Positions 1-64,000 of a DNA stretch of 64,000 nucleotides are shown here, one piece after another. The stretch is from UHGV virus genome UHGV-0219032; one strand, 5' to 3'. The notes under the pieces were generated by a model, which did no database searches, was not told where the DNA came from, and worked only from the letters and a program-made list of their open reading frames with translations. Source of the stretch: a virus. A program made the position numbers and the translations under genes. Positions within the stretch are counted from its first letter, which is position 1, and the number at the start of each line of letters is the position of its first letter.

Positions 1-108
1 TCAATAACAGTAAAATCAATTCTTTTAATAGCTTCATTAGCTATTCTAACTAATCTTTCATCACATTCGCTTAAATTATCTAAACTTCTTTTACTAAATT
101 TTTTCATT
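1..108 (-). CDS. Peptidase M15-like (D-Ala-D-Ala carboxypeptidase/endolysin-type), N-terminal fragment; gene continues past window start
   Basis: Minus-strand ORF from ATG at 106-108 reads MKKFSKRSLDNLSECDERLVRIANEAIKRIDFTVI. This matches the conserved SxRSL..L.GVHPDL..V..AI....DF.V.EG block of M15A peptidases. RBS aggagg at 112-117. Confidence 0.45.
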
Positions 109-117
109 TATTCCTCC

Positions 118-262
118 TTATTTATTTTGTATTAAATTATCTAATTTTGTTTTTGCTTTTTCAATTATTTCCTTATCTTCACTATTCATACTTGTATTAT
201 GTAATGCAGTTTTAAGAGCAAAAGATATTTCATTTAATGTTATTTTTTCATTTTTAGTCATA
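118..262 (-). CDS. small hypothetical protein (47 aa)
   Basis: ORF MTKNEKITLNEISFALKTALHNTSMNSEDKEIIEKAKTKLDNLIQNK with RBS aaggtgat upstream; tightly packed between neighbours. Confidence 0.3.
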
Positions 263-976
263 TTAATCACCTTGATATATAAATAATTTTTCAACACTCA
301 CACTTCTACTTTTATTATCTTGTGTTCTAGTTACGTTACCACTCCATATACATTTAAAATCATTTGGAGCTTCTAATTCACTAATTAAAATAAAATTATT
401 TTTTGATTTTTCTCTACACCATTGCCAAAATTCATCATGATTAAATGTATTATTATAACCTGTTGTATTTTTATATGGAATATCACAATATATCAAAGCA
501 TTAGATATATTGTTTGCACATTCTTTGTAATTTAAATTTGTAAACTTTACATCTTTTAACTTTTCAGATTGCTTAATTATATTTGAAATACTCTCAATTC
601 TGTAATCTCTCTTAATACCAGTTTTTGTAATGATTTCTCCAGCATAACCACCCCAATATTTGCCATTATATGAATGTAAAAACCCAGCACAACCAATAGT
701 AAAACCATCAAAATTATCTTGATTGTTTTTGATATTATTATATTGTTGTTTGCTAAATAATGGTATTTGTTTATTATCTTGAAGTCCTTTCCATAATTCT
801 ATTAGTGGTTTAGATATATCATTTGCTATTCTATTTTTACATTTTATATCATCTATAATATTACAACCACCACAAAATGGTTCAATATAAGTTTGTATAT
901 CATATGAATCAATTAAATTTTGCAATATTGGTAATATATATTTTTTTATTCTACTTTTACTTCCCATATATTTCAT
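263..976 (-). CDS. DNA adenine methyltransferase, D12/Dam-like class
   Basis: N-terminal IEPFCGGCNI (EPFxGGG-type AdoMet motif) and CDIPY (DPPY-type motif IV). Size 237 aa is typical of Dam-like MTases. Confidence 0.65.
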   Translation of the reverse strand: MKYMGSKSRIKKYILPILQNLIDSYDIQTYIEPFCGGCNIIDDIKCKNRIANDISKPLIELWKGLQDNKQIPLFSKQQYNNIKNNQDNFDGFTIGCAGFLHSYNGKYWGGYAGEIITKTGIKRDYRIESISNIIKQSEKLKDVKFTNLNYKECANNISNALIYCDIPYKNTTGYNNTFNHDEFWQWCREKSKNNFILISELEAPNDFKCIWSGNVTRTQDNKSRSVSVEKLFIYQGD

Positions 977-1155
977 TTTTATACCTCTCTAAATATTTTT
1001 TATCTAAAAATTCCACCCTTTATTTTTATAAGATACCCATTCTTTTCCATTATCATCTAAATATTTTATCTTTTTGGACTTTAAATTTGTAATAATTCTA
1101 TAAACTTTTCCAGCTTCTCTTACATCATTTGTTATTAAGGAAACCGCTAAATGTT

Positions 1156-1383
1156 TTATCTCTTTATCCATAAAGCATAAATTAATATAAATGGAAGAAT
1201 GGGTAAAGTTAAAATAATCACTAATGAAATTAATATTTTAGCTTGATTAATTTCAAATGTTGGCATATGTTTTTTAATTAATTCATCAGACCTTTTATCA
1301 GTTATTAATTTAAATATAAGTATAATAGCAATTATACATGATATATTAATATATAGTTGATATAATAAACCCAAACTAATCAT
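1156..1383 (-). CDS. small membrane protein (~75 aa). The 106-aa track ORF probably starts at the internal ATG at 1383.
   Basis: Two hydrophobic helices; RBS aaggagg 7 nt upstream of internal ATG (MISLGLLYQLY...); upstream part overlaps zinc-ribbon ORF in another frame. Confidence 0.35.
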   Translation of the reverse strand: MISLGLLYQLYINISCIIAIILIFKLITDKRSDELIKKHMPTFEINQAKILISLVIILTLPILPFILIYALWIKR

Positions 1384-1546
1384 TTTCTTCTTCCTCCTTA
1401 TATTTCCATTCTGAACCATAAGCTTGATTATCATAAAATTCATTACCACATTCTGGGCAAATCCAATTTTCTTCATATGGTTCTATCCAGCCATCACCAG
1501 CACTAAAATTTTTAATCATACTTGAGCCACATTTTCTACATAACAT
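1376..1546 (-). CDS. small zinc-ribbon protein (56 aa, CxxC...CxxC)
   Basis: ORF MLCRKCGSSMIKNFSAGDGWIEPYEENWICPECGNEFYDNQ... preceded by RBS ggaggtgaaagat and by a TTGACA-17-TATACT promoter. Not in the ORF track (below length cutoff). Confidence 0.4.
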   Translation of the reverse strand: MLCRKCGSSMIKNFSAGDGWIEPYEENWICPECGNEFYDNQAYGSEWKYKEEEEND

Positions 1547-1572
1547 ATCTTTCACCTCCTTAATATATTATA

Positions 1573-1601
1573 AGTATATAATAAATTTTATTATTTGTCA
1601 A
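1573..1601 (-). promoter_or_regulatory. sigma70-type promoter (TTGACA-N17-TATACT) on minus strand
   Basis: Reverse complement reads ttgacaaataataaaatttattatatact, followed by RBS and zinc-ribbon gene. Confidence 0.5.
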
Positions 1602-1606
1602 GAATT

Positions 1607-2737
1607 TTATTTAATTAATTTTTCAAGATATTCTAAAGATGTTTCTGTTGTATTAAATATTTTTAATAAATCTTTTGGTATATCTTTTAAATATTTATAT
1701 GATAAATGTTCTTCGGTATTTAAACCAATAATACTTCCTTCTCTATTTTGATATCTCATACTCCTAATCATAAATGGTATATTTAAATAAATATATTGAG
1801 ATTTAATATTATTTTTACTTAAATATGGGTATAAATCATTATTAGCTGATATAGGGTCGATTGCATATAGATTTATTTTATTTTTATCAAAAGATGATTC
1901 ATCAGCCCAAGAAACATAACCTTTTGGACTACAATATACAGCTATTGCATTTTTTCTATTTTTCTGCCAAAAATCATCATCAACAAATATGTGAGTGTTA
2001 ATATCATTTGGGTCATCTTCTCTAATAACTCTTGTAGTATAAGATTTTACAGCATGAAATTTATCTGGGTATTGTTCAATTAATTTATTTATAAGTGTAG
2101 ATTTACCACTTGCTGATTTTCCCATAATACATATTATACTACCATTAAAATCATTTTCTTTAATTTCAGAAAGATTATCCATAGTATCTAATAATTTACA
2201 ATATAGTTCCCATGTTTTTGTTGCATCACATAAAGCTGTGTGCATAGCATCATCTTCTTTTGACAAATTAAAATATTTAACCATATTTTCTAAACTAACA
2301 TTTTTTGTAGTAATAATTCCAGCATCTGATAGGAATCTTGCTATTGTACAAGTATCTATATTTCTATAAGATACATATTTTTCCCATTCTTCTTTTCCTA
2401 TATAGTGATGTATAAAACTTAAATCAAATCCAACATTATGACCTATTACAGTAGGTTTTTGATTTTCACATAAAGCATATAATGTTTTAATAAAATGTAT
2501 TACATGTTCAAAAGTATATTTGGCTTCACTATCATGTTGAACTAAATCTATTTTATTTGTTTTTAATGCCCCTATGGAAACATTATATGTATCATATTTA
2601 AATTTAAACTCATTAAATGCTATTGGTTCTAATTTTCCTTTTTCACATAATAATATAGCTAATGTTAGCATTTGATTTCTTTGTGGTACTAATCCAGTTG
2701 TTTCACAGTCTATAACTAAATATTTATCTTTTTTCAT
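1607..2737 (-). CDS. DnaQ-like DEDD 3'-5' exonuclease fused to a P-loop guanylate-kinase-like (dNMP kinase-like) domain
   Basis: N-term VIDCETTGL (Exo I motif) plus later H/D motifs. C-term GKSASGKSTL Walker A followed by SYTTR, as in guanylate kinases. Confidence 0.55.
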   Translation of the reverse strand: MKKDKYLVIDCETTGLVPQRNQMLTLAILLCEKGKLEPIAFNEFKFKYDTYNVSIGALKTNKIDLVQHDSEAKYTFEHVIHFIKTLYALCENQKPTVIGHNVGFDLSFIHHYIGKEEWEKYVSYRNIDTCTIARFLSDAGIITTKNVSLENMVKYFNLSKEDDAMHTALCDATKTWELYCKLLDTMDNLSEIKENDFNGSIICIMGKSASGKSTLINKLIEQYPDKFHAVKSYTTRVIREDDPNDINTHIFVDDDFWQKNRKNAIAVYCSPKGYVSWADESSFDKNKINLYAIDPISANNDLYPYLSKNNIKSQYIYLNIPFMIRSMRYQNREGSIIGLNTEEHLSYKYLKDIPKDLLKIFNTTETSLEYLEKLIK

Positions 2738-2915
2738 TATTTTCCTCCATTTTTGCTTCCATTAATTCTCTTCTTAATCTACTACCTCTTACAAGCCAAA
2801 TATAAAGTGTTGCAAACCATATAGGTGGAAATAAACAACCCATAATAATACTATATTTTCTAGCCTTTTTATTTAATTCTATCTCATTTTCTAAAAATTG
2901 AATTTTATGATTCAT
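2724..2915 (-). CDS. small membrane protein (63 aa)
   Basis: ORF with one hydrophobic segment; start overlaps downstream gene by ATGA-type junction. Confidence 0.3.
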   Translation of the reverse strand: MNHKIQFLENEIELNKKARKYSIIMGCLFPPIWFATLYIWLVRGSRLRRELMEAKMEENNEKR

Positions 2916-3129
2916 TTTACCTCCTTTTTGACAGTTAATTTTATATTATATTTTTTAATATTTTTAATATATTTTTTATATAACAAATTGTCTATTGCAT
3001 TAGGGTATCATTTAGGGGTAATATATACCCCTGTGAGTGCATAGGATTTTATCCTAACTATTTTATATGTCTTACCCTATACTTTATACATTTAAATATA
3101 CCATACTCTTAAAAACGATTTTAGAGACT

Positions 3130-3978
3130 CTAGTAACTTGGTTCATTTTTTATAAAACTATTTAATTCTCTTCTATATAAATTTTTTAAACTTTTGATAA
3201 TAATATCATCTTTATTTAAATTAAATTCTTTTATCATCATATCGGAAAGAATATCAGATAACTCTATTCTCTTTTTTAAATATGATACATAAGCATCATT
3301 GATATTATCATATTCTCCAAGATGATAAGCTATTTGTTTGTTTAAAATTGGGTCATAAAACCAAGTTCTAGCAACATATTTTCCTCCTCTGATAATAACA
3401 CCAGTTTTTCCACTCGTATTTGTGTTATAATGTGTTGCTATAAAATTATTTACTCTTTCTGGAATAAATAAACATGTCTCTGGACTATATATATTTTTAT
3501 CTGATAATAAATCTTTATCAAGTACCCAACCTAATCTATAATTTGATTTATTATAAAACCAATCTGCAAAATTTTGAAAATTATACCAATCTTCATATAT
3601 AGTAACCTGTTTTCTTTGATACGACATAGACCTAGTATTTTTATTTGGATTATGAACTCTTTTTATCATACTTGTCCAAAACCAATAACAATCTTTTTCT
3701 ATTTTTGGTCTATTTCGAGATGTTCCAGTTTTATATTTTCCGTAACCTAAAAAACCAACACCACAAACACTTTTATGATTTCTATTTTTTATAGTTCCAT
3801 TTTTAAAACTACTAATTGAAACTTCTAAAACAACCTCATCTTCAAATTGAACAATAATACGATTTGCTTTATTTGATACTCCTATACATTTTACTGTATA
3901 TCCCTCATTTGTAATTTTACTAATACCTATATATTCATTCCTACTCTTAGCTCTCATAAGATACCTCTTTTTTATCAT
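3130..3978 (-). CDS. putative homing endonuclease (HNH_3-like) with C-terminal AP2 DNA-binding domain
   Basis: C-terminal TGVIIRGGKYVARTWFYDPILNKQIAYHLGEYDNINDAYVSYLKK matches the AP2 consensus (G.....GK..A.....g....lG.fdt.eeAa.aY). Central LDKD..SD.N..PE.C.FIP..VN resembles the HNH_3 motif. Free-standing between ligase and upstream genes. Confidence 0.45.
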   Translation of the reverse strand: MIKKRYLMRAKSRNEYIGISKITNEGYTVKCIGVSNKANRIIVQFEDEVVLEVSISSFKNGTIKNRNHKSVCGVGFLGYGKYKTGTSRNRPKIEKDCYWFWTSMIKRVHNPNKNTRSMSYQRKQVTIYEDWYNFQNFADWFYNKSNYRLGWVLDKDLLSDKNIYSPETCLFIPERVNNFIATHYNTNTSGKTGVIIRGGKYVARTWFYDPILNKQIAYHLGEYDNINDAYVSYLKKRIELSDILSDMMIKEFNLNKDDIIIKSLKNLYRRELNSFIKNEPSY

Positions 3979-5263
3979 CTCTTATTCTTTGAAAAACTGG
4001 AAATTGTAAACTATATTTTTTAGTTTTAGAATCCATACTTTCTTCTTTATATTTTATTTCAACTATTTTTCCAATATAATCATTTGCATTTTTTAAAAAT
4101 AACTCTCTTTGAGAATCAGTATATCCACTACCAACTCTAACTTTATTACCTTTATATTCAACTATAAATCCACCAAAATTATCTTTTAATTTTCCAATTT
4201 CATCTCCATAAAACCAATCGACTATTTTTAAATCAGAAAATTTAAATGTTTTAACTTTAATTAAACCATTATGCTTAGATTTTTTATATAAACAATCTTT
4301 ATATAACATTAAGCCTTCCAAACCACATTCATCATATTGTCTTAATAATTCATTAATCATATTTGTATCGCTACCAATATAATCAACTTTAAGAACTCTC
4401 AAATGTTTTGTCATTTTATCATTAAATGAATGTATAAAATTTATTCTTTCTGATATATATTTCATTGTAAAATTATCATTATCAAATTCATTAATTGGTA
4501 TTATATCATAAATTATAAATAAAATATCTTCTTTTTCTGGAATATATGTTTCTGAATTTACTATTGATAATGTTTTTCTAAAATTATCATTATCAGATAT
4601 ATTTTCTTTATTATTCCTAATTAGTTCTCCATCTATAAAATATTTATCTCCAAATATACTTTTTATTTCTCTAATAATAGTATCAAAACCTATATGATAT
4701 ATACCACTTCTAGCAACTAATTTTCCATGATAATATGATGCTCTAACACCATTTAATTTTTGTTGTAAAGCAAAGATTTCATCTTTTTGTAATGTTAAAT
4801 TATCAAATGGTTTACCACCTTGTATTTCCCAAGTATAAATAAGTTTTTTATTTAAAGCCTTATTAATTCCTTCACCAGTAATTCCTAATTTTAAATTTTG
4901 TATTGATAAATTTTTAATAAAGTCAGATATATCATTTCCATATTGTTCTTTTATTTCATTGATATAGTTTTGGATAGCTCTTATAGAATTATCAGTTCCG
5001 CTACAATTCATAATGAAAAATAAAAAATCATTAAATTCATTAAATGCTCTTATTGTCTCAATAGTATTAAATTTTTTACTTAAAGATTTGCTACCTATAT
5101 TAGTTTTTATTCTAGGGTCAAATTGAATAGATAAAATTACAGTTAAAATATTTAATACATCTTGATTTTGTGTATTATATATTTCTTTTATGTATTCAGA
5201 TTTCAACTTACTACCTTTTAATTCTGATAAATGCTTAATTATCTGATAAACTTTTTGTATCAT
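3947..5263 (-). CDS. ATP-dependent polynucleotide ligase (DNA or RNA ligase), motif I KLNGVR
   Basis: Nucleotidyltransferase motifs: KLNGVR (motif I with N instead of D, as in many RNA ligases), EGLMLYK (IV), LIKVK (V). Confidence 0.55.
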   Translation of the reverse strand: MIQKVYQIIKHLSELKGSKLKSEYIKEIYNTQNQDVLNILTVILSIQFDPRIKTNIGSKSLSKKFNTIETIRAFNEFNDFLFFIMNCSGTDNSIRAIQNYINEIKEQYGNDISDFIKNLSIQNLKLGITGEGINKALNKKLIYTWEIQGGKPFDNLTLQKDEIFALQQKLNGVRASYYHGKLVARSGIYHIGFDTIIREIKSIFGDKYFIDGELIRNNKENISDNDNFRKTLSIVNSETYIPEKEDILFIIYDIIPINEFDNDNFTMKYISERINFIHSFNDKMTKHLRVLKVDYIGSDTNMINELLRQYDECGLEGLMLYKDCLYKKSKHNGLIKVKTFKFSDLKIVDWFYGDEIGKLKDNFGGFIVEYKGNKVRVGSGYTDSQRELFLKNANDYIGKIVEIKYKEESMDSKTKKYSLQFPVFQRIRDDKKEVSYES

Positions 5264-6116
5264 TTTCCACCTCTTTTATTCTATTTATTGCTATATCAAA
5301 ATAATTTTCGTCAAGCTCTATTCCTATAAATTTTCTTTTTAGTTTTTTACAAGCAACACCTGTTGTGCCACTACCCATAGTAAAATCTAAAACCAAATCT
5401 CCTTCTTTTGTATATGTTTTAATTAAATATTCCATTAATTCTAATGGTTTTTGTGTTGGGTGTAAATTATTATTTTTTGAACCATTAATTTTTATAACAG
5501 ATTTTGGGTTTCTATAACCATCATCTTCATTTCTTACATGCTTAACTTTTCCATAATGACATTCATTTCTATCAATAATAGAATTTACACTTTTTCTTCT
5601 ATCAACTTTTGCATATTTATCATAATGTCTATATGTTAAAAAATCCAACATTTCTTTTTTATTATAATTCATAATTTCATCTATCTCTATTACTTTATAT
5701 CTTTGAGGATTATAATTTATTTTTCCGTCTGAAAAAACAACAATATTTTCATGATATTTTAAAGGATTACTTTTTGCACTCATAAAATTTGTTGCATATT
5801 GTTTTTCCCATATCCATTCATATTTAAATTCTGAAATATTACTACATATTAATTGACTTGTAAAAGGTTGTGAACCAAATAAAATTATGGGTGTATTTTC
5901 TTTTCTTAATAATTTTAAACTATGCCACATTTTATCAAATGGAATAATACTATCCCATTTACAAGCTGTTGTTCCATATGGTGGGTCTGTAATAATACAA
6001 TCTATCTTTATATTGTTATCTATTAACAAATCCATAACTTTAAGACAATCACCATTAAATAATCTTATGTCATTTTCCTCATAAAAATTTTTAATCATTA
6101 TTATCACCCTCTTCAT
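5235..6116 (-). CDS. DNA methyltransferase, N6-adenine/N4-cytosine, beta class
   Basis: ITDPPYGT (motif IV) early, FTMGSGTTGVAC (motif I, FxGxG) late: permuted beta-class order. Confidence 0.75.
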   Translation of the reverse strand: MKRVIIMIKNFYEENDIRLFNGDCLKVMDLLIDNNIKIDCIITDPPYGTTACKWDSIIPFDKMWHSLKLLRKENTPIILFGSQPFTSQLICSNISEFKYEWIWEKQYATNFMSAKSNPLKYHENIVVFSDGKINYNPQRYKVIEIDEIMNYNKKEMLDFLTYRHYDKYAKVDRRKSVNSIIDRNECHYGKVKHVRNEDDGYRNPKSVIKINGSKNNNLHPTQKPLELMEYLIKTYTKEGDLVLDFTMGSGTTGVACKKLKRKFIGIELDENYFDIAINRIKEVENDTKSLSDN

Positions 6117-6297
6117 TAATTTTTATACCTTGCCAATTTGCACCACATTGACTGCATGATAATATAACAACTACACCATCTGTATCTTTATCCTAACCAA
6201 AATCTTCTGGTTTAAAATCATTTTGCCAAATTAAAGCTCCGCCACAAAACCAACATTTCATAATAAATCACCATGGAATAATTTAATTATATTTTTA

Positions 6298-6699
6298 TTA
6301 TACATTTGATGTATCATTCATTTCCTCCATTTCCTCTTTACTTAATGTTATTTTTTTGTTACATGGAATACCAAGTAGTCTACAAGTATGTTCATACTTT
6401 TCTCCATGTCCAGAATACCCATATTTTTTCTCTGCTATTATATGAGCTAGTTCATGCAAAATTACCTTAAAAAATAATTTTTTTAATTTAACTTTAGTTA
6501 TTTTTTTATTAATTTCCATTATTTTAGCTGTTCCATTTTCATCAAATCCAGTTCTAGCTAAAAAATCAACATTTTCAACAATTTTAATATCAACTTTATC
6601 AACAATTTTTTTATCAATAATCATTAGTGATATACTATCTATTGTTCTTAATACTAAATCAAAACTCAAATAATCTAAAGTTAAAATATCCATTTTCAT
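6298..6699 (-). CDS. SprT-like zinc metallopeptidase domain protein
   Basis: HELAHIIAEKKYG...HGEKYEHTC : HExxH plus downstream H/C, typical SprT-like. Confidence 0.5.
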   Translation of the reverse strand: MKMDILTLDYLSFDLVLRTIDSISLMIIDKKIVDKVDIKIVENVDFLARTGFDENGTAKIMEINKKITKVKLKKLFFKVILHELAHIIAEKKYGYSGHGEKYEHTCRLLGIPCNKKITLSKEEMEEMNDTSNV

Positions 6700-7057
6700 T
6701 CACCTCATAAACTTTATAAACATTACATACTTTACAAAATTTATCAAATTCTCTTTTTGCATCTTCCAAAGTATAACCTATATTTTTCAAATTTTCTTCT
6801 AATGTTTTTTCTTGTTGATTTATAAAATTATTATTTGTTAAATAATAATAATTCATTTTTATATCTTTCATTAATTTTTGTAGAAAAATACTTCTATCAT
6901 ATTGTCTTTCATCTCTACCACTTCTTCTTTTTATATTTTTTCCACCAGCATGTTTATGGCTACATACTGTTGATTTATTTTTATATGCTCCTTTTAAAGC
7001 TCCACGAATACATTTTTCATCTAAACAAATTGATAATAATTCTTTATTTAATTGCAA
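6659..7057 (-). CDS. hypothetical protein
   Basis: ORF in operon context, basic region KHAGGKNIKRRSGRDER; no recognisable domain. Confidence 0.3.
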   Translation of the reverse strand: MQLNKELLSICLDEKCIRGALKGAYKNKSTVCSHKHAGGKNIKRRSGRDERQYDRSIFLQKLMKDIKMNYYYLTNNNFINQQEKTLEENLKNIGYTLEDAKREFDKFCKVCNVYKVYEVNENGYFNFRLFEF

Positions 7058-7108
7058 CTTAATCCCTCCTTTATTTTTTTAGAGGGATTTATAAATCCCT
7101 CTACATTA

Positions 7109-7474
7109 TTATAATACCATAAAATCCATATCTATGTCAAGAGAATTTTCATTAATTATTAATTTATCTTCATTAATATCCCATTTTTTTAATTCTAAAT
7201 CTTGAACTTTTCCATCTTTAGCTTTAAAATTTTGTAATACATCAAAATATTTTTCTGGAACTTTTAAAGTTGTTGGATTATTTCCTTTTTGAATATCCTT
7301 TTGTTTTGCCAACTCTACATTCCCTAAGAAAATTAACATTTTTTTCATAACATTTTTAATCTCATTATGTTTTTCTATTTTTCTTATTTTTTCCTTATGT
7401 TTTTCTTTTCTTTTTTGTTTTCTAATTATTTCTTTTTCTGCTTTCTTTTTTAAATTTTTTTTAGATATTTTCAT
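7109..7474 (-). CDS. hypothetical lysine-rich protein
   Basis: ORF with RBS ggaggaaaaa; very K/E-rich N-terminus. Confidence 0.3.
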   Translation of the reverse strand: MKISKKNLKKKAEKEIIRKQKRKEKHKEKIRKIEKHNEIKNVMKKMLIFLGNVELAKQKDIQKGNNPTTLKVPEKYFDVLQNFKAKDGKVQDLELKKWDINEDKLIINENSLDIDMDFMVL

Positions 7475-8250
7475 TTTTTCCTCCTATATTTTTTAATCTA
7501 TCTATTGAATATTCAAATTGCTTATCACTTAATTCTATTCCTATATATTGCATATTAATATTTATGCAAGAAACACCAGTAGTTCCTGTTCCATTAAAAC
7601 AGTCTAGTATTAAGTCATTTTCTTTATAATAGAAATCTAATAATTGATTGCATAAATCAGATGAATATGTAGCTTTGTTTAAATCACAAGAACCATCATT
7701 ATTTTTAGCTTCAATAAAATTATAAACATTTTCATAATTTGGTTGACCTGTTTTTCTATAACTTTTTATTTTTTTTATTTGTGTTGAAAGTTAAAAATTC
7801 ATCTTTTCTAACAAATACATATATAAATTCAACAATTCTAGTTCTTTTATTTTTAGACATAGCATTTGGTGTAGCTGTTTTCTTTTTCCAAACTATTATA
7901 TCTGCTAATGTATAATTTGTATCTGTAATTATCTTGGAAACTGTTAATGGCATAGCTTCAGTATTTTCACTACCATATGACATATTCCATAATACACAAG
8001 TATCTTTTTTAAGTAATTTATCAAATCTTTTAAATATTTCACAACACCAAGATGTATATTCATCATTACTCATTCCATCATTATAGACATCATAACCTCT
8101 GTCATCTTGATTTGGTCTTATTATATTATATGGTGGAGATGTTAATACACCATCTATTTGAACATTATTTGCTATTAATAAATCCATTACTTCAATACAA
8201 TCACCATTAAAAAATTTAATATTATTTTCTGAATAAAAATTATTAATCAT
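7461..8250 (-). pseudogene. beta-class DNA methyltransferase interrupted by a frameshift in an A8 homopolymer (T8 on plus strand at 7769-7776)
   Basis: Track ORF 7756-8250 has LTSPPY (motif IV) but stops right after the A8 run. The next frame (7461-7755) encodes LILDCFNGTGTTGVSC (motif I FxGxG). Removing one A joins them into a ~262-aa MTase. Confidence 0.6.
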
Positions 8251-8275
8251 CTATTTCACCTCATTATTATTTTAT

Positions 8276-8303
8276 GTGGAAGCTATTTTTTAATAACTTC
8301 CAC
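8276..8303 (-). promoter_or_regulatory. near-perfect stem-loop at the predicted 5' end of the MTase transcript
   Basis: gtggaagctattttttaataacttccac: ~11-bp arms, one mismatch. Sits between -10 (8311-8316) and start codon (8250). Confidence 0.35.
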
Positions 8304-8310
8304 ATTTATT

Positions 8311-8339
8311 ATACTATCATATATTTATATATTTGTCAA
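8311..8339 (-). promoter_or_regulatory. sigma70-type promoter (TTGACA-N17-TAGTAT) on minus strand
   Basis: Reverse complement ttgacaaatatataaatatatgatagtat, downstream of polymerase gene end. Confidence 0.4.
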
Positions 8340-8347
8340 TATATTTT

Positions 8348-11300
8348 TTAAAATTCTACTTTACTCATAGATTTTATATAAGTATCAAATATTCCAGTTC
8401 CACCTTGCCATTTACCATCTACTAATTGTTTTCTTTCTTTAGTAATTTTATCATTTACAACTATAATATCATTATCATCTAATCCATCTAATATATCCTC
8501 TCTTTTAATTTTATATGTTTCAATCTCTCCATTTCTCATATTAAAACCTTTAAGGAAATATTGACTAGGAAATGGGTGTTCCAATGATAATACAAATAGT
8601 GCATCAAAATCTAACCAATCCATCTTTTTTGATGTTCTACCACATATCATTAGTTCATTTTTCATTTTTTCAACATATTCAAAATCATCTTCTGGATTTA
8701 ATATATTTATTTGTTCTTTAATTAAACTTATTTTTTTATCTTTAGTTTTTTGAGTTACTTTTTCGCTATATTTACAAGATTTATCATTAAAAAATATTTC
8801 AATAATATTCAATAAATATTTCTGTTTACCAAAATTTCTAAAAAAATCAATTTTAATTAATATTGATAAATCTTTTTGAGATAAAGATAATTTGTTTTCT
8901 TTAACAAATATTAATAAATCTAAGAATGTTCCAATATCATTTGGAATACATTTAAGAGCATTATCTGCATTTTTAGATACACCTTTTAATCCAGATAATC
9001 CTTCATATATAATATTTTTATCTTTATCATAAGAATATTCTTGAGAAAAGTTACCAAATACAGGTGATTCAATCACTATATCTGTTTCCTCTTTAATATA
9101 TGTATATATTGATTTTATTTTTTCTCTTTTACTTTTAAATGTATTTAATGATGCTGTTATAAATTCTTTTGGATAATAACATCTAAAATATGCACATAAA
9201 AATCCAGTAATAGTATATGGTCTTGCATGTGCAATATTGAAAGCATAGTTTTCAGCATCTCTCATTATTCTAGCTACATGATTTAAAACTTTATCTGTAT
9301 TTTCTCGAGTTTCTCCATAATGTTCCATAAAATATTTTGGGAATCTTTCCCTTAATTCTACTACTAATTTTTCAGTTCCGCCTTTTTTAGAAATTGTTTT
9401 TCTCGCATAGTCAGATTCAGCATTGGAATATCCACTAAATTCAGTTAAGAAATTCATAATATCTTCTTGATATATTAAATATCCATTATTATATGCAAAT
9501 CTCTTATTGACAATATCACTACCTGTATCATTTATTTTTCCACTAAATAATCCCTCTCTAATAGAATCTCCACATGGTCTAATAACTCCCGATACCGCTG
9601 TTGCGATATCTAACTTTTTCATTTTATCATTATTTTTCAAAGCTCTTTTTAAATGATTAAATGCTTGGTCTTTTTCAAATTGGAATATCATAGTTCCATG
9701 TTTAGAATTTAAAATATGATTCCAAACATTCATATCTTCAAAGTCTATATCATCTGGAGATGGTCTTTTAATACCTAAATATTCACATACTCTATTTATT
9801 GCTCCTATATTAGCTAATCCGAGAGCATCTACCTTTACATAACCCAACTCATCTACCTCTCTCATATCTAATTGAGTTACCCTTCTTCTTCTATTTAATT
9901 GTTTATCAAATGATGTTATGATTCCTATTTCTTTTTCTATATCTAAATCAGATACTAACATTCCACCAGCATGTATTCCAATAGACTTAATAAATCCATC
10001 TAAATCATCTACTTTTGCAAAGAAATCAGCATATTCTTCATCATCTCTATATTCACTAATATTTGCTAATATCTTTTCAACTTCACTTATTTCCATACCA
10101 TAACTTCTACCCATAGAACGAATAGCACCTTTTTCAAGGTCTTTACCAAATGTAATTATTTCAGAACAATTTAAACCATCTCTACCATAAAACCATTCTT
10201 TAGCTTCTTGTCTCCTATCACTTTCTATATCTGTATCAACATCGGGTAAACTTATTTTTTCTGGATTCATAAATCTAAAGAATAATGTTCCAAATTTAAT
10301 AGGGTCTATTTCTGTTATACCCATTAAATATGCAACTATTGAACCATTTACAGAACCTCTACCAAATCCTGGATATATACCATGTTCTCTTAATCCATTA
10401 ACCCAATCTGCAATCATTAACATATATGATGATGATTTAAGATTATGAATTACTTGAATTTCTTGTACAATTTTTTTAGCTATCTCATCAACACATTGAT
10501 TGCTATATACTGATAATTTCTTTTCATTAAATTTTTTTATACAAATTTCTGACATTTTTTTCGTTGCATCTTTATATATATTAGGCATTTTAAATCCTTT
10601 TTCTATGGTATATTCTTCAGCCATATCATATATTATATTTGTATTTTCTAATGCTTCTTTTGCTATTTCTGGAGATATACCAATATTTAATAATGCTGTG
10701 TACATTTCAGAATAACTTTTTAATTCTAAATCTAATCCATCTTCATAAGAGAATGGCATTTTTTCAGCCTTTTGTTTTTCTTTTCTTAATTCTCCAGACA
10801 TTTTATTATGATAATGAACGTCATTTGTAGCTACTATTTTAAATCCATATTCTCTACTTAGTTCAATAATAAAATTATTATGTTCGATTTGCTCTGACAT
10901 ATTATGTGGTTGTATCTCTAAGAAAAATCTATCTTTATTTTGTAACCCCCATTCTAATAATCTTTGGAAAACATAACTATCCTTATTATTTTTTCTTAAT
11001 GCTGTCGCTAAACATGCTGTTGATACCGCTACATTTTTACATTCAAATAATTCATCTATAAAAAATGTTGGTCTTTTATAAAAATGATTATCCTTATAAG
11101 CATTAGATATTAATTGATTTATTTCTTTTCTACCTTCATTATTTAATCCATAAACTAAAATATGATAGTTGTTTTTATCATCTTCATTAGCTCTAGTATA
11201 TCCTTCAAAAGCATGAACATATTTAAATCCACCCTCTTCTATTTCTTTTTTCTTTTTATACCAACCTAAAGTTGCTCCATGTTCAGTTATTATAATACCA

Positions 11301-11431
11301 TGTAATCCTTTTTCTTTTGCCACAGTAATATAATCTTTTGTACTACTTGCACTATCAGTTAGTATATTATTACTTAATTGTGAATGTATGTGCATTGATA
11401 CATATTTCATATTATTTATAATACCTCCCAT
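8348..11431 (-). CDS. dnaE: DNA polymerase III alpha subunit (DnaE/PolC-family, PHP domain N-terminus)
   Basis: N-terminal PHP motif SMHIHSQLS...GIIITEHG; 1027 aa; overall PolIII-alpha architecture. Confidence 0.75.
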   Translation of the reverse strand: MGGIINNMKYVSMHIHSQLSNNILTDSASSTKDYITVAKEKGLHGIIITEHGATLGWYKKKKEIEEGGFKYVHAFEGYTRANEDDKNNYHILVYGLNNEGRKEINQLISNAYKDNHFYKRPTFFIDELFECKNVAVSTACLATALRKNNKDSYVFQRLLEWGLQNKDRFFLEIQPHNMSEQIEHNNFIIELSREYGFKIVATNDVHYHNKMSGELRKEKQKAEKMPFSYEDGLDLELKSYSEMYTALLNIGISPEIAKEALENTNIIYDMAEEYTIEKGFKMPNIYKDATKKMSEICIKKFNEKKLSVYSNQCVDEIAKKIVQEIQVIHNLKSSSYMLMIADWVNGLREHGIYPGFGRGSVNGSIVAYLMGITEIDPIKFGTLFFRFMNPEKISLPDVDTDIESDRRQEAKEWFYGRDGLNCSEIITFGKDLEKGAIRSMGRSYGMEISEVEKILANISEYRDDEEYADFFAKVDDLDGFIKSIGIHAGGMLVSDLDIEKEIGIITSFDKQLNRRRRVTQLDMREVDELGYVKVDALGLANIGAINRVCEYLGIKRPSPDDIDFEDMNVWNHILNSKHGTMIFQFEKDQAFNHLKRALKNNDKMKKLDIATAVSGVIRPCGDSIREGLFSGKINDTGSDIVNKRFAYNNGYLIYQEDIMNFLTEFSGYSNAESDYARKTISKKGGTEKLVVELRERFPKYFMEHYGETRENTDKVLNHVARIMRDAENYAFNIAHARPYTITGFLCAYFRCYYPKEFITASLNTFKSKREKIKSIYTYIKEETDIVIESPVFGNFSQEYSYDKDKNIIYEGLSGLKGVSKNADNALKCIPNDIGTFLDLLIFVKENKLSLSQKDLSILIKIDFFRNFGKQKYLLNIIEIFFNDKSCKYSEKVTQKTKDKKISLIKEQINILNPEDDFEYVEKMKNELMICGRTSKKMDWLDFDALFVLSLEHPFPSQYFLKGFNMRNGEIETYKIKREDILDGLDDNDIIVVNDKITKERKQLVDGKWQGGTGIFDTYIKSMSKVEF

Positions 11432-11946
11432 AATTGTTTTTCATGTTCTGTAAAACTATATTTTCCTTGATACTTCCAATTATTTTTATAATAATAAGAA
11501 GCATTAAATTTTTCATCATTAAAGTATTCTCTCCATTCAGCTCTACTTTTAACCATATTTAATTCAATACATTTATAAAATTTTTCTCTTCCTTTTCCGT
11601 TTATCTTGAAAAATAATGGATTTTCTTCCTTATCAAAGCTATATGGTACATTATTTATACATTTTTTATCTCTTATTCTTTCTCTTATAATTGTAGTTGA
11701 TAATTTAGTTAATTTACATAATTGATTTAAAGTATATGTTTCGCCATTTAATAAATTGTAAATATTTTGATTTTGTTCTTGATAAAAAATATCATTTTTA
11801 ATAATTTCATTAAGTTTATCCATTTCTTCATTACTAAGTTTGTACTCTTTTGCTCTTTCTCTAAGCATATCAATTTCATATTGTTCCAAATTTAATTTTT
11901 GTCCACTTATAAAGCTAAATAAATTCATTAATTCACGAGCTGTCAT
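11416..11946 (-). CDS. hypothetical protein
   Basis: ORF overlapping polymerase start; no recognisable motif. Confidence 0.3.
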   Translation of the reverse strand: MTARELMNLFSFISGQKLNLEQYEIDMLRERAKEYKLSNEEMDKLNEIIKNDIFYQEQNQNIYNLLNGETYTLNQLCKLTKLSTTIIRERIRDKKCINNVPYSFDKEENPLFFKINGKGREKFYKCIELNMVKSRAEWREYFNDEKFNASYYYKNNWKYQGKYSFTEHEKQLWEVL

Positions 11947-12018
11947 ATGTTATTCCTCCTTTTAAATTATAATATAATTATAACAAAAAGAGGTTGAAAA
12001 GTCAACCCCTTAATTTTA

Positions 12019-12612
12019 TTATAATTTTTCTAAAAAATCTTTTCTTGCATTGGTATTATTCCAATATTCTTTTAATTCTTTTTTAAATGCTTCTGTTTCA
12101 TTATATCCACAACAATCAAATTCTGGACATAGACCACCTCTGTAAATACATTCCTTAACACAAACAGTTCTTAATTCTGGTTCATTAGGAGCAACAACTT
12201 CATCTAAAAACTTAGTCCATGCTTCTCTTGTTTCTGGTGAAGCTTTAGTACATAATCTTTTTCTTGATATATAAATAATAGCTTGTGCATTAGCTTCACA
12301 TTCATGGTTTACAGGTTCATCTTGTCTTAAAGCATTTCTATTTATACCAGTTCTATCTGTTCTTCTTGTTGAGACAAAATGTTCAATTCCATGTTTATGT
12401 CTAACAAAATGAACAGACACCCAACTTTTTAAATTTAACCATCTCCAACCAATTATTAATTTTCTAATTGGTGAATGTTCTGATATTAATAATCTTCTTT
12501 TATATTCTGATTCTGGGTATTTTCCTTTATTTAAATTAATAGTATTTAATGTGGCATTTTTAATAGTTTGCCATCTATCAACATAATCTCTCAATTCAAC
12601 TTTAAATGACAA
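12019..12612 (-). CDS. diverged ThyX-like protein (flavin-dependent thymidylate synthase-like) with C-terminal cysteine cluster
   Basis: VRHKHGIEHFVSTRR resembles the ThyX signature RHR-x7-S-xRY (RHK-x7-S). Located between nrdG and folD. Extra CxxC..CC cysteines are atypical. Confidence 0.3.
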   Translation of the reverse strand: MSFKVELRDYVDRWQTIKNATLNTINLNKGKYPESEYKRRLLISEHSPIRKLIIGWRWLNLKSWVSVHFVRHKHGIEHFVSTRRTDRTGINRNALRQDEPVNHECEANAQAIIYISRKRLCTKASPETREAWTKFLDEVVAPNEPELRTVCVKECIYRGGLCPEFDCCGYNETEAFKKELKEYWNNTNARKDFLEKL

Positions 12613-13090
12613 TTTTATCCTCCAATAATTTAGTTATATCAATTCCATTTTTATATATTTTTTGATTAGAAGAACCAAAATATCTATAATCTCCTTTTAA
12701 TTCTTCTTTATAAGCTCCACATATAATATAGTCAACATAACTAGCAATATTTAAATTTTTAATATAATTCCACTCGTAACCACTCCATAACCATATATCT
12801 TTATTTGGATATTTTGTTTTTACATATTCACATAATTCAATAACATCATTTACATTATATGGGGCTAATGGTTCTCCACCTAATATGGATAATCCACTTA
12901 TATATTCATTATCTAATAATTCTATAATTTTATTTTTTGTATTTTCATCAAAATTTTTACCATAATTTTTATCCCAAAGTTGAGAGTTGTGGCAACCATT
13001 ACATTGTAATGGACAGCCACTAACCCAAAGTGTGATTCTAATACCATCACCATTATTAAAATCACAAGTATCTATTTGAGTATATTTCAT
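12602..13090 (-). CDS. nrdG: anaerobic ribonucleotide reductase activating protein (radical SAM)
   Basis: GCPLQCNGCHN radical-SAM-like cysteine motif; size 162 aa; immediately downstream of nrdD. Confidence 0.8.
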   Translation of the reverse strand: MKYTQIDTCDFNNGDGIRITLWVSGCPLQCNGCHNSQLWDKNYGKNFDENTKNKIIELLDNEYISGLSILGGEPLAPYNVNDVIELCEYVKTKYPNKDIWLWSGYEWNYIKNLNIASYVDYIICGAYKEELKGDYRYFGSSNQKIYKNGIDITKLLEDKIVI

Positions 13091-13098
13091 TATACCAC

Positions 13099-15177
13099 CT
13101 ACATTGATTTTCTATCTTTTATTTCTGCCATTTTTGCATCATTAAATGTTCTATCTCCATTTTTTCTACTAAATCCAAGATAACCACATGTTCTATTAAT
13201 TTCAGTAATATTTTTACTTCCACAATGTGGGCAAGTTTCTCCCCAATCAGTTCCAGTTGTTCCACAATCCTCACATTGACAGGCATTAAAATTAACACCT
13301 TGATAGAATCCTAAATCCATTCCTCTTCTAATAATATCTTTTAATGCTTTAATATTTTTAGTATTTGGTATTCTAACATATTGAATGTGTCCGCCTGTAA
13401 CTAATTCAAATATATCTATTTCTTTATCCTGTTTTTCAAAAGGTGTTATTTCTTCGCATACATGACAATGAAATGAATTACTGAAATAATCTTTATCAGA
13501 TACACCTTTTATAGTTCCATATTTCTTTCTAAATTGTTCTACTTGAGTTCCACATAAACTTTCTGCTGGTGTACCATAAAGTGCATATAAGTAACCATCT
13601 AAAATTTTAAATTCATCAACTTTATTTTTTATATATTTAACAGTTGAATAAGCGAAACTATTATCTTCAGAAATAGGTTTTCCTGTTGCCAAAACTGATA
13701 ATTCATTTAAAGCTGTAATACCAAAACTAGCTGTTGCTGATTTTAATATAGGTTTTATTTTATCAGTTGGTTTTAAATTACCACCATATGCACCACCCTC
13801 ACAAAACATTAGTGGGTTAGAACTTGCTTCAGCTTTTCCTAAATATTCATATCTTTGAATATGTAATTCTCTTATCATTTGTAAATAATAATCTAAAACC
13901 TCATAAAATGGTTTATTTTCATATTTAGCTTTCATGTATATCATTGGTAAATTTAAACTAATAGCTCCTATATTAAATCTTCCAATAAATTGTAATTCTC
14001 CATTTTCATCTCTATAATCTGATAAATAAGCTCTACAACCCATAGGACTGACCCACTTACCTTCTCTTTTATGTAATTTTGGAGATAAGAAATCTGGGTA
14101 CATACATTTAGAAGAGCATTGTACTGCTAAATCAAATAACCATTCATATTTTTTACCTTTTCCATGTATATCTGGATTATATAAGAAAACAAGTTTAGGG
14201 AATATAAGATTTTTCTTATGTCCTTTATCTCCATGTCCTTCCATTCTAACTTCAAGTATTGCTTTGCATATATCAGCTTCTAATTGATTTTGAACATCTC
14301 CAAATGTTAAAGTAGTAAATGGATATGAACCTCTAGCACTAACAACTGTATTCATTTTTATTTCAAAACCTTGTAGAACTTGTTTTAATTCTATATATAC
14401 TCTTTGTTTAACTAATTCTAAACACTCTATATCCGACATATTAGAAATTTTACGTATATATTCATATTCTTTACGAATAGACATTTCATAATATTTTACA
14501 AGTATATTATGTACTTCTGGAATTGTATGACCTCCAAAATGTTGTGCGGATATAATTTGAACTATATCTCCCATTTGTCCAACCGCTGTTCTTATATCCT
14601 TAGGTTCAGTGTACTTAATATCCTCAAGTTTAAAACCACCATTCAATATAGCTTTCATATCACACAATGTACAATTATATTGCGGAAGCAACATATCAGA
14701 CAAATCATGAATATAAATATATCCATCTTTCATAGATTGAATAACATCAATAGGCAAAAACATTTTTTGATACATTTCTTTAGCAAATATTTTAGCTATT
14801 TCAGTTCTTTTTGTAGATATATACCTAGTATTACTATTACTGTTACTTCTATCAACTTCAGTAAGCATTGAATGTACTTGTCTTTCTATATCATTGATAG
14901 TAGAATAAACAAATTCTTTTTTATAATTTCTATAATCTTTATATGATTTTGCAACTGATGGAGCAATTAAATCTAAAGACTTTTCAACATAACTATGAAT
15001 AGTATCTACTGAAATATTAGCATTATCACCTATCCATTCAACAACATTATTACATATTTCTTCTTCCTGAATATTTGATAATACATATCCTATTCTTTTT
15101 GCTGATTTTCTAATTGCTGATTTTATTTTATCTTCATTATAATCTTCAATAGTTCCATTCTTTTTAATTACTTGCAT
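13099..15177 (-). CDS. nrdD: anaerobic ribonucleoside-triphosphate reductase
   Basis: N-terminal ATP-cone (VIKKNGTIEDYNEDKI), C-terminal zinc ribbon CQCEDCG...CPHCGS and glycyl-radical motif RTCGYLG. Confidence 0.85.
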   Translation of the reverse strand: MQVIKKNGTIEDYNEDKIKSAIRKSAKRIGYVLSNIQEEEICNNVVEWIGDNANISVDTIHSYVEKSLDLIAPSVAKSYKDYRNYKKEFVYSTINDIERQVHSMLTEVDRSNSNSNTRYISTKRTEIAKIFAKEMYQKMFLPIDVIQSMKDGYIYIHDLSDMLLPQYNCTLCDMKAILNGGFKLEDIKYTEPKDIRTAVGQMGDIVQIISAQHFGGHTIPEVHNILVKYYEMSIRKEYEYIRKISNMSDIECLELVKQRVYIELKQVLQGFEIKMNTVVSARGSYPFTTLTFGDVQNQLEADICKAILEVRMEGHGDKGHKKNLIFPKLVFLYNPDIHGKGKKYEWLFDLAVQCSSKCMYPDFLSPKLHKREGKWVSPMGCRAYLSDYRDENGELQFIGRFNIGAISLNLPMIYMKAKYENKPFYEVLDYYLQMIRELHIQRYEYLGKAEASSNPLMFCEGGAYGGNLKPTDKIKPILKSATASFGITALNELSVLATGKPISEDNSFAYSTVKYIKNKVDEFKILDGYLYALYGTPAESLCGTQVEQFRKKYGTIKGVSDKDYFSNSFHCHVCEEITPFEKQDKEIDIFELVTGGHIQYVRIPNTKNIKALKDIIRRGMDLGFYQGVNFNACQCEDCGTTGTDWGETCPHCGSKNITEINRTCGYLGFSRKNGDRTFNDAKMAEIKDRKSM

Positions 15178-16004
15178 TAATCCTCCTTATAAAACTTATA
15201 TACATTTTTAAATAATGATAATGTTGTAAGTATTCCAACACCACCAGGAACAGGTGTATAATTAATATTTGGATAATCTTTTTCAATTATATCTAATATT
15301 GGATATAATTCGCCATGTAATTTACCATTTTCTCCAACAAAAATACCAGTATCTATTATTGTTTTATTTTTAAAACATCTTAATCCATCTAAAACATTAG
15401 AAGTTAAATAATTATCTTTTCCTGTTGCTAGAATTATTATATCATTATCAAAAAATGATTTTTGTATATCTAATGGTGTTGATTTTGATGTTAAAATTTT
15501 TAAACTAGCAACCTTATCTATTAATAAACTAGCTAAAGGTTTTCCTACTAATTTTCCTCTTCCAATTATTGCTACATTTAAATTACATAAATTATCTCCA
15601 TGTAAATAATACAAATAATCTATAATACCTTTTGGTGTTGCTGGAACTACACCATTTATATTTCCATTATATATATCTCCATATTGAAAAAATCCATCTA
15701 CATCAAAACCATAATCTAATTCTTGATTCTCATACTCGATTAATAATTCTGTATTATCAACAGGTAATTGTAATATACAAGGATTATACATATGGAATCT
15801 AGGTGGAAATAAACCATCAACAACTTCAACATTAACACCCAACTCTTGTCCTACCTTAATTTTATTTTTAAGGTAGGATTTAGTTGCTCCATTTTTATCA
15901 TTAGAATAAATAGTTAATGTTGGATTTTGTTTTTCTATTTTTTTAAAATTTTCTTTTAATATCTCTTTTTCTTTTTCAACATACTCTCTAACATTTAACT
16001 TCAT
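15177..16004 (-). CDS. folD: bifunctional methylene-THF dehydrogenase/methenyl-THF cyclohydrolase
   Basis: VAIIGRGKLVGKPLASLL (Rossmann), TPVPGGVGILT near C-terminus: FolD hallmarks. Confidence 0.7.
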   Translation of the reverse strand: MKLNVREYVEKEKEILKENFKKIEKQNPTLTIYSNDKNGATKSYLKNKIKVGQELGVNVEVVDGLFPPRFHMYNPCILQLPVDNTELLIEYENQELDYGFDVDGFFQYGDIYNGNINGVVPATPKGIIDYLYYLHGDNLCNLNVAIIGRGKLVGKPLASLLIDKVASLKILTSKSTPLDIQKSFFDNDIIILATGKDNYLTSNVLDGLRCFKNKTIIDTGIFVGENGKLHGELYPILDIIEKDYPNINYTPVPGGVGILTTLSLFKNVYKFYKED

Positions 16005-16013
16005 AATTATCTC

Positions 16014-16523
16014 CTATTTTCCAGTTGAACCAAAACCATTAGAACCTCTATTAGATTCATTTACTTCAGATACTATTTTTATATTTTTATATTTTCTAAT
16101 AGCATTTATAACAACTTGAGCAATTCTTTCTCCTTTTTTAATATCAAATCCAATATCACTTGAGTTATTTAATATAACACCTATTTCTCCTCTATAAGCA
16201 TTATCAATAGTTCCTAAGATAGCAACCTTTGATTCTTTTAATGAAGCTCCACTTCTTGGTCTTAATTGTGCTTCAATAATTTCAAGATATTCACCTTTAT
16301 CTTCTGGTTGTGGTAATTCTAAATATACACCAGTTGTTATTAAAAATGTTTTATGAGGATTAATTCTTACAGATTGTCCTTCATTTAATAAAACTTTTTG
16401 ACCTAATTCATGATTTGGTTTTACCTCTCTATAACCTAATGCACATACATCATATCCACTATCAGTTTCATGAGCCGAATTAAACATAGCTCCATTATCT
16501 AATTTTACTTTTATTTGTTCCAT
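16014..16523 (-). CDS. dut: dUTP pyrophosphatase
   Basis: dUTPase motifs SGYDV, RPRSGASL, GTIDNAYRGEIG, RIAQVV, C-terminal RGSNGFGSTG. Confidence 0.85.
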   Translation of the reverse strand: MEQIKVKLDNGAMFNSAHETDSGYDVCALGYREVKPNHELGQKVLLNEGQSVRINPHKTFLITTGVYLELPQPEDKGEYLEIIEAQLRPRSGASLKESKVAILGTIDNAYRGEIGVILNNSSDIGFDIKKGERIAQVVINAIRKYKNIKIVSEVNESNRGSNGFGSTGK

Positions 16524-16579
16524 ATTTATACCTCCTAAAAATATATAATATTTATTATATCATATTTTAAATTATTTTT

Positions 16580-17578
16580 CTATAATTTTATCATACAATT
16601 TTCAAATAATTTTTCAAATATCTCCTTTCCCATATCAGTAGGAGAATTTTTACTATCTATTGGTAAATATTCTTTTTTCTCATCATATATAGCATATACT
16701 TCCATATCTGGAAACCATGATTTTATATCATTAGCTCTTTTAATATATTCTATAATATGTTTATCCTCATCATAAGCTAACACAACAACTCTTATACCTA
16801 AGTCATATAAAAGATTTATTTGGTTTTTATCAATATGAGACATACCAACACTTACTATTGGTCTAAATCCAAATGAATGAGCTTGTAAAGTTGATTTTTC
16901 GGCTTCAACTAAAACACAATATCCACATTCTTTAATATATTTTTGATTTTCATATAAACCATATAAATGTTCCCTTTTATTAAAAGGTAAAAGTGAAATA
17001 TATTTATATTTATAATCTTTTGAAATTTTCCAATTTGCTCTAGCTGTATTACCAACTATTTCACCTTTTAAATTTCTCCAAAGAATAACTACTCTATCAC
17101 TTTCTTCATCATATCTTATATCAAATTCACATTGGGTTGCTAAATTAATACCATCATTTCTAAACATAGTTGAAATGATAGGTTTATATTTTGATATTTC
17201 AACTTCAGAATAAATATTATCCCCTTTTATAAGATTTAATTTATCATTTAAATCTTTAAAAATACAATTATCATTTCTTTTAACAACATTTATGTTTTGA
17301 TTAGATATTCCTAATTTATTCTTTAAATCTATAATGGCATCTTTAAAACACATTCCAGTTTTATTCATTATTGCTGTTAGAATGTCTCCATGAGTATCAT
17401 CAGACCATCTAACATAAGATAATGAATTAATGTCTATTTGACAAGAACCTTTTGATTCATCATCAAATGCAAACATTACTCTTTTATTATTAGAATGTAT
17501 GTTTGAAAAACCATAAGACCTTATTATATCTTCTATTTTATTTGTATCACCACATAATAAGGCTTTTACAGCTTCCAT
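16580..17578 (-). CDS. DnaG-like primase, Toprim domain
   Basis: Toprim signatures VLVEAEKST (E) and LAYDED (DxD). Confidence 0.45.
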   Translation of the reverse strand: MEAVKALLCGDTNKIEDIIRSYGFSNIHSNNKRVMFAFDDESKGSCQIDINSLSYVRWSDDTHGDILTAIMNKTGMCFKDAIIDLKNKLGISNQNINVVKRNDNCIFKDLNDKLNLIKGDNIYSEVEISKYKPIISTMFRNDGINLATQCEFDIRYDEESDRVVILWRNLKGEIVGNTARANWKISKDYKYKYISLLPFNKREHLYGLYENQKYIKECGYCVLVEAEKSTLQAHSFGFRPIVSVGMSHIDKNQINLLYDLGIRVVVLAYDEDKHIIEYIKRANDIKSWFPDMEVYAIYDEKKEYLPIDSKNSPTDMGKEIFEKLFENCMIKL

Positions 17579-17604
17579 TTATTCCTCCCTAAGTAAAAGG
17601 GGCA

Positions 17605-18798
17605 TTATGCCCCCACATTATATCCAAAATTTATATATATCATATTTAATGTTTTATCACTTTGTGCCATTAAAGCATCTAATAAATTATCTTTTTTACT
17701 TTCTGCCATTAAAGCATTAAAATATTGATTACATTGTTCTATATTTTCACTTGGTAAACTATTTAACATTTTATCATAATAATCTATAAATTTAACTATA
17801 TCATCTTTTCTTTTTTCTTTTTTATCATCTTCTTTCATAACATTTATATTAAGAAGTAAATCACTAGCCTTTTTAGCATCTTCTTCTTTGGCTTTTTCTT
17901 CATAATTTGTTATTCCAGCTGACTTAGACATTTCTCTTTTAAATATTTCAAAGTATTCATCAATAGCTTTTTCAAAAGATGTTGCATCTATTAATTCTGG
18001 AACATTTACAAATGGAGATTTACAACCTTTATATAACCCATCAGAACTTAATCTAAGATATTTATTTGATGCTGATAAATTATTAATAGATTTACCTTGT
18101 TTTGTTGTTCCAACATTAACAACCTTTTCTTCTTTAGTAATAAAGAAAGATATATCAGCATCTTGTAAAAATGTTCTAGCATCATATTTTTCTCCACTAT
18201 CAGTAGATATAATTTGATATTCAGCACCTGTTGTTGGGTCTGTTTGAGATTTTATTCTAGCTTGAGTTATAGCATCAACTATATATCCAGCATTTCTTAA
18301 TTTTTCAACCACATCTTTTTTACTAACTTCTATTGATTTAGATACTGGAGAACCATAACCACCAAAACAAGCATTAAATGATTGCAACTTACCATTTTCT
18401 TGGAAATTTAATCTAATAACTTCTTGTTGTGCTAATTCTTCCATTTTAGTTGTAGTATCTATTCCTATTCTTTGAATTGGGAAATTTGGGTCATCTTTTT
18501 TAGCTTTTACTAATAAATCTACTATTTCTTTTAATTCTTCCCATGTTTCAACTTTTTCTTTTTTAAGACCAGTTTTTTTATCTATTGGTCTAATAACAGT
18601 CAAATTACCTAAATGTTTATATCTCGCTTCTAATGGTATAATAGCTACAATTTTCTTCCCAGCTTCTTGATTAAATTTTTGAGCTAAAACATTATATAAA
18701 GGTGATTTACCTACTCCAGACTCTCCAACTATTCTAAAAGAATAGCTATTTAGTGATACTTGTACTTGATTATCTTCCATTAAATCATATATATTCAT
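17605..18798 (-). CDS. P-loop ATPase, AAA_24/Sak4-like (RecA-fold), probable recombination/replication ATPase
   Basis: Walker A GESGVGKS near N-terminus, Walker B-like IGIDTT; neighbourhood of nuclease and resolvase. Confidence 0.4.
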   Translation of the reverse strand: MNIYDLMEDNQVQVSLNSYSFRIVGESGVGKSPLYNVLAQKFNQEAGKKIVAIIPLEARYKHLGNLTVIRPIDKKTGLKKEKVETWEELKEIVDLLVKAKKDDPNFPIQRIGIDTTTKMEELAQQEVIRLNFQENGKLQSFNACFGGYGSPVSKSIEVSKKDVVEKLRNAGYIVDAITQARIKSQTDPTTGAEYQIISTDSGEKYDARTFLQDADISFFITKEEKVVNVGTTKQGKSINNLSASNKYLRLSSDGLYKGCKSPFVNVPELIDATSFEKAIDEYFEIFKREMSKSAGITNYEEKAKEEDAKKASDLLLNINVMKEDDKKEKRKDDIVKFIDYYDKMLNSLPSENIEQCNQYFNALMAESKKDNLLDALMAQSDKTLNMIYINFGYNVGA

Positions 18799-18857
18799 TT
18801 GTTCCCTCCATTTTTATTATTTGGGTATCATATATTTCAATGATACCCATTATATTA

Positions 18858-20075
18858 TTATTTTTTCATTCCTAAAGTAAAACTTGGAACTTTTGGTATT
18901 CCATTTGTAGGTGTTGTTGGTGGTGTAAACACCTTAGCACTTACAGTAGTTGGAGCATTTTTCTTTTCACAATTTAATTGTTCTTGAGTAACTTCTACTT
19001 CATCTACATTATAAGGTATAGCATCTACTACTATAATTTTATCACTTGTTCTTTTAATTCCTCTTTCTTTCTTAATATCATCTAATGTTTTCATTTGAGT
19101 TTGTAAGTAGAATTTTTCTTGCATTGTTAATTCTTCTTCTTTTAAATCTCCATCTTTTTTATTAGATTTTATATGTCCAATAAATCTAGCAACATAATAT
19201 TTAAATTCTTCTAATTCTACTTCTGTTAAAGCTTTTGTAGTTGGGTCAACAATAGCTCTATAATTTAATAATTGAGTCATATAATTATAAATATTTTCTG
19301 TTTCTGGATTAGAAAAATCTAGCATTTCAACATTTAAATTAATTTCATCTCCAGATTTAATTAATCCTATTGATTTAGTTTCACTATCAACAGTAATAGG
19401 GAATAACATACTAATAGGAATCTTTTTAACTTCTTGTTGTGCTACATCAGAAAATGGTATAGATTTAATAGCACCTTTAGTATATACAACATTTAAGTCA
19501 ATCTTTAAATCATCTACTTCATTTTCATAAGCATTTCTAACATTAGATGGTTTATATTTAATTTGTAAATTTCCCTCATATGTAGATACTTGAGCATTTC
19601 CAGATACATGAACTCTTTTTCCATTTAATTCATTTCTATGTTCTTCAATCCAATCTATTAAATGCCCCATATCAAGTGTTTCAAATTTTAAATCTCCACA
19701 TTCAAATTTTATTACTAGGAAATTTTCACATTGTTCTATTGTTTTTGGGTCTTTTCCTAAAGCATAATCAATTCTAACAGTCTCTTTGCTTCCTTTAGCT
19801 CTAAACATACAAGTTCTTGCAACACCTAAAGTTACATAATCATCTATTGCAAGATATTCTCTATCACCATTATCTGTTTCAATAAAACAATTTATAGCTC
19901 TTGATGTATATTGATTACCATTTTTATTTAAACCATTTTTAATAGTTTTAAATCCATAATTAGTTGTTTTTACACCATTTTTATCATTAATAGTTTCTTT
20001 TTTTGGTTGCTCTGGCATTATATTAAACATTCCTACAAAATCAAATCTTTGATACATCATCTCTAATGGTTTCAT
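18858..20075 (-). CDS. hypothetical protein (possible ssDNA-binding/recombination partner)
   Basis: Conserved position between ATPase and nuclease; no motif recognised. Confidence 0.3.
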   Translation of the reverse strand: MKPLEMMYQRFDFVGMFNIMPEQPKKETINDKNGVKTTNYGFKTIKNGLNKNGNQYTSRAINCFIETDNGDREYLAIDDYVTLGVARTCMFRAKGSKETVRIDYALGKDPKTIEQCENFLVIKFECGDLKFETLDMGHLIDWIEEHRNELNGKRVHVSGNAQVSTYEGNLQIKYKPSNVRNAYENEVDDLKIDLNVVYTKGAIKSIPFSDVAQQEVKKIPISMLFPITVDSETKSIGLIKSGDEINLNVEMLDFSNPETENIYNYMTQLLNYRAIVDPTTKALTEVELEEFKYYVARFIGHIKSNKKDGDLKEEELTMQEKFYLQTQMKTLDDIKKERGIKRTSDKIIVVDAIPYNVDEVEVTQEQLNCEKKNAPTTVSAKVFTPPTTPTNGIPKVPSFTLGMKK

Positions 20076-20242
20076 TATTCACATACCTCCACACTTTTAT
20101 CTTTTTCTTCTTGTTCTTTTTTAATAATTGATAATCTTTCTTCTAAATTTTCTTTATTTAAATATGGGTGCTTTCTACCCATTTTTTCATATTTAGCAAC
20201 ACTTTGTAAATCTTTTAAAATATTAATTTCTCTTTTATCCAT
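20075..20242 (-). CDS. small hypothetical protein (55 aa)
   Basis: ORF MDKREINILKDLQSVAKYEKMGRKHPYLNKE... with RBS ggagg; stop overlaps next ATG (TAATG). Confidence 0.3.
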   Translation of the reverse strand: MDKREINILKDLQSVAKYEKMGRKHPYLNKENLEERLSIIKKEQEEKDKSVEVCE

Positions 20243-20250
20243 AATTCCTC

Positions 20251-20409
20251 CTAAATTCTACCTCTTTTATAAAAATAACTTGATGGGATTCCTTTAGCAA
20301 AAGTTCCATATCCATTATTTTTAAATTTAAATTCTACACCTTGACTTTTCCATTCTCTTATTTTCTCCATCATTGTTTTTTCTTTTTTAACTTCTTTCTC
20401 TTTATTCAT
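20251..20409 (-). CDS. small hypothetical protein (52 aa)
   Basis: ORF MNKEKEVKKEKTMMEKIREWKSQGVEFKFKNNGYGTFAKG... with RBS aggagg, downstream of consensus promoter. Confidence 0.3.
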   Translation of the reverse strand: MNKEKEVKKEKTMMEKIREWKSQGVEFKFKNNGYGTFAKGIPSSYFYKRGRI

Positions 20410-20441
20410 ATTAACCTCCTAAGTTTTCCTTTGATAAATAT

Positions 20442-20470
20442 ATAATATCATATATTTTATTTTTTGTCAA
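20442..20470 (-). promoter_or_regulatory. sigma70-type promoter (TTGACA-N17-TATTAT); -35 overlaps TGA stop of upstream gene
   Basis: Reverse complement ttgacaaaaaataaaatatatgatattat. Confidence 0.5.
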
Positions 20471-21819
20471 GAATTTTTTATATCTTCACAATATTCTTTA
20501 TAATATTTGCAAATATATTCACCATTGTTATCAGTAGCATGTCCACATAAGTTATGGCAATAAAATGGGTCATTATCTATATCTCCAATAGGTGGATAAT
20601 AAAAATCTATGTTTTTATCATCTTTTACATCTGGAATATTTTGCATTTCATTATATGTTGATATGATATAATTTTCCATTTCATCATATATATCTTGAGT
20701 TAAATTATATTCTAAATAATAATCTTTTGCAAATATGTTAAATTTTAATAATATATTTTTAACATCATCTGTAAAATAATCAAAACTATAAGTTTGCTGT
20801 AATATATTTAAATTATAATTTATACTATCTTCACTCAATCCACATTTAATTAATAATTCTTGTAATTTTTTACCAACTTTTTCAAAAAGTTCATTTTTTT
20901 GATATACAATAATATTATTATTTAAATCTAAAAATTCATTAACATCAAATTGTAAACATTTTGAAATCATTTCATCTTTTTTTAATTTTTCAGTAACACC
21001 ATTTTTTTCTAAAAAATCTTTTAATTCTTTAGCTGATTTATTTTTTAATTGCGGCAAAATATTAGGAAATGATACTTCATAATATTTTAACATATTCCAT
21101 CTTACCATTTTAACAGGTATTCCAGTTCTTTTAGTGTACATATAAGCATACATAACTAACTGTCTACCTTTTTCTAATAATTCGCCAGATTTAAATTTTG
21201 TAGATGTTTTAAAATCATCTATTATTGCATATTTTCCATTTTTATCATTAAACCCTAATATTAAATCGGCATATCCTTGTAATGCTAATTTATCTGGAAT
21301 CATTATATCAAATAAAAATGTTTCTAATAATATTTTATCAGCTTTTGGAATTTGATAATTTTGTAAAAAAATTCTAATACATTCTATATAATTCTTTTCT
21401 ATTTTATCACTAGGAAATTTTAATATAGATGTAGCACCAACTTTTGGTATTTTGCTATCTTTATAGATAAATTCAAACTTATCTATCATTTGTTGTCTAG
21501 TACATTTTCCTTTGATAAAATCCTCAAGAACATCATGTATTATTCCACCTAACTTTGAATACACATTATCTTTTCCTCTTTTACCATGTCTTAAATTACC
21601 TTTTTCATCTATCCATTCTTGTATATAAGATAGATAATATTCATACTTACAATTATTAAAAGTTGAAAATTCTGAATAAGAACCAACTTTATAATTATTA
21701 TCTCTTAATAATTTTTTAATAGCTTTTGTTTCTTCAGTATCTTTACTTTTTGGTTTTATATTGATACTTGGAAGTTTAGCTATTTCTTTTTTTGGAATTT
21801 CTATTTTAGGAATTTCCAT
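20467..21819 (-). CDS. PD-(D/E)xK nuclease, RecB/Cas4-like, with C-terminal cysteine cluster
   Basis: GYADLILGF...IIDDFKTS (D..D.K core), C-terminal YCHNLCGH...CKYYKEYC. Confidence 0.5.
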   Translation of the reverse strand: MEIPKIEIPKKEIAKLPSINIKPKSKDTEETKAIKKLLRDNNYKVGSYSEFSTFNNCKYEYYLSYIQEWIDEKGNLRHGKRGKDNVYSKLGGIIHDVLEDFIKGKCTRQQMIDKFEFIYKDSKIPKVGATSILKFPSDKIEKNYIECIRIFLQNYQIPKADKILLETFLFDIMIPDKLALQGYADLILGFNDKNGKYAIIDDFKTSTKFKSGELLEKGRQLVMYAYMYTKRTGIPVKMVRWNMLKYYEVSFPNILPQLKNKSAKELKDFLEKNGVTEKLKKDEMISKCLQFDVNEFLDLNNNIIVYQKNELFEKVGKKLQELLIKCGLSEDSINYNLNILQQTYSFDYFTDDVKNILLKFNIFAKDYYLEYNLTQDIYDEMENYIISTYNEMQNIPDVKDDKNIDFYYPPIGDIDNDPFYCHNLCGHATDNNGEYICKYYKEYCEDIKNS

Positions 21820-21846
21820 TTTACACCTCCATATTTAATATACATA

Positions 21847-21875
21847 ATTATACCATAATGATTTAATTATGTCAA
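21847..21875 (-). promoter_or_regulatory. sigma70-type promoter (TTGACA-N17-TATAAT)
   Basis: Reverse complement ttgacataattaaatcattatggtataat. Confidence 0.55.
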
Positions 21876-22627
21876 GACCAATCTACACGATTTTTTAAAA
21901 ACCATATAGCTATTGCTGTTGCTTCGGCTGTATCTTCTTGCATATTAATACCAGTAATATCCTTAATCATATTAATGGCACTTATTTTTCCAGCTGTTCT
22001 AGTTTTTAATATTCCAAAATGAGACTTCCAAACTGATGGAGATACTAATTCATATTTTATTCCCATTTTTGATAAATGATATAATAATGCTCCTTGAATA
22101 TTAGATAATGCTATTAATACACTAACATTTTTTGTATCATCAGTTTTTAAAAATACATCTTCAATTACAACATAATTAATATTATTTTCTTTAATTCTAA
22201 ATACAATTTCATCTATCATTTTTTCTATTCTTTTATATCTATTATTATCATTTTTTTGAATTAAACCATAATTCACTAGATTATCCTCATTAAAACAACA
22301 ATAACCAGTTTTCTGTGTAGACATATCCAAAGCCATAACTTTTAAATTAAAACTTGGAACTAATTGCATTACTGAACTTAATTCAGTTTTACTTTTTGTC
22401 TTATTAATTTTTTTATTTGGTTCAACTTTTGGTGTTCTAAAACTATATGTAACAGTATTTGACCTTATTTGTTCATAAGGAACTGTTTTAACCCTACCAC
22501 ATTCAGCAAATCTAACTTTATATTTATGTTTTCCATCTATTTCACCTTTGTATTCCTCAACCTTATATATGTGTCCATCTTTAGTTTTGAATACTTGGTT
22601 TACATAAGCATCATAATTAATTTTCAA
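21872..22627 (-). CDS. RuvC-like Holliday junction resolvase
   Basis: KVMALDMSTQKTGYCCF (catalytic D), VVIEDVF (E/D), later TAEATAIA: RuvC/RNase H-fold pattern. Confidence 0.55.
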   Translation of the reverse strand: MKINYDAYVNQVFKTKDGHIYKVEEYKGEIDGKHKYKVRFAECGRVKTVPYEQIRSNTVTYSFRTPKVEPNKKINKTKSKTELSSVMQLVPSFNLKVMALDMSTQKTGYCCFNEDNLVNYGLIQKNDNNRYKRIEKMIDEIVFRIKENNINYVVIEDVFLKTDDTKNVSVLIALSNIQGALLYHLSKMGIKYELVSPSVWKSHFGILKTRTAGKISAINMIKDITGINMQEDTAEATAIAIWFLKNRVDWS

Positions 22628-23291
22628 ATAATATATCCACTTCCTTTTTATATATTTCTTTTATATATTGAACTATTCTATAATCCACTCTTCTTCTACT
22701 TCCATCATTTTTTAAATCCCAAAATCTATCTGGAATTAAATATGATTTTGAATATTTTTTTAATGTGTTATTTTTAAAATAATCGTATATATTTTTTATA
22801 TCATCATATTTGTTAATATCACAAACTAAAGATAAAGACTCCAAAGCTTCATTAATTACCATAACATAATTTACTTTATTATTTTTAATTAATATAGAAT
22901 TTAAATTCAATCTTCTAATTTTTGCATTAAAATATAAATAAGCGTGGAGCAATAAATGTTTCTTTTGAAATCCTATTTTTTTAAATTTTTCTATTTCATC
23001 ATCTTTTAAAAATAATAAATTATCATAATGTTTACTCTTTGAAAATCCACGTAATTTTCTATAAACATCTATTAAATAAAACTCAATAGCTATTTTAATA
23101 CCATTATTATTTCTTAATTTATTTAATTTATCTTTAGTTATAAAATATACAATAATATCTTGTTTTATATCATCAATAGAATAAGAGCAATTTTTACTAT
23201 TATAAATTTTAATTATACTATTACATATTCCACGTGTATATGGTTCTTGTAATTTATTATCTAGTATTTCCAAAAAAACATTTATCTCCAT
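22617..23291 (-). CDS. hypothetical protein
   Basis: ORF only. Confidence 0.3.
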   Translation of the reverse strand: MEINVFLEILDNKLQEPYTRGICNSIIKIYNSKNCSYSIDDIKQDIIVYFITKDKLNKLRNNNGIKIAIEFYLIDVYRKLRGFSKSKHYDNLLFLKDDEIEKFKKIGFQKKHLLLHAYLYFNAKIRRLNLNSILIKNNKVNYVMVINEALESLSLVCDINKYDDIKNIYDYFKNNTLKKYSKSYLIPDRFWDLKNDGSRRRVDYRIVQYIKEIYKKEVDILFEN

Positions 23292-23308
23292 ATATTAATA
23301 ATGGGAGT

Positions 23309-23683
23309 CTAAGCTCCCATTTCTTCCTCCCTATAATTAAAAATTCTTTTTCTTTTTTCTATTAATTTATTTCTACTATCAGATAAAGAATTAATTGTAT
23401 CATCACATTCATCTAATATTATATTTTTTCTTACAGTTAATTTATAGATAATTTTATCTAAAATTTCAACTCTTTTTTGGGTCATGAGTTCTATATCCAT
23501 AATCTCTTTATCTATATTTTTTTCTCTATCTATAAATTTGTTATATAAATTATCTATTGATTTATCAATTAATTCATTTTCTTTTATATTTTTGAATTTA
23601 AATAATCTGTTGATTAATAATATAATTTTTTCTGTGATATTAATTTTCAACAACCTCCTCTTCATAAATACTATCATAAGCAT
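23309..23683 (-). CDS. hypothetical protein
   Basis: ORF only; coiled-coil-like. Confidence 0.3.
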   Translation of the reverse strand: MLMIVFMKRRLLKINITEKIILLINRLFKFKNIKENELIDKSIDNLYNKFIDREKNIDKEIMDIELMTQKRVEILDKIIYKLTVRKNIILDECDDTINSLSDSRNKLIEKRKRIFNYREEEMGA

Positions 23684-23966
23684 TAAGATGAGCTTCTGGT
23701 AATGATTGGTATAAATCTTCTATAATACTCATCAAGCAATCCCTAGATATTTTTGCCACATCTCTTTCTGTTAATTTTCCATCAAAATAACTACTATCCA
23801 TAAGGATTATACCTTCAACCTTTTCTAAGGTATCTGGAGATAATCCAAACTTTTTCATAATTGGATTTAATTTTTTATTTTCAACTATTTCTAATGCTGT
23901 TTTAATCGCCATATTGTTCTCCCCAACCACTAGCCATAGAAGCATTTGCCTTATCATTTTCTTCAA
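23640..23966 (-). CDS. hypothetical protein
   Basis: ORF only. Confidence 0.3.
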   Translation of the reverse strand: MKKMIRQMLLWLVVGENNMAIKTALEIVENKKLNPIMKKFGLSPDTLEKVEGIILMDSSYFDGKLTERDVAKISRDCLMSIIEDLYQSLPEAHLNAYDSIYEEEVVEN

Positions 23967-24831
23967 TTAATTTTTTATTTTCCATTATTTTAGACACAGT
24001 AGTTATTTTATATTGTAATCCCATAATTTCTGAAGTAGTTAAATCAATATTATTGATTTTTACTATTTGTCCATTTGAATTTCTCTCTATATAATAACCA
24101 TCAATCATTTCTATATTATCTATTGGTTGAATTGGTGTTTCTTCAGATTTATTATTTTGAACACTCGCTCCTAATTGATTTTGTAACCAAGCTAAATCTT
24201 TAGCATTATTAGGGTTGAAATCAACCTTATTATCTGATGGCTGTTCAATAGCTTTATCATTATTTATTGATTTAGAAATATTTTTTAATAAATTTCCACT
24301 AGGTGAATTATAATTATCTGGAATAATATTTTTTGCAACATTTAAAGGATTTATTTTTTCTTCTTTTACTTCATGTATATGTTGATCTGGAACATATCTT
24401 GATTCAACATATATTTTTGGTTGCTCTGATAATTTATTTTCTAATTCTTTAATTTTATTATTTAATTCAACATTTTCATTTACTAATTTATTATTTTCTT
24501 TTTCTAATCTTTCTATTTCGCCTTGTAGATAATCAATATCACTTGTATCTTGTTGTATTCCTAGAATTTGAGTTTTTAAATCCTCATTTTCAGCTTTTAA
24601 CATATTATTTTCTTGAATTAATTTTTCGTGTTCAGATTTAATTCTCTCTAATTCAGATTTTACTTTTTCAATATTTTCCACATCAACCTTAAAACTAACT
24701 GTTTGTTCTTTTTTATCATCTTTTGGTAATAAACCAAAATCATTCATATTTTTTAATAAATTAAATAGTTTTTCAACTCCTTCATTACACTCCATTTTTA
24801 AACCATTTGGCATTTCTATTTTACAATTCAT
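23902..24831 (-). CDS. hypothetical coiled-coil protein
   Basis: Long heptad-like E/K/L-rich stretch (residues ~55-135). Confidence 0.35.
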   Translation of the reverse strand: MNCKIEMPNGLKMECNEGVEKLFNLLKNMNDFGLLPKDDKKEQTVSFKVDVENIEKVKSELERIKSEHEKLIQENNMLKAENEDLKTQILGIQQDTSDIDYLQGEIERLEKENNKLVNENVELNNKIKELENKLSEQPKIYVESRYVPDQHIHEVKEEKINPLNVAKNIIPDNYNSPSGNLLKNISKSINNDKAIEQPSDNKVDFNPNNAKDLAWLQNQLGASVQNNKSEETPIQPIDNIEMIDGYYIERNSNGQIVKINNIDLTTSEIMGLQYKITTVSKIMENKKLIEENDKANASMASGWGEQYGD

Positions 24832-24862
24832 TTTATTCCCTCCATTTTATTTAACTTTTATT

Positions 24863-24933
24863 TGAGAACAATAGGATTCGAACCTATATCCTTTACATAA
24901 AAAATGTATATTTTACCTTTAAACTATATTCTC
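24863..24933 (-). tRNA. tRNA, probably Lys (anticodon UUU), minus strand
   Basis: Hand-folded cloverleaf. Acceptor gagaata/tgttctc (with G-U), D-stem gttt/aaat, T-arm atagg-TTCGAAT-cctat, anticodon region tacat-ttttt(t)a-tgta. No encoded CCA. Confidence 0.5.
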
Positions 24934-24983
24934 ATACAAGACCCCAACTAAAGGGTCTAAATAAATAAACTAAATTTATCAAA

Positions 24984-25361
24984 TTATTTTTTATCTATAC
25001 ATGAACCATATATTTCATCATAATTATTTCCAACATAACATGATTCATCATTTTGTATTTCAACAATTTCAATTCCATACTCTTTAGCACAAGTATGTTC
25101 TATTCTACAACCTCTATATTTATCCCAACCTTTAGCAAATACAACTATATCAGCATTTGATAAAACTTGTAATGATTTACCTAAAAACCATAATGGTTTT
25201 GCATCATGTGGACAACCCTCAAAGAAACTATCTAAAATTTCAATTTCACCAAATTTTTCATTTAAATATTTAATAATTTTATTTCTTTCATTTTTAATTT
25301 CTATATCAGTTTTATCTTTCATTGGTTGACTTATAAAAACCTTTTTCATTAAAACCTCCAA
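24984..25361 (-). CDS. nucleoside 2-deoxyribosyltransferase-like protein (DUF4406/DUF1937-like)
   Basis: LWFLGKSL..L.NADIVVFAKGWDKYRGCRIE: pattern recalled from this family. Confidence 0.3.
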   Translation of the reverse strand: MEVLMKKVFISQPMKDKTDIEIKNERNKIIKYLNEKFGEIEILDSFFEGCPHDAKPLWFLGKSLQVLSNADIVVFAKGWDKYRGCRIEHTCAKEYGIEIVEIQNDESCYVGNNYDEIYGSCIDKK

Positions 25362-25426
25362 TCATATTTATATTTTAGGGTGTTGATATTTCACAACACC
25401 CATAAGAACTATTATTTTTTATTCAT

Positions 25427-25528
25427 TCCATTTCTTTCTCTAATAGTTCCCCATACAAATCCAGCAATTAATCCTATAACTAAACCTATTGCTATAAATC
25501 CAGCAGATGTCAAGGTAACACCCCCTTT
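25427..25528 (-). CDS. possible small membrane peptide (33 aa, TTG start)
   Basis: TTG preceded by aaagggggtg RBS; hydrophobic TSAGFIAIGLVIGLIAGFVWG; followed by GC-rich hairpin 25378-25401. Confidence 0.25.
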
Positions 25529-25550
25529 CTAATAAATATAATTATTTATA

Positions 25551-25826
25551 TTAATTAACTGATTCTTTTAATTCTTTTGATGGAGTAAATTTAATTTTCT
25601 TTCTAGCTGGTATTTGAACCTCCTCACCTGTTTGTGGATTTCTACCAACTCTAGCTTGTACATCAACTACTTCAAATTTTCCAAATCCAGTAATTGCTAA
25701 TGGATTATTATTAACAATACCATCTCTTATAATTTCAATTACACATTCAGCAATTTTAGTAGCATCTACTTTTGTTTTAGCTAATCCTTTTTCTACAATT
25801 TCTTCTACAAACTCTTTTTTAGTCAT
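25551..25826 (-). CDS. hup: HU/IHF-family DNA-binding protein
   Basis: GFGKFEVVDVQARVGRNPQTGEEVQIPARKKIKFTPSKELK: canonical HU arm motif; 91 aa. Confidence 0.85.
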   Translation of the reverse strand: MTKKEFVEEIVEKGLAKTKVDATKIAECVIEIIRDGIVNNNPLAITGFGKFEVVDVQARVGRNPQTGEEVQIPARKKIKFTPSKELKESVN

Positions 25827-25890
25827 TTATGACCCTCCTTATTTATTTTTGATATTTTAATTATAACATATTTTTAATTATTTTTCAAGT

Positions 25891-26448
25891 TTATTCACAA
25901 TATATTTCTAATTCAGAATCACTAAAATTTGTATTATCATTTATATCATTAGTGATTGGTATTTTTCCTTGTATTTGTTGATAATATGTTTCAAATTTAG
26001 TTGAATTAAATAATGTTTCTGGTCTTAAATACATATCCATATTAGTACCTAACCAATGTTCAACTTTTAAATCAATAACTTTCAACATATCATCATAAGA
26101 TACACCTTCTTTTAATCTAGCTTTAATAAATTTTAAGTTTGAATTGGTAAATCTATAATTTTTTCCAGCTTTTGAATTTAAATATAATAATACATTTTTT
26201 GAATCATTATCAAATATTAAATCATTGTTTGATTTTTGTTTTAATATCTTTTTAACCCAATCTCCAACTATATTAAATTCTTCTTGTTTTAATACTTTTT
26301 TAATTTTTCTAGCTTCCATACTACTTTGAATTTGTAAATCTTCCAATGTTAATTTGTTATAATTTTCTCCATGTTGAGCAATTATAATAAATAACATCTT
26401 TGATTCAGTAGAGAAATTAGTATGCAAAATATCACTTAAATCTAACAT
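25891..26448 (-). CDS. hypothetical protein
   Basis: ORF only. Confidence 0.3.
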   Translation of the reverse strand: MLDLSDILHTNFSTESKMLFIIIAQHGENYNKLTLEDLQIQSSMEARKIKKVLKQEEFNIVGDWVKKILKQKSNNDLIFDNDSKNVLLYLNSKAGKNYRFTNSNLKFIKARLKEGVSYDDMLKVIDLKVEHWLGTNMDMYLRPETLFNSTKFETYYQQIQGKIPITNDINDNTNFSDSELEIYCE

Positions 26449-26455
26449 ATTCCTC

Positions 26456-26716
26456 CTATCTTAAAATACCTATTCTATATAAGAATTTTATAAAACTACA
26501 AAATAAACCATCTGTACTATGTAAATCTGAAAATCCACCAAAAGTTGTTTGTTTATATACTTGATTATATAATGCCTTTTTAGGATTTTTTATTACACCC
26601 ATACCTTTTTTACCATATAATGGGTCTATACTTCTTTTAAAATTTCTTTTTACTTGAGATGTAGTAGCTCCCATTATTGATTTCTTTAAACTTGGTTTTC
26701 TCATACCTATTTTCAT
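26456..26716 (-). CDS. hypothetical basic protein
   Basis: ORF with RBS aaggag downstream of consensus promoter. Confidence 0.35.
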   Translation of the reverse strand: MKIGMRKPSLKKSIMGATTSQVKRNFKRSIDPLYGKKGMGVIKNPKKALYNQVYKQTTFGGFSDLHSTDGLFCSFIKFLYRIGILR

Positions 26717-26749
26717 ATTAACTCAACTCCTTATATATTTCTTAATTAT

Positions 26750-26778
26750 ATTATACAAGGAGTTGAATAATTTGTCAA
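26750..26778 (-). promoter_or_regulatory. sigma70-type promoter (TTGACA-N17-TATAAT) with -10 bracketed by a 10-bp inverted repeat
   Basis: Reverse complement ttgacaaattattcaactccttgtataat; IR tcaactcctt (26723-26732) / aaggagttga (26757-26766). Confidence 0.55.
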
Positions 26779-26785
26779 GAATTAT

Positions 26786-29326
26786 TTAGAATGATTTTTC
26801 TTGAATACTCTCTGTAAAACCAACCTCAAATAATGTTCCAAATTCTCCATTAAATTGATAAATAGTTGGAACTATTTTTGCACCATATCTATTCTTAGGC
26901 AAAAAGAATACAAGATATTTTTTATTACTTTCTAGCTCTTTAAACTCTTTTACGTATTTTCCAGTTATTTCATCTTTTTTTATTTTAAATACTTTAATTT
27001 CATTCTTTTGACCTGGATATTCATCTGGGTATAACTCTCTTCCAGTTATTAAAATATCTAAAATTTCAACTATTTGTTTAGAGCCAGATAGACAAGATTC
27101 ATCATATATTCTTTTCATGTTTTGCTTTAAATATGATGCTATTTGATAAGATGCCATAACATGAACATTTAATTTTCTAGCTAACTCATATATATTTCTT
27201 GATTGCTGAACCAGTTTACCAACAGCAAGTTTATCTCCAGCATCTTCTGATTTCATGGTGTCTATTAAAAATTTAGTAAATCCCTTATGTGAGAATCTTC
27301 TCATAAGAATATTAAATTCAGCTATACTATATCTACTTACACAATATAAAACTAATTTATCATTATAAGTAACATCAATATATCTTTGAGCTTCGGCAAT
27401 TTTCATCATATATTCTTCATACTTTTCTTTTTCTTTTGTTTTTATCATATCCAATTCATTTAATTTTGTTCTGGTTAAATCATAATACTTTAAGTGTTTT
27501 GTTAATGTTCTTATTAATAACATATCCTTAAAATCATCTATTGCTGATTCATTGGAGTATATAAAAACTTTTTCTCCTTTATCTAAGAAATCTAACATAA
27601 TTTCATTATAGTTAATTGTAGTATTATGAGTTACAATCATATTATCTGTTAGGTATGTATGAGTTGGAGAATCAACCATTATACATTGCATTTCTTTTTC
27701 TCCAATATATTCTATGTTAGTTATAGCTAATAAATCTGTTCTTCTTTTTATCTTTCTATTTTGTGGAACTCTTGATTTATGTTTATCAGAATAAAATATT
27801 TCATCATAAGTTGAAATATTAACTATATAGCATTTTCCAAATTTATAATCTCTATTATCCTCTGTGTATGTTGCTCTATACCCCAATGTATGACACAATT
27901 GAATAATATCATCTCTTAACCTAATTGACGTGGTTGTTATGTTTTTATTCCCGCTGATAGAATTTACACAACCATCTGTATCGAATAATCCTCTTAATAA
28001 ATCCATTCTCTGCTCTATCGAACCACTCATGTACTCAATAGGTATAAATTTTTCATGACTTCCCAATCCGAAAACTTGCAATCTTTTTAACTCTCTAATT
28101 ATGTCATTTTTTAATGGGTTGGTCTGATTGCTAATATTATATGTATAGTTATTTGCATTATTTTTTGTAATTTTATAACCCATAGGTAATCTCTGTTTTA
28201 TTCTCTCAACAATATCTAACTCATTACAAGAAAATTCAATTCTAGTTTTTATACTTCCATCTCCTAATAGACAGCCAAAGATATATGGGTCTATAAAATA
28301 TTCTTTTTGTGTATATTGTAATGGTTTATTAACAGGAATAAAAGTCTGATATGTATTTCCAGATATAATTTTTCTTTTCATTATTTCTTTTAATGTTTGA
28401 ACTCTCCAATCATATTTCCCATTCTTTAATCTCCATAAATTATTATTTACCCATAAATGCTCATCACAACACTCGACAGTTGAGCCATCTTTGAATGTAA
28501 TTTTATATGATGGTTTCATACCCTGAGGGAATATTCCAGTTACATTATGAAGTTCTCCATTCATATCGTATATTTTATCGCCAATTTTAATATCTCCCAT
28601 TCTAACATAACCATTTTTCGTAAACACAAGACTATCAAGAGGTTGTGCTTTACCATTATTCGTTGGCATAGCCAACATAGACATATTACCATTGTGCATA
28701 CCTCTAGTAGCTTTACTAATTGAGAATAGATTATAAGACATTCCTCTACCGACACCATTAATTTTAGATTGTATATAATCATTATCTATTCTTAATATAA
28801 CAGGTTTAGTAGTGCTTACATCATTACAATCTCTAGCTGTTTCCAATGTATCTTCAATCTTAAAAATAATATCTTCCAACGATTTTGTTTCTATATCATT
28901 ATGTAACATACATATAGCTTCATACAATCCTCTATAAGTAGCTAATTTAGCATTAGCTTTCATTAATCCCTCAAAATGTGTTTCAAAGTTATTTGGAGAG
29001 AAATTTCTTCTTAAAGAATTTAAATGACCCATACCATTTAATGATATAAAATCATTTTTAAATTGTTCCCCTAATCTACTTAAAGCGGATTGTACACTAC
29101 CAGTATCAAATTCTGTTGCTTTATGATTATACATATCATTTAATAAATCATAATATGCTAAACCATCTTTTGTATGGAATAGATTTCTTCTACCTTGTAC
29201 CTCAACCATTAAAGATAAATCATTAACTAGAGTTCCTATTACTCTAGCTTCATGGTCTGGAATTTCACTACATAAATGTTGTGGGTATTCTATTTGCATA
29301 TTATTATACGTAAATGTTAAATTCAT
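26786..29326 (-). CDS. DnaB-like replicative helicase precursor containing an intein with LAGLIDADG endonuclease domain
   Basis: Extein Walker A LAMPTNNGK|...|TT (spliced PTNNGKTT). Insert has intein blocks and two LAGLIDADG motifs (YIFGCLLGDGS, RGLFDTDGCV). It ends MIVTHN followed by T. Confidence 0.65.
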   Translation of the reverse strand: MNLTFTYNNMQIEYPQHLCSEIPDHEARVIGTLVNDLSLMVEVQGRRNLFHTKDGLAYYDLLNDMYNHKATEFDTGSVQSALSRLGEQFKNDFISLNGMGHLNSLRRNFSPNNFETHFEGLMKANAKLATYRGLYEAICMLHNDIETKSLEDIIFKIEDTLETARDCNDVSTTKPVILRIDNDYIQSKINGVGRGMSYNLFSISKATRGMHNGNMSMLAMPTNNGKAQPLDSLVFTKNGYVRMGDIKIGDKIYDMNGELHNVTGIFPQGMKPSYKITFKDGSTVECCDEHLWVNNNLWRLKNGKYDWRVQTLKEIMKRKIISGNTYQTFIPVNKPLQYTQKEYFIDPYIFGCLLGDGSIKTRIEFSCNELDIVERIKQRLPMGYKITKNNANNYTYNISNQTNPLKNDIIRELKRLQVFGLGSHEKFIPIEYMSGSIEQRMDLLRGLFDTDGCVNSISGNKNITTTSIRLRDDIIQLCHTLGYRATYTEDNRDYKFGKCYIVNISTYDEIFYSDKHKSRVPQNRKIKRRTDLLAITNIEYIGEKEMQCIMVDSPTHTYLTDNMIVTHNTTINYNEIMLDFLDKGEKVFIYSNESAIDDFKDMLLIRTLTKHLKYYDLTRTKLNELDMIKTKEKEKYEEYMMKIAEAQRYIDVTYNDKLVLYCVSRYSIAEFNILMRRFSHKGFTKFLIDTMKSEDAGDKLAVGKLVQQSRNIYELARKLNVHVMASYQIASYLKQNMKRIYDESCLSGSKQIVEILDILITGRELYPDEYPGQKNEIKVFKIKKDEITGKYVKEFKELESNKKYLVFFLPKNRYGAKIVPTIYQFNGEFGTLFEVGFTESIQEKSF
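27623..28648 (-). mobile_element. intein (about 342 aa, begins with Ala; LAGLIDADG homing endonuclease domain) within helicase P-loop
   Basis: Boundaries inferred: AQPLDSLVFTKNGYVRMGDIKIGDKIY (N-terminal splicing block) to ...IVTHN|T. Confidence 0.6.
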
Positions 29327-29353
29327 TATATCACCTCATATTAGAAAAGGCTC

Positions 29354-29713
29354 TTATTGAGCCTTTATTTCCAATAATTTTTTATATATTTCTACCAATT
29401 TATCATCAAATTTTAACTTTTTAAATTCTTCAATAGATAAATCTTTTTCTGGTTCACAATAAGTTTTATTAATGTGTTCAATAAGTGCTTCTAATTTTTC
29501 AATATTATCTACATTAATAATTTTATCATCTTCTGTATGATTTAATATAGCTATAAAATCAATACCCATGCCAGTTCTACTTAAAATAACTTTACTTGTT
29601 CCATTTTCAATAATTTCTCTTAATCTTTCATAATCATTACATACAATGGTAACTAATTTTAAATCCTCTCTACCTTCAATATTTGAAAATTTTAAATCTA
29701 ATAATTTTTGCAT
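29354..29713 (-). CDS. hypothetical protein
   Basis: ORF only. Confidence 0.3.
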   Translation of the reverse strand: MQKLLDLKFSNIEGREDLKLVTIVCNDYERLREIIENGTSKVILSRTGMGIDFIAILNHTEDDKIINVDNIEKLEALIEHINKTYCEPEKDLSIEEFKKLKFDDKLVEIYKKLLEIKAQ

Positions 29714-29760
29714 AATTATACCTCCTAAGTTTTATTTTTATTATATCATATTTTTATATT

Positions 29761-30939
29761 TTATGCAACACATTCTTCTGTTTCTGAATCTTCATATAAT
29801 TTAACTTTTAATTCAAATCCTTTTATTTTACAATATTTCTTAATAAATGAATATTCTTCTTGATTTGGATTTCTATTATACATTCCTTTTATTTGAACAA
29901 TAGCATTATCACTTTCTCTATATTCCATTGTTATGAAAGATTCTTCTGGTTTTTCTCTCATAAATAAAATATGACATTTATTATCAATAACATGTTCTAT
30001 ATAACTTTTTACACAATGATGTAAATTTTCTCCTTCTTGTTTAACTTCATATGTTGTATATGGAATAGATACAAAATATTTTTTATCATTATATATAAAA
30101 TCTTTTTCAGTATATTTACTTCTAAATAAATTTTCATCATAAGTTTCCCTAAAAATACTATATTGTTTAGAAATTATATCATGATTTGATTTTAAATATT
30201 TTGGGTATTTTTCTATTGATTTAATAGATTTATATGTTCCATCTGATTTTCTAAGCATCTGTTTTTTCATTCTATAATAATCTATTAAAAAGCTAGTTGC
30301 ATTATCCCAATTTATATTTTCATATTCACGAATATAATTTAAATATTTAATTAAATGTATATGATTATAATTATATTCATTAATTAATCTTGATATACGG
30401 TGTACATAATCTTCATAATAATTAGACATAAAGTTTTCATTTAATTCAATATGAGCCATAACTATTTTATGAAATGTTTTATTATATATAGAATTAATAT
30501 CACTAAGTTGATAATTAATTTTACCTAAATATTTTAATATATTTTTAGGGCAATTTTCATATTCTTGACCTTCATAATGATATATTGAAAATTTAGTTAA
30601 TTGAGATAAATCAATACCATAAGACATTAATGATTCAAAATTCGAGTGATATTTTATTTTTGATAATAAATTACCTATACTATTAATGTTCCTTCCAGTT
30701 TGTCTACAATGTTTTCTTATTAATTTTAATAATTGATATAAAATTTTATCATTTTCAAATAATTTTTCAACTTCATAAATTCTCATATTTTTAAAATACA
30801 TAGCTAAACTTTTTCTTTGTTCATATTCTTTTTTTCCTTTTGGTATTACCCACATAGTTCCATCTTTTAAACTAAATTTTGCTTTACCTCTGTTTTCATC
30901 TTCAAAATATAAAATTCCATTTTCTTTTCTTAATTCCAT
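29761..30939 (-). CDS. PcfJ-like protein
   Basis: C-terminal EGENLHHCVKSYIEHV...ILFMRE...IVQIKGMYNRNP resembles the PcfJ family core (recalled, not searched). Confidence 0.35.
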   Translation of the reverse strand: MELRKENGILYFEDENRGKAKFSLKDGTMWVIPKGKKEYEQRKSLAMYFKNMRIYEVEKLFENDKILYQLLKLIRKHCRQTGRNINSIGNLLSKIKYHSNFESLMSYGIDLSQLTKFSIYHYEGQEYENCPKNILKYLGKINYQLSDINSIYNKTFHKIVMAHIELNENFMSNYYEDYVHRISRLINEYNYNHIHLIKYLNYIREYENINWDNATSFLIDYYRMKKQMLRKSDGTYKSIKSIEKYPKYLKSNHDIISKQYSIFRETYDENLFRSKYTEKDFIYNDKKYFVSIPYTTYEVKQEGENLHHCVKSYIEHVIDNKCHILFMREKPEESFITMEYRESDNAIVQIKGMYNRNPNQEEYSFIKKYCKIKGFELKVKLYEDSETEECVA

Positions 30940-31017
30940 TTTAATCTTCTCCTTATCTCACTTCCGACACAAATGATACAACAGAACATTTGAGGTCTCC
31001 GCTTTATTGATACTGTA

Positions 31018-31046
31018 ATTATACAACAAAAATTATTTTATGTCAA
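31018..31046 (-). promoter_or_regulatory. sigma70-type promoter (TTGACA-N17-TATAAT) for leftward operon
   Basis: Reverse complement ttgacataaaataatttttgttgtataat. Confidence 0.55.
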
Positions 31047-31337
31047 TATATTTTTTAAAATTATTTTATGACCTTTTAAAATCCATTTTAAAGAGTTTAT
31101 ATTTAATAGTAGACTAATTTATTATTGAAATGTTTGTAGGGGTGTTATCTTTGGGATAGTAAGGTGTCAGTTTAAATTTATGTGGTAAAATACTCCCGGA
31201 TTTTTTTACTTAAAATCAAAAATCTTTTCACAAAAAGTTTTTGCATTTTTAAGTGGAAATATTAGTTTTCTTTTAGTAATAATATTAGTATTGACAGCGT
31301 ATTACCTTGTCTATCTAAGGGAAAACGTGAAATCGGG

Positions 31338-31393
31338 TCACACTTAGTTACCAAAAATCACACTTAGTTACCTTTAAATCACACTTAGTTACC
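31338..31393 (+). repeat. three direct 15-bp iterons (tcacacttagttacc) spaced 20-21 bp
   Basis: Exact copies at 31338-31352, 31358-31372, 31379-31393, just upstream of the rightward promoter. Confidence 0.8.
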
Positions 31394-31421
31394 AAAGATA
31401 AAAAATACATAAATCATTATA

Positions 31422-31450
31422 TTGACAAAAATGTAATATTATGCTATAAT
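31422..31450 (+). promoter_or_regulatory. near-consensus sigma70 promoter: TTGACA-N17-TGcTATAAT (extended -10)
   Basis: ttgacaaaaatgtaatattatgctataat; drives rightward operon starting 31481. Confidence 0.65.
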
Positions 31451-31480
31451 AATTTTATAGAATAATATTGGAGGGAATAT

Positions 31481-31723
31481 ATGAGTAAAATTATTAAAAG
31501 AGTATTTAGCAAATCGAAAGCAAATGATTTAATTTCTATGGGTAATACTCTGTTAAAAACAGAAAAAGATTATATAAAACCAAAAAGAGAAATTTATATA
31601 TTTGAAAGAACTGATAAATTAATCAAAGATTTGTCCGCTCTTCATAATATATATATAAAAAATAAAACAATAGGAGTGCGAAATGAAAAATATAATAGTG
31701 GAAAATTATTTAACAATTCATAA
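31481..31723 (+). CDS. hypothetical protein (80 aa)
   Basis: First ORF after promoter, RBS ggaggg. Confidence 0.35.
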   Translation: MSKIIKRVFSKSKANDLISMGNTLLKTEKDYIKPKREIYIFERTDKLIKDLSALHNIYIKNKTIGVRNEKYNSGKLFNNS

Positions 31724-32498
31724 AGAATTAATAGGAAAACAAATTAATTTATCAAAACCAAATTCTATATTATTATTTATGGAAGTTTGTAGAATAAAAC
31801 AAATGGAGATTAAAGCATTACAAAATAATTTCCAAAAAAATATAGATAATGATTTAATAATTAATAAGAGTAGATTGGAAAATATAATTGATAAAGCATT
31901 AATAAAACAAAATATAAAAATTCAAAATCTTATTGATGATTTTAATAATGGCTCATACTTCATAAATAAAGATGGAGAGATTATTGAAATCATAGAATTT
32001 ATAAATTTTTATAAAAATACTGGAGAAATTGAAGTAGTATTTAATATGGAAAATTTTATAAAATATTTTATAAATATAAAAGACAATTTTACAAAATTAC
32101 CATTAGAATATTTTAAGGGGATTAAAAGTAAAAATGTTACTATGTTGTTAATGTATATAATGAAATATAGTAATGTGAAAAATGTATTTATACCAAATAG
32201 TGATTTATTATTTTTATTAAATATAAATAAAAATAATAAATTATCTCACTTGAATCAATCTATAAAAAGAGTCATAGAACAAATTAAAAAAATAAATTTA
32301 GATGAGTTAAAAAAATTAAATATAGAAAAGAATAAAAATAATAACTTTGATATTAAATTTTCTAGTTTTGAAATAAATATTATAATGGAAAATAAAAAAG
32401 ATATAATTATTAAAAAAACAGAAAATAAAAAAGATGAAAATTGCAATTTTACAGAGAGTGAATTAGCAATTTATACAGGAGGTTATAATGATAATTGA
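31683..32498 (+). CDS. hypothetical protein, candidate iteron-binding replication initiator (Rep_3-like?)
   Basis: Position directly downstream of iterons; N-terminus VENYLTIHKELIG...SILLFMEVCRI loosely resembles plasmid Rep N-termini. Weak. Confidence 0.25.
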   Translation: MKNIIVENYLTIHKELIGKQINLSKPNSILLFMEVCRIKQMEIKALQNNFQKNIDNDLIINKSRLENIIDKALIKQNIKIQNLIDDFNNGSYFINKDGEIIEIIEFINFYKNTGEIEVVFNMENFIKYFINIKDNFTKLPLEYFKGIKSKNVTMLLMYIMKYSNVKNVFIPNSDLLFLLNINKNNKLSHLNQSIKRVIEQIKKINLDELKKLNIEKNKNNNFDIKFSSFEINIIMENKKDIIIKKTENKKDENCNFTESELAIYTGGYNDN

Positions 32499-32790
32499 TT
32501 CAAAAATTAAAGGTGTTGTATGGATAAACAATTCAAAGAATAGCAAATATTCAAATGGTATTATTTATGCTACATGTGGAAAACAAATTAAATTTATTCA
32601 TTTTAAAGAGACAGATGATTTGTATGTCAATTTAAATAAAGAAGAAGATAAATATGATACTTATGTTGGAAAGGCTAAAATTTTTGGTTTTAAAAATAAA
32701 CTAAAAAATAAATTAACAAGTCCAGATTTCTACCTAACAAGAATAAGTATTGAGTTTATAGATGTTGGAAATATAGAGGAAGAAATATAA
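32488..32790 (+). CDS. hypothetical protein (100 aa)
   Basis: ORF with RBS aggagg. Confidence 0.3.
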   Translation: MIIDSKIKGVVWINNSKNSKYSNGIIYATCGKQIKFIHFKETDDLYVNLNKEEDKYDTYVGKAKIFGFKNKLKNKLTSPDFYLTRISIEFIDVGNIEEEI

Positions 32791-32878
32791 CTATTAATTA
32801 TAATATGTACTTGAATAGTAAATAAAATTATGATATAATTAATTTGCATTTATATTTTAGAAGAATAATATTCAAAGA

Positions 32879-32905
32879 ATTAAGAGAGAGAAATCTCTCT
32901 TTTTT
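32879..32905 (+). terminator. rho-independent terminator
   Basis: agagagagaaatctctct followed by ttttttc. Confidence 0.55.
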
Positions 32906-32960
32906 CTTTACTTTTAATATAAAATATGGTATAATATTGTAAAATATAGGAGGTATAAAT

Positions 32961-35522
32961 ATGGGATTAACAGAGGAACAAAAGCAAATATTAAGTTGCA
33001 CAAACAATGGTTTAATTATTGTAAATGCTCTAGCTGGAACAGGAAAAACAAGTACACTATTAGAATGGTGCAAACAAAAACCACATCTAAAAATACTATA
33101 TTTGGTCTTTGGCAAAGCTATGAGTGACGAGGCTAAAAAAATGTTTAAGGATTTAAAAAATGTTCATGTTAAAACTACTCATTCTTTGGCATTTAAAAGT
33201 TTTGGAGTTAAATATAAATCAAAATTAACTCAATCATATAGAGCAATAGATTGTATGAGAGATTTAGATTTGAATGGTGATTATGATACAGCTAATAGTG
33301 TATTATCATTATTTAATAAATTTTTATCTAGTGATAGTGATGATATATATAAATTTACACAAACTATACTTAGAGGATATGGAATTAGAAATGAACATAA
33401 AATTAATAGCTTATCTAAATTATGTGATAAGTTATGGAAAAAATCTATTGATTTAAATGATGACACTCAAGTAGTACATGATTTTTATTTAAAGTTATAC
33501 CAAATGTCAAAACCTAATCTTGGATTAGAATATGATGTTATGATGGTAGATGAGTGTGTACATGGTGATATGTATGTTGTTACAGATGAAGGAGATAAAA
33601 AGATAAGTGTATTACATGATAAATTTCAAAGTGGAAAAAATGTACCTAAAATTTTAAGTTATAATGAAAATCTTGGTATATATGAATATAAAGATATGAA
33701 TTTTTCAAAAGTTACACATAACAGAGAAATATTAACTATAAAAACAGAAGGTTTAAATATTATAAAAGTTACTGGAAATCACCCAATACTTACACAGAGG
33801 GGATATGTTGAAGCAGACCAATTAATATGTGGAAGTGATTATGTATTTTTAGATACACCACAAAACCAAAAAACAAAAATCGTATTAAATGACGACCAAA
33901 CACAAATAGTTATTGGTAGCTTTTTGGGAGATGGAACTATTGACAAAAGAAGTCAATATAATACTTATAGAGTGAGTTTTACACATGGAGAAAAACAAAA
34001 AAAATATTTAGAGTGGAAAACAAAAATGTTTAATATAGATGGTATAAAAAATATAAAAAGTGGATATACTGGTAAGAATAATATTTATCAAAGTAATCCA
34101 AGTAAAACATTTATCTTAAATGAAGATTTAATTAGATTATGTCATGATATGGATTCGAGAGCTTTGGCAATATGGTATATGGATGACGGTAGTTACTCAA
34201 ATGAAAGCGGTTGTTGTGCAATACATTCTAATGCTTTTGGAAAAGATGAACATTTATTGTTTCAATTTATATTAAAAAATAATTTTGGAATACATGCAGA
34301 AATTAGCATAACTAAAGGTTATTATTATTTACGTTTTAATAAATCAGAATCTCAAAAATTACTTATGTTAATTAAACCATACATGCACGAAGATTTATAC
34401 TATAAAAATCCATTATGTTATCATGATAATTTTCAAAAATATCAATGGAATAATAAATTTAAGGCATATGGTGGTAATTTCATTATATCAATAGAATCAT
34501 CTGAATATGGTGATGTTTATGATATAGGTGTAGAAGATAATCATAATTTCATTATAAAATCCACACCAAGTAAATGTAGTAGAAAAACAACTGGTGTTAT
34601 AGTTCATAATTGTCAAGACAGTACACTAACTATTAAAGGTATAATAGACTCATCAAAGGATAAATTAAAACAAGTGATACTCATAGGAGACCCACACCAA
34701 AGTATATTTCAATTTAGAAACTGTGTTAATTTAATTGAGATATATTCAAAAGAAGCTACAAATTATGATTTAACAGGAAGTTTTAGGGTAAATCAAAATA
34801 TAGCTAATATGTGTAATATGCTATTGGATATGTTTAAAAGAAAAAAAGTTCACATGAATGGATATAATAAAAATCAAAAAATATATTCTGATAAAGGTTT
34901 AAATTTTGAAAATATGCAAAGTCAATTCAACATTATAACTAGAACTAATGCAACTATATTGGCTCATGCCATAGAAGCATCTATGAGAGGTAAATGGCTT
35001 TATTTTGAAGGTGGATATAATAGTTATCCATTTCAATTTTATAAAGATTTATATTGGTTTAGAGCAACAAATCAAACATATAATAAGGAACTTAATAAAT
35101 TTAAAGATTGGGAAGAGTTACAACAATATGCAACTGAAGCTGATGATATAGAATTATTAACAGGAATAAAATTTATTAATATGTATTCAAGTAAAGTTGA
35201 TAGTTTACCTAATGCTATTGATAATGTAAAAAATTATGTTGTATCTAAGAGAGAACAAGCTAATTTCTGTTATTGTACAGCACATAAAAGTAAAGGTTTA
35301 ACTTTTGAAACACCAACATTAATTGAGAAAGATTTTCCTCATTTAATAGATTGGCAAAAAACAATGACTAATATTATATCTATGTCTCATATTTATCCAG
35401 ATGCTTTAGATAAATTTCTAAAAGATATTGAACAAGATGTAAACCTTGCATATGTAGCTATTACTCGTGCTAAGGGTGATATATATTTAAATGAAGATAT
35501 GGTTAAATTTTTTAATTTATAA
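32961..35522 (+). CDS. SF1 UvrD/PcrA-like DNA helicase precursor containing an intein with LAGLIDADG endonuclease domain
   Basis: Walker A NALAGTGKTSTL. Motif II split: MMVDE|C...intein...VHN|CQDS (spliced VDECQD). Intein has SFLGDGTIDK and LAIWYMDDGSYS motifs and a C-terminal block GDVYDIGVEDNHNF...VIVHN. Confidence 0.65.
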   Translation: MGLTEEQKQILSCTNNGLIIVNALAGTGKTSTLLEWCKQKPHLKILYLVFGKAMSDEAKKMFKDLKNVHVKTTHSLAFKSFGVKYKSKLTQSYRAIDCMRDLDLNGDYDTANSVLSLFNKFLSSDSDDIYKFTQTILRGYGIRNEHKINSLSKLCDKLWKKSIDLNDDTQVVHDFYLKLYQMSKPNLGLEYDVMMVDECVHGDMYVVTDEGDKKISVLHDKFQSGKNVPKILSYNENLGIYEYKDMNFSKVTHNREILTIKTEGLNIIKVTGNHPILTQRGYVEADQLICGSDYVFLDTPQNQKTKIVLNDDQTQIVIGSFLGDGTIDKRSQYNTYRVSFTHGEKQKKYLEWKTKMFNIDGIKNIKSGYTGKNNIYQSNPSKTFILNEDLIRLCHDMDSRALAIWYMDDGSYSNESGCCAIHSNAFGKDEHLLFQFILKNNFGIHAEISITKGYYYLRFNKSESQKLLMLIKPYMHEDLYYKNPLCYHDNFQKYQWNNKFKAYGGNFIISIESSEYGDVYDIGVEDNHNFIIKSTPSKCSRKTTGVIVHNCQDSTLTIKGIIDSSKDKLKQVILIGDPHQSIFQFRNCVNLIEIYSKEATNYDLTGSFRVNQNIANMCNMLLDMFKRKKVHMNGYNKNQKIYSDKGLNFENMQSQFNIITRTNATILAHAIEASMRGKWLYFEGGYNSYPFQFYKDLYWFRATNQTYNKELNKFKDWEELQQYATEADDIELLTGIKFINMYSSKVDSLPNAIDNVKNYVVSKREQANFCYCTAHKSKGLTFETPTLIEKDFPHLIDWQKTMTNIISMSHIYPDALDKFLKDIEQDVNLAYVAITRAKGDIYLNEDMVKFFNL
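33555..34610 (+). mobile_element. intein (about 352 aa, Cys1...Asn; LAGLIDADG) inserted in helicase motif II
   Basis: Starts CVHGDMYVVTDEGDKKISVL, ends TGVIVHN; +1 residue Cys. Confidence 0.6.
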
Positions 35523-35562
35523 TTGACATAACATTTTTCTCGTCAGTATTATGTGAAAGAGA
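35516..35562 (+). promoter_or_regulatory. 47-bp conserved promoter/leader element, copy 1 (TTGACA-N18-TATTAT)
   Basis: Identical to 41893-41939: tttataattgacataacatttttctcgtcagtattatgtgaaagaga. Confidence 0.55.
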
Positions 35563-35610
35563 TAAAATCTCTTTTAAATTTATCCGTTCTTTTTCTTTTG
35601 ACAACTCTCT

Positions 35611-35660
35611 TTTTGTTGGTGATGTTCGGATAGAGAAAATTTAAAACATCACCAACAAAA
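35611..35660 (+). repeat. perfect 16-bp-arm inverted repeat (ttttgttggtgatgtt / aacatcaccaacaaaa) with 18-nt loop
   Basis: Between promoter element and tRNA cluster; no flanking U-run. Confidence 0.6.
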
Positions 35661-35770
35661 AATTATTTGAAAAAATATTAAAATTATGATATAATAATTT
35701 TATAATAAAAAAGCCAAACACACACTTTAACTTATATAATTCTCTGATACTACTTTATGTAGTATCAAAA

Positions 35771-35846
35771 TGGGTTGTAGCTCAATAGGTAGAGCATTGG
35801 TCTGTTAAACCAAATGTAGAGGGTTCGATTCCCTCCAACCCAGCCA
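35771..35846 (+). tRNA. tRNA-Asn (GTT), CCA encoded
   Basis: Cloverleaf folded by hand. Acceptor tgggttg/caaccca, anticodon loop ctgttaa, T-arm gaggg-TTCGATT-ccctc. Confidence 0.75.
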
Positions 35847-35851
35847 AATAT

Positions 35852-35939
35852 GGTAGGTTATCCTAAATGGCTAAGGAGCTGGTCTTGAAAACCAGTAAAT
35901 GTGAAAGCATGTAAGAGTTCGAGTCTCTTACCTACCTCC
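35852..35939 (+). tRNA. tRNA-Ser (TGA), long variable arm, CCA encoded
   Basis: Acceptor ggtaggt/acctacc, anticodon loop cttgaaa, long extra arm, T-loop TTCGAGT. Confidence 0.7.
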
Positions 35940-35943
35940 ATAA

Positions 35944-36032
35944 TATGTAGTTGGTGGAATTGGAATACACGTGGTGCTTAGAACACCATTCTTAAAAAGA
36001 TTGAGAGTTCAAATCTCTCACTACATACCAAT
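35944..36032 (+). tRNA. tRNA-Leu (TAG), long variable arm, CCA encoded
   Basis: Acceptor atgtagt/actacat, anticodon loop cttagaa, T-arm gagag-TTCAAAT-ctctc. Confidence 0.7.
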
Positions 36033-36034
36033 AG

Positions 36035-36106
36035 ATGTGTAGTTTAATGTAAAACATCAGACTCCAAATCTGAAAGTTATGGGTTCGAGTCCTATCGCAT
36101 CTGCCA
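36035..36106 (+). tRNA. tRNA-Trp (CCA), CCA encoded
   Basis: Acceptor agatgtg/cgcatct, anticodon stem tcaga/tctga with loop ctccaaa, T-loop TTCGAGT. Confidence 0.7.
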
Positions 36107-36199
36107 TAAAAGTTATTAATGAAAGGTACATACAGCAATTAATTAATTTTCTATAAATAATGGTTTTAGGGATAGAATAGAATATAGTACCTTGAAATT

Positions 36200-36751
36200 T
36201 TGGGTTTTAACTGTATTATAAGGGAAGTGATATATATTAATAATATAGTTTATATAAAACATTTTGATAATGGTAAGAAATATATTGGTATAACAAATAA
36301 TTTTAAAAGAAGAATGTATGAACATATAAAAAGTGCATATAAAAATAATAGTAAACTTCCTGTACATAATGCCATGAGAAAATATAATCATACAACAGAA
36401 ATTGTATTTATGAGTAACTGTTATGATGATGTTTTAAAAATGGAAAAGATTATTATAAAAAATTTTAAAGATATTGGAATTGATTTATATAATATTACAG
36501 ATGGAGGAGAAGGAAGTTTAGGATTAAAAGTATCAAATGAAACAAAATTAAAAATTAGTAATTCTTTAAAGGGAAATAATAATCCACGTTCAAGAACTAA
36601 AGAACATTATGCTATAACTCCAACTATGAGAAATAATTTTAAGACTACATGTAAACGTATGGGTTGGGATTTTAATTATTTTATTGAAGTATATAGCGGT
36701 CAAAATAGTCATGAACATAAAAAGTATTATTATATTGAAAAATTTATGTAA
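36200..36751 (+). CDS. GIY-YIG homing endonuclease with NUMOD3-like motif, inserted in tRNA cluster (start codon uncertain, TTG/GTG)
   Basis: VYIKHFDNGKKYIGITNNFKRRMYEH (GIY...YIG...R...E), NITDGGEG; ETKLKISNSLKG (NUMOD3-like). Confidence 0.7.
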   Translation: MGFNCIIREVIYINNIVYIKHFDNGKKYIGITNNFKRRMYEHIKSAYKNNSKLPVHNAMRKYNHTTEIVFMSNCYDDVLKMEKIIIKNFKDIGIDLYNITDGGEGSLGLKVSNETKLKISNSLKGNNNPRSRTKEHYAITPTMRNNFKTTCKRMGWDFNYFIEVYSGQNSHEHKKYYYIEKFM

Positions 36752-36755
36752 AACC

Positions 36756-36801
36756 GGCTGTTTAAGTACATAACTTGGTTCGATTCCAAGAACACTCACC
36801 A
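36756..36801 (+). other. orphan 3' half of a tRNA (T-arm + acceptor 3' strand + CCA) with no matching 5' half nearby
   Basis: cttgg-TTCGATT-ccaag aacactc a CCA. The required 5' acceptor gagtgtt is not found within 700 bp upstream. Confidence 0.5.
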
Positions 36802-36804
36802 TAT

Positions 36805-36877
36805 GCCTATATAGTTCAGTTGGTAGAACAAGGGTGCAGAAACACCCATGTCGCTGGTTCGACTCTAGTTATAGGCA
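36805..36877 (+). tRNA. tRNA-like gene with aberrant anticodon arm (6-nt loop cagaaa closed by gggtg/caccc); possibly Phe-like or a pseudo-tRNA
   Basis: Good acceptor gcctata/tataggc, D-arm gttc-agttggta-gaac and T-loop TTCGACT. Anticodon region does not fit a 5-bp stem plus 7-nt loop. Confidence 0.45.
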
Positions 36878-36979
36878 ACACTCGGTTGGTAGACCCGTAA
36901 AACTACCAAATTGCTCATATACCAAGTGTATAATGAGATACCAGCTCGACAATGTCAGAACTGGCTTTTATAATTAAAT

Positions 36980-37053
36980 GGGGATTTCGCCTAAAAGTAG
37001 GGCAATAGTCTGCAAAACTATTTGAAGCGGGGCAGTACCGCTAATCCCCTCCA
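36980..37053 (+). tRNA. tRNA-Cys (GCA) with non-canonical T-loop (ggcagta), CCA encoded
   Basis: Acceptor ggggatt/aatcccc, anticodon stem atagt/actat with loop ctgcaaa. Confidence 0.6.
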
Positions 37054-37057
37054 AAAA

Positions 37058-37132
37058 TGTGGGTTAGAGTAGTGGTTACTCATTAGTCTCATAAGATAAT
37101 TTAGGTCAGTTCAATTCTGACACCCGTAACCA
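37058..37132 (+). tRNA. tRNA with CAT anticodon (Met/fMet or Ile2), CCA encoded
   Basis: Anticodon loop ctcataa, D-arm gagt/actc, T-arm gtcag-TTCAATT-ctgac. Acceptor has two G-U pairs; anticodon stem one mismatch. Confidence 0.55.
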
Positions 37133-37136
37133 ATGT

Positions 37137-37225
37137 GATAGTGTAACCCTAATAGTAAGGGAACAGTTTGCTAAACTGTGAGTAGTGTTTTACACGTGTT
37201 GGTGCAAGTCCAATCGCTATCGCCA
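37137..37225 (+). tRNA. tRNA-Ser (GCT), long variable arm, CCA encoded
   Basis: Anticodon stem acagt/actgt with loop ttgctaa, extra arm gtgt-ttt-acac, acceptor gatagtg/cgctatc. Confidence 0.6.
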
Positions 37226-37229
37226 ATAT

Positions 37230-37304
37230 TTCGAGATAGCCAAGCGGTAAGGCAACGGATTTTGACTCCGTCATGCGAATGTTCAAATCATTCTCTCGAA
37301 ACCA
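37230..37304 (+). tRNA. tRNA-Gln (TTG), CCA encoded
   Basis: Acceptor ttcgaga/tctcgaa, anticodon stem acgga/tccgt with loop ttttgac, T-arm gaatg-TTCAAAT-cattc. Confidence 0.7.
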
Positions 37305-37771
37305 TTTTTAATTATATAATTAAATATGGAGAACCCTTGCCATAGTGGGATATAGGGTATAAAATCCCAACAAATAAACCTTATTAGTTAAGGATATATG
37401 AAACGTACATCAGCAATATAATTTTATTATGTAAAAAATATATCAATTACAAATTTCTTATTAAAAGATTTCATAAATTATCACCTCCATAAAGTTATAT
37501 AGTACGTTGTTAAGAATATATTAAATGAACGTCAGCAAATAAATATTTCAGATGAAAAAGGGTTTTAATAGAACAAATGAAGATATATGATTATAATAAA
37601 AATAATCACAACAATTTTATGTTCATTGTTTATATTCTAATTAAATTAAGGAGTGATATTATGAATTTTAATTCATTATTAATGTTTATAACTTGTAACC
37701 ATGATATTACTAATGTTATGGCTTACATATTATCAAATATATTTTAATTATATATGGAGGTATTTTAAAAT

Positions 37772-39082
37772 ATGAGAGAGTTGCAAAAAATATTTGCCAA
37801 AAAGAAAACAGAAAATGGAGATGATTCCTATAAGACAACAGGTAATAAAATGATAGATTTATTGTTTATGACACAATATTTCAGAAATCATTTAAACCAT
37901 GCTCATATAGGTGATAGTGAAAAAGAAAAATTATTTGCTAAATTTATTAGAGACCCAAGATATGGTATTGGAGAAAGAGATTTAGGTAGAGTATTAATGG
38001 CTCAAGCTAATATATCTCCAATGGAAGTATTAGAATGTGGTAGAGCTGATGATTTGATTTATATGTCTATTGAAAGTGGAGATAATAAATATATAAATCA
38101 TTTTATTGAATTGTTAAAGAATGGAGATTATCATATGAAAAAATGGTCTCCTAGATTAACAAGTGGTAATAAATCAAAACAAATAGCTAAGTTTATTAGA
38201 AAACAATTAAAATTGACTGAAAAAGAATATAGACAGTTAATTAAATGTGATACAACAGAAATGAGAGTTTGTCATCATACTCCAGTTAAAGATTATTCTC
38301 AAGTTCCATCATTAGCATTTTTAAAACATAAAAATACATTCCTTAAACAAGATGAAGAAAGATTTAAAAAGTTTATGGAAGAAGTTAATAATGGTACTAA
38401 GAAAATTAAAACATCAACAACAACACCATATGATGTATTTAAAAAATGTGTTAAAAATAATTATTATGGAGAAATAAGGGTTGACAAAGATGCAAATATA
38501 TTATTTAATTCATTACCACAAATAAATGTTGGTAGTATTTTACCAATAATTGATAATAGTGCATCAATGTATGATGAATGTGATTCTCAAGGAAAAGCAA
38601 AAGCAATAGGACATTATGTTGCTAAAAACTCAACATATATGCCTAACTATGTTGTAACATTTAGTTCAAATCCAAAATTATTAAAATTAGGTAATACATA
38701 TGAAGAAGATATGAAAAAATTAACTTCATATGATGATTGTTCTAATACAGATTTTGGTAGAGTTATGAATTTATTAGGTCAACTTGAAGAAGATGTACCA
38801 GATTATTTATTGGTATTATCAGATATGGAATTTGATATTGGTTCTAGTGCATCTAAAACTAAAACAATGAAAAAATTTAAAGAAAAAGGTATTAAAACTA
38901 GAATTATTTGGTGGAATTTTAATACTAGAAATACAACTTCACCAGAGATGGATTATGAAGGAAATATTTTTATAAGTGGTTATTCTCCACAATTATTAAA
39001 ATTCCTAGAGAGTGGTTTTAATGCTGAACAATTTTTAGATAAGCTTTTAGAAGAATATCAAAATAAAATAGCAAATAAATAA
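37772..39082 (+). CDS. von Willebrand factor A domain protein (DUF2828/TROVE-like N-terminus)
   Basis: N-term ENGDDSYKTTGNKMIDLLF... (DUF2828-like), MIDAS DNSAS (DxSxS) at ILPIIDNSASMYDE. Confidence 0.45.
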   Translation: MRELQKIFAKKKTENGDDSYKTTGNKMIDLLFMTQYFRNHLNHAHIGDSEKEKLFAKFIRDPRYGIGERDLGRVLMAQANISPMEVLECGRADDLIYMSIESGDNKYINHFIELLKNGDYHMKKWSPRLTSGNKSKQIAKFIRKQLKLTEKEYRQLIKCDTTEMRVCHHTPVKDYSQVPSLAFLKHKNTFLKQDEERFKKFMEEVNNGTKKIKTSTTTPYDVFKKCVKNNYYGEIRVDKDANILFNSLPQINVGSILPIIDNSASMYDECDSQGKAKAIGHYVAKNSTYMPNYVVTFSSNPKLLKLGNTYEEDMKKLTSYDDCSNTDFGRVMNLLGQLEEDVPDYLLVLSDMEFDIGSSASKTKTMKKFKEKGIKTRIIWWNFNTRNTTSPEMDYEGNIFISGYSPQLLKFLESGFNAEQFLDKLLEEYQNKIANK

Positions 39083-39086
39083 AATA

Positions 39087-39117
39087 AAGGGGTACATTTG
39101 CTACCCCTTATTTTTTA
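39087..39117 (+). terminator. rho-independent terminator
   Basis: aaggggtacatttgctacccctt + attttttat. Confidence 0.55.
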
Positions 39118-39133
39118 TAATAGGAGGATAAAA

Positions 39134-39913
39134 GTGAAATTACAAAAAAGAGGTTATCAACATTATTATATAAATCAAGAAGATGTACCAAAGGATTTAG
39201 GAGCTGATACAGCTATAATTTACGAAACACCAAGTAGAATATATGGGTATGATGATTTATTTAGTTTAGCTACAATGAATATAAAAGGTATAAATTATCA
39301 AAATATTAATAAAGAAAATTTAACTCATAACTTGGTATTTTGTTGGAAACAAATAGAAAATTTAAAAAGAGAATTAGCAAGTGAAAAAATTAAAAATGAA
39401 ATATTAACAAAGAGATTAGCTGATTATAATATTCAAACATCTTTAACTCCAGAGGAAATAGAAGAATATGAATTTATGTTATCAGAAATACTAACTAGAG
39501 AAATTAAAAAAATAACAGATGAACCATCAGTAATTAATCTTAAAGAAGAAATCACAAATAGAGTAAGAGCTGAATTAGCTAAGGTAGAATATGAAACTAA
39601 AAATTCATACAAATATAATATAGTAAGAATTAATAATGCTTTAAAATATAATGATATACTTTTAGATAATGTTATGAATGGTAAAAGTAGAGATTTATCT
39701 ATTAAAGATAGAGCTAAGGTAATTTTAGATATTCAAAAGGCTAATAGGGATAATATTATTCAATTAAAAGAAATTTGTAAGGAATTAGGTATTAATTTTA
39801 AAGATACCCAAAATCCACAAATAGAGAATGAAAATGTAACACCAGAAAACCAAAATAATAATAGTCAATCAAGTAAAATAGATTTAGGTTCATTTTTAAA
39901 TTTAAATAAATAG
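39134..39913 (+). CDS. hypothetical coiled-coil protein (possible small terminase subunit by position); start moved to GTG with RBS aggagg
   Basis: Track ORF begins inside terminator; GTG at 39134 has RBS ataggaggataaaa. Confidence 0.3.
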   Translation: MKLQKRGYQHYYINQEDVPKDLGADTAIIYETPSRIYGYDDLFSLATMNIKGINYQNINKENLTHNLVFCWKQIENLKRELASEKIKNEILTKRLADYNIQTSLTPEEIEEYEFMLSEILTREIKKITDEPSVINLKEEITNRVRAELAKVEYETKNSYKYNIVRINNALKYNDILLDNVMNGKSRDLSIKDRAKVILDIQKANRDNIIQLKEICKELGINFKDTQNPQIENENVTPENQNNNSQSSKIDLGSFLNLNK

Positions 39914-39922
39914 GTGATAATT

Positions 39923-41884
39923 ATGCTAGATAGACTTTCAGATGGAGAATTAAATCAACTTAAATCTATTGAAGTTGTTATTAATGATATTAAATGTGGA
40001 ATGAATATAAACGAAAATATAAAATTATTATCTATTAGGCATAATATAACAAAATCTTATTTACAAGATATTAGAAAACCATTTTTACATGAAGATGATT
40101 TAAGATATATTGAAGATTTAAATAATAGGATATGGCAAATATTAGAACCAGTTTATGATAACTTATCACAATTAGCTTTGGAACATATGCACCAATGGTA
40201 CAAAAGGGTTAGAAAAGCTAGTGGAGAAGTTGACCCAAAACTATATCAATATCAATTAGATTTAGCATTTTGGTTACTTTCAGCTATAATAAAAAATGAA
40301 TTGCCAGATGCTCTATATACATTATTGGTAAGTAGAGGAAGTGGAAAAACATTTACTCTTTCTGTTGTCGCTGTATTTCTTTTATTACATTGGGAGAATT
40401 ATATTCTACATAATTCATCAACAGATTGGGTTTTAATAGTAACAGCTCCACAAGACGACCAATTAGCATCATTTAAAAATTATATTAATGAATTAATTGA
40501 TGTTTCAAAAAGTATAGGTATAATTTCTGATTCTTACAAAATATCATCTGAAATGAATTTAGTTCAAACTAAAAGAAATGATAAAGAACTTAATATAAAT
40601 AGAGATAATGGGGCTAAATATGGAATAGTATATTTTAGATTAGGTTCTCAACAAGTAGAATCATTACATGGAAATTTATTACTTTCAGATGAAAGTAAAT
40701 TCTTAACTAAACAAGCAATTCAAACATCTATGCTACCAGCTGTTGGAGGTAGAAGTGGTATATTTGTTATGCTATCTTCAGCTCATAATAAATGGTCTCA
40801 ATACCAAGAATATGTAGAAATGAATATGGAATTAGATTTAGAGGATTATCATAATCTCGGAACTAGATGTATTATGAGCGGTTCAAATGAAACTAGAGAT
40901 TTATGTTTTAATGGTAGAAGATTATTTATTCAACATTGGTCTCAAATGATTAGATATAATAATAAATATGCAATAACTATTCAAAGAGCTTTAAATGCTG
41001 TGGATAATAATAGAGATGAGGAATCATTTGCTACACAATATGATAATAGATTTTTGGCTGTAAAATCAGCATCATTCTTTGATATAAGAGCATTAAAAGA
41101 AATGAAAACTGTATTCCAACATTATGATGCTCATAAATATCTAAATAATTATAATTATTGTATTATTGCTGGTGTAGACTTTGCTATTACTGGGGATATT
41201 TCAGATTTTACTATTAAAGCAGTACCAAATACATGGGGAACTAATAGAGAGTCTATATTATTATTTAAATATGTATTAAATCCAAGTAAAGATAAAAATA
41301 TAGATGCTATAATTAATCAATTACATATTATATTTAAATATGTAAAATTATATAATATTTCAGCAATTATATTTGATGAAACTGGATTAGGCAAATCATC
41401 TCCAGAATTATTCAAAGAAATTTTAAGAAAAAATAATTATACAAAATTATCAGAAAATAATGTATATGGTTTTGAATTTAAAGCAAAGAAGAGAACAGAT
41501 TTATTGGAATTTTATTGGGGTAGAATCCAGGCCGGAAAAGAAATTATGCCAAATATTCCAAAAGAGTGGGAAGATGAAGATACATTAAAAAGATTATATA
41601 TGGAAGCTGTAAATAAAATTGATGAGAAATCATGCTATATTAGACATATACATGAACATGCTATGTTTTCAAGAAATGAAATTAAGAATGATAACATGGA
41701 AGTAGTAGTAGAATATAGACAAGCAAATTATAAATATTTACATGATGATAGTATAATGAGTAGTTCTATGTGTTCATATATATTATATCTAAATCCAAAT
41801 ATACATTCTTTGGGAGAACAAGCACAAATAACAACTTTAAAAACAGCTCAAATATTAAAAAATAGATTTAGAAGAGGTAGATAA
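39923..41884 (+). CDS. terL: terminase large subunit
   Basis: Walker A LVSRGSGKTF, Walker B-like region, C-terminal RNase H-like nuclease motif IIAGVDFAITGD. Confidence 0.7.
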   Translation: MLDRLSDGELNQLKSIEVVINDIKCGMNINENIKLLSIRHNITKSYLQDIRKPFLHEDDLRYIEDLNNRIWQILEPVYDNLSQLALEHMHQWYKRVRKASGEVDPKLYQYQLDLAFWLLSAIIKNELPDALYTLLVSRGSGKTFTLSVVAVFLLLHWENYILHNSSTDWVLIVTAPQDDQLASFKNYINELIDVSKSIGIISDSYKISSEMNLVQTKRNDKELNINRDNGAKYGIVYFRLGSQQVESLHGNLLLSDESKFLTKQAIQTSMLPAVGGRSGIFVMLSSAHNKWSQYQEYVEMNMELDLEDYHNLGTRCIMSGSNETRDLCFNGRRLFIQHWSQMIRYNNKYAITIQRALNAVDNNRDEESFATQYDNRFLAVKSASFFDIRALKEMKTVFQHYDAHKYLNNYNYCIIAGVDFAITGDISDFTIKAVPNTWGTNRESILLFKYVLNPSKDKNIDAIINQLHIIFKYVKLYNISAIIFDETGLGKSSPELFKEILRKNNYTKLSENNVYGFEFKAKKRTDLLEFYWGRIQAGKEIMPNIPKEWEDEDTLKRLYMEAVNKIDEKSCYIRHIHEHAMFSRNEIKNDNMEVVVEYRQANYKYLHDDSIMSSSMCSYILYLNPNIHSLGEQAQITTLKTAQILKNRFRRGR

Positions 41885-41892
41885 TACCTCTT

Positions 41893-41939
41893 TTTATAAT
41901 TGACATAACATTTTTCTCGTCAGTATTATGTGAAAGAGA
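41893..41939 (+). promoter_or_regulatory. 47-bp conserved promoter/leader element, copy 2
   Basis: Identical to 35516-35562; followed by RBS agagagg and ATG at 41946. Confidence 0.55.
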
Positions 41940-41945
41940 GGTATT

Positions 41946-42287
41946 ATGAGAAAAGAAATATATGATTATCAAATTTTATATTTTGATAAAGAATATAAAA
42001 ATAAAATAATTAAATATGTTGTTGATAAAATTGTGAATAAGGAAAAAGCTGAAACAACATTTATTTTTATATCAGAATTAGATAAGGATAATCGTGCAAT
42101 TCTTGATTCAATTACATTACCTTATGCTATTGTGGAAAATATAAGAGTTTTATCTTTTTATTTATCTGATGATAATATAGTTAAAAAAGATGAACAAATT
42201 GATATAATGAGACACAATATATCTTATAGAAAAAACAATTATAATAGATTTTTTAAAGTTATGGGAGGTGGAAGAAAATTTATCTAA
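41946..42287 (+). CDS. hypothetical protein
   Basis: ORF after conserved element. Confidence 0.35.
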   Translation: MRKEIYDYQILYFDKEYKNKIIKYVVDKIVNKEKAETTFIFISELDKDNRAILDSITLPYAIVENIRVLSFYLSDDNIVKKDEQIDIMRHNISYRKNNYNRFFKVMGGGRKFI

Positions 42288-42394
42288 ATGGACAATTATT
42301 AAATAAAACTAGAAATCAAATAGAAGCAATAAAAAATAAAGTAATTTATAGTAACTATTTAGATGATAGATATAGAATATTCTCTGAAAGATTT

Positions 42395-43714
42395 ATGGAT
42401 AGAGATACATTAAATTCCAATGAAGCTTTACCAAAAGAAGCATTTTATCCCACTAATGACTTTAAAGATGTTATTTCTGAAATTACAAATCAATTACCAA
42501 CAAACTTTAATATAGTTGGTAAAGAATCTGAATTTTTAAGAAGGGTTTTGGTAGATGGTTCTCATTTTAAAAGTATGATAAATGCTGTTTATGAAGAAGG
42601 TTTATTATCAAAATCAGCTTTTGTTTTAATGAAACCAAAATTATCAACTACAAGTGAAGATTTAATGGTTGTAGATTTTGAAGTTCTACCATATGAAAAT
42701 TGTTATCCAGAATATGATATTTTTACTAATGAATTAAATAAATTAACTTATCAAGAAGAAAGAATATATATGGATGTAGATGAGGAAATTAAATTTCTTT
42801 ATACAGTTATATATACAAAAGATAAAATACAAACATTCATTAGGGATTATTCTGGAAAAAGAATTGCAAATTTGCCAGATAATCAAATTGTTGAAAATCC
42901 ATTTAAAAGTATAAACTTATTACCAGTTGTGGAGTTTAAATGTATTAAACAAAAAAATGATAAGGCTTTTGCAAGTAAATTAATAGAGATACAATTACAA
43001 TTAGATAATCTTAATACAAATATTGAAAATTTAATTAATATGCACTCTAATCCAATTTACATTATAAAAAATACTAGAAGAATGTGGAATGGTTTTTTAT
43101 TAGGTGCTGGACAGATATTAACATTACAAGATGATGAAGATTTTGATATAAAAAGGTCTGATATGCAACTTGTAGCACTTGATACTAGATATAATATGAA
43201 AAGAGATGAAATATATAAAACGTCTGGATTAGTTCCACCATCATTAAGAGAGAAAATGTATGGTACGGATTCATCAAAGGTTGTTAAAATTGCATCATCT
43301 GAACTAATTGGTGTAGCTAGAATATTAATGAATAATTTTAAAAAACCTTTATTATCAATAGTTCAAGTTTTATTAAGTTTAAATGGAAAAACTTTTACTA
43401 ATGAAACTATATCACCACCCGAAGAAGTATTACCATATGATTTAGAAACAGTTTTTGCAACAATGGCTGTTGGTATGAATTTAGGTCTTGTAGATGATGA
43501 ATGGTTTTGGAATAAATATATGCCAGAGATTTCTGAAGAACAAAAAGAAAGAATTAGAGATTCATACAAAGAAAGATATGGTAGTAGTGAAACAAATAAT
43601 AATAGTGCATTAAATGTTGATAATAGAGCTAAAGTACCAGATAAACCAATGGGAAATAAAGAACAAGCAAATACAAGTAAAGAAGATAGAGATGGAAAAG
43701 TTAAAAAAGAATAG
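42395..43714 (+). CDS. putative portal protein
   Basis: Position after terminase, size 439 aa, acidic C-terminal tail; no motif-level proof. Confidence 0.35.
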   Translation: MDRDTLNSNEALPKEAFYPTNDFKDVISEITNQLPTNFNIVGKESEFLRRVLVDGSHFKSMINAVYEEGLLSKSAFVLMKPKLSTTSEDLMVVDFEVLPYENCYPEYDIFTNELNKLTYQEERIYMDVDEEIKFLYTVIYTKDKIQTFIRDYSGKRIANLPDNQIVENPFKSINLLPVVEFKCIKQKNDKAFASKLIEIQLQLDNLNTNIENLINMHSNPIYIIKNTRRMWNGFLLGAGQILTLQDDEDFDIKRSDMQLVALDTRYNMKRDEIYKTSGLVPPSLREKMYGTDSSKVVKIASSELIGVARILMNNFKKPLLSIVQVLLSLNGKTFTNETISPPEEVLPYDLETVFATMAVGMNLGLVDDEWFWNKYMPEISEEQKERIRDSYKERYGSSETNNNSALNVDNRAKVPDKPMGNKEQANTSKEDRDGKVKKE

Positions 43715-43722
43715 GAGGAAGA

Positions 43723-44286
43723 ATGGAGAATAAAAAAATAAAATATTGGTTACATGCTGATGAAGATGATAAAAAAGAGCCAGATAAAAAAGAACCAGAA
43801 CAAAAGAAAGAACCAACTTTTAATGAAGATGAGTTCTTAAAAAAAATAATGGAAGCTGTGGATAAAAAATTAGAAGGAATTAAAATTAATCCTCAAGAAC
43901 CAGAAAAAAAGAAAGAATCAGAAAAGGAAGATAAAGAAATTCAAAATAGAGACCCAAGAGTTGATGATATAATAGAAAATCTCAAGGCTCAAAATCAATT
44001 ATTCTTAATGAATAAAAAAGAAGAATTGAAATCAAAATATAATTTATCAGATGAAGATGTAGCTGAAATAAATACTTTAGAAGATTTAAATAAGTATGAA
44101 AAAATTTATGCTAAATCTTTTGAGAAAGCAAAAGAAACATATTTATCAGAGGAAACAATAGCTAAAGAATTAGCAAAAAGAAAAAAAATGATTGCTGATA
44201 TGGATAATAAACCCGGAGAAGAAGCTATGAAAAAACAACATGATAATATGACTAAAGAAATATTTAAACTTATTAATAAAAAATAA
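43723..44286 (+). CDS. putative scaffolding protein (acidic, K/E-rich, coiled coil)
   Basis: Composition and position between portal and capsid candidates. Confidence 0.35.
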   Translation: MENKKIKYWLHADEDDKKEPDKKEPEQKKEPTFNEDEFLKKIMEAVDKKLEGIKINPQEPEKKKESEKEDKEIQNRDPRVDDIIENLKAQNQLFLMNKKEELKSKYNLSDEDVAEINTLEDLNKYEKIYAKSFEKAKETYLSEETIAKELAKRKKMIADMDNKPGEEAMKKQHDNMTKEIFKLINKK

Positions 44287-44297
44287 AGGAGGACTAA

Positions 44298-44717
44298 ATG
44301 GCAAAATTAACAATAGTTGCAGTTCAACATGAATGTGGAGCTGAAGGTTTAAGAGGACAAGGTTATCCAATAATTGCAAAGGCTAAATTAACTAAAGGTC
44401 AAATAGTAACAGCTGGTGGAGAATTAGCAAGTGCTACTGATGCAAATAAACCACCTTTTGGATATGTAGGTTGGGATACAGGAGAAAGAATGGGAGAGGT
44501 TGCAAAAGACCAAATATTTAGAGCTGTAAGGGAAGCTTGGGTAGAATTAGATACAGCAAAACCAGCTGGAACTAAAATATATCTATCTGACACAGCAGGA
44601 GAATTAGCTGATGCTCAAGGAACAACACCTATGATAGTTGGTTATTACATAGCTGACCCAGAAAACCCAACATCAAATTCAACAATGGCAATATTAGATT
44701 TTTCAAATTTATATTAA
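44298..44717 (+). CDS. hypothetical head protein (Ala/Gly-rich; possible decoration or head-maturation protein)
   Basis: Strong RBS aaggagg, codon usage and GC noticeably higher than neighbours (highly expressed structural gene pattern). Confidence 0.3.
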   Translation: MAKLTIVAVQHECGAEGLRGQGYPIIAKAKLTKGQIVTAGGELASATDANKPPFGYVGWDTGERMGEVAKDQIFRAVREAWVELDTAKPAGTKIYLSDTAGELADAQGTTPMIVGYYIADPENPTSNSTMAILDFSNLY

Positions 44718-44731
44718 TATAGGAGGAATAA

Positions 44732-45796
44732 ATGGCACAAAAATTTAGTATAAAACAAGATATATTTAAATTTTTAACTGAAAAGCAAAAAGCAGACCAA
44801 TCAACAGGTATGTTAGCATATTCTGATTATGATATGTGGTTTGAAGCTTTATCAAGTATTGAAAAAATAGATTTAACATTAGCTATGATTAACAATTTAG
44901 AAAGATTAGACCCAATGTTAGATTCAATTAAATATGAAACAGAATCAGCACAAGTTGTAGAGGAATATATGGTCGCTAAGTTCAATCAAGGTAACTGGGA
45001 TGTAGCTGGTAAAGCATATAAACCTATTTTACAAGATTTAAATATTCCATATGATGATTATTCTTGTGGTGTAGAAATTTCAGAAAAAATGGCTCTAAAA
45101 AATGAGAATGGTGTAATTAATAGAGTTTTAGGTGCTATTATACCAGCATATCAAAGAATGTTAAGAGGTATGGCTTTAAGGGCTGTTATGATATTACCAT
45201 CTGATGAATCTAAATATACTCCATGTTTCTGGAGAAATACATCTGGATTCTCAAGTGCTGAAAATAAATTAACTCCACACCCAAATGGATTACTTAAATT
45301 TACTAATGCTGAAACACATTATATTGGTAAAAACACTTATGAAAAAGATATGATAAAAGAATTAGATAAGAAAATTAGAAGTAAGGGTTATGGAACAAAT
45401 GGTGTTGTTATAGTTGCATCAGATAGTACATGGGATAAATATGAAGCAGTTTATACAGCAGATGATATGAAAAAAATAGATTTAGTATCTATGACTGATG
45501 AATTTGCTCCAAAAATTGGTGAAATGACTTTAGTTAGATTCCCAGATACAGATTTCCCAGTTGATTATTTCTTTGCATATGACCCAACAGTAACTTTCTT
45601 AGCTCATAAAATTTCTGATAATAAGAACACAAAAGGATTAATGAGAATGTTCTCAACTTTTGAAGAAGCTAGAACATCACATAGAGCTGATTTCAAAGTA
45701 TTTGAAAATGGTATGGGTGTAGTAGAAAAAGGTGCTGGAGCTGTAATGTATGTTGGAAATACAACATATCAAAATCCAGATTTATCAGCTCTTTAA
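44732..45796 (+). CDS. putative major capsid protein
   Basis: 354 aa, strong RBS, followed by terminator hairpin; position in head module. Confidence 0.4.
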   Translation: MAQKFSIKQDIFKFLTEKQKADQSTGMLAYSDYDMWFEALSSIEKIDLTLAMINNLERLDPMLDSIKYETESAQVVEEYMVAKFNQGNWDVAGKAYKPILQDLNIPYDDYSCGVEISEKMALKNENGVINRVLGAIIPAYQRMLRGMALRAVMILPSDESKYTPCFWRNTSGFSSAENKLTPHPNGLLKFTNAETHYIGKNTYEKDMIKELDKKIRSKGYGTNGVVIVASDSTWDKYEAVYTADDMKKIDLVSMTDEFAPKIGEMTLVRFPDTDFPVDYFFAYDPTVTFLAHKISDNKNTKGLMRMFSTFEEARTSHRADFKVFENGMGVVEKGAGAVMYVGNTTYQNPDLSAL

Positions 45797-45811
45797 TAAT
45801 CAATAAAATAT

Positions 45812-45836
45812 GGGGTAGGCAACTACCCCTAATTAA
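45812..45836 (+). terminator. rho-independent terminator-like hairpin after capsid gene
   Basis: ggggtag-gcaa-ctacccc followed by taattaaaat (weak U-tract). Confidence 0.4.
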
Positions 45837-45851
45837 AATAATGGAGGTAAT

Positions 45852-46562
45852 ATGGATTTAGAATTAGAAAATTTAACAGTTAAAGAATTAAAAGAATTAG
45901 CAGATAATAAAAATATACCATATGAAAATAATATAAAAAAAGATGATTTAATTTTATTATTACAAAATTCCGAACCACAAAAAACTTATTCTTTAAATGA
46001 TGTTATTGCTGAAATTAAAGAAAATGAAGAAATAATCAAATCAAAAAAATATAGAAATGATGAAATTGTAAAAAATAATAAATATTTAGATTCAAGAATT
46101 ATGGAAGTTAAAACATTAACTGATATAACACCTGAAGATAAAAAATCAAGAATAGAACATTTTAATAAAATTAAAGATGAAAACTCAAGACAATTTAATG
46201 AAAATACTAAATTAATATCTGAATTAGAATTAAAGTTAGTAGATTTAAATGCTACAAAAATGGATTTAGGTGAAAGTTCTATTAAGGAACTTAAAAAAGA
46301 ATATAATAAAATCCAAAAAGAAATTTCTTTATATCCAGAAACTATGGCAAAAGAAGTTGCTAGAATGTCTAATGAGTATTCTGAAAAAGTAAATCATGGT
46401 AGAGAATTAGAAAATAAAATTATGGAATTATGTAATTTATTTGCTATTCCATATACTAAAGATATTGTAGCTCAAGGAAAATTAACTATTTCAGAGAAAA
46501 CTCAATTAGTAAATAGACTAAAGGATTTATCAAAAATAAATGCTCGTTTAGCATCTAGGTAG
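45852..46562 (+). CDS. hypothetical coiled-coil protein
   Basis: ORF, heptad-rich. Confidence 0.3.
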   Translation: MDLELENLTVKELKELADNKNIPYENNIKKDDLILLLQNSEPQKTYSLNDVIAEIKENEEIIKSKKYRNDEIVKNNKYLDSRIMEVKTLTDITPEDKKSRIEHFNKIKDENSRQFNENTKLISELELKLVDLNATKMDLGESSIKELKKEYNKIQKEISLYPETMAKEVARMSNEYSEKVNHGRELENKIMELCNLFAIPYTKDIVAQGKLTISEKTQLVNRLKDLSKINARLASR

Positions 46563-46570
46563 GTGATTAT

Positions 46571-46816
46571 ATGTCTGATATAATTAACACTAAAAGACCC
46601 ATAGAGGAAATTATAGAGGATATTAAAAAAATAAAATCAGAAATGGCAAATACCAATTCTTCAGAAAAAATTGATGATATGGCTATTACATATAGAAGTA
46701 TTGATGAACTAAAAGATATACTTATCATATTGGAAAATGAACTAAAAGATGCTCAAGGTCAAGATACTCAAAAATGGGTCTCTGGAGTTAGAAGAGGTTT
46801 TGGTACATGGAGGTAA
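46571..46816 (+). CDS. hypothetical protein
   Basis: ORF. Confidence 0.3.
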   Translation: MSDIINTKRPIEEIIEDIKKIKSEMANTNSSEKIDDMAITYRSIDELKDILIILENELKDAQGQDTQKWVSGVRRGFGTWR

Positions 46817-47244
46817 ATGTAGTTCAAAAAGATGATAGAAGAAAAATTGATAAAATTTTAGTCAACTTTGAAGATTGTAATTTTGAAGATTATATTGGTT
46901 TAATATCATCTATTAATCCTGTTGAAACACAAAGAGGTATATATAATGAATATGGAACAGCAAATGCTCCAGCTAGACCTTTTATAGAACCAACTTATTT
47001 AAAAAATGAAAAATATTTGATTCAACAAGTTCTTAAAAATTTAAAAAAATTTGAATCTCCAAAAGTATTTATTTCAAAATTAAGTGGTGAAATGGTAGAG
47101 AAAATTAGACATAAAATAGATATTATGAAATATCCAAAATTGGCACCATCTACTGTGGCAAGAAAAGGTCATGATAAACTTTTAAAAGATACATATGAAA
47201 TGTATAATGCAATTAAAACAGTTAGGAGGGTTATTACAAAATGA
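46807..47244 (+). CDS. hypothetical head-tail joining protein
   Basis: Position; overlapping start/stop with neighbours. Confidence 0.3.
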   Translation: MEVNVVQKDDRRKIDKILVNFEDCNFEDYIGLISSINPVETQRGIYNEYGTANAPARPFIEPTYLKNEKYLIQQVLKNLKKFESPKVFISKLSGEMVEKIRHKIDIMKYPKLAPSTVARKGHDKLLKDTYEMYNAIKTVRRVITK

Positions 47245-47609
47245 AATTTAATATAAAAATGATACAATTAGTAAAAGATAACTCTCAACCATTTAGTGTT
47301 ACTAGAAAACAAAATGGAAGTATTAATGAAGATGGAAGCTATGATGGAGGACAAGAAATTACTTTTTTAAGTAATTTTATGGTAACAACAGCAAAAAAAG
47401 AAGATGTAAATTTATTAAATATTGGTAATACAAGTTATCAATTAGTAAAAATTAGACAAATGAAAGATGATACAAATTTAATAAAAGAAAATGATGAATT
47501 TGTATTTAATGGATTTAATTTTAAAGTAATTAAACCTAAATTATATATGGAACATTTTTCTGATTTTTATACATGGTTTGCATTGACAGAGGTTGATGCA
47601 AATGATTGA
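47241..47609 (+). CDS. hypothetical head-tail joining protein
   Basis: Position; translational coupling (ATGA overlap). Confidence 0.3.
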   Translation: MKFNIKMIQLVKDNSQPFSVTRKQNGSINEDGSYDGGQEITFLSNFMVTTAKKEDVNLLNIGNTSYQLVKIRQMKDDTNLIKENDEFVFNGFNFKVIKPKLYMEHFSDFYTWFALTEVDAND

Positions 47610-48171
47610 TAATAGAAAGTTAACTGGAGATATAATTCAAGAAGTTAGAGATTTAATCAAACAAGATATTCAAATTATTAATGGTATAGATTTAAAAAAA
47701 ATTCCAGAAAAAACATTAAGTTTTCCAAGAATGATTGTAGATTTGATAGATTATAATGATTCTGAATATGATTATGTAAATAAACATAATAAATATAATC
47801 CGGAAACTGATAAAATAGAAATGGAAATAGAAAAAATACCAAAAGTAACATATAGATTTAGGATTTATAATAATTCTAAAAATAATATTGATATATGGAA
47901 TATAATTGCTGATATACATAGATATTATAGTAATCCATATCAAAAAAAATTAAATGGAAATATACAAATTATTTCAACGGATATGATAAAAGATGTATCA
48001 TCTGGGGTAGATTATGATTATGTTTTAGGTTATCAATTTACAATGGATTTTATAATGAGTGAGAAATTTATTATGAGTCATGATTATGCTACATCATTAA
48101 ATGTAAAATTAAATATAAATTATGAAAATAAACAAATTGATTCAGTTGAATTACAAATTGATAAAAAATAG
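47593..48171 (+). CDS. hypothetical tail completion protein
   Basis: Position. Confidence 0.3.
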   Translation: MMQMIDNRKLTGDIIQEVRDLIKQDIQIINGIDLKKIPEKTLSFPRMIVDLIDYNDSEYDYVNKHNKYNPETDKIEMEIEKIPKVTYRFRIYNNSKNNIDIWNIIADIHRYYSNPYQKKLNGNIQIISTDMIKDVSSGVDYDYVLGYQFTMDFIMSEKFIMSHDYATSLNVKLNINYENKQIDSVELQIDKK

Positions 48172-48180
48172 GAGGAATGT

Positions 48181-49179
48181 ATGGCAAGTATCATAACTAT
48201 TAATTTTGAAGATAGAACAAAACCTCTTTCAGAGGTTGGTTTAAATAAGATATGCCTATTTACAGATTCAGTAGATATTGATTATAAAGAAGGAAATGAA
48301 ATAACAGCATTTTCAGAATTAAGTTCTGGAATGGAAGGTTATAAGGCTCTTGAATTAATATTTGCTCAAAACAAACAAGATGTTGCTGTATTTGGAGTAT
48401 CTGAAGTAACTCATTTAACTGTTAAAGATGAGTTGGATAAAATTGCTGATAAAGATTTCTTCTTTATAGTAACAAATATTAAAGATAATGATTCTTTAAA
48501 AGCTATTGGAGAATGGGCATCAGCTCATGATAAAATTGCAGTTTTAACACCAGATGTTGCTAAATCAGCGCAAGAAATGAAAACTTTAGCTGAAGGTTTA
48601 AATTCATCTAATGTTGCAATATATGCTCATGCTGGAAATCCAGCTGGTTCTGGAATGGTATATTTAAACTGTGGAATAGCTGGGTTAATGTCTCCAAAAG
48701 AAGCTGGTAGTGCAACATGGGCATTAAAATCACCAAATTTAATACCAAATATATTTTTCCCACTAGCTGATGAAAATACATTAATCAAGGCAAATGTTAA
48801 TGTATGGGCTAATGAATTAGGTAGAGGTGTTACTAAAGGTGGAAAAACAACTGATGGTTCTTATGTAGATATTACTCAAGGAAAATATTGGTTAAAAAAT
48901 AAATTAACATCAGCCTTAGCTTTATTATTAATGAATAGAGACAAATTACCATTTACATCAGAAGGTAAAACATTAATAACTGGAGCAATAGAAGAAGTTA
49001 TTACAGCTGGAGATAGACAAGGTATTATAGTCAGAGATGAAACTACAATTTATGTTCCAGAGCCATTAGAATTATTAACAAATGATAGAGCTAGTAGAAT
49101 CTGGAATGGAATCGAAATAGAAACTAGAGTTATGGGTGCTGTTGAATCTATTTCATGTAAATTCATATTAAATGTTTAA
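48181..49179 (+). CDS. putative tail sheath protein (short DUF3383-like type)
   Basis: 332 aa immediately upstream of a ~136-aa tube-like gene and chaperone/TMP genes; PBSX-like order. Confidence 0.4.
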   Translation: MASIITINFEDRTKPLSEVGLNKICLFTDSVDIDYKEGNEITAFSELSSGMEGYKALELIFAQNKQDVAVFGVSEVTHLTVKDELDKIADKDFFFIVTNIKDNDSLKAIGEWASAHDKIAVLTPDVAKSAQEMKTLAEGLNSSNVAIYAHAGNPAGSGMVYLNCGIAGLMSPKEAGSATWALKSPNLIPNIFFPLADENTLIKANVNVWANELGRGVTKGGKTTDGSYVDITQGKYWLKNKLTSALALLLMNRDKLPFTSEGKTLITGAIEEVITAGDRQGIIVRDETTIYVPEPLELLTNDRASRIWNGIEIETRVMGAVESISCKFILNV

Positions 49180-49198
49180 GATTAAGGAGGTTTAGTTC

Positions 49199-49609
49199 AT
49201 GGCTAGAATTTACAACCCAAAAGAAGTAATATGTTCAGTTGCTGGGGTAATAGTTGAAGGGTTTGCAGAGGGAACATTTTTAGAGGTAACTACAACAGAG
49301 GATATGCACACTTACTCTGGTGGTTCTGATGGAAATGGAACTTTTAATAGAAACCCAAATCAATCTGGAACTATAAAGTTTACTCTACAACATAATGCAA
49401 AATCTGTAAATATACTTTCTTTATTAGGAGGTTTAAACAGTATGCCAATACCTATTATTATTCTTGATAATAATGAGGGTGGACAAAAAGTTTTAGGAAT
49501 TGACTGTTTACTTCAAAAACAAATAGATGTTGCTAGAGCCAAAGAAATTGGTAGTGTTGATATAACATTTATTGGTGAGAAAGTTTTAGTAGTACCTATT
49601 GGTGGATAA
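49199..49609 (+). CDS. putative tail tube protein
   Basis: 136 aa following sheath candidate, strong RBS aaggagg. Confidence 0.4.
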   Translation: MARIYNPKEVICSVAGVIVEGFAEGTFLEVTTTEDMHTYSGGSDGNGTFNRNPNQSGTIKFTLQHNAKSVNILSLLGGLNSMPIPIIILDNNEGGQKVLGIDCLLQKQIDVARAKEIGSVDITFIGEKVLVVPIGG

Positions 49610-49638
49610 AATTATAAGAGAGTTTAAGGAGGAAAAGA

Positions 49639-50175
49639 ATGGCTAATAATATAGATATAGCAAAGGAATTAGGATTAAATAAAGATTATACAAGTTTTAA
49701 ATTAGGTGATAAAAATTATATTATGAGAAAACCTACCGCTATGGAAGCAATAGAATTAGAGGATAGAAATGCTGAATTAGATGGTAAAGTTGATATATAT
49801 GGTTATATATCTGATATATTAAAATTTGTATCTCCACAAATATCAATTAATGATGTGATTAAACAAAAAGATAGTGTAATAGTAGTTGGAGAACATACTT
49901 TACACTTTAATAAAGTAACAATAGAACAAGGATTTAAAACAATTCTTTCTACATCAAAAATTGGTACAAATTCTGATGGAGAAAAAGTTATGAAACTTAA
50001 TAGACATGAAACTATTAAGAAAATTATAGAATTAGCTCATAAAGAAGATGAAAGTATAACACTTGATTGCTTTAAAACAAAAGATGAGTTAAATGAAATA
50101 TTAGAAAAATTCCAAGCATTATTTGATATAGAACAGGCTATGGAAGTGTATAATACCTTTCAAAGCATTGAATAA
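49639..50175 (+). CDS. tail assembly chaperone (G-like)
   Basis: Position directly before TMP; overlapping second ORF in +1 frame. Confidence 0.45.
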   Translation: MANNIDIAKELGLNKDYTSFKLGDKNYIMRKPTAMEAIELEDRNAELDGKVDIYGYISDILKFVSPQISINDVIKQKDSVIVVGEHTLHFNKVTIEQGFKTILSTSKIGTNSDGEKVMKLNRHETIKKIIELAHKEDESITLDCFKTKDELNEILEKFQALFDIEQAMEVYNTFQSIE

Positions 50176-50389
50176 ACTTAAATATACATTTATAGATACA
50201 GAAACAAAAGAAATTAAAATTGCCTATGATATGTATAAAAATGAGGTAAAAAATAATTTCTATAAATATATTTTATATTCAGTTGGAAAGGGATATGGAG
50301 ACTTAAAAATGGCTAAAGAATTATCTTTAGATGATTTAATAGAGGCATTTCAAGCCCTAGTATTATTCAATGAACAATCTAAGGGATAA
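50168..50389 (+). CDS. tail assembly chaperone extension (T-like), probably expressed by frameshift from 49639-50175
   Basis: No RBS, TTG start in track. +1 frame open from 50132 and overlapping upstream ORF end. Confidence 0.35.
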   Translation: MNKLKYTFIDTETKEIKIAYDMYKNEVKNNFYKYILYSVGKGYGDLKMAKELSLDDLIEAFQALVLFNEQSKG

Positions 50390-50439
50390 GATATGGGGAT
50401 AATAGAAATATTATCCCTTTTTTAAATAGGAGGTGTATA

Positions 50440-52584
50440 ATGGCAATAGAAACAATTAGAGACCTTGCTTTTAAAATATCTATGAGTGTAGAATTATCTA
50501 AGCTAAAAGAAGCAGATAAGGCTGTTGATGCTTTTAAAAGTAAAGTTATTGGATTACAAAAAGATGTTTCTCAACAAATGAGTATTATTAATAAAAAATT
50601 TAATAATTTTAGCACTCAAAAAGCTATCCAAAAAATTAATGATATGACAAAAGCAACAGATAAGCTTAGAGAAACTATGGGTGGGGTAGTTGGAACTCCA
50701 TTGGAACAAACTAAACAAACAAGAACAACTAGACAAAGTAGAAAAAGAAAACCAGAGCCACAATTTACATTACCACATTTAGGTAGATTAGCTAGTTGGA
50801 GTAAAAAAACTACACTTGTAAGTAGTTTAGCTATGGCTGGGTATTACTCTATGTTACTTAAAGTTAGAAATGTTGGATTACAAATTAATACTAATAGTGA
50901 AAAAAATGAAAAATTAATTCAAAAACAAAGAGAAGCAACAAAAGGTTTAGTTAGTTCATTAAAAAATGTTAGAGATTTTGTAGGAAAAACTAATTTTGAT
51001 ATTATTGGTGGAGTAAAAGGTTTAAGTAAAATGGTAAGCTTATCATTAATTATGGCTGGTATTATGAAAGGTATTTCATGGGGTCAACAAGCTTATAATA
51101 AATCTTTACAAGTATATGCTGATATGACAGATGGTTTAGTAAGACAAGAAGCCTTTTATGCCAATGCTTTAAAATATAGAGAAAAAATTATGGGTGAAGC
51201 ACTTAATACTGGTGCTAATTCTTATGAGGAATATAGACAAGTTGCACAAAAATCACTAGCTGAAACTAGAAAAAATATAGCTTTAGTTGCAAAAGAAGGT
51301 GTAGTTGGTGCTAAATCTTTAACTATTATGACGGGTCAATTAGCTTCTTTCCAAATAGATACTGATGCTTGGTTTGCTGGAGAACAAGGAGCTAGACACA
51401 TTAATGCTTTAGCTGACTTAATGTCATCTATTCAATCAAAAACTGGAAGTAGAGATGAAGCTTTAAGAACAGCCAATATGATAGGTAAAGCTGTAACAAT
51501 GGGTCATTTTGGACAATTACAAAGATGGGGTATTGTTCTTAGTGATGAACAAAAAGAATTAATTAAAACTGGTACAACAGCAGAAAGATTAAGTGCTATT
51601 ATGCAAGGTTTAGAACAAAACGTTGGTAACTTTAACAAAGAGATGTCAAAAACACCTCAAGGTAAATTAATGCAAGTACAAAATAAAATAGGTACTCAAT
51701 ACTACAAACTAGGTAAATATATGATTTTTTTAAGAATACAAATGTTAAAATTGTATAATGCTTGGTTACCTACAATATCTATTAGTGTTAGAATGGTTGG
51801 TTCTATAATTGGTGTTGTAGCAAAATTATTAGAAAAAATAGGTGATTTATTTTCATTTGTTTTAGCTCCAACTGAAGAATTAACAGCTGGTATGAAATTA
51901 TTAAGACATGCAATTTTAGGTGTTGGTGGTGCATTATTGATAGCATTTGCTCCATTTTGGGCTATTGTTGGTGGAATACTATTATTGATAGAAGATTTTT
52001 GGACATACTTAAATGGTGGGGAAAGTGTTATAGGTGATGTTATAGAATGGTTTGGAGATTTATGGGAAAAAATTGTTAATGTATTTGAATCAATAAAAGA
52101 AAAAGTAATTTCTGTATGGGATATTATTAAAAGTAAATTCTGGGAATTTATTGATTGGGTGAAAAAATGGTATAAAATAATCAAAGAGAGATTCTTTGAG
52201 TTTATTATAGATGTTCAAAGTAAAATATTAAGTATTTTCTTGGATATTGGAAATAAAATTAAAGAATTTTTTAATGATAAATTTCAATGGATTACATCAA
52301 AGATTGATTGGATAAAAGAACAATTCAAGAAAATTCAAAAATTAAATCCATTTGCAGATGATGACCCAAGTTTACCACAAGCAACTCCAAATGATATTAC
52401 TAATAATAATCCTAATGCACTAACACAACAATTAGCAAATATATTGATTCAAAATGGTGCTATTCAGATAGATATGAGCAATTCAAATACAGATTTAACA
52501 GAGGAACAAATTTCTAAAGCTGTTGAAGATGGATTTAATAAAGCTCTAATTAAAGCATCTATACAAGAAGGAGTTGTTTTCTAA
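50440..52584 (+). CDS. tail tape measure protein
   Basis: 714 aa, coiled-coil N-half, hydrophobic segment (LLIAFAPFWAIVGGILLLI), W-rich C-terminal repeats; position. Confidence 0.6.
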   Translation: MAIETIRDLAFKISMSVELSKLKEADKAVDAFKSKVIGLQKDVSQQMSIINKKFNNFSTQKAIQKINDMTKATDKLRETMGGVVGTPLEQTKQTRTTRQSRKRKPEPQFTLPHLGRLASWSKKTTLVSSLAMAGYYSMLLKVRNVGLQINTNSEKNEKLIQKQREATKGLVSSLKNVRDFVGKTNFDIIGGVKGLSKMVSLSLIMAGIMKGISWGQQAYNKSLQVYADMTDGLVRQEAFYANALKYREKIMGEALNTGANSYEEYRQVAQKSLAETRKNIALVAKEGVVGAKSLTIMTGQLASFQIDTDAWFAGEQGARHINALADLMSSIQSKTGSRDEALRTANMIGKAVTMGHFGQLQRWGIVLSDEQKELIKTGTTAERLSAIMQGLEQNVGNFNKEMSKTPQGKLMQVQNKIGTQYYKLGKYMIFLRIQMLKLYNAWLPTISISVRMVGSIIGVVAKLLEKIGDLFSFVLAPTEELTAGMKLLRHAILGVGGALLIAFAPFWAIVGGILLLIEDFWTYLNGGESVIGDVIEWFGDLWEKIVNVFESIKEKVISVWDIIKSKFWEFIDWVKKWYKIIKERFFEFIIDVQSKILSIFLDIGNKIKEFFNDKFQWITSKIDWIKEQFKKIQKLNPFADDDPSLPQATPNDITNNNPNALTQQLANILIQNGAIQIDMSNSNTDLTEEQISKAVEDGFNKALIKASIQEGVVF

Positions 52585-53201
52585 TGATAAAAATACTATG
52601 TTTTAATAAGGAATATATTACTGGAGATTTACCAGATATTGAATTATTACTCCAATCTGTTAAAAAATTTGATGTAAGTAGTGATAATGAGTTAAGTAAA
52701 AGAAGAATAGAAACAGGATTTGAGGTTACAGACCATTCATATATTAAACCAAAAAAAATATCTATGAGTGGTATTGTTGGAGATGTAAACAAAAGACCTA
52801 GTACATTAATTGGGTCTTTTGGAATACCAACAATAGGTTGGACTATTAGTAAAACTTATATTGAAGATTTAAAAAAGAATATGGAGAGAATTAGAAATGA
52901 TAAATTATTTGTAGTAATTTATAATACAAAAGATGGAAAATATTATGAAAATTATTTATTAGAAAAATTAAACATTTCTGATTCATATGTATCTAAACAT
53001 GGTTTTGAATACTCTATGACATTTCAAGAAGTTATGATTAGTCAAATAGGTGAAATTATTACATCAATAAGCTCAAATGCTCCAGCACAAAATGGTTCAA
53101 AAGGTCAAGGTGGTGCTAGTAATTCCAAAAATGGAAATGTTAGTTTACTAAAAAATGGAGTAAGATATTTAAAAGAAAAAATTAATTTTATTGGAGGGTA
53201 A
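52584..53201 (+). CDS. hypothetical tail protein (XkdP-position)
   Basis: Position after TMP. Confidence 0.3.
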   Translation: MIKILCFNKEYITGDLPDIELLLQSVKKFDVSSDNELSKRRIETGFEVTDHSYIKPKKISMSGIVGDVNKRPSTLIGSFGIPTIGWTISKTYIEDLKKNMERIRNDKLFVVIYNTKDGKYYENYLLEKLNISDSYVSKHGFEYSMTFQEVMISQIGEIITSISSNAPAQNGSKGQGGASNSKNGNVSLLKNGVRYLKEKINFIGG

Positions 53202-53204
53202 TTT

Positions 53205-53549
53205 ATGTTATTGGATTTAGATTTTGGGGATATTTCTAATATTAAAAGATTATCCCCATTAAAAGAATTTGATTTAAATGGATTAATAATATCAATTAGA
53301 TTATTTTATAATTTAGTTGATGATTGTTTATATATGAATATGTATGATTCAAGTGATAATGTAATTGCTAATGGTATTAAATTAGTTCCAAATGTTAATT
53401 TTATTGCAAAATTAAATTATAAATTTGATAGGAATTTTATGCTATTTATAGCAAGTACAAATGAAAAAAATAATTATAGTGATGTTACTGTTGATAATTT
53501 TGGAAAAGATATGGTGATGATGTATGCAGAAAATGTGGAATCAGATTAG
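53205..53549 (+). CDS. hypothetical tail protein
   Basis: Position. Confidence 0.3.
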   Translation: MLLDLDFGDISNIKRLSPLKEFDLNGLIISIRLFYNLVDDCLYMNMYDSSDNVIANGIKLVPNVNFIAKLNYKFDRNFMLFIASTNEKNNYSDVTVDNFGKDMVMMYAENVESD

Positions 53550-54396
53550 GGAAGTTGAAATATTATATGATGATAACAATGCTTATAAAATAACATATAA
53601 TGAAATTGATATAAATTTTAAAATAACTTTTACAAATGATAAAAACTCAAATGTTTGCGAGGTAAATTTATACAACCTATCAATGACTACTATTAATAAT
53701 ATAAAAAAAGGTGCATATATCAAAATAAAAGCTGGTTATGAGGATTTTAATGGTTATATTTTTACTGGTAAAATTGATGATGTATCTACTGAAGAAAATA
53801 AGGGAGATAGAATCACAACATTAAATTGCACTCCAGATGCTACATCATGGAATAATGAATTTGTTAATAAAAGTTGGTCTAGGGGAACAAAAGCCAAAGA
53901 TATAGTTGAACAAATTGTTCAAATGGTTGGTTGGAGTATTGGAATGTTGGAAATAAAAGATTTACAATATAATGGTGGAAAAGTATTTAGAAAATTAGCT
54001 AGAAGCTGTTTAGAGGAAATAGCAAAAGATACAAATAGTTTATTATATTTTAATAATGGTATTATATATATGTACCCAGCTAATAAAATTTTTAAGAAAA
54101 CTATTGTATTGAGTCCATTAAATGGTTTAATAGAAACACCAAAAAGAGAAGTTTCTCAAAAAAATAAATCAGAAAGCTATAAAATAAAAAGTGCTTTAAG
54201 ATATGATTTTCAAGAAGATGTTATAATAAGAATTGAAAATTCAAAATATATTGACCCAGTTGATTTAAAAATAATTAATGGTGTACATCATGCAACAGAT
54301 AATGATTTTTATACTGAATTAGAATGTAAAAAAGTTTCAGATATATCAAAAGATATGGAAGAAGATAGTGTAGTGGAAGAAACAGAAATAGTATAA
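53524..54396 (+). CDS. baseplate hub/late-control-D-like protein (XkdQ-position)
   Basis: Position and size (290 aa). Confidence 0.3.
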   Translation: MQKMWNQIREVEILYDDNNAYKITYNEIDINFKITFTNDKNSNVCEVNLYNLSMTTINNIKKGAYIKIKAGYEDFNGYIFTGKIDDVSTEENKGDRITTLNCTPDATSWNNEFVNKSWSRGTKAKDIVEQIVQMVGWSIGMLEIKDLQYNGGKVFRKLARSCLEEIAKDTNSLLYFNNGIIYMYPANKIFKKTIVLSPLNGLIETPKREVSQKNKSESYKIKSALRYDFQEDVIIRIENSKYIDPVDLKIINGVHHATDNDFYTELECKKVSDISKDMEEDSVVEETEIV

Positions 54397-54449
54397 ATTG
54401 ACATATGTTTTGTTACGTCAATATTAAGTAGGTAGGAGGTATTATTTTT

Positions 54450-55199
54450 ATGATTAATAAAATTATAAATCTTATTAATGGTATGATACAAAAAAGTAAA
54501 AATGAATTACATACTTTTGCACTTGGTAAAATAGAATCATTTGATACTGTTAATATGAGAGCTGAAGTTTATTTATTAGAAAATATAAGATATAAAAATA
54601 AATATTATCCTTCTAATACTATTGTTGATTGTTTGGTACAATTTCCAAAAACTGATTCTTTTTATATAAGATTTCCTTATAAAAAAGGTGATAAAGTCGC
54701 AGTAGCATTTTGTGAATCAAATATAGCCGAAATAATGCTTACAGGTGAAAGAACAAATCAAACATTAACTAGGAGACATGCCGAAGATGATTTAGTTATT
54801 ATTGGTGGTTGGATTTCTGAAAATAATGATATTAGGTGTACATCAGATAATACTAAGGATATAGTAATAGTAAACACAAAACATAATTCTATGATTACAT
54901 TTACTGAAGATAATAATATTAATATAACTAATATTAATAATATAAATGTTCAATGTGTTAATGCTAATGTAGATGCCAATACAACAACTATTACAAGTCC
55001 TACCACAACAATTAATGGAGAAACAACAATTAATGGCAATACAAGTATAAATGGAAGTTTAAATGTAAGCCAAAAAGTATCAACTCCTACTGTGAGTGCT
55101 GGTAATAGTTTAACAGTTGCCGGTAAGGAAATGAAAGGTCATACTCATAGTTATAAACCGGGAGAAGGAACACCTACACAAACAGGTCAACCAACATAG
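54450..55199 (+). CDS. baseplate central spike protein (gpV/gp5-like) with C-terminal beta-helix repeats and HxH apex
   Basis: Repetitive NINITNINNINVQCVNANVDANTTTITSPTTTINGETTINGNTSINGSLNV then GHTHSY. Confidence 0.4.
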   Translation: MINKIINLINGMIQKSKNELHTFALGKIESFDTVNMRAEVYLLENIRYKNKYYPSNTIVDCLVQFPKTDSFYIRFPYKKGDKVAVAFCESNIAEIMLTGERTNQTLTRRHAEDDLVIIGGWISENNDIRCTSDNTKDIVIVNTKHNSMITFTEDNNINITNINNINVQCVNANVDANTTTITSPTTTINGETTINGNTSINGSLNVSQKVSTPTVSAGNSLTVAGKEMKGHTHSYKPGEGTPTQTGQPT

Positions 55200-55207
55200 G
55201 AGGTATT

Positions 55208-55594
55208 ATGGCAACAGCAAAAATGATATTTAATGATGAAAATTCATCTTGTGATTTATATATAAATGGTGAAGGGAAAGTAGAAATTATTTCTGAAAAT
55301 AAAGAAATTGCTCAATCATTAAAAGATGAATTAGAATCAAATATGAAACAATGGTATTTGGGATATTATTGGGGATTAAAAATGCTACAAGATGATGGTA
55401 GTGGTATTTTTGATAGAAAAAATATAACAGATGATGAAATTCAACAAGAATTTCAGAGAGTTATATCTAAGAATAAAAATATTTATAATACAAATTTTAC
55501 AAAAATTGAAAGAAATGATAGAAATATGTATATAGAAATTGAAATACAAACAAAATATGGAACAGAACAATTATCTATATCTTTAATAAGTTAA
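55208..55594 (+). CDS. baseplate protein (XkdS/gp25-like position)
   Basis: 128 aa preceding baseplate J-like gene. Confidence 0.3.
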   Translation: MATAKMIFNDENSSCDLYINGEGKVEIISENKEIAQSLKDELESNMKQWYLGYYWGLKMLQDDGSGIFDRKNITDDEIQQEFQRVISKNKNIYNTNFTKIERNDRNMYIEIEIQTKYGTEQLSISLIS

Positions 55595-55603
55595 GGAGGT
55601 TGC

Positions 55604-56755
55604 ATGGAATTAGATAAAAATGGATATAGGGTTGCAACCTATGAGGAAATTTTAAATGAGATAAATAATGATATAAAATCTCAAATTCCAGAATTATCCT
55701 TAGATGATAGTAACCCTTTAATAAAAATTAATAAAAAAATGGCTGATTTATTTCATAGAATGAGTTTAGCTGGAGCAAGTACATATAAATCTTATTCAAT
55801 AGATGAAGCTAGTGGTAATGCTTTAGATGATAGAGTATTTTGGTTAGGATTAACTAGGTTAAAAGAAACAAAATCTTCTGGTATAGTTGAATTTACTGGC
55901 GAACCAAATACAATTATTCCATCAAACTTTAGAGTATCAACAACTACAAATAAAATTTATTATACTTTAAATAATGTTACCATAGGTAAAGATGGAAAAG
56001 GTACTTCAGCCGTAGAATCTTTATATGGTGGTAGTGAATATAATGTTGAAGCAAATACCATTACAAGAATAGTAAACCCATTAAATGGGGTAAAAAGTGT
56101 TATAAATAAAAAAAGTATTACTGGTGGAACGGATATTGAAAGTGATGCTAGATTAAGAACCAGATATTATAATACTTTATTGGGTCTAGGAAAATCAACT
56201 ATTGTATCAATAGAAAATACAATATTAGATAATACAACAGCTACAAAAGTTAATATTGTAGAAAATGATACAGATGAAGAGGATTTAGAAACAGGATTAC
56301 CACCACATAGTTTTGAATGTTTTGTTTTTGGTGGAGAAGATGAAAATATATTAAGACAAATATATGAAAGTAGACCTGTTGGTATAACTTGTGTAGGTGA
56401 TATTTCTCAACAATTTGATGGTTATAATTCAAAATTTAGTAGACCAGAAAATGTTGATATGAATTTTAAAGTAAAATTAATTTTATCACCGTCTAATACT
56501 ATTCCAAATGTTAAGGATATTGTAACAAACAATATTATAGAAGCAATTAATGCTATTGAAATTGGTGGAAAAATAGATTATACATTATTCATATCAGCTT
56601 TTTATAAAAATACTTATGACTCAATTAGAAGTTTTGAAAATTTTGAGTTTTATATTAACATAGGTGAGAAAAAAGGTTTAGGAGATTTTATTCAACTAGA
56701 AAATAATCAAATAGTTGGTATAACACCACAAAATATTAACATTGAGGTGGAATAA
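55604..56755 (+). CDS. baseplate J-like protein
   Basis: 383 aa, position between small baseplate protein and DUF2313-sized gene (PBSX XkdT-like). Confidence 0.4.
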   Translation: MELDKNGYRVATYEEILNEINNDIKSQIPELSLDDSNPLIKINKKMADLFHRMSLAGASTYKSYSIDEASGNALDDRVFWLGLTRLKETKSSGIVEFTGEPNTIIPSNFRVSTTTNKIYYTLNNVTIGKDGKGTSAVESLYGGSEYNVEANTITRIVNPLNGVKSVINKKSITGGTDIESDARLRTRYYNTLLGLGKSTIVSIENTILDNTTATKVNIVENDTDEEDLETGLPPHSFECFVFGGEDENILRQIYESRPVGITCVGDISQQFDGYNSKFSRPENVDMNFKVKLILSPSNTIPNVKDIVTNNIIEAINAIEIGGKIDYTLFISAFYKNTYDSIRSFENFEFYINIGEKKGLGDFIQLENNQIVGITPQNINIEVE

Positions 56756-57417
56756 TGGTTAAAAATGAATATGTAACATTAGAAGAAGTTTTAGAATCTT
56801 TACCTCATAAATTTCAAAAAGGTAAAAATGTAAGAATTATATTTGAAGCTTATTTAAAACAATATAATAAAATATTAAATTCTTATGTTCAATCAAATTT
56901 AATGTTTAATATTGATAAAGCTGTTGGAGACCAATTAGATAGAATAGGTAAGAACTTTCTTGTTTCTAGGGGTAATGATAATGATGATGATTATAGAGAG
57001 AATATTAAATTAGCATGGGTTGTTTTAAAAGCTAGTGGTAATGTTTATAATTTAAATACTATTTTCTTAGAATATTTAGGATTAGATAAAGATGTAATTT
57101 CAATATATGAAAAAGGAAATGCGAATATTGTATTGGAGTTAAGTAGAGATAGTCCAACTCCAAATATCATATCAGCAATAAACTCTATTATTGCTTTTGG
57201 AAAACCTGTCGGTGTAGGATTTTCAATAGAACCATTTACTAATGTCATTATATTAGATACATACCAACAATCTATATTTGATATGTTAATTGATAGATGG
57301 AATAATAGATTTATGAATGATAATTTAGTAATGCAAAATGAATTACATATGTATAATACTTATTATATGAATGTAAGTGTTGATAAATATGATGATGTAG
57401 AAATTGAAATATTATAG
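56755..57417 (+). CDS. tail protein (XkdU/DUF2313-like position)
   Basis: 220 aa; ATGG overlap coupling with upstream gene. Confidence 0.3.
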   Translation: MVKNEYVTLEEVLESLPHKFQKGKNVRIIFEAYLKQYNKILNSYVQSNLMFNIDKAVGDQLDRIGKNFLVSRGNDNDDDYRENIKLAWVVLKASGNVYNLNTIFLEYLGLDKDVISIYEKGNANIVLELSRDSPTPNIISAINSIIAFGKPVGVGFSIEPFTNVIILDTYQQSIFDMLIDRWNNRFMNDNLVMQNELHMYNTYYMNVSVDKYDDVEIEIL

Positions 57418-57429
57418 GAGGAATAAAAT

Positions 57430-57828
57430 ATGCCAATAGTAAAAACAGATAATGGAAGAGAAAAAAGATTAAAAGCATATAAGGGTACAATTTCAGCTCT
57501 ACCAAAAATTACACATGTTGCTGTTGGAGATGGTGGAAAAGAAGCTGATGGTAGGTTAAAAAATCCAGATTCTTCAAGAACATCTTTGTATAATGAAATT
57601 ACAAGGGTTGCTGTATCTTTTGAAGATATAAATAAATTTACAGCAAAATTTATTGGAGTATTAAACTCTGGAACAACAACAGCATTAGTTGGAAAAGATA
57701 TAAATGAAATGGCTCTAGTAGATTCTGAAGGTACATTAATTACCATAGAGACATTTAGTCTATTTGGAGATGGAGGATTTCCAAAAAATTCAATAGTAAA
57801 TTTAAAAACTCAACTTACTGTTGAGTAA
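57430..57828 (+). CDS. hypothetical tail protein
   Basis: ORF with RBS aggagg. Confidence 0.3.
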   Translation: MPIVKTDNGREKRLKAYKGTISALPKITHVAVGDGGKEADGRLKNPDSSRTSLYNEITRVAVSFEDINKFTAKFIGVLNSGTTTALVGKDINEMALVDSEGTLITIETFSLFGDGGFPKNSIVNLKTQLTVE

Positions 57829-57842
57829 TATGGAGGTGTATA

Positions 57843-58811
57843 ATGGGAGTTGTCTATTTAAAAATTTTTGATAGAGAAGATAGAGAGAATGGATATTATA
57901 TAGGAATAACAAATGATTTTAAATCAAGAATGAACGGTCATAATTCTTATGCCTATACTAGAAAATCTCAATTACCAGTTTATAGAGCTATGAGAAAATA
58001 TAACCATAAAACTGAAATATTAGCAGAAATAGATGATTATGATTTATTAAAACAAATGGAGATTGAAGCTATTAAATTATTTAGAGAATATGGTATGAGG
58101 TTATATAATTTAACAGATGGTGGAGATGGCACAGTAGGTGTAAAATTATCAAAAGAAGTTATTGAAAGAAGGGCTAGTAAATTAAGAGGTAAGAAAAGAG
58201 ACCCAGAAATTATTAAAAAGATTGCCACAGCCAATACCGGAAAGAAAAGAACTTTAGAAGTAAGGTTAAAATTATCAAATATTCATAAAGGAAAAGTTAT
58301 ACCAAGAGATATAGTTGAAAAGATTAGACAAAAAAATATAGGAAAAACTAGAAGTGATGAATTTAAACAAAAAGTAAGAGAAAGACTTTTAGGTGTAAGT
58401 TTATCAGAAGAACATAAATTACACATATCACAAAGTCATAAAGGTAAAAAACTTTCAGAAGAACATAAATTAAAAATAAAAAATTCAAATAAAGGAAGAA
58501 AACCAACAGAATTAAATATAAAAATGAGAACTTTAGGTTGGAAGAAATATTATGAAAATGGTGTAAAACTTTCGGAGGAACATAAAAATAATATTAAAAT
58601 TGGCATGAAGAAAACTCAAAAATATGGCATAGAACATCATAGTACAAAGCCAATTAATTATTATGAAGATAAACCAATAAGAAAATATGATTTTAAATGT
58701 AAATGTAAAAAATTAAATTATAATTTTGAAGATTTTGAGGAAATATTTGCATTTAAAAGAAATGGATATAATTTATATTATTATAAGTATAAGGGAGGTT
58801 TAGATGAGTAA
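57843..58811 (+). CDS. GIY-YIG homing endonuclease with tandem NUMOD3-like repeats, inserted between baseplate and tail-fibre genes
   Basis: VYLKIFDREDRENGYYIGITNDFKSRMNGH (GIY-YIG), NLTDGGDG; repeats LSEEHKLHISQSHKGKK / LSEEHKLKIKNSNKGRK / LSEEHKNNIKIGMKK. Confidence 0.7.
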   Translation: MGVVYLKIFDREDRENGYYIGITNDFKSRMNGHNSYAYTRKSQLPVYRAMRKYNHKTEILAEIDDYDLLKQMEIEAIKLFREYGMRLYNLTDGGDGTVGVKLSKEVIERRASKLRGKKRDPEIIKKIATANTGKKRTLEVRLKLSNIHKGKVIPRDIVEKIRQKNIGKTRSDEFKQKVRERLLGVSLSEEHKLHISQSHKGKKLSEEHKLKIKNSNKGRKPTELNIKMRTLGWKKYYENGVKLSEEHKNNIKIGMKKTQKYGIEHHSTKPINYYEDKPIRKYDFKCKCKKLNYNFEDFEEIFAFKRNGYNLYYYKYKGGLDE

Positions 58812-61017
58812 ACTTAATCTAAATGATGGTAAATTTAGACCCAGTATAGACGGAATTGAAAATGGTAAGACTAGCCAAGTTACAGGTATGAACTCCATAT
58901 TGAATCTAATTATGGGTAATATTAATTATTTAAAAAGTTTAGTTGATTCTAAAGCTAATAAAACAATTCAAGTTATAGCAGGAAATGGATTAGTAGGTGG
59001 CGGTGATTTATCTACTAATAGAACACTTAATATAGCTAGTGCTGATGATGGAATAACTGTTAATGCTGATAATATTAAGTTAAATATAGTAGACAATGCT
59101 ACAACTGATAGTGCAACTAGAGCTGGGAGTGCTAAGCAGATTAAATTATTGAGCGAGAATAAACAGAATAAGACTGATAGTGGATTACAGACTGATAGTA
59201 AGGAGATAGTTGGAGCTATTAATGAGAATATTTGGTATATGAGAGCTAAACATTTAACAGTACCACAAAGTTACAATAACTTAAAAAAGGGTGGATTATA
59301 TTATAGCACAGGTTCACAAAGTGGTTTTACAGACTTACCAAAAGATTATACTCATGGACTATATACTTTAGTTTTAACTCGTACAAATAATGACGGTACA
59401 CAAATTTCATTTTCTGATTATACAAGTAAGATGTGGACTAGAAGAACAGGGGGAGAATGGGTCGAGATATTGACATTGGATAATAAATATTTCTTAGGAA
59501 CTTCAGGAATATCTTCTGTAACTTATATACAAGATAGTGGAACAAAAACTCAAGGTCAAGGTTATATAGATAAAAGCACAGGTCAAGTATATTTATGTTT
59601 AGAAACAAATACTGATACTACTATTACCGATAAGTTTATGTCTATAACTAATGTTGAGTTGGGAAAGAAAGTAGAAAGTGGATTTTGGAAATTAAATGCA
59701 AAAATAATAAATGATGGAAATTTTGATATATTAGGGGTATATGAACCAGGATTCTATATGCCGGATTCGGATGGTATACAAGCTAATTGGCTGAATAAAC
59801 CATACGTAGACGTTCTGTGCTATGGTTTATTATATCAAAAACAAAATGGAAATAGACGTTCTGTGCTATATATAGGTTCGGATGGCAGAGTATATACTAA
59901 TGTTCAACTTGATAATGGTAGCTCAAGAACATGGACTGGATGGAAAAAGGCAATAACAAATGATGAAATAATAGATAATCTCACAACATCAGATAAAAGC
60001 AAAGTTTTATCTGCAAATATGGGTGTTGAATTAAACATAAATAAATCCGACAGGCGTAATAGAATTTCAGACGATGTTTCAGAGAAATCAAAATATGTTA
60101 AACTTGGAACTATAGGTATTAATATAGGTAATGGTAGAAATTTATTTTCATGCATTATGATAGGTGGCGATAATTTTGGAGACCGTAATAGTTACAAAAT
60201 TAGTTTACAAGTTTCAGGAAGGGGTAGTACTCAAAATAATGTATATATTGATGCAATAGATGCTATAAATTTATCAGGTATATCTCGTTCTATCGATGGT
60301 TATTTCATAGCTAAACCTATAAGTAGCAATCAGATGGAGATATGGTATAGAGGAGAGAGATATAGTAGAGGATTTAGTTTAGAAGCTATTTACAATAATG
60401 GTTTTACTATAAACAACCAAATGTCATGGATAGACGACGATGAAGGAACTATAGTAGAAACAGGAGTATATAAAATATTTAAAATAAAACAAGTTATGCA
60501 TGAAAACAACAAACTTTTCTTAGGAAACTCAGGTGTTTCATCAATCCTCTATATCCAAGATGCAGGACAAAAAACAGCAGGGAATGGATATGTAGATAAA
60601 ACTACAGGACAATTATATTTGTGTAAAACTACAAATTCAGATACAAGTGTTACAAGTAATTTTGTGTTGGCTACTAATATTGAAATAGCCAAAAGACAAC
60701 ACTTTACGAAAACAATGCTATTTGATGAACCCACAGGTCTCGGAGCCGGTGCCATTACACTTTCAGATAATTGGGAGAATTATGATGAATTTATAGTATA
60801 TGGTTCTAATGATAATGCTGATCATGTAGGGACTCACAGATTTAAAAAAGAAGATATTGAATATTCAATCTCTAAAGGTCAAAGATATATGATATATGGG
60901 GAAGCTAACTATTATTGGTTAGCTGAAATTACTACTGGAAGCAAAACTTGGGCTTCTGGCAACAAATGGGAAAATTGCGCAATTTTTAGAATAATTGGAA
61001 TAAAATATGGAGGGTAG
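58804..61017 (+). CDS. tail fibre protein with internal ~63-aa duplication
   Basis: Repeats at aa ~226-288 and ~567-629 (FLGTSGISSVTYIQDSGTKTQGQGYIDKSTGQVYLC / FLGNSGVSSILYIQDAGQKTAGNGYVDKTTGQLYLC); position after baseplate. Confidence 0.5.
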   Translation: MSKLNLNDGKFRPSIDGIENGKTSQVTGMNSILNLIMGNINYLKSLVDSKANKTIQVIAGNGLVGGGDLSTNRTLNIASADDGITVNADNIKLNIVDNATTDSATRAGSAKQIKLLSENKQNKTDSGLQTDSKEIVGAINENIWYMRAKHLTVPQSYNNLKKGGLYYSTGSQSGFTDLPKDYTHGLYTLVLTRTNNDGTQISFSDYTSKMWTRRTGGEWVEILTLDNKYFLGTSGISSVTYIQDSGTKTQGQGYIDKSTGQVYLCLETNTDTTITDKFMSITNVELGKKVESGFWKLNAKIINDGNFDILGVYEPGFYMPDSDGIQANWLNKPYVDVLCYGLLYQKQNGNRRSVLYIGSDGRVYTNVQLDNGSSRTWTGWKKAITNDEIIDNLTTSDKSKVLSANMGVELNINKSDRRNRISDDVSEKSKYVKLGTIGINIGNGRNLFSCIMIGGDNFGDRNSYKISLQVSGRGSTQNNVYIDAIDAINLSGISRSIDGYFIAKPISSNQMEIWYRGERYSRGFSLEAIYNNGFTINNQMSWIDDDEGTIVETGVYKIFKIKQVMHENNKLFLGNSGVSSILYIQDAGQKTAGNGYVDKTTGQLYLCKTTNSDTSVTSNFVLATNIEIAKRQHFTKTMLFDEPTGLGAGAITLSDNWENYDEFIVYGSNDNADHVGTHRFKKEDIEYSISKGQRYMIYGEANYYWLAEITTGSKTWASGNKWENCAIFRIIGIKYGG

Positions 61018-61019
61018 TT

Positions 61020-61697
61020 ATGTATATACATTATAGAGGAACTAAATTAATCACAAAATCTGGTAGACCAGATGAAGTCAATGAAGCAATACTTATGGGG
61101 GATTACTTAGATAAATCCCCTACATACACAGAAGATGGGCAAGAAATACCTTTTGTAATGCCAACTAGAGATGAAATGATAAAACAATTTATATTTCCAG
61201 ACTGGCAACAAGGCGACATCTTAGTTATAGCAGACCAGCCACTTAAATACCCTAAACTTCAAGGCGATACTCTAGTTGAAATGACTAGAGATGAAGTTTG
61301 TGAAAGTGGAGATTTAAGTATATTAACTGATGGTGAGGTTTATCAAGATGGTAAGATAACTTATAAAGCACCACCAGAAGATATGTTAAAACCTAAATGG
61401 ATTTATCCAGATTGGATAGAACAAGCAACTGAAGATGAAATAAATCTACATTTAGTTGAAACACAATATAATGAGTATGAACCACTAGATACGTACTCTA
61501 CAGTTGAACAAATGAAAAGGCAAGACCCAGCACTTGCTGAAGAATATGTGGATATGATGATTGAACTTAGAGAATTGAGAACAAGTATGCAGGACAATAA
61601 TGACAGTAAATATAAAGTTAGAACTAGAAGAAGTGTATTTAGTATTCATGAGCCTAGTGAAAAACTAAAGTTATTCAAAGAAAAATTTAGTAACTAA
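61020..61697 (+). CDS. hypothetical protein (possible fibre assembly/chaperone by position)
   Basis: ATGT overlap with fibre gene stop. Confidence 0.3.
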   Translation: MYIHYRGTKLITKSGRPDEVNEAILMGDYLDKSPTYTEDGQEIPFVMPTRDEMIKQFIFPDWQQGDILVIADQPLKYPKLQGDTLVEMTRDEVCESGDLSILTDGEVYQDGKITYKAPPEDMLKPKWIYPDWIEQATEDEINLHLVETQYNEYEPLDTYSTVEQMKRQDPALAEEYVDMMIELRELRTSMQDNNDSKYKVRTRRSVFSIHEPSEKLKLFKEKFSN

Positions 61698-61722
61698 ATA
61701 ATATATATAAAGGAGGATTAAC

Positions 61723-61971
61723 ATGATTAACTTATTTAGAAAATTAATTTTATGGTGTGCTTATAAAAGATATAAAAGATTAGATACACCAAGAACATTT
61801 GAAAAAATGGAAAGATTTGGAGTATTGGAGGATTATAAGTATTTTATGAGTGATTGTGAATATTATTTATTAGGTGAAGATAATATTAAAACACTTAGTG
61901 ATACAATATCTATTCCTAAACCAAGTAAAAAATTGGAAGATTTTAAAAATAAATTTGGAAAATTTTTCTAA
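61723..61971 (+). CDS. hypothetical protein
   Basis: ORF with RBS aaggagg. Confidence 0.3.
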   Translation: MINLFRKLILWCAYKRYKRLDTPRTFEKMERFGVLEDYKYFMSDCEYYLLGEDNIKTLSDTISIPKPSKKLEDFKNKFGKFF

Positions 61972-62036
61972 AATATTTTCACATTTATATCTAATTTTGT
62001 AGAATTATAAGTGAGAGAGATATAAGGAGTGATAAT

Positions 62037-62516
62037 TTGTTGTTAAAGTTGCTAGATAAATTAATTAAAAAATATTACATAAATATTCAACAAATTATAA
62101 ATAACAGCGATAACGACATGGGAGACATTAAAAACGAAGCATACATAATTCTACATGAAAATTATGATAAGATATTAAAAAATGATAAAATATTTATTAA
62201 TGAATTAAAAACAAAATGTTTAAAATTTAATAAATATGGAAAAAGAATTGAAAGTTCTAAAAGATGGGAATATTTTAACCAAAAAGAAGAACAAATGAAT
62301 GATAATACAAATAAATACTCAAATTTAAATGAGGATAATTTATGTTTGTTATTAGATATTAAAAATTTTATTGGAGAAAAAGATTATAATTTCTTATTAG
62401 ATTATTATGCTTTGGGGTATAAAGAAACATCTATAAAATACAAAATATCTCCAAGTTTAACAAGAAAAAGGGTTAGTTTATTGATTGATAAAATAAGGAA
62501 GGAAATGCAAGTATGA
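62037..62516 (+). CDS. possible sigma-factor-like/HTH regulator
   Basis: C-terminal LGYKETSIKYKISPSLTRKRVSLLIDKIRKEM resembles sigma70 region 4 HTH; non-ATG start. Confidence 0.3.
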   Translation: MLLKLLDKLIKKYYINIQQIINNSDNDMGDIKNEAYIILHENYDKILKNDKIFINELKTKCLKFNKYGKRIESSKRWEYFNQKEEQMNDNTNKYSNLNEDNLCLLLDIKNFIGEKDYNFLLDYYALGYKETSIKYKISPSLTRKRVSLLIDKIRKEMQV

Positions 62517-63106
62517 TAATAGATGATTCATTAGGTAAAATTACATTTCAATGTAAGCATTGTGGAAATGATGATTTAAGGTATATGCAATTTGCATCTT
62601 TAAATAATCAAAGCCCACAATATAAAAACAATTTATACCGTCAAAATTGGGATTACGAAACTACTCCAAAAATACCTATTGGAATACATATAAAATGTGC
62701 TAAATGTGGTAAAGATACATTTATTATTCCAAATTATTATGGAGGAACTGAATGGGGAAATGATATACCACAACAATGTATGACACATGTTCAATTTCAA
62801 CAACCAGAGTATAGTGATATAAAATATATTATTAATCCAGATGGATTTTTGGATAGAATTGTAGTAACATCTCAAAATAAATATATTTCTATGATTACAG
62901 AGGAAGTTTTACCAGATGGTATAAATAATTTAATTATAGATAAAGCACAATATGAAACTTTATTAGGAAGAGGATTAAAAGAAGTAACAAAAGTTACAAA
63001 TAACAATGAGAATATTATTATTCAACCAGAAAATAAAAATAATGTTGAGGTAGTTACACCACCTACAACAACACATGGAAATAGTAAAAATTCTAATAAA
63101 AAATAG
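62513..63106 (+). CDS. hypothetical zinc-ribbon protein
   Basis: CKHCGN...CAKCGKDT near N-terminus. Confidence 0.3.
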   Translation: MIIDDSLGKITFQCKHCGNDDLRYMQFASLNNQSPQYKNNLYRQNWDYETTPKIPIGIHIKCAKCGKDTFIIPNYYGGTEWGNDIPQQCMTHVQFQQPEYSDIKYIINPDGFLDRIVVTSQNKYISMITEEVLPDGINNLIIDKAQYETLLGRGLKEVTKVTNNNENIIIQPENKNNVEVVTPPTTTHGNSKNSNKK

Positions 63107-63109
63107 GAG

Positions 63110-63403
63110 ATGTTAATTATGAACAATAATATAAATAAAGAATTAACACAAATGGCTATGCAAATATTTGGACAAGAAAATTTCCAAAATATGGCACAGA
63201 AATTTGAATCTATGTCTGAACAAGAAAGACAAAATTTATTTAGAACAATTAGTCCAATGCAACAAAATCAATTAATGCAATTTTTTCAAAGCAAAGGATT
63301 AAATATATCTCAATTTATGAATGGTGGGGGAATGAATCAAATGCAAGGTCAAGGTCAAAATATGATGCCTATGACACCTACACCTAGAAAATTTAATTAC
63401 TAA
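63110..63403 (+). CDS. hypothetical Q/M-rich low-complexity protein
   Basis: MQQNQLMQFFQSKG...GGGMNQMQGQGQNMMPM. Confidence 0.3.
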   Translation: MLIMNNNINKELTQMAMQIFGQENFQNMAQKFESMSEQERQNLFRTISPMQQNQLMQFFQSKGLNISQFMNGGGMNQMQGQGQNMMPMTPTPRKFNY

Positions 63404-63503
63404 ATTAATAATACCAAAACTAATATTCTAGGCATTTAGTAGAGGTTTTATTATATAAAATAAAATTAGATGGTGATGTAGCCATCAACAAGGAGGATTA
63501 TAT

Positions 63504-64000
63504 ATGGAAATGAATATGCCTGTAACTCCAGCTATGTTTGGAAACAATGGTGGATTATTTGGAAACGGAAGCGATTGGTTAGGATTTATATTCCTTGCTA
63601 TGATTTTCGGTTGGGGTGGAAATGGATTTGGATTTGGAGGAAGAGGTGCTGGAACTGGTGTTTTAGCAACTGATAATCTAATTTCAAATGAATTTAATTT
63701 CAACACTTTAAACAATGGAATTAGAGGATTAGAAAGAGGACTATGTGATTTAGGTTACTCTTTAGCTCAACAAGAAGGTCAAACTAGAGAAGTTATTGCA
63801 AGTTCAACATTTGCTTTAGATAAGGGAATTACAGCTCTAGGTTCACAAATGGCTGACTGTTGTTGCGGTATCAATAGAAACATAGATGCTGTTAGATATG
63901 AAAATGCAAAAAATACTTGCGACATCATAACTAATGCAAATATGAATACTAGAGACCTAATTGAAGCTGGTAATGCTAATACTCAAAGAATCATAGATAT
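63504..64000 (+). CDS. hypothetical glycine-rich protein with hydrophobic N-terminal segment, 3' end beyond window
   Basis: RBS aaggagg then MEMNMPVTPAMFGNNGGLFGNGSDWLGFIFLAMIFGWGGNGFGFGG...; open to window end. Not in the ORF track because it is unterminated. Confidence 0.4.
   Translation, partial: MEMNMPVTPAMFGNNGGLFGNGSDWLGFIFLAMIFGWGGNGFGFGGRGAGTGVLATDNLISNEFNFNTLNNGIRGLERGLCDLGYSLAQQEGQTREVIASSTFALDKGITALGSQMADCCCGINRNIDAVRYENAKNTCDIITNANMNTRDLIEAGNANTQRIID

Follow-up and report, generated by a model that had tools for sequence, protein, structure and literature searches.

The stretch of viral DNA analysed here (the window; 64,000 nucleotides of UHGV virus genome UHGV-0219032) carries on its minus strand a single open reading frame (ORF; 1607..2737) that was confirmed to encode a DEDDh exonuclease (aa 1–190) joined by a linker to a P-loop domain of the guanylate kinase fold (aa 200–376). 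The ORF starts with ATG, preceded 7 nt upstream by a GGAGG Shine-Dalgarno sequence, and lies 5.6 kb from the gene for a Pol III alpha, inside a replication and nucleotide-metabolism module (Table 1); a 332-aa ORF at 16580–17578, at one stage suspected to be a thymidylate synthase/hydroxymethylase, turned out to be a primase. A sequence-only reading of the window had placed a DnaQ-like exonuclease and a guanylate-kinase-like P-loop domain in this one gene, and the pairing was borne out by Pfam, by a family profile and by fold search, while the motifs on which it relied (DCETTG, GKSASGKS and SYTTR) were all found in the translation. Domain search assigned the exonuclease half to RNase_T and the C-terminal half to guanylate kinase, and structure prediction gave the C-terminal half a guanylate kinase fold. 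The same fusion recurs at 99% identity (P0001) and, on four contigs from different samples, at 79% identity (P0002), so that the fused ORF is no assembly artefact.

Table 1. Position and supporting evidence of the fused gene, its domains and motifs, and the neighbouring replication and nucleotide-supply genes.
Feature	Position	Strand	Evidence
Whole fused ORF, 376 aa + stop codon (1607–1609)	1607..2737	-	ORF list; fused homologues P0001, P0002
DEDDh (DnaQ/RNase T-like) 3'-5' exonuclease domain, aa 1–190	2168..2737	-	Pfam, phrog_192, fold
Exo I motif D10-C-E12	2702..2710	-	Translation; family alignment
Exo II motif GHNVGFD (D105)	2423..2443	-	Translation; family alignment
Exo III motif H166-TALC-D171, with the 'h' of DEDDh	2225..2242	-	Translation; family alignment
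Linker EIKENDFNG, aa 191–199, 9 residues	2141..2167	-	Low-confidence model region; junction alignment with L008
Guanylate-kinase-fold (d)NMP kinase-like domain, aa 200–376	1610..2140	-	Profile, AlphaFold, Foldseek
P-loop GKSASGKS, aa 206–213	2099..2122	-	Translation; family alignment
NMP-binding motif SYTTRVIR, aa 232–239	2021..2044	-	S232, R236, R239 = yeast S34, R38, R41
His249, site of guanylate kinase Tyr50	1991..1993	-	Profile alignment to 1GKY; His in 47/47
Val267, site of guanine-binding Glu69	1937..1939	-	Profile alignment to 1GKY
LID region RSMRYQNR...EEHL (R325, R328, R332, E342, H344)	1703..1765	-	Profile and family alignments
DnaE-type Pol III alpha with PHP domain	8348..11431	-	Pfam; alignment to Taq Pol III alpha 2HPI
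NrdG, NrdD, FolD-like protein, dUTPase (nucleotide supply)	12602..16523	-	Pfam

The N-terminal half can be assigned from its sequence to the DnaQ clade of DEDDh 3'-5' exonucleases, with intact predicted catalytic motifs. It matched Pfam RNase_T (PF00929) over aa 7–179 (E=1.6e-10; 42.2 bits, cutoff 24) and phrog_192, annotated as DNA polymerase exonuclease subunit (E=2.7e-25), and the best models at the sequence level were those of the PolC exonuclease, DinG-exonuclease and DnaQ. A phrog_192 match that reached into the kinase half proved to be an alignment over-extension when the halves were scanned separately. Foldseek comparison of the fold gave TM values of 0.70–0.72 (target-normalised) with RNase T and 0.78 with the DnaQ domain 8H18. 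The DEDDh set is complete, comprising D10 and E12 (in VIDCETTG), D105 (in GHNVGFD) and H166 and D171 (in HTALCD); all five are conserved across a 57-sequence alignment of the exonuclease family, in which D10, H166 and D171 were invariant and E12 was present in at least 90% of sequences.

The C-terminal half showed a short match to Pfam Guanylate_kin (PF00625; 27.6 bits, cutoff 25.2), confined to profile positions 4–61, and fell below the cutoff of the NCBIfam guanylate kinase equivalog TIGR03263 (31.2 bits against 160.45). It matched PHROG 1815, annotated as guanylate kinase, over 155 residues (E=9e-18), and a profile of the 47-sequence kinase family aligned with solved guanylate kinases from the PDB over their full length (E=1.4e-11), upholding the kinase homology. 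The AlphaFold model of this half (pLDDT 92.6) returned guanylate kinases for all of its top 50 PDB matches in Foldseek, with TM values of 0.49–0.70 overall and about 0.65–0.70 for ligand-bound guanylate kinases. Its best viral structural match was the 'guanylate kinase' of Fusobacterium phage Fnu1 (QBJ04083.1; 36% identity, TM 0.85), which falls in the same kinase family as PHROG 1815. The Fnu1 protein differs in being without the exonuclease domain and in carrying a C-terminal extension of ~110 aa; its gene overlaps that of a family A polymerase, this kinase being likewise associated with a DNA polymerase gene. Clustering at 50% identity divides the phage family into more than 60 clusters, and two pattern scans of 185,579 representative genomes of bacteria and archaea found no relative. 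As judged from these comparisons, the kinase half is a member of a phage-specific, uncharacterised and divergent guanylate-kinase-fold family.

The likeness to guanylate kinase (EC 2.7.4.8; yeast Guk1, 1GKY/1EX7) covers the fold, the P-loop, the S-x-T-T-R-x-x-R motif, an equivalent of Asp100 and the LID arginines. The P-loop itself reads GKSxxGKS in the phage family compared with GPSGxGKS in guanylate kinase, its S, G and K being invariant in the 47 sequences. Greater differences were found in the substrate pocket. In the yeast enzyme, Glu69 is the ligand of guanine N1 and N2, and Tyr50 and the LID residue Arg146 also belong to the active site. Profile-to-sequence alignments, with 1GKY as the yeast reference, place Val267, His249 and His344 of the phage kinase at Glu69, Tyr50 and Arg146, respectively. 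An acidic residue is kept at the Glu69 position in 6 of the 47 family members, the other 41 having a non-acidic and in most cases hydrophobic residue; a histidine at the Arg146 position is shared by 44. With the P-loop, SxTTRxxR and LID arginines retained and Tyr50, Arg146 and Glu69 replaced, the domain is probably an active (d)NMP kinase but not a guanine-specific one. We infer that it would accept nucleotides other than GMP, or nucleotides beyond GMP, and a non-guanine substrate is plausible. The loss of the guanine-binding glutamate also means that the 'guanylate kinase' label of the phage family is probably mistaken as to substrate.

Both domains come from well-known superfamilies and neither is categorically new; it is their combination that appears unusual, as the sequence-only reading had remarked. 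Among 1.84 billion representative proteins, matches to both halves were limited to the protein's own cluster at 50% identity, and no solved structure in a PDB fold search spans both domains, so that the exonuclease-kinase fusion is apparently unique among billions of sequences. A search for a related GenBank phage with 20 kb of the window (megablast) found none. The origin of the fusion can be read from a sister phage (L008) whose Pol III alpha is 85% identical and in which the halves are two adjacent, separate genes, joined by a TAATG stop/start overlap and with an AGGAGG Shine-Dalgarno sequence within the 3' end of the exonuclease gene. In the junction alignment the linker occupies the place of this stop/start junction, where L008 has GGAGGATAAATAATG. 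By this sequence comparison the fused ORF is lineage-specific and arose recently, when two phage genes that lay side by side and were translationally coupled became one.

The fused protein has diverged under constraint. Comparison of the window with L005 gave dN/dS values of 0.14 (exonuclease) and 0.41 (kinase), indicating purifying selection on both halves, and the diverged fused copy keeps all catalytic residues of both. The kinase evolves faster, the fused copies sharing 70% identity in the kinase half and 90% in the exonuclease half, and the junction sequence differs between the two fused lineages. In the full-length model (pTM 0.56) the linker has a pLDDT of ~65 and no confident inter-domain interface was predicted; the two domains are thus modelled as independently folding units on a short flexible tether. 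The tether would act by increasing local concentration only, as the model shows no structural evidence of channelling between them.

The neighbourhoods of related genes were compared in a sample of about 12 contexts. In six of nine informative contexts, a gene for a DNA polymerase was found no more than 6 kb from the kinase gene. These are the window/L005, L007, L008, L055, L057 and the Fnu1-like phages, in the last of which the kinase and PolA genes overlap. The family was also found joined to other nucleotide-acting functions: an N-terminal NUDIX fusion in P0019, a metallophosphoesterase gene directly upstream in L055, a C-terminally fused nucleoside 2-deoxyribosyltransferase in P0021 (6e-34), and an adjoining FolD gene close to a ThyA-like gene and a dUTPase gene in L007. 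Close relatives of the exonuclease were directly followed by a thymidine kinase gene in L021 and by a FolD-like gene in L022. IMG/VR contributed nine kinase loci and 31 exonuclease loci, the latter mostly distant (22–35% identity).

DEDDh exonucleases give 5'-NMPs and NMP kinases use them up, as is established enzymology. We infer that both activities are present and that one domain makes the nucleotides on which the other acts, and tentatively, with somewhat less than even confidence, we propose that the protein is a tethered exonuclease-to-kinase enzyme for dNMP recycling. The exonuclease would take 5'-(d)NMPs off DNA 3' ends, whether of host or damaged DNA or of primer termini at the fork; the tethered kinase would turn the released monophosphates, with ATP, into diphosphates; and these could then feed phage DNA synthesis. 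Beyond the product-substrate logic, this reading draws on the split, coupled genes of L008, on the catalytic residues and purifying selection seen in both halves, on the repeated joining of the kinase family to nucleotide-acting enzymes, on the thymidine kinase and FolD-like neighbours of the exonuclease relatives, on the proximity of kinase genes to polymerase genes and on the window's own NrdDG, FolD-like and dUTPase genes. It would make the linked NMP producer and NMP consumer a clean and testable model of how substrate is handed from one enzyme to the next when phages salvage nucleotides.

A functional analogue may be found in phage T4. There, gp1 is a phage dNMP kinase that acts after the breakdown of host DNA to dNMPs. 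Public annotation provides the preceding step in DexA, a 3'-5' exonuclease in host DNA degradation (RefSeq annotation), so that exonuclease-derived dNMPs would pass to a dNMP kinase as proposed here, although in T4 the two are encoded by separate, unlinked genes. The parallel is one of function only. DexA was rejected as a relative of the exonuclease half since the alignment was limited to the Exo I motif, and gp1 was absent from the matches of the kinase half, both in the structure search top 50 and in the PDB profile search.

The recycling reading has to be weighed against a role in the replisome, which fits equally the fact that the exonuclease is closest in sequence to PolC and DnaQ proofreading domains. 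The exonuclease would then be an epsilon-like subunit of the phage's DnaE-type polymerase, as the sequence-only reading had suggested on the ground that Pol III alpha has no proofreading domain attached, with the kinase added as an independent nucleotide-supply passenger that at most puts dNDP synthesis at the fork. The phrog_192 match and the position of the gene near Pol III alpha are in keeping with this, as are more distant exonuclease relatives near Pol III alpha or PolA (L024, L028 and L029) and the PolA overlap in Fnu1-like phages. The DEDDh catalytic core is indeed one that it has in common with the exonuclease domain of PolC and with the epsilon subunit of E. coli Pol III (DnaQ). However, the exonuclease half missed all DnaQ/epsilon NCBIfam cutoffs by a wide margin (TIGR01406, 32.8 bits against 222.7; NF004964, 46 against 236; TIGR00573, 25.7 against 71.5). 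E. coli epsilon binds alpha via 57 extra C-terminal residues (PMC2528190), and no such alpha-binding tail was present here, the exonuclease core running straight into the linker and kinase; stand-alone exonuclease relatives, of 178–219 aa and typically ending at ~190 aa, also have no tail. Moreover, the PHP domain of the window's Pol III alpha retains nine of nine metal ligands (H14, H16, D26, H51, E76, H90, C140, D204 and H206) when compared with Thermus aquaticus Pol III alpha (2HPI), and PHP domains of this type are described in two papers (PMC11348249, PMC10634781) as able to proofread alone, so that this polymerase could proofread unaided. Close exonuclease relatives in L001 and L022 also occur in loci with no polymerase in the 16–18 kb covered, where the neighbours of such relatives are thymidine kinase or FolD-like genes. 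The distant IMG/VR contexts, with polymerases, dUTPase and NrdDG, failed to separate proofreading from salvage. The missed cutoffs, the absent tail and the complete PHP metal site weaken the argument for an epsilon-like proofreader, which we regard as a somewhat unlikely role. More generally, with the metal site of the polymerase complete, the case advises caution before every DEDDh exonuclease that a phage encodes close to a DnaE-type polymerase is called a proofreading subunit.

The joining of the two halves could also be incidental, two adjacent and independent enzymes having lost their stop/start junction with no functional gain. Confinement of the pairing to one small clade, a single cluster at 50% identity, means that it is not an ancient, widely conserved unit and could have arisen in this way; the sister phage manages with split genes, the linker is flexible with no predicted interface, and the junction varies between the fused lineages. 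On the other hand, the fusion survived divergence to 79% identity with purifying selection on both halves, and the kinase family is recurrently fused or adjacent to other nucleotide-acting enzymes, which makes a purely accidental union, in our estimate, unlikely.

A further possibility, a counter-defence enzyme that destroys or re-routes host immune nucleotides or refills pools depleted by defence systems, is suggested by the location of some kinase family members in accessory regions, where the neighbours are Tad3, YAcAr and RNA ligase genes in L002–L004, and PnuC, a NadR-like AAA_28 gene and GmrSD_N in L056. A published survey also describes sporadic phage fusions in which a SLOG domain is joined to domains of the 3'-5' exonuclease and guanylate kinase types, and reads them as sensing NAD+/ADPr derivatives (PMC9503650). 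As in the SLOG/nucleoside-deoxyribosyltransferase fusions to guanylate kinase of that study (Iyer, Burroughs and Aravind 2022), the present kinase family has a fused nucleoside 2-deoxyribosyltransferase-like partner in P0021; a direct exonuclease-guanylate kinase fusion was not reported there, and SLOG is absent from the window protein. As the window gene sits within a replication/nucleotide-metabolism module and not an accessory island, has no signalling-nucleotide enzyme adjacent and gave in PADLOC generic DEDDh matches alone, with nothing kinase-specific, a counter-defence role seems very improbable.

The weakest reading, which we find scarcely credible, is a kinase for modified nucleotides or DNA (a 5-hmdU DNA kinase, a hydroxymethyl-dNMP kinase or a repair polynucleotide 5'-kinase): the lost guanine-binding glutamate may indicate an unusual substrate, one family member (L007) adjoins ThyA-like, dUTPase and FolD genes, and 'guanylate kinase'-annotated genes in Vi01-like phages lie next to a PLP enzyme, but the experimentally proven 5-hmdU DNA kinase M6 gp54 (PMC8989533) aligned with the family profile at 24 P-loop columns only (hhalign, probability 72%), which led us to drop that identity, and no ThyA/hydroxymethylase homologue was found in the window, which is the genome minus about 8 kb (tblastn, E<=1e-4), nor any dUMP hydroxymethylase or aGPT-Pplase Pfam match among the window ORFs scanned. 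The earlier suggestions of a kinase for a modified nucleotide and of a polynucleotide-kinase-like repair activity thus found no support, the latter because the fold is the mononucleotide-enclosing one of guanylate kinase; in the viral structure search the best phage polynucleotide kinase ranked 35th (TM 0.47), whereas the ten best guanylate-kinase-type matches had TM values of 0.62–0.85.

The rebuilt active site of the kinase family (histidine for Tyr50 and for Arg146, a hydrophobic residue for Glu69) and its neighbours could point to a new class of (d)NMP kinases that is confined to phages, has the guanylate kinase fold and is of non-guanine or broad specificity. Such a class would be habitually coupled, by fusion or within operons, to NMP-releasing hydrolases and DNA polymerase genes, a generalisation that we consider doubtful at present. 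If it holds, the exonuclease fusion would serve as a natural 'Rosetta stone' for the class, with nucleotide recycling physically bound to the phage replication machinery. In T4, a physical link of nucleotide supply to replication is a long-standing proposal for the dNTP-synthesising complex.

The fused gene encodes, in a single reading frame with a GGAGG ribosome-binding site 7 nt 5' of its ATG, an exonuclease half of the DEDDh type (aa 1-190) and a kinase half (aa 200-376). The exonuclease half matched Pfam RNase_T (1.6e-10) and phrog_192 (2.7e-25) and retained all five DEDDh catalytic residues (D10, E12, D105, H166 and D171), and the kinase half carried the motifs GKSASGKS and SYTTRVIR. In a single-sequence search the guanylate kinase match was confined to the first ~60 residues of the kinase half; a profile built from 47 kinase-family sequences matched solved guanylate kinases over the full length at 1.4e-11. 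The 50 best PDB matches to the AlphaFold model of this half (pLDDT 92.6) were all guanylate kinases (TM 0.49-0.70), with TM values of about 0.65-0.70 against ligand-bound guanylate kinases, and we conclude that it has a guanylate kinase fold. Given the profile match and these structural matches, the observation made in the sequence-only reading, a DnaQ-like exonuclease and a guanylate-kinase-like P-loop domain in one ORF, is therefore correct, far above chance.

The same fused protein was found at 99% identity (P0001) and at 79% identity (P0002), the latter in four contigs from different samples with gene order unchanged. Purifying selection acts on each half, as shown by dN/dS values of 0.14 for the exonuclease and 0.41 for the kinase. 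In a HMMER search of 1.84 billion representative proteins, only P0002, from the query's own cluster, matched both halves among the best 150 of 2570 matches, the others matching one half, and no solved structure spans both domains. Since a protein containing both halves would score highest, we conclude that the architecture, rightly thought unusual beforehand, appears confined to one small clade. It is a confirmed, rare domain fusion assembled from two known enzyme kinds.

A sister phage (L008), whose Pol III alpha, exonuclease and kinase share 85%, 65% and 56% identity, respectively, with those of the window, has the same gene order but encodes the two enzymes separately. Its 190-aa exonuclease has the C-terminal end ...GGAGGATAAATAATG..., and its 184-aa kinase begins at that ATG, giving a 1-base stop/start overlap with a Shine-Dalgarno sequence 5' of it. 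An in-frame, poorly conserved linker stands in for this junction in the window and in L005, a contig with a diverged fused homologue. The simplest history is a recent joining of translationally coupled neighbour genes. In the full-length model the domains were well folded (mean pLDDT 89.4) with a pTM of only 0.56 and a linker pLDDT of about 65, from which the fused protein looks like two tethered modules with no predicted interface. Divergence between the window and L005 was uneven (Pol III alpha 96%, exonuclease half 90%, kinase half 70% identity), which suggests quicker evolution of, or recombination in, the kinase half.

Most relatives of the kinase stand alone as proteins of roughly 180-200 aa; they come from uncultivated phages and from Fnu1-group Fusobacterium phages, and pattern scans of 185,579 representative prokaryotic genomes found none. 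Alignment to yeast guanylate kinase showed that the family keeps the P-loop S/G/K, the Ser, Thr and Arg of SxTTR with the next Arg, the Asp matching Asp100 and three LID arginines, so the kinase half is probably catalytically active. In contrast, Tyr50 is replaced by His in 47 of 47 sequences, Arg146 by His in 44 of 47, and the guanine-binding Glu69 by a non-acidic residue in 41 of 47 (Val267 in the fused protein), and base specificity is probably not guanine-restricted. With a score of 31.2 bits, below the NCBIfam guanylate kinase equivalog cutoff of 160.45, the protein should not be filed under guanylate kinase.

Kinase-family members also occur with other fused domains: NUDIX at the N-terminus (P0019), a nucleoside 2-deoxyribosyltransferase-like domain at the C-terminus (P0021) or DUF7695 (P0004-P0007). 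Kinase genes lie directly 3' of a metallophosphoesterase gene (L055) or of FolD, with ThyA and dUTPase nearby (L007), and in Fnu1-like phages overlap the family A DNA polymerase (PolA) gene, by 14 nt at its start in L020; of nine informative contexts, six had a DNA polymerase gene within 6 kb. For close homologues of the exonuclease half, at 38-44% identity, the gene immediately downstream encodes thymidine kinase (L021), a FolD-like protein (L022) or a CYTH-like protein (L001). The theme they share is nucleotide salvage and supply within replication modules. Products of the DEDDh exonuclease and NUDIX partners, and possibly of the metallophosphoesterase, include nucleoside monophosphates. The more useful lead is the phage kinase family itself, whose active site is rebuilt, together with its recurrent pairing with nucleotide-metabolism enzymes and polymerase genes.

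The best explanation, held tentatively, is a tethered two-step nucleotide-recycling enzyme, in which the exonuclease domain would release 5'-(d)NMPs and the kinase domain would re-phosphorylate them for phage DNA synthesis. The main rival, in which the exonuclease would be the epsilon-like proofreader suggested earlier and the kinase a mere passenger, is compatible with recycling but itself unlikely: PolC and DnaQ exonucleases are indeed the nearest sequences, yet the exonuclease falls below every DnaQ cutoff and lacks a C-terminal tail of the E. coli epsilon type, through which epsilon is described as binding alpha (PMC2528190). Moreover, all nine PHP metal ligands are kept in the phage Pol III alpha, which may therefore have its own PHP-type 3'-5' exonuclease; PHP domains of the Taq Pol III alpha kind are described as able to proofread themselves (PMC11348249, PMC10634781). 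An incidental fusion without functional gain, which we consider improbable, would fit the restricted distribution and a model that predicts no inter-domain interface. A counter-defence role has little support and is very unlikely, and a modified-nucleotide or DNA kinase, also with little support, is the most improbable reading; 5-hmdU DNA kinase was excluded because M6 gp54 aligns at the P-loop only, and structural comparison rejected the suggested polynucleotide-kinase-like repair activity.

The window genome (25% G+C) has no close relative among GenBank phages. The minus-strand half forms a module for replication and nucleotide metabolism that contains DnaE-type Pol III alpha, NrdG, NrdD, a FolD-like protein, dUTPase, primase, an AAA_24 protein, a PD-(D/E)XK nuclease, RuvC, an ATP-dependent ligase and several DNA methyltransferases.

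Coordinates of features in the window and in related phage loci
Sequence	Feature	Position	Strand	Details
Window	DNA methyltransferase	263-976	-	
Window	Fused ORF	1607-2737	-	376 aa
Window	282-aa ORF	3130-3978	-	between ligase and fused gene
Window	DNA methyltransferase	5235-6116	-	
Window	DNA methyltransferase	7756-8250	-	
Window	PHP domain, N-terminus of Pol III alpha (8348-11431)	10500-11431	-	H14, H16, D26, H51, E76, H90, C140, D204, H206 align with Taq Pol III alpha
Window	FolD-like protein	15177-16004	-	adjoins dUTPase
Window	846-aa ORF	26786-29326	-	LAGLIDADG/Hom_end matches
Window	Weak Rep3_N match	31683-32498	+	plasmid-type replication initiator, WH1
Window	UvrD-like helicase	32961-35522	+	split by intein with LAGLIDADG endonuclease
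L005	PAPS-reductase-like, YAcAr, DUF488 genes	13904-15377		3' of exonuclease and kinase genes
L008	Pol III alpha	175-4479		1434 aa, carries intein
L008	PAPS-reductase-like, YAcAr, DUF488 genes	13209-19629		3' of exonuclease and kinase genes
L020	Kinase-family protein	7977-8840		287 aa
L056	NUDIX-kinase fusion (P0019)	6001-7047		

Several further features were observed. The NUDIX-kinase fusion gene adjoins PnuC-like, NadR-like (AAA_28), GmrSD_N, C5 methyltransferase and CCA-adding enzyme genes, a group that may be an NAD/nucleotide salvage island. The PAPS-reductase-like/YAcAr region, which in L008 also includes nucleoside-deoxyribosyltransferase-like, PnuC-like and dCMP deaminase genes, falls past the left end of the window. 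In the Fnu1 group (L015-L020) the kinase-family protein has a ~110-aa C-terminal extension. In the window FolD-like protein Pfam detects the NAD(P)-binding domain at the C-terminus and nothing else, and a tblastn search of the window for a thymidylate synthase homologue gave none. The 282-aa ORF has no Pfam match and no counterpart at the same position in either L005 or L008; judged by eye, the C-terminal part of the protein may resemble the AP2-type DNA-binding domain known from homing endonucleases. The window Pol III alpha gene is free of the intein found in L008. The three methyltransferase genes, within 8 kb, comprise a D12-class Dam-like, an N6/N4 and a phrog_67-type enzyme, which suggests heavy methylation of phage DNA, protecting it from restriction. 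The Rep3_N match lies where the minus-strand and plus-strand gene blocks diverge.

Follow-up and report, generated by a model that had tools for sequence, protein, structure and literature searches.

β-class N4/N6 DNA methyltransferases of the PF01555 family, such as the DpnA-like M1.HpyAVI of H. pylori (5hek), the N4-cytosine enzyme 8s9n, CcrM and M.PvuII, are built on one full-length domain of ~260 aa in which the (S/D)PPY motif comes first and FxGxG lies near the C-terminus. SPPY instead of DPPY is typical of N4-cytosine (m4C) enzymes, and split methyltransferases occur in other families. Several bacterial methyltransferases are phase variable: in H. pylori, Neisseria and Haemophilus, slipped-strand mispairing changes the length of an intragenic mononucleotide tract and turns the gene OFF (PMC3936762). 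Short runs may mutate as well, as in inlA of Listeria monocytogenes, where natural frameshift alleles arise in a short A-run within an AT-rich genome, A6→A7 and A7→A6 slippage occurring at ~5.5e−7 and 3.9e−8, respectively, roughly 1000-fold above point mutation (PMC2831843). A frameshifted gene is not necessarily silent: a reporter study that began from a frameshifted methyltransferase gene indicates that transcriptional slippage on A/T runs can rescue it, with T7 RNA polymerase slipping far more readily than the E. coli enzyme (PMC6260861). Here, we compare with these systems a PF01555 gene of an uncultured phage whose reading frame is broken inside a run of eight adenines.

Results

A PF01555 methyltransferase gene is interrupted at an A8 tract

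The window, i.e. the whole stretch of 64,000 nucleotides that was analysed (UHGV-0219032), belongs to an uncultured, low-GC (25.4%) phage of ~65 kb with densely packed genes. The plus strand carries the structural genes and a tRNA cluster, and the minus strand a replication and nucleotide-metabolism arm, with PolIII-α, anaerobic NrdD and, judged from related loci, a putative DNA ligase; the methyltransferase gene lies within this arm. PolIII-α is at most 36% identical to that of any deposited phage, indicating that no close cultured relative exists.

The initial annotation had described a 164-aa ORF with an SPPY motif that ends right after an A8 run, followed in the next frame, down to position 7461, by FNGTGTTG; rereading the sequence, we found these coordinates to be accurate (Table 1). 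In the 164-aa ORF, TSPPYN corresponds to residues 37–42. The coding-strand run is exactly eight bases long (AAT AAA AAA AAT AAA AAG TTA TAG), and the frame-0 stop comes five codons past it. The +1 frame, open from 7793 down to its TAA, is translated as ...KSYRKTGQPNYENVYNFIEAKNNDG...LDCFNGTGTTG... and carries no further lesions. Since the sole stretch in which both frames are open encloses A8, the shift must occur at this tract or adjoining it, 60% into the gene and not near its 5′ end. The whole span from 8250 to 7461 measures 790 nt (3n+1). As had been proposed, contraction by 1 nt or expansion by 2 nt restores the enzyme: deleting one A in silico yields a 262-aa protein and adding two yields 263 aa.

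Table 1. Coordinates of the interrupted methyltransferase gene and of neighboring features in the window
Feature	Position	Strand	Description
Second PF01555 methyltransferase, intact	5235..6116	−	293 aa, DPPY motif; same island
121-aa gene, function not assigned	7109..7474	−	ATG overlaps the intact methyltransferase end by 14 nt; own AGGAGG
C-terminal methyltransferase part, +1 frame	7461..7768	−	AdoMet-binding motif I FNGTGTTG 7575–7598; stop TAA 7461–7463
N-terminal frame of the interrupted methyltransferase	7756..8250	−	164 aa from ATG 8250; motif IV SPPY 8128–8139; frame-0 stop TAG 7756–7758
Sole stretch with frames 0 and +1 both open	7758..7793	−	36 nt; A8 within
A8 homopolymer (T8 on the + strand)	7769..7776	−	One-base insertion compared with A7 of all close relatives read
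Shine–Dalgarno-like GAGGTG	8257..8262	−	6 nt 5′ of ATG 8250; direct sequence reading
Promoter-like site TTGACA-17-TAGTAT, extended −10 TG	8311..8339	−	Tentative assignment

The A7-repaired protein gives one uninterrupted match to PF01555 (N6_N4_Mtase), spanning profile positions 1–219 of 221 (E = 4e−31; 109.1 bits for a cut-off of 26.7); a full match to the profile is obtained only after the N- and C-terminal parts have been joined. Residues 11–252 of the repaired protein align with the solved single-chain methyltransferases 5hek, 8s9n and CcrM, with SPPY (residues 38–41) and FNGTGTTG (residues 218–225) facing DPPY and FMGSGTTG of 5hek. From this full match and single-chain alignment it follows that the two frames belong to a genuine, interrupted single-domain gene and are not a chance juxtaposition. 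As frame 0 halts before motif I, which is read in +1, the two motifs do not share an uninterrupted frame and the window carries a frameshifted allele of a PF01555 member. With SPPY ahead of FxGxG, the motif order corresponds to the β class, and, as judged from its sequence, the intact gene encodes a single-chain β-class N4/N6 DNA methyltransferase. The SPPY motif hints at N4-cytosine specificity; among NCBIfam profiles, adenine methyltransferase models were matched only below threshold. The enzyme most likely works as an orphan, methylating phage DNA in advance and so protecting it from restriction by the host. Lacking the entire AdoMet-binding half, the 164-aa product should be inactive.

Upstream of the gene, note that promoter-like matches such as the one in Table 1 are not above chance in the window (20 found for 14.4 ± 4.4 expected). 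An inverted repeat, GTGGAAG-N14-CTTCCAC (8276–8303, minus strand), lies between this promoter-like site and the ribosome-binding site and could be a candidate operator or a 5′-UTR hairpin.

The gene lies in a variable methyltransferase island

The 14-nt overlap of the methyltransferase gene with the 121-aa gene is the same in relatives. By terminating translation 280 nt upstream, the frameshift would remove any translational coupling between the two genes.

The second PF01555 methyltransferase of the island is a mosaic when compared to the 274-aa enzyme (6934–7758) of the relative L002, although elsewhere the two genomes share 99% identity: similarity is high in both the N-terminal and the C-terminal part, while residues ~127–215 are essentially unalignable and give no blastn match. 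This central part looks like a swapped target-recognition region, which would imply a different specificity. Two other relatives, L009 (3779–4891) and L010 (3776–4720), have an additional PF01555 methyltransferase (370 or 314 aa) that separates the 262-aa methyltransferase from the 121-aa gene. As this insert is not found in the window, the locus is a variable methyltransferase island. Between the two methyltransferases of the window (6298–6699, minus strand) lies a small SprT-like protein with the zinc metalloprotease motif HELAH, whose Pfam match falls just under the gathering score (23.9 versus 25.6 bits).

Several other features of the window were recorded. A tRNA-Lys(UUU) gene (24862–24934, minus strand) stands alone in the replication arm of this phage, in which AAA makes up 90% of the Lys codons. 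Within the tRNA cluster (35771–37304), ARAGORN reports at 36804–36879 (plus strand) a tRNA of unassigned identity with a two-base anticodon; its anticodon stem is GGGUG/CACCC and its loop, CAGAAA, has 6 nt instead of the normal 7 nt (Rfam, 47.6 bits). Rfam finds two further tRNAs, at 36980–37050 and 37137–37222, that were missed by ARAGORN. A UvrD-like helicase ORF (32961–35522, plus strand) harbors an intein splicing domain together with a LAGLIDADG endonuclease, and an 846-aa ORF (26786–29326, minus strand) with LAGLIDADG/Hom_end domains may be another intein-bearing or homing-endonuclease gene.

Close relatives carry an intact gene with A7

Among 5.8 billion proteins searched, we found 2308 homologues of the repaired enzyme. 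The best 120 of these are all single proteins of 237–288 aa that cover 86–100% of the query, which speaks against the possibility, raised initially, that the orthologues are naturally two separate genes. It bears in the same way on the idea of a natural two-subunit enzyme, whose halves would be translated separately and then assembled, as in the split methyltransferases of other families. The +1 frame contains no ATG, GTG or TTG between 7793 and 7553, and its sole start, ATG 7553, is located 3′ of motif I, leaving 30 aa. We rejected this split enzyme, its C-terminal frame having no usable start codon, and consider it almost certainly wrong.

The cluster formed at ≥90% identity has ten members, nine of which are intact variants of 259–263 aa that all read NTNKKIKSYRK at the junction, and the tenth is the 164-aa truncation. 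The DNA of close relatives was read in five independent assemblies (L002/L003, L006, L007, L008, L010), 98.6–99.4% identical to the window over 1.3–5.7 kb. All five have A7 (AAT AAA AAA ATA AAA AGT; Lys-Lys-Ile) within flanks identical, in most of them, or near-identical to those of the window. The samples with intact alleles include SRR6456230, SRR6456177, SRR23493924, SRR23493892 and SRR23493910. Among the relatives whose DNA was read, A8 was seen only in L004, a contig of the Logan resource (SRR8387711) whose sequence matches the window with 100% identity from 8383 to 4756 (3.6 kb). Because A7 is intact in all the other close relatives read, we take the window allele to be A7 plus one A. 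The tract lengths seen among close relatives are thus A7, intact, and A8, broken and limited to one strain, with no A6, A9 or A10. Scans for the tract with its flanks, in which A6–A14 were allowed, gave zero matches in viral, genome and metagenome contig collections, which therefore provided no census of tract lengths. An exact look-up of the 1027-aa PolIII-α ORF for further samples of the phage strain returned no record, probably owing to a differently called start. When compared to L002, two of the nine differences fall 3′ of the frameshift, too few to test for relaxed selection.

These data are best described by a recent, non-programmed A7→A8 slippage that inactivated one orphan anti-restriction methyltransferase, a reading that we consider probable. 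The event appears to be recent, as no further lesions have accumulated in the 3′ frame and the closest intact relatives share ~99.3% identity with the window.

An alternative is a sequencing or assembly artefact that conceals an intact gene with A7: homopolymers are a classic site of indel miscalls, A7 is present in all close relatives read, and the three A8 contigs may derive from one individual or even from one library. The sample may also have contained a mixture of A7 and A8 phages. However, the exact truncated product is recorded on three contigs of different sizes, the largest of 65,473 bp, in two resources (Logan and ENA); because a single assembly would be expected to contain the gene once, at least two read sets are implied. 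The Logan contig from SRR8387711, assembled separately, agrees with the window base for base. In addition, large ORFs remain intact across the other A8 runs that they contain and across ~40 A7/T7 runs. When all homopolymers of the window were scanned for ±1 indels that fuse ORFs, the A8 tract was the sole mid-gene case, and the eight other ORF-fusing indels correspond to ordinary overlaps of adjacent genes that are common to relatives. We therefore rejected a systematically error-prone assembly, as the window has no other mid-gene homopolymer frameshift. The sequencing error considered in the initial annotation is made less likely by the presence of the allele on three contigs from two sources; we hold a miscalled tract to be unlikely and the A8 allele to be probably real.

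The tract is accounted for by codon usage

The A-run was compared with the corresponding site in orthologues. The L009 gene, which shares 92% identity with that of the window, has AAC AAA AAG ATA at this site, a synonymous G interrupting the run. The site of phage phiKSUM (AAT AAG AAA ATT) has no A-run. In IMG/VR orthologues, all genes are intact and the longest A-run at the site varies from 3 to 8, with 3–5 A in phiKSUM and in most of them; note that these relatives, at most 62% identical, are uninformative on recent tract dynamics. Two of them, L011 and L012 (IMG/VR 3300022939_001173 and 3300022934_001332; 62% identical), carry an in-frame A8 (AAA AAA AAG, Lys-Lys-Lys) in an intact gene, hence runs of such length are tolerated in frame in this methyltransferase family.

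In the large ORFs of the window, AAA makes up 90% of the Lys codons and all Ile codons begin with A; codon usage alone thus makes Lys-Lys-Ile an A7 run ~80% of the time. The 44 large ORFs contain 44 sense-strand runs of A≥7, about one per gene. Over the whole window, there are 63 A/T runs of this kind, 55 of length 7 and 8 of length 8, and none is longer. Further runs of eight lie, for example, at 33997, 43839, 44181, 47694, 47942 and 52751. On the best reading, the tract would not have evolved as a switch but would arise incidentally from Lys-rich coding where the genome is AT-rich.

These properties weigh directly on evolved phase variation, in which the A-tract would act as a reversible ON/OFF contingency switch of the methyltransferase, for example as a trade-off in which the methylated phage is protected from Type II restriction but exposed to the methylation-dependent (Type IV) systems. 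Such a switch would fit a frameshift located precisely inside a homopolymer, ON (A7) and OFF (A8) states among genomes more than 98.5% identical, and an undamaged 3′ frame, as expected also of a maintained switchable gene; the locus is a variable methyltransferase island, and methyltransferases switched by homopolymers are well known in bacteria (PMC3936762). The tract is nevertheless short (7–8) and lies far into the gene, it is predicted from Lys-Lys-Ile coding with AAA as the dominant Lys codon, it is replaced by AAAAAG in the 92%-identical relative and missing in other orthologues, and each gene of this phage has, on average, about one run of similar length. A single OFF allele is found in the ten variants of the ≥90% cluster; only A7 and A8 are seen, and two states with this one OFF allele fit a lone mutation as well as they fit a switch. 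Measured A6/A7 slippage in Listeria, of 1e−7 to 1e−6 or lower (PMC2831843), points in the same direction. The repeat is neither maintained nor in excess of what coding demands, as would characterize a contingency locus, since it is broken in L009 and codon usage suffices to explain it. Overall, the comparison does not support the phase-variable expression by homopolymer slippage that had been suggested: two tract states were found, the tract is unconserved and the run is explained by codon usage. An evolved switch is improbable in our view. We put even less trust in the stronger claim that A7/A8 forms a genuine phage contingency locus, with the population switching between ON and OFF alleles of the methyltransferase. 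Were it nonetheless true, the ON form would be shielded from the cognate Type II restriction and the OFF form would escape methylation-dependent (Type IV) restriction; together with swapped specificity regions and inserted methyltransferases, the island would then be a fast-evolving epigenetic disguise module.

A further alternative is programmed recoding, in which the full-length enzyme would be produced from A8 either through +1 ribosomal frameshifting on A-AAA-AAA-A or through the loss of one A when RNA polymerase slips. If tRNA-Lys slipped by +1 at this site, the wild-type NKKIKSYRK would be recreated exactly; the phage encodes its own tRNA-Lys(UUU), and rescue of a frameshifted methyltransferase gene by transcriptional slippage has a precedent, as described above. 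However, the out-of-frame arrangement is confined to one strain, all homologues examined being in frame; the A-site codon, AAU, is common, neither stop nor rare; no SD-like element is present in the upstream sequence TTTAACTTTCAACACAAAT; and the run of 8 is below the ≥9 taken here as favoring polymerase slippage. The E. coli RNA polymerase gave no detectable deletion rescue on the poly(A) runs tested (PMC6260861), and a scan of 10 large ORFs, a subset of all ORFs, revealed no phage RNA polymerase. Neither a conserved shift site nor a stimulatory context was observed. Conserved recoding was rejected on the ground that every orthologue examined is in frame. The +1 translational frameshift that had also been envisaged is thus not borne out, the shifted arrangement being unconserved and no stimulatory element visible, and we regard programmed recoding of any kind as highly improbable.

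Discussion

The mechanism that we propose is a simple one. Slipped-strand mispairing during phage DNA replication would have added one A to an A7 run that encodes Lys-Lys-Ile (AAA AAA ATA). In the resulting A8 allele, translation would stop five codons later, giving a 164-aa product without the AdoMet-binding half and truncating one of the two orphan methyltransferases of the variable island. Renewed slippage could return the A8 allele to A7, at rates ordinary for a hot spot. A6/A7 hot-spot slippage rates are well below those at which classical phase variation typically proceeds. With the population sizes of phages, revertants to A7 would be expected, and would be enriched on a host with the cognate restriction system. 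This reversibility is best explained as ordinary mutation and not as an evolved switch.

For annotation, the two ORF fragments are best merged into a single PF01555 methyltransferase (pseudo)gene with a frameshift, instead of being listed as a short novel protein; users of the enzyme will find intact alleles in the databases. In a phage with 25% GC, A7/A8 runs occur about once per gene, so that a frameshift at such a run is no evidence of a designed switch. The locus thus provides a new instance of a well-known lesion type, with little import beyond annotation. On the minority reading, in which mixed tract lengths would exist, it would make the ON/OFF variation of an anti-restriction methyltransferase accessible to study in a gut phage.

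With respect to known systems, the repaired protein has the full-length domain, the motif order and the size of the solved β-class enzymes, but its domain is interrupted by the frameshift in the window and its sequence identity to them is low. The best cultured-phage homologue, WPH65718.1 of the Fusobacterium phage phiKSUM (OR492276.1), is 55% identical at the aa level, with 95% of the protein aligned, and 73% identical at the nt level along 400 bp. phiKSUM is likewise a low-GC phage with a multi-methyltransferase island, the homologue being one of four tandem methyltransferases; it differs by its intact 259-aa gene devoid of an A-run at the site, and the two phage genomes are not similar elsewhere. 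The phase-variable methyltransferases of H. pylori, Neisseria and Haemophilus share with the window allele an OFF state caused by an intragenic change in mononucleotide length, but their tracts are longer, conserved and found in multiple length states, whereas the tract described here has 7 or 8 A, is unconserved, is predicted by codon usage and resides on a phage. As for inlA of Listeria monocytogenes, its tract is at the extreme 5′ end and its frameshift arose independently at least two times, while the site in the window is mid-gene with one allele seen. Both are nevertheless natural frameshift alleles in a short A-run of an AT-rich genome, and in some Listeria lineages the run is broken by a synonymous G (PMC2831843), as it is in L009.

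Follow-up and report, generated by a model that had tools for sequence, protein, structure and literature searches.

A full-length intein with a class 3 signature and a LAGLIDADG endonuclease in the P-loop of a phage DnaB-like helicase

Introduction

What kind of element splits the Walker A motif of a phage helicase by 342 residues that begin with alanine, and by what route could an intact enzyme be recovered from such a precursor? The question is raised by an 846-aa reading frame in the virus genome UHGV-0219032, from which one stretch of 64,000 nucleotides, here called the window, was analysed. The original prediction, made from the sequence alone, took the insert to be an intein with a LAGLIDADG endonuclease and its first residue, Ala in place of Cys or Ser, to indicate a class 2 intein, which splices without an N-terminal nucleophile, or alternatively an intein impaired in splicing.

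Class 2 consists of KlbA orthologues; these combine Ala1 with Thr at B:7, Asp at F:4, Ser at G:6 and Cys at +1 and have no WCT triplet (PMC4031507, PMC2807308). [quoted passage not shown] Trp at B:12, Cys at F:4 and Thr at G:5 (PMC2807308, PMC5050341, PMC4031507, PMC5222942). Their typical, although not strictly defining, site is the ATPase P-loop of helicase and terminase genes, often in phages (PMC2807308, PMC5050341).

Results

The precursor gene, a DnaB-like replicative helicase split by the intein, spans 26786..29326 in the ORF list and encodes 846 aa plus a stop; this and all features below are on the minus strand. An in-frame insert of 1026 nt is found between Lys and Thr of Walker A (PTNNGK|...|TTINY). 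It constitutes the 342-aa intein (27623..28648; precursor aa 227-568), made up of a HINT splicing domain and, inserted in it, a LAGLIDADG homing endonuclease. The N-extein (28649..29326; aa 1-226) is collinear with an intein-free allele and ends with the first half of Walker A (...AMPTNNGK), and the C-extein (26786..27622; aa 569-846 plus stop) starts with the Thr that completes the motif (GK|TT). The upstream junction reads ...MLAMPTNNGK|AQPLDSLVFTKNG... and the downstream junction ...DNMIVTHN|TTINYNE....

The boundaries follow from natural alleles without the intein. P0005, a protein of 504 aa encoded by the metagenomic phage contig L003, shares 99.6% identity with the spliced extein, and its Walker A region reads PTNNGKTTINY. 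At the DNA level, L003 is 98.7-99.5% identical to the window on both flanks and aligns with one gap, exactly 28648..27623; around the insertion point it reads ...CCAACGAATAATGGTAAA|ACTACAATTAACTATAAT.... In protein as well as DNA, the junctions GK|A...N|T are unambiguous; no residue is repeated at the two ends. The predicted insert was accordingly exact to the base, its first residue is Ala, and its removal restores the Walker A sequence PTNNGKTT as had been claimed. The 342 aa are also absent from P0007 and four more homologues of 503-504 aa, and comparison with these intein-free proteins confirms the insertion point. P0007 forms a second, independent presence/absence pair with the intein-containing P0002, at 97% extein identity. 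No co-conversion tract was seen beside the insertion relative to L003, the nearest differences lying 25 nt upstream and 210 nt downstream, and tblastn found no more copies of the intein within the window. The insert is an in-frame element absent from orthologues, and its flanks rejoin into an intact Walker A.

These alleles also bear on whether the Ala start results from wrongly called boundaries, the element being a class 1 intein that truly begins at a nearby Ser or Cys. The close relative P0004 does start with Ser at the same position. However, both junctions are fixed by the intein-free allele in protein and DNA, and block A aligns without gaps with class 3 inteins from position 1. Other boundaries with a class 1 start are practically ruled out by that allele.

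In-silico removal of the intein yields a 504-aa protein with the Walker A sequence MPTNNGKTT. This spliced extein reaches 36.7 bits with Pfam DnaB_C (3.8e-9; cut-off 27), whereas the uninterrupted 846-aa precursor stays below the cut-off at 17.4 bits. Because of this drop, the helicase will be under-called by annotation pipelines unless the intein is taken out. For the intein-free allele, a match to PHROG 19 ('DnaB-like replicative helicase') was obtained at 6.8e-25. A sequence search of the PDB with the spliced extein had DnaB helicases as its sole matches, albeit weak (E about 0.03), and here NNGKTT of the extein falls on SMGKTT, the Walker A of DnaB. By these sequence comparisons, the spliced extein is predicted to contain the RecA-type C-terminal ATPase domain of the DnaB family, with a Walker A of the form GK[ST], in line with the DnaB-like helicase with a split Walker A that had been proposed. 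No match to the Pfam DnaB N-domain was obtained with the spliced extein, and TIGR03600 (phage_DnaB) reached only 26 bits, its cut-off being 499. For these reasons, and given the weak PDB matches, the host protein is best labelled 'DnaB-like' and does not appear to be a bona fide DnaB equivalog.

The phage is AT-rich (low-GC) and also codes for an anaerobic ribonucleotide reductase; a second, UvrD-like helicase is encoded in the 64-kb window. A megablast search with positions 24000-32000 of the window returned no match among 50,697 phage records, which matched the intein at the protein level only. The phage is therefore without a close sequenced isolate.

The insert itself is readily recognized as an intein. 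Its AF2 model is confident throughout (pLDDT 96.2, pTM 0.93). With Foldseek, the model matched PI-SceI (TM 0.78) as well as TliVMA, PI-PfuI and I-DmoI, and its HINT part matched the class 3 inteins MchDnaB1 and Msm DnaBi1 (TMt about 0.8). Many further inteins and the hedgehog autoprocessing domain were among the matches, which points to a HINT fold. The phmmer matches in the PDB were inteins, gp41-1 at 5e-11 (and again at 5e-9) and Msm DnaBi1 at 1.5e-6, so that homology of the insert to intein Hint domains is established. No fewer than 4,611 cluster representatives match the intein at E<=1e-30. In 95 of 114 relatives, the intein is preceded by GK and sits between GK and T/S of a P-loop.

The splicing blocks A, B, F and G, the presence of which had been predicted, were all found (AQPLDS..., CDEHLW, QCIMVDSPTHTY and IVTHN|T), together with a His-Asn end and a nucleophilic +1 residue. 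They were examined in a MAFFT alignment of 116 inteins, i.e. the 114 relatives, the query and the class 3 prototype from phage Bethlehem. Block A (AQPLDSLVFTKNG; 28610..28648) aligns without gaps to the starts of the Bethlehem intein (PLALNTEVPT) and of Msm DnaBi1 (ALALD). Residue 1 is Ala (codon 28646..28648), and the intein therefore has no N-terminal nucleophile; Ala1 is found in 99/116 and Pro3 in 96/116 of the aligned inteins. The core of block B, CDEHLW (28451..28468), comprises by alignment Cys61 (B:7), His64 (B:10) and Trp66 (B:12, the W of the WCT triplet). His is present in all 116 inteins, Trp in 114 and Cys at B:7 in 70; in the query, Cys61 directly follows Cys60, so that block B has a Cys-Cys pair. 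Block F (EMQCIMVDSPTHTYLT; 27647..27694) holds the predicted initiating nucleophile Cys322 (F:4; codon 27683..27685), aligned with Cys in 116/116 inteins. The Bethlehem intein absolutely needs its Cys320 for splicing (PMC2807308). In block G (NMIVTHN|T; 27620..27643), the alignment identifies Thr340 (G:5), His341 and Asn342, each conserved in 116/116, followed by the +1 Thr of the C-extein. At this position, Thr569 in the query, 109 of the 114 relatives have Thr and the other 5 have Ser. In a MAFFT alignment with gp11 aa 141-481, Trp66, Cys322 and Thr340 occupy the same columns as Trp67, Cys320 and Thr339 of the Bethlehem intein, and 169 further inteins from the representative library have the same residue pattern.

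Read off the alignment, the class 3 signature is complete: Ala1, Trp66 (B:12), Cys322 (F:4), Thr340 (G:5), a His-Asn end and Thr+1. The insertion site, GK|T of Walker A in a phage DnaB-like helicase, is likewise typical of class 3. The original assignment to class 2, i.e. a KlbA-type intein, took up the Ala at residue 1, which KlbA inteins share (PMC4031507). Against it stand the WCT triplet, Thr+1, Cys at F:4, Cys at B:7 and His at G:6 of the query. Moreover, the host is a phage DnaB-like helicase without orthology to archaeal KlbA, and the hydroxyl group of Thr is ill suited to attacking an amide directly. With four defining features of class 2 missing, that assignment is highly improbable and was dropped. 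We are confident that the element is a class 3 intein of full length that carries a LAGLIDADG homing endonuclease and occupies the 'classic' Lys|Thr P-loop site of a phage DnaB-like helicase. When the WCT triplet was grafted onto the related class 1 intein gp41-1, no splicing-proficient class 3 intein resulted (PMC7664689), and the triplet alone is therefore no guarantee of mechanism.

Both LAGLIDADG motifs of the original prediction were recovered by Pfam and alignment. Motif 1, IFGCLLGDG (28256..28282), carries the catalytic Asp130, which is kept in 93/116 aligned inteins, and motif 2, LRGLFDTDG (27971..27997), the catalytic Asp225, at a position with Asp in 93 and Glu in 11 of the 116. Pfam LAGLIDADG_3 spans intein aa 213-280 (1.6e-10, 41.5 bits, cut-off 22.5), and Hom_end is also above its cut-off (4.7e-6, 27.1 bits, cut-off 21.1). 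Taken with the model, the matches indicate a double-motif LAGLIDADG endonuclease fold inserted in the HINT domain, and the endonuclease is apparently intact.

This conservation argues against a decaying element. If loss of Cys1 or Ser1 had inactivated splicing, the helicase gene would be dead or the phage would depend on another helicase; the canonical N-terminal nucleophile is indeed absent, and the UvrD-like helicase of the window could be such a substitute. On the other hand, the reading frame is intact, the model is confident over its whole length, and the residues for splicing and endonuclease catalysis are all present and invariant or nearly so across the 116 inteins. Ala1 is the norm of the family and not a lesion. 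A 99%-identical copy, P0001, was found in another sample, and inteins of 60-66% identity have kept the motifs in the diverged helicases P0002-P0004 and P0008, which indicates purifying selection. Finally, the P-loop of the helicase stays broken unless the intein splices. A splicing-impaired intein, the second alternative of the original prediction, is thus very unlikely.

Discussion

A close known parallel to the class 3 intein described here is the Bethlehem 'DnaB' intein (MP-Be DnaB), the class 3 prototype, located in gp11 (AY500153 7260-9971, aa 141-481). Like the query, it is a full-length intein (341 aa) of phage origin with a LAGLIDADG endonuclease and no N-terminal nucleophile, and the catalytic columns correspond one to one: Trp B:12, Cys F:4, Thr G:5, a His-Asn end and Thr+1. 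It differs in starting with Pro and having Ser at B:7, and is only 26% identical. The host protein and site differ as well, the Bethlehem N-extein ending in ...SQDQ with no GK P-loop. Bethlehem gp62 (273 aa), annotated as DnaB-like, was considered as the prototype host and rejected; it has no intein, the 341-aa intein being in gp11.

The insertion site after GK in the P-loop of DnaB is shared with the class 3 inteins Mycobacterium smegmatis (Msm) DnaBi1 and M. chimaera DnaB1 (PDB 6bs8, 6rix, 6riy), which also have an Ala start and the WCT triplet (PMC6195587; primer sequence in PMC7664689). Unlike the query, these two have lost the endonuclease and are reduced to mini-inteins of about 139-146 aa; they reside in bacterial chromosomal genes and have Asp at B:7. 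The architecture of the query is also found in an isolated phage, Eggerthella phage LE2-3, with a helicase that reads GKGK|AQPLYS...IVTHN|T.

Other known inteins resemble the query in part. The best sequence match with a solved structure, gp41-1 (PDB 6qaz; engineered WCT variant 6riz), also derives from a phage-type replicative helicase and shares Thr G:5 and the EHL core of block B. In contrast to the query, it is naturally split, belongs to class 1 (Cys1, Phe B:12, Asp F:4), has no endonuclease and occupies another insertion site. The best fold matches of the whole model, PI-SceI (the Sce VMA1 intein) and PI-PfuI, likewise consist of a HINT domain into which a double-motif LAGLIDADG endonuclease is inserted, a likeness seen in the Pfam Hom_end and PDB sequence matches too. 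They are class 1 inteins (Cys1, Cys+1) in V-ATPase and ribonucleotide reductase, with about 16% identity to the query. The class 2 KlbA intein of Methanocaldococcus jannaschii shares Ala1 and the lack of an N-terminal nucleophile, but is archaeal, has Asp F:4, Thr B:7, Ser G:6 and Cys+1 without WCT, and splices by a different mechanism (PMC4031507).

By analogy with the published class 3 pathway, splicing of the phage protein may proceed as follows. The 846-aa precursor, with its P-loop split, is presumably ATPase-dead. The thiol of Cys322, aided by His64 and Trp66 of block B, would attack the Lys226-Ala227 peptide bond and bind the N-extein through a thioester, which constitutes the block F branched intermediate; for MP-Be DnaB, Dra Snf2 and Msm DnaBi1, the role of the F:4 Cys has been probed by mutation and the intermediate by trapping. 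From there, the N-extein would pass to the hydroxyl of Thr569 (+1), giving the standard block G branched ester, and cyclization of Asn342, assisted by His341, would free the intein. An O-to-N shift would form the Lys-Thr bond of the 504-aa helicase with an intact MPTNNGKTT loop. The freed intein, through Asp130 and Asp225, could in turn cut intein-less alleles of co-infecting relatives at about ...AATGGTAAA|ACTACAATT..., and recombinational repair would copy the intein into the cut allele (homing). Mobility of this kind is supported indirectly, by the two presence/absence pairs in 97-99%-identical hosts and by a comparison in which the intein is more conserved than the extein: the intein of P0008 is 61% identical to that of the query, and its exteins only 27-43%.

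The residue at B:7 is Cys in the query versus Ser in Bethlehem and Asp in Msm DnaBi1. This position lines the active site, and characterized class 3 inteins have Ser or Asp there. One speculative and rather unlikely reading is that the intein is not only a selfish element but also a redox switch, based on a reversible Cys61-Cys322 disulfide. Msm DnaBi1 is redox-regulated via Cys48-Cys118, and Cys48 is without an evident counterpart in the query. If the reading were true, redox state would gate maturation of the replicative helicase and hence phage replication, and the intein would be a phage counterpart of the oxidative-stress toggle in Msm DnaBi1, made from a different cysteine.

In conclusion, the element is a clean but ordinary representative of class 3 and not a novel type of element. 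The literature has covered this class since 2009-2011, including its WCT signature, its origin in phages and its preference for insertion at Lys|Thr of ATPase P-loops, and class 3 inteins in the P-loops of phage proteins and helicases have been on record since 2010; sequence databases contain thousands of relatives. The analysis corrects a mis-assignment to class 2 and adds a natural pair of alleles from 99%-identical phages, one carrying the intein and one lacking it, by which the homing site and the native exteins are defined. This pair may be of use where a class 3 intein of full length, its endonuclease apparently intact, is wanted from a phage of low GC content.

Results

The helicase precursor is encoded by an 846-aa ORF at 26786..29326 (-). 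Translation and motif location place the insert at 27623..28648 (-), corresponding to 1026 nt, 342 aa and precursor residues 227–568, in exact agreement with the original prediction. The N-terminal junction reads ...MLAMPTNNGK/AQPLDSLVFTKNG... and the C-terminal junction ...DNMIVTHN/TTINYNE.... In the intact precursor, Pfam detects only LAGLIDADG_3, Hom_end and a DnaB_C match below threshold (17.4 bits; gathering score, 27). Once the insert is taken out, the 504-aa product scores 36.7 bits over 235 of the 255 DnaB_C profile positions, and thus regains an unbroken helicase ATPase domain together with the Walker A motif MPTNNGKTT that the insert had been proposed to split. The insert (0.284) and the N-extein (0.282) do not differ in G+C content.

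The intein-free allele matches PHROG 19, “DnaB-like replicative helicase” (6.8e-25), and its matches among PDB sequences are DnaB helicases only, all of them weak, with AMPTNNGKTTINYN aligned to DnaB AARPSMGKTTFAMN. No DnaB N-terminal domain was detected in the helicase and it falls far under the cut-offs of the NCBIfam equivalog models, so “DnaB-like” is the fitting label. As predicted, the insertion is in the P-loop of such a helicase, between the invariant Lys of Walker A and its Thr, which is the “classic” P-loop intein insertion of Kelley et al. (PMC5050341). The gene is located in a replication module, with a PcfJ-like protein encoded upstream and a DnaD-like loader/initiator, an HU-like protein and tRNA-Lys downstream, followed by Pol III alpha and anaerobic NrdD. 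Elsewhere, the window has tail-fibre genes and a cluster of tRNA genes, which identify it as a phage genome. ARAGORN calls eight tRNA genes, at 35771..37304 (+) (clustered Asn, Ser, Leu, Trp, Met and Gln) and 24862..24934 (-) (Lys); the call at 36804..36879 is odd, its two-base anticodon (“ga”) being undetermined. An exact 47-bp direct repeat, TTTATAATTGACATAACATTTTTCTCGTCAGTATTATGTGAAAGAGA, occurs at 35516..35562 and 41893..41939 (+), one copy upstream of the tRNA cluster and the other shortly before an ATG at ~41946. It contains a sigma-70-like TTGACA-18 nt-TATTAT and probably represents a phage promoter that was duplicated.

Searching 5.8 billion proteins for orthologues recovered one intein-containing copy from another sample (P0001, 99% identical), three more diverged ones (P0002–P0004, 61–67% identical) and six of 503–504 aa (P0005–P0007 and P0009–P0011). 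In the latter, the 342 aa are missing rather than retained as a structural domain. P0005, which reads PTNNGKTTINYNE, shares 99.6% identity with the conceptual spliced product. The 39.8-kb metagenomic phage contig that carries it, L003, is 98.7% identical to the window upstream and 99.5% downstream, and their pairwise alignment has a single large gap that is exactly window 28648..27623. The boundaries are unambiguous because no residue is duplicated across the junctions. P0002 (with intein) and P0007 (without) form an independent second pair with 97% extein identity. The segment is an insertion, and the alleles provide a very clean, natural pair of mild interest. L003 and the window also differ elsewhere. 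A stretch of ~375 nt, holding a 125-aa ORF at 24984..25361 (-) that matches PHROG 355, “nucleoside 2-deoxyribosyltransferase” (1.2e-17), is missing from the otherwise 99%-identical L003 (between 8569 and 8573) and constitutes a second indel polymorphism. Window 31148..32947 and L003 2616..3814 have no DNA similarity, the sole such stretch around the helicase. Each encodes an initiator of Rep3_N type (271 aa in the window, 286 aa in L003), which suggests that a replication-initiator module was swapped between near-identical phages.

When the insert was compared with all PDB sequences by phmmer, it matched the gp41-1 intein (engineered WCT variant 6riz at 5e-11, wild-type 6qaz at 5e-9), the class 3 inteins M. 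smegmatis DnaBi1 (6bs8, 1.5e-6) and M. chimaera DnaB1 (6rix and 6riy), and PI-SceI (3e-4). An AlphaFold2 model from a 67-sequence alignment is confident along its whole length (mean pLDDT 96.2, pTM 0.93). In Foldseek searches of the PDB, the whole model resembles the bifunctional inteins PI-SceI (TM up to 0.78), TliVMA, PhoVMA and PI-PfuI, the splicing half resembles the class 3 mini-inteins MchDnaB1 and Msm DnaBi1 (target-normalised TM ~0.8), and the middle resembles I-DmoI. Both LAGLIDADG motifs, IFGCLLGDG and LRGLFDTDG, retain the terminal catalytic Asp (Asp130 and Asp225). From these sequence and fold matches, the element is a full-length intein in which a HINT splicing domain is combined with a LAGLIDADG homing endonuclease of the double-motif type, in line with the original prediction.

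Its mechanistic class was judged against the Mycobacterium phage Bethlehem prototype, recovered as residues 141–481 of gp11 in the GenBank record, where the published residues Ser62, Trp67, Cys320, Phe330, Thr339, His340 and Asn341 were all verified. Bethlehem gp11 (AY500153, 7260..9971; 903 aa) is annotated as hypothetical and adjoins the portal gene; the literature name is “MP-Be DnaB intein”, yet gp62 (273 aa), which that record annotates as DnaB-like helicase, is without intein. In a MAFFT alignment of 116 inteins (window, prototype and 114 relatives), window Trp66, Cys322 and Thr340 share columns with Trp67, Cys320 and Thr339. His B:10, Cys F:4 and the C-terminal Thr, His and Asn are each present in all 116, and Trp B:12 in 114. 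Among the 114 relatives, the +1 residue is Thr in 109 and Ser in five, and Gly-Lys directly precedes the intein in 95. The pattern is repeated in 169 inteins from 128 cluster representatives (THN in 167, Thr or Ser at +1 in 165, Ala1 in 102, GK in 95). Class 3 inteins start with a non-nucleophilic residue and carry the WCT triplet (Trp B:12, Cys F:4 and Thr G:5), with Thr or Ser as the +1 residue (PMC2807308; PMC5050341). Class 2 inteins, all orthologous to the archaeal KlbA intein, lack the WCT triplet and have Thr B:7, Asp F:4, Ser G:6 and Cys+1 (PMC4031507). The predicted Ala1 is borne out and is the family norm (99/116). The class 2 assignment drawn from it fails on four counts, and WCT and Thr+1 fit class 3; the alternative of a splicing-impaired intein loses its basis too, since Ala1 is no lesion in this family. 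By all sequence-level criteria, the window intein is class 3.

Discussion

Published work already covers class 3 and its signature, P-loop preference and phage origin, along with several structures. When 1.84 billion cluster representatives were scanned exhaustively with HMMER, 18,642 proteins matched at E<=1e-3, 13,058 at <=1e-10 and 4,611 at <=1e-30, and tblastn found the intein type in 845 deposited phage genomes, 264 of them mycobacteriophages. Relatives interrupt GK/T or GK/S in DnaB-like, PhoH, ClpB-like AAA+, SNF2, ResIII, primase-helicase and terminase proteins. Among isolated phages, Eggerthella phage LE2-3 shares this arrangement in its helicase (GKGK/AQPLYS...IVTHN/T). Class 3 Msm DnaBi1 occupies the same P-loop site in mycobacterial DnaB (PMC6195587), with a primer sequence that encodes GK-ALALD (PMC7664689). 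The class 1 gp41-1 intein is close in sequence to the class 3 window intein, and has been used to argue against simple interconversion of these classes (PMC7664689). Another helicase of this phage harbours an unrelated intein of class 1, which is mildly interesting. This second intein (352 aa; 33555..34610 (+), within the ORF 32961..35522) splits motif II (Walker B) of a UvrD-like helicase (...VMMVDE/CVHGD...HN/CQDST). It has Cys1, a ...VIVHN/C+1 junction and a LAGLIDADG_2 endonuclease, with Pfam Intein_splicing and LAGLIDADG_2 above cut-offs, and is found in L003 too, the contig without the DnaB-like intein.

Mapping the published class 3 pathway (PMC2807308; PMC4031507; PMC5222942) onto the window intein, Cys322 would attack the amide between Lys226 and Ala227, which the variant block B (His64 and Trp66) activates, to form a block F thioester branched intermediate. 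The N-extein would then pass to the Thr569 hydroxyl (block G branched ester), cyclisation of Asn342 would free the intein, and an O-to-N acyl shift would re-form the peptide bond between Lys and Thr, making the P-loop whole again. Before splicing, the precursor would be without ATPase activity, if it behaves like the P-loop RadA intein that PMC6195587 cites.

Block B reads CCDEHLW, with Cys60-Cys61 (B:6-B:7) at 28466..28471 (-). Position B:7, usually Thr in class 1 inteins, is Cys in 70 of the 116 aligned inteins including that of the window, whereas the Bethlehem prototype has Ser there and Msm DnaBi1 has Asp. One possibility is that Cys61 is a disulfide partner of the catalytic Cys322, next to which it would sit. 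Cys at B:7 and the Cys-Cys pair are absent from characterised prototypes and mildly interesting. The orthologous intein of P0004 (842 aa; intein aa 228–568) is 61% identical and at the same GK/T site, and has Ser at residue 1 (GK/SAPFVS...) and Gly at B:7, while Trp, Cys, Thr, His-Asn and Thr+1 are all retained. Ser1 within an otherwise unchanged signature fits position 1 being mechanistically dispensable, and P0004 offers a natural test case of whether residue 1 is important in this lineage.

The endonuclease would cut the intein-less allele around the junction of AATGGTAAA and ACTACAATT, and the intein would then spread via repair. Indirect evidence of mobility comes from the two presence/absence pairs in near-identical phages and from the sporadic distribution of the intein over the helicase clade. 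In P0008, the intein is 61% identical and the exteins just 27–43%, a disparity in sequence conservation that indicates lateral movement of the intein among diverged helicase genes.

Follow-up and report, generated by a model that had tools for sequence, protein, structure and literature searches.

Several ATPase genes of phages and bacteria are already known to carry inteins. Novikova et al. (2016) listed 16 inteins in bacterial UvrD helicases and 21 in bacterial PhoH proteins (PMC4760082). Among phages, a UvrD intein extending from Cys292 to Asn576 has been described in the Bacillus phages SPO1 and CampHawk (PMC3868849), and a PhoH intein in Campylobacter phage IBB_35 (PMC3322345). The P-loop and the Walker B motif are hot spots for intein insertion, as in DnaB-b, MCM, PolIII gamma and TerL1-e (PMC4760082, PMC5050341).

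In this study, we analysed an insert in a helicase gene of UHGV virus genome UHGV-0219032, of which a stretch of 64,000 nucleotides (the window) was available. The insert is very likely a true mobile intein of class 1 that probably still functions and carries an I-SceI-type LAGLIDADG endonuclease; it is located in motif II (VDE/CQD; a slash marks the insertion junction) of a phage FBH1/UvrD-like SF1 helicase. The published UvrD inteins, compared by description, are likewise class-1 elements in a conserved ATPase motif of a UvrD-family SF1 helicase, encoded by a phage or bacterial replication or repair gene. However, the host protein here belongs to the FBH1-like branch of the UvrD family, unlike those of the published cases. 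No similarity between the window intein and the Bacillus phage inteins was detectable. The UvrD gene was not found in the 60-110 kb region of SPO1, where the helicases were UvsW-like and DnaB-like, plus an unrelated NTPase, none of them with an intein. The hot-spot inteins share with the present one the insertion in a catalytic ATPase motif and a nucleophilic +1 residue, but the site used here, the Walker B Glu of an SF1 helicase, differs from DnaB-b, MCM, PolIII gamma and TerL1-e and is unnamed in the two surveys (PMC4760082, PMC5050341).

The PhoH inteins, such as that of phage IBB_35, are among the nearest relatives after the UvrD-like group, with 32-39% identity over the full length. They have a common Hint and LAGLIDADG_2 architecture, a basic F-G loop and an equivalent junction (VDE/C...HN/CQN), and the DNA at the two junctions is alike (GTAGATGAA/TGCCAAAAT versus GTAGATGAG/TGTCAAGAC). 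They differ in the host family (PF02562) and in having Asn, not Asp, after the Gln. The present element is unexceptional within a large class of selfish elements that is already known, and inteins of UvrD and PhoH have been published before.

The helicase gene and its insert

The gene and its parts are as follows.

32961..35522, + strand: helicase open reading frame, a single open frame encoding an 853-aa UvrD/FBH1-like SF1 helicase precursor
32961..33554, + strand: N-extein (precursor aa 1-198)
33555..34610, + strand: intein, class 1 by its predicted residues, 352 aa, from Cys1 to His351-Asn352
34611..35522, + strand: C-extein (precursor aa 551-853 and the stop codon)

The gene begins with the ATG at 32961. 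Walker A (AGTGKTST) lies in the N-extein, whose last two residues are the D-E of motif II (Walker B). The C-extein opens with the +1 Cys (34611..34613), followed by the remaining QD of that motif, by GDPHQSIFQFR as motif III and by motifs V/VI (TAHKSKGLTF, VAITRAKG). The helicase exteins matched PF00580 (41.9 bits), PF13361 (31.4 bits) and PF13245 (30.5 bits), with PF00580 and PF13245 in the N-extein and PF13361 in the C-extein. Human FBH1 (PDB 9xzj) aligned with the spliced extein end to end over 493 residues (E 3e-40), placing VDECQD on VDEAQD; the C-extein was also delimited by the family alignment. All SF1 motifs align to FBH1 once the insert is removed, and Walker A, motif II DExQD, motif III GDxxQxI(Y/F)xFR and motifs V/VI occur in order. 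Judged from its sequence, the host protein is a UvrD-like helicase of SF1 whose greatest similarity is to FBH1. The finding matters mainly for annotation: the locus holds one helicase gene and no fusion, with a predicted mature protein of 501 aa.

The insert comprises 1056 nt, is in frame and free of stop codons, and has the same G+C content (25.5%) as the exteins and the window. It lies between Glu198 of motif II and the following Cys. GAT GAG (D197 E198) ends at 33554, and the TGT at 33555 encodes Cys1 of the intein; the terminal Asn is encoded by AAT at 34608-34610 and the +1 Cys by TGT at 34611. The sequence-only reading, which had placed an intein at 33555-34610 in motif II of an SF1 UvrD-like helicase, proved exact to the base, and both the Pfam matches and the FBH1 alignment bear out its host assignment. 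The junction peptides that it quoted (MMVDE/CVHGDMYVVTDEG, GDVYDIGVEDNHNFIIKS and GVIVHN/CQDST) are all found in the translation, as is its excision product: the predicted spliced protein of 501 aa contains VDECQD. Its two LAGLIDADG motifs are likewise present in the translation and align to those of I-SceI.

Splicing and endonuclease domains

Within the intein, the following parts were distinguished.

33555..33869, + strand: Hint N-terminal lobe (intein aa 1-105; lobe limits approximate)
33555-33557, + strand: block A, Cys1, the N-terminal nucleophile
33771..33782, + strand: block B, T73-G-N-H76 (TxxH)
33870..34424, + strand: LAGLIDADG domain, I-SceI-type, monomeric (intein aa ~106-290)
33918..33947, + strand: LAGLIDADG motif 1, SFLGDGTIDK, acidic residue D126
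34173..34199, + strand: LAGLIDADG motif 2, WYMDDGSYS, acidic residue D211
34425..34610, + strand: Hint C-terminal lobe (intein aa 291-352)
34515..34550, + strand: block F, VYDIGVEDNHNF, which includes VEDNHNF
34593..34610, + strand: block G, GVIVHN

The Hint homology on which the sequence-only reading depended was borne out by profile and by model. PF14890 (Intein_splicing) scored 40.3 bits, a margin of only about 4.5 bits over the cut-off of 35.8, and phmmer against PDB matched the N-terminal lobe to the Spl DnaX mini-intein 7cfv. The AlphaFold2 model of the intein (pLDDT 91.2, pTM 0.87) retrieved with Foldseek the TliVMA, PI-PfuI and PI-SceI inteins, with full inteins at E 1e-14, and its Hint lobes retrieved mini-inteins at an rmsd of 1.6-2.1. 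In an alignment of 18 family members, C1, T73 and H76 are conserved (T73 and H76 invariant), and V321, V326, E327, D328, N329, H330, N331, H351 and N352 are nearly invariant. Hint blocks A, B, F and G, Cys1 with TxxH, His-Asn with Cys+1, and an in-frame site that is uninterrupted in homologues place the insert in class 1. Every residue that canonical class-1 splicing requires is present: Cys1, Thr73/His76, VEDNHNF, His351-Asn352 and Cys+1. The basic F-G loop KSTPSKCSRKTT, of 12-13 residues, is atypical among inteins, yet it is family-specific: it occurs in most aligned relatives of the family and is comparable in most of the PhoH-borne ones. Class 3 (WCT) inteins have no nucleophile at position 1 and carry Trp (B:12), Cys (F:4) and Thr (G:5). 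This identity was rejected for the helicase insert, which has Cys1 and a block G (IVHN) without Thr at G:5.

The middle domain matched PF03161 (LAGLIDADG_2) at 77 bits, and phmmer aligned intein aa 108-287 with I-SceI (1r7m/5a0m; E ~1e-4). Foldseek retrieved I-SceI (1r7m/5a0m) and I-WcaI (6x1j) at E 1e-10 to 1e-11, with a target-normalised TM of 0.62-0.67 and an rmsd of ~3.5. In the model the domain would adopt the pseudo-dimeric alpha-beta-beta-alpha-beta-beta-alpha fold. The likeness to I-SceI and I-WcaI thus extends over sequence, predicted fold and both conserved acidic motif residues; those enzymes, however, are free-standing and encoded in a group I intron, whereas the present endonuclease domain sits within a Hint domain. 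The LAGLIDADG_3 model gave only 17.8 bits (cut-off 22.5); PI-SceI and PI-PfuI, the classic intein endonucleases, belong to the LAGLIDADG_3 family. G121, L124, G125, D126, W207, M209, D210, D211 and G212 are invariant in the 18-member alignment. The dN/dS ratio of the whole intein was 0.15-0.39 and that of its endonuclease domain 0.13-0.42, the latter indicating that the element is under purifying selection.

After translation, Cys1 would form a thioester with Glu198, the N-extein would be transferred to Cys+1, and cyclisation of Asn352 would free the intein. An S-to-N shift would then yield the 501-aa helicase with VDECQD intact. The precursor is presumably inactive, its Walker B being split by 352 residues. 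The freed 40-kDa intein may cut helicase alleles without an intein in co-infecting related phages, as an endonuclease specific for a site at approximately ...GATGAA/GCTCAAGAT.... Repair off the intein-bearing genome would copy the intein along with flanking DNA, about 10 nt on the upstream side and 70-120 nt on the downstream side. The converted tract would have to take in the codon for Cys at +1, a position at which empty alleles usually encode A, M, V or G.

Empty sites and putative conversion tracts

The intein is absent from most helicase homologues. An allele with a 98%-identical helicase, P0001, has an empty site (DE-AQD) at which the N- and C-exteins abut, and the aligned flanks of its phage (L001) are 98.3-99.3% identical to the window. 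Empty sites also occur in P0003/4/6/7/10-15 and in 311 GenBank phage records. Thus, the empty insertion sites for which the sequence-only reading proposed to look in related phages do exist, and the insert is not a conserved insertion domain of all homologues, the outcome that would have told against that reading. The +1 residue is Cys in all intein-bearing alleles and A, M, V or G in most empty ones; two alleles with an insert at Walker A, P0009/P0017, combine an empty site and Cys at +1. In three lineages, alleles that are 97-98% identical to one another differ in whether they carry the intein. Megablast of GenBank phages with the helicase gene gave no match, a scan of viral_contigs with the spliced helicase gave no confirmed relative, and a scan of genome_contigs (GTDB) with P0001 found none.

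Comparison with L001, whose empty-site DNA reads TATGATGTTATGTTAATAGATGAA/GCTCAAGATAGTACAATGACT, delimited two tracts at the junction by SNP mapping.

33543..33554, + strand: putative co-conversion tract, 5' part, 4 substitutions versus L001
34611..34682, + strand: putative co-conversion tract, 3' part, 17 substitutions versus L001; +1 codon TGT (Cys) versus GCT (Ala)

Between the window and L001, 21 of the 47 differences fall inside -12..+72 (84 of 1506 nt; binomial P = 1.4e-14), and there are none at -165 to -12 or at +73 to +320. In the L005/L007 pair, 29 of 73 differences lie within +/-60, and in the L003/L008 pair a breakpoint lies near +120. Such clustering of substitutions next to the insertion point, seen in three independent pairs of intein-bearing and intein-less alleles, appears to be the footprint of gene conversion. 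A second cluster of substitutions, around Walker A (33005..33164), was considered as an import from L009, an allele with the Walker A insert; it matches L009 at 7 sites and L001 at 5, and this candidate was dropped for lack of signal.

The element looks recently mobile. Nucleotide identity between lineages is 80% and 73% for the intein and 74% and 71% for the extein, and such similar divergence fits long residence as well as recent invasion. No close donor of the intein was found among the sampled alleles. Polarising gain against loss with the other lineages as outgroups gave an ambiguous signal: the window lineage may have gained the intein, or L001 may have lost it by recombining with an empty allele.

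It is rather unlikely, though to be taken seriously, that the intein splices with an inactive endonuclease, as a domesticated or decaying element transmitted only vertically, and that the clustered substitutions reflect ordinary recombination or old events. In the homing-cycle model the endonuclease decays once the element is fixed, so that such decay would be expected. The parallel divergence of intein and extein between lineages is in keeping with this, and family searches found no near-identical intein in another extein background. However, both acidic LAGLIDADG residues and their surrounding motifs are invariant, the dN/dS of the endonuclease domain is no worse than that of the Hint lobes, and the alternation of presence and absence in near-identical alleles of three lineages, with breakpoints at the site, speaks for a mobile element.

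Resistance to homing endonucleases through change of the target site is known, and the flanking substitutions in the empty alleles might be selected resistance mutations rather than co-conversion tracts. In favour of this explanation, L001 differs at six positions in the middle ~30 bp of its site, -1, +1 and +2 among them. We regard it as improbable, since the tracts reach +72 and about +120 nt, well past the 18-22 bp of a LAGLIDADG site, they are as divergent (25-32%) as the lineages are from each other, and their borders are sharp, with substitution-free DNA on both sides. Tract length, divergence and borders thus indicate imported DNA rather than point mutations. It is extremely unlikely that the insert is a Hint domain of a non-splicing type (pretoxin-HINT or bacterial intein-like, BIL) or that it belongs permanently to the helicase as an insertion domain. 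The weak Pfam match to PT-HINT (PF07591; 21.5 bits) that might suggest such an identity is below the cut-off of 27.7, and the terminal His-Asn, the +1 Cys and the embedded homing endonuclease mark inteins, not BILs, for which reason a BIL or pretoxin-HINT identity was rejected. In addition, an unspliced protein with a split Walker B could hardly hydrolyse ATP, and near-identical functional alleles exist without the insert. A splicing, mobile intein is the preferred reading.

Other selfish elements and the DE/C family

Other selfish elements were identified in the window.

27623..28648, - strand: second intein, 342 aa, in a DnaB-like helicase, at a P-loop (GK/T) site, 4.9 kb from the UvrD-like intein
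36200..36751: free-standing homing-endonuclease gene, GIY-YIG and NUMOD3
57843..58811: free-standing homing-endonuclease gene, GIY-YIG and NUMOD3

The DnaB intein fits the class 3 (WCT) pattern, and its presence varies independently of the intein in the UvrD-like helicase. The earlier claim of two inteins in two helicases about 5 kb apart was therefore correct. Of the three free-standing homing-endonuclease genes claimed with it, two were recovered; a third was not found by motif regex, by Pfam scan of 59 ORFs or by PHROGs on candidates. The description as an unusually heavy load of selfish elements was overstated: for large virulent phages, a count of two inteins plus two GIY-YIG genes over 64 kb is not exceptional (e.g. 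PMC3322345, PMC3853055). The 656-aa ORF at 39914..41884 had no tblastn match in cultured phages, and PolIII alpha reached at most 36% identity to cultured phages; together these indicate a phage without a close cultured relative.

An exhaustive search placed the helicase intein in a very large family, with 765 relatives at E <= 1e-10. By phmmer coordinates, about 150 of 171 relatives are inserted at DE/C, and the hosts at this junction among the examined members were SF1, SF2 and PhoH ATPases. Tentatively, the intein may be one branch of a very large and perhaps undescribed clade of Hint and I-SceI-type inteins, whose endonucleases would recognise Walker-B/DExx DNA (core GAYGAR/TGYCA) and hop between distantly related or unrelated ATPases (SF1 UvrD-like, SF2 DExH, PhoH, RecQ), always at DE/C. 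The census of junctions and the likeness of the DNA around them are observed, whereas motif-directed homing between families is conjecture.

The three natural pairs of near-identical alleles with and without the intein, available in public metagenomes, are a ready system for the measurement of homing. The same pairs could be used to determine the length of co-conversion and the need for import of the +1 Cys. The DE/C family could help in the study of how a homing endonuclease switches from one host gene to another, and it is a possible source of new splicing domains or rare-cutting nucleases.

Intein and host helicase

An intein in motif II of an SF1 UvrD-like helicase had been proposed by the sequence-only reading. 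Its coordinates proved exact to the base when the DNA was read and translated, and every peptide cited was found in the translation.

32961..35522 (+), single long ORF of 853 aa
ending at 33554 (+), GAT GAG, D197 E198
33555 (+), TGT, insert codon 1
34608-34610 (+), AAT, final insert codon
34611 (+), TGT, next host-protein residue

The insert is in frame (1056 nt, 352 aa), and its removal leaves a helicase of 501 aa that reads ...YDVMMVDE-CQDSTLTIKG.... G+C content is at the same level in the insert (25.5%), the exteins (25.7%) and the window (25.4%). Pfam was run on the precursor and separately on the insert. In the precursor, the helicase flanks match UvrD-helicase (PF00580, 41.9 bits), UvrD_C (PF13361) and AAA_19. 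The spliced protein aligns with human F-box DNA helicase 1 (FBH1; 9xzj) over 493 residues (E 3e-40); its VDECQD falls on the motif II VDEAQD of FBH1, and Walker A, motif III and motifs V/VI also align. Because of this motif alignment, we place the insert directly after the Walker-B Glu of a UvrD-family SF1 helicase of the FBH1-like branch, in agreement with the motif II site first proposed.

A Hint-domain search had been suggested as a check, and the insert matched Intein_splicing (PF14890) at 40.3 bits, above the gathering score of 35.8, as well as LAGLIDADG_2 (PF03161) at 77 bits; PT-HINT was below its cut-off for the insert. In sequence comparison with solved structures, the ends match the Spl DnaX mini-intein (7cfv) and residues 108-287 match I-SceI (1r7m, 5a0m). 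An AlphaFold2 model, built from a family alignment of 18 sequences, is confident (pLDDT 91.2, pTM 0.87). Its whole-chain Foldseek matches in the PDB are the endonuclease-bearing inteins TliVMA, PI-PfuI and PI-SceI (E down to 3e-14). The middle domain resembles I-SceI and I-WcaI (target-normalised TM 0.62-0.67, rmsd ~3.5 A) and the Hint lobes resemble the mini-inteins DnaX, NrdJ-1 and RecA (rmsd 1.6-2.1 A). In the same 18-sequence alignment, the block B TxxH residues T73 and H76 are invariant, as are the key residues of both LAGLIDADG motifs that had been noted in the insert (G121, L124, G125 and D126; W207, M209, D210, D211 and G212). C1, block F (V321, V326, E327, D328, N329, H330, N331) and block G (H351, N352) are nearly invariant. 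An unusual basic loop of 12-13 residues, KSTPSKCSRKTT, lies between blocks F and G, and most relatives in the alignment have a comparable loop. Judged by its residues, the intein has a complete class-1 set, its double-motif endonuclease is apparently intact, and it probably splices. These results support the view that motif II of this phage UvrD/FBH1-like helicase is occupied by a genuine class-1 intein, one that carries an I-SceI-type LAGLIDADG endonuclease.

Inteins of this kind are well known. Novikova et al. listed 16 bacterial UvrD helicase inteins and 21 PhoH inteins (PMC4760082), the genome announcement of Bacillus phage CampHawk placed a UvrD helicase intein at Cys292-Asn576, 'like SPO1' (PMC3868849), and Campylobacter phage IBB_35 was reported to have PhoH inteins (PMC3322345). 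That inteins tend to insert in P-loop and Walker-B motifs is well recognised (PMC4760082, PMC5050341). Among GenBank phages, the helicase gene had no megablast match and the best intein match was 30% identical, so the intein is without a close cultured relative. By these comparisons, it is a new sequence of a well-known kind.

Second intein and free-standing endonuclease genes

The following elements were also identified.

26786..29326 (-), DnaB-like helicase ORF
27623..28648 (-), 342-aa insert in the DnaB-like helicase, in the P-loop (GK|T)
36200..36751 (+), GIY-YIG+NUMOD3 homing-endonuclease gene
57843..58811 (+), GIY-YIG+NUMOD3 homing-endonuclease gene, 322 aa, among tail/baseplate genes

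The DnaB insert had likewise been taken for an intein, and this holds: both ends of the insert are similar to the gp41-1 intein (6riz, E 5e-11), and the DnaB genes on the contigs L001 and L003 lack it. The central part matches both PI-SceI-type endonucleases and, in Pfam, LAGLIDADG_3/Hom_end; Pfam Intein_splicing gave no match in this insert. Position 1 is Ala, where gp41-1 has Cys1; block B contains HLW, block F has a Cys (QCIMVDS), and THN|T is also present. Together these motifs read as the class-3 (WCT) pattern defined previously (PMC5050341).

Three free-standing homing-endonuclease genes had been counted; two were recovered, and a third was looked for in the window and not found. The selfish load had been called unusually heavy. 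Two inteins and two such genes in 64 kb are a fair load, but not an exceptional one for large lytic phages. The gene at 36200..36751 lies within a seven-tRNA cluster, between the tRNAs at 35771..36106 and 36804..37304. In L001, a 98-99% identical phage, the same slot (12233..12982) holds an HNH endonuclease gene that is unrelated to it; different selfish genes thus occupy this slot, reminiscent of T4 segB. Adjoining the GIY-YIG gene in the cluster, ARAGORN called 36804..36879 (+) as tRNA-??? with the ambiguous anticodon call 'ga'. A cassette is also swapped between these near-identical phages (window 31149..32802, L001 6509..9844). In L001 its products are a Rep3_N protein and an AAA_33/metallophosphatase/RNA-ligase protein of 717 aa; the window has ORFs of 80, 271 and 100 aa there, the second with a weak Rep3_N match.

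Empty alleles and probable conversion tracts

Related phages had been proposed as a place to look for empty sites, and these were abundant. When the spliced helicase was compared by tblastn with 50,697 phage records, 311 matches were obtained, 262 of them spanning 80% or more of the query at a single place; 38 of the 40 matches listed are a single contiguous piece and therefore have no insert at the motif II position. Alleles were also surveyed by a search of 5.8 billion proteins and alignment of the resulting homologues. The intein is present in P0002 (96% extein identity), P0005 (66%), P0008 (65%) and two Cetobacterium MAG fragments, and absent from P0001 (98%), P0003/4 (about 70%), P0006, P0007 and P0010-15. 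The intein-less alleles, P0001 included, rule out a conserved domain of all homologues. P0001 sits on L001, a 79-kb contig whose flanking DNA is 98.3-99.3% identical to the window wherever aligned, and both L001 helicases are uninterrupted (DnaB 504 aa, UvrD-like 501 aa). Since L001 lacks both inteins and L003 has the UvrD intein with an uninterrupted DnaB, the two inteins have been gained or lost independently.

All intein-bearing alleles share VDE|CQDST.TIKGI, and the +1 residue (the first after the intein) is A, M, V or G in most empty alleles. The exceptions are P0009 and P0017, whose empty motif II site already has Cys at +1 (DECQD) and in which Walker A is interrupted. These helicases, on Paraclostridium and Cetobacterium MAG contigs (P0009 at L009 4682..7204), carry a different insert of 343 aa with the junctions AG|CVDSETEFF...KIFITGN|SGKS (Cys1, terminal Asn, +1 Ser). 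Pfam gave no intein or endonuclease match in it; from its junctions, it is possibly a divergent, so far unrecognised intein.

The window gene minus the intein was aligned to that of L001 over 1506 nt of coding sequence. Of the 47 differing positions, 21 lie from -12 to +72 nt of the insertion point (25% divergence), and the stretches -165 to -12 and +73 to +320 are free of differences (binomial P 1.4e-14 for the clustering). The intein-bearing L005 and intein-less L007 are 97% identical elsewhere, and 29 of their 73 differences fall within +/-60 nt of the site. Between L003 (occupied) and L008 (empty), divergence is high to about +120 nt, with ~3 differences per 60 nt beyond it. The simplest reading of these tracts is co-copying of intein and extein flank: double-strand-break repair would copy the intein with a short flanking extein stretch, which would have to contain the Cys codon needed for splicing. 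It is possible that the intein was instead lost by recombination with an empty allele, which would give an identical footprint; other lineages, used as outgroups, indicated no direction of gain versus loss. Target-site 'resistance' mutations fit more poorly because the tracts reach far past an 18-22-bp recognition site and diverge as much as the lineages do from each other. The intein looks mobile, at least recently.

A separate cluster of 21 mostly synonymous window substitutions, relative to both L001 and L004, lies at 33005..33164 (+), that is, -34 to +125 nt about the Walker A codons where P0009 and P0017 carry their insert. No donor allele was found among the alleles compared; the cluster could be an old recombination tract.

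The DE|C family, selection and age

With only the intein as query, a word-indexed search found PhoH ATPase inteins placed at VDE|C...HN|CQN, which match over the full length at 32-39% identity, and SF2 helicase inteins at DE|C...N|CHH. When 1.84 billion cluster representatives were searched exhaustively with HMMER, 3458 matches were obtained at E <= 1e-3, 150 of them at E <= 1e-30. Junctions were called by phmmer coordinates for 171 relatives (listed representatives and earlier matches), and host families were confirmed by Pfam scans of ten examples.

Intein junctions among the 171 relatives
DE|C(Q/N)D, SF1, UvrD-like: about 47
DE|CHx, SF2, DExH: about 51
DE|CQN, PhoH-like: about 40
DE|CGD: 4
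DEAH|C, RecQ-like: 4
GDx|CQ, some UvrD (P0177 has a Pfam UvrD-helicase match): a few
other junctions, SNF2: a few

Among the matches listed, the closest relatives with a readable junction (40-54% identity) all have a UvrD-like C(Q/N)D junction. The GDx|CQ group comprises P0177, P0198, P0253 and P0218, and its site is read as helicase motif III. In P0237, P0270, P0276 and P0279 the intein follows DEAH, ahead of the natural Cys of RecQ-type DEAHC. Both sites have the local pattern 'acidic residue | Cys'. Junction DNA is alike in PhoH and UvrD alleles (GTAGATGAA|TGCCAAAAT and GTAGATGAG|TGTCAAGAC), which makes occasional cross-family homing plausible.

By the Nei-Gojobori method, with the window compared to three further copies of the intein, dN/dS was 0.15-0.39 for the whole intein, 0.13-0.42 for the endonuclease domain alone and 0.12-0.21 for the exteins. 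Because the values for the intein and its endonuclease domain are low, both splicing and endonuclease functions appear to be maintained. Between lineages, nucleotide identity of the intein (93%, 80%, 73%) tracks that of the extein (97%, 74%, 71%), so long residence is possible; the intein may have been in this helicase family for long, with alternating gain and loss. Of most interest are the naturally occurring pairs of alleles with and without the intein, whose conversion tracts have sharp edges, together with the great size of the DE|C family and its spread over ATPase classes.
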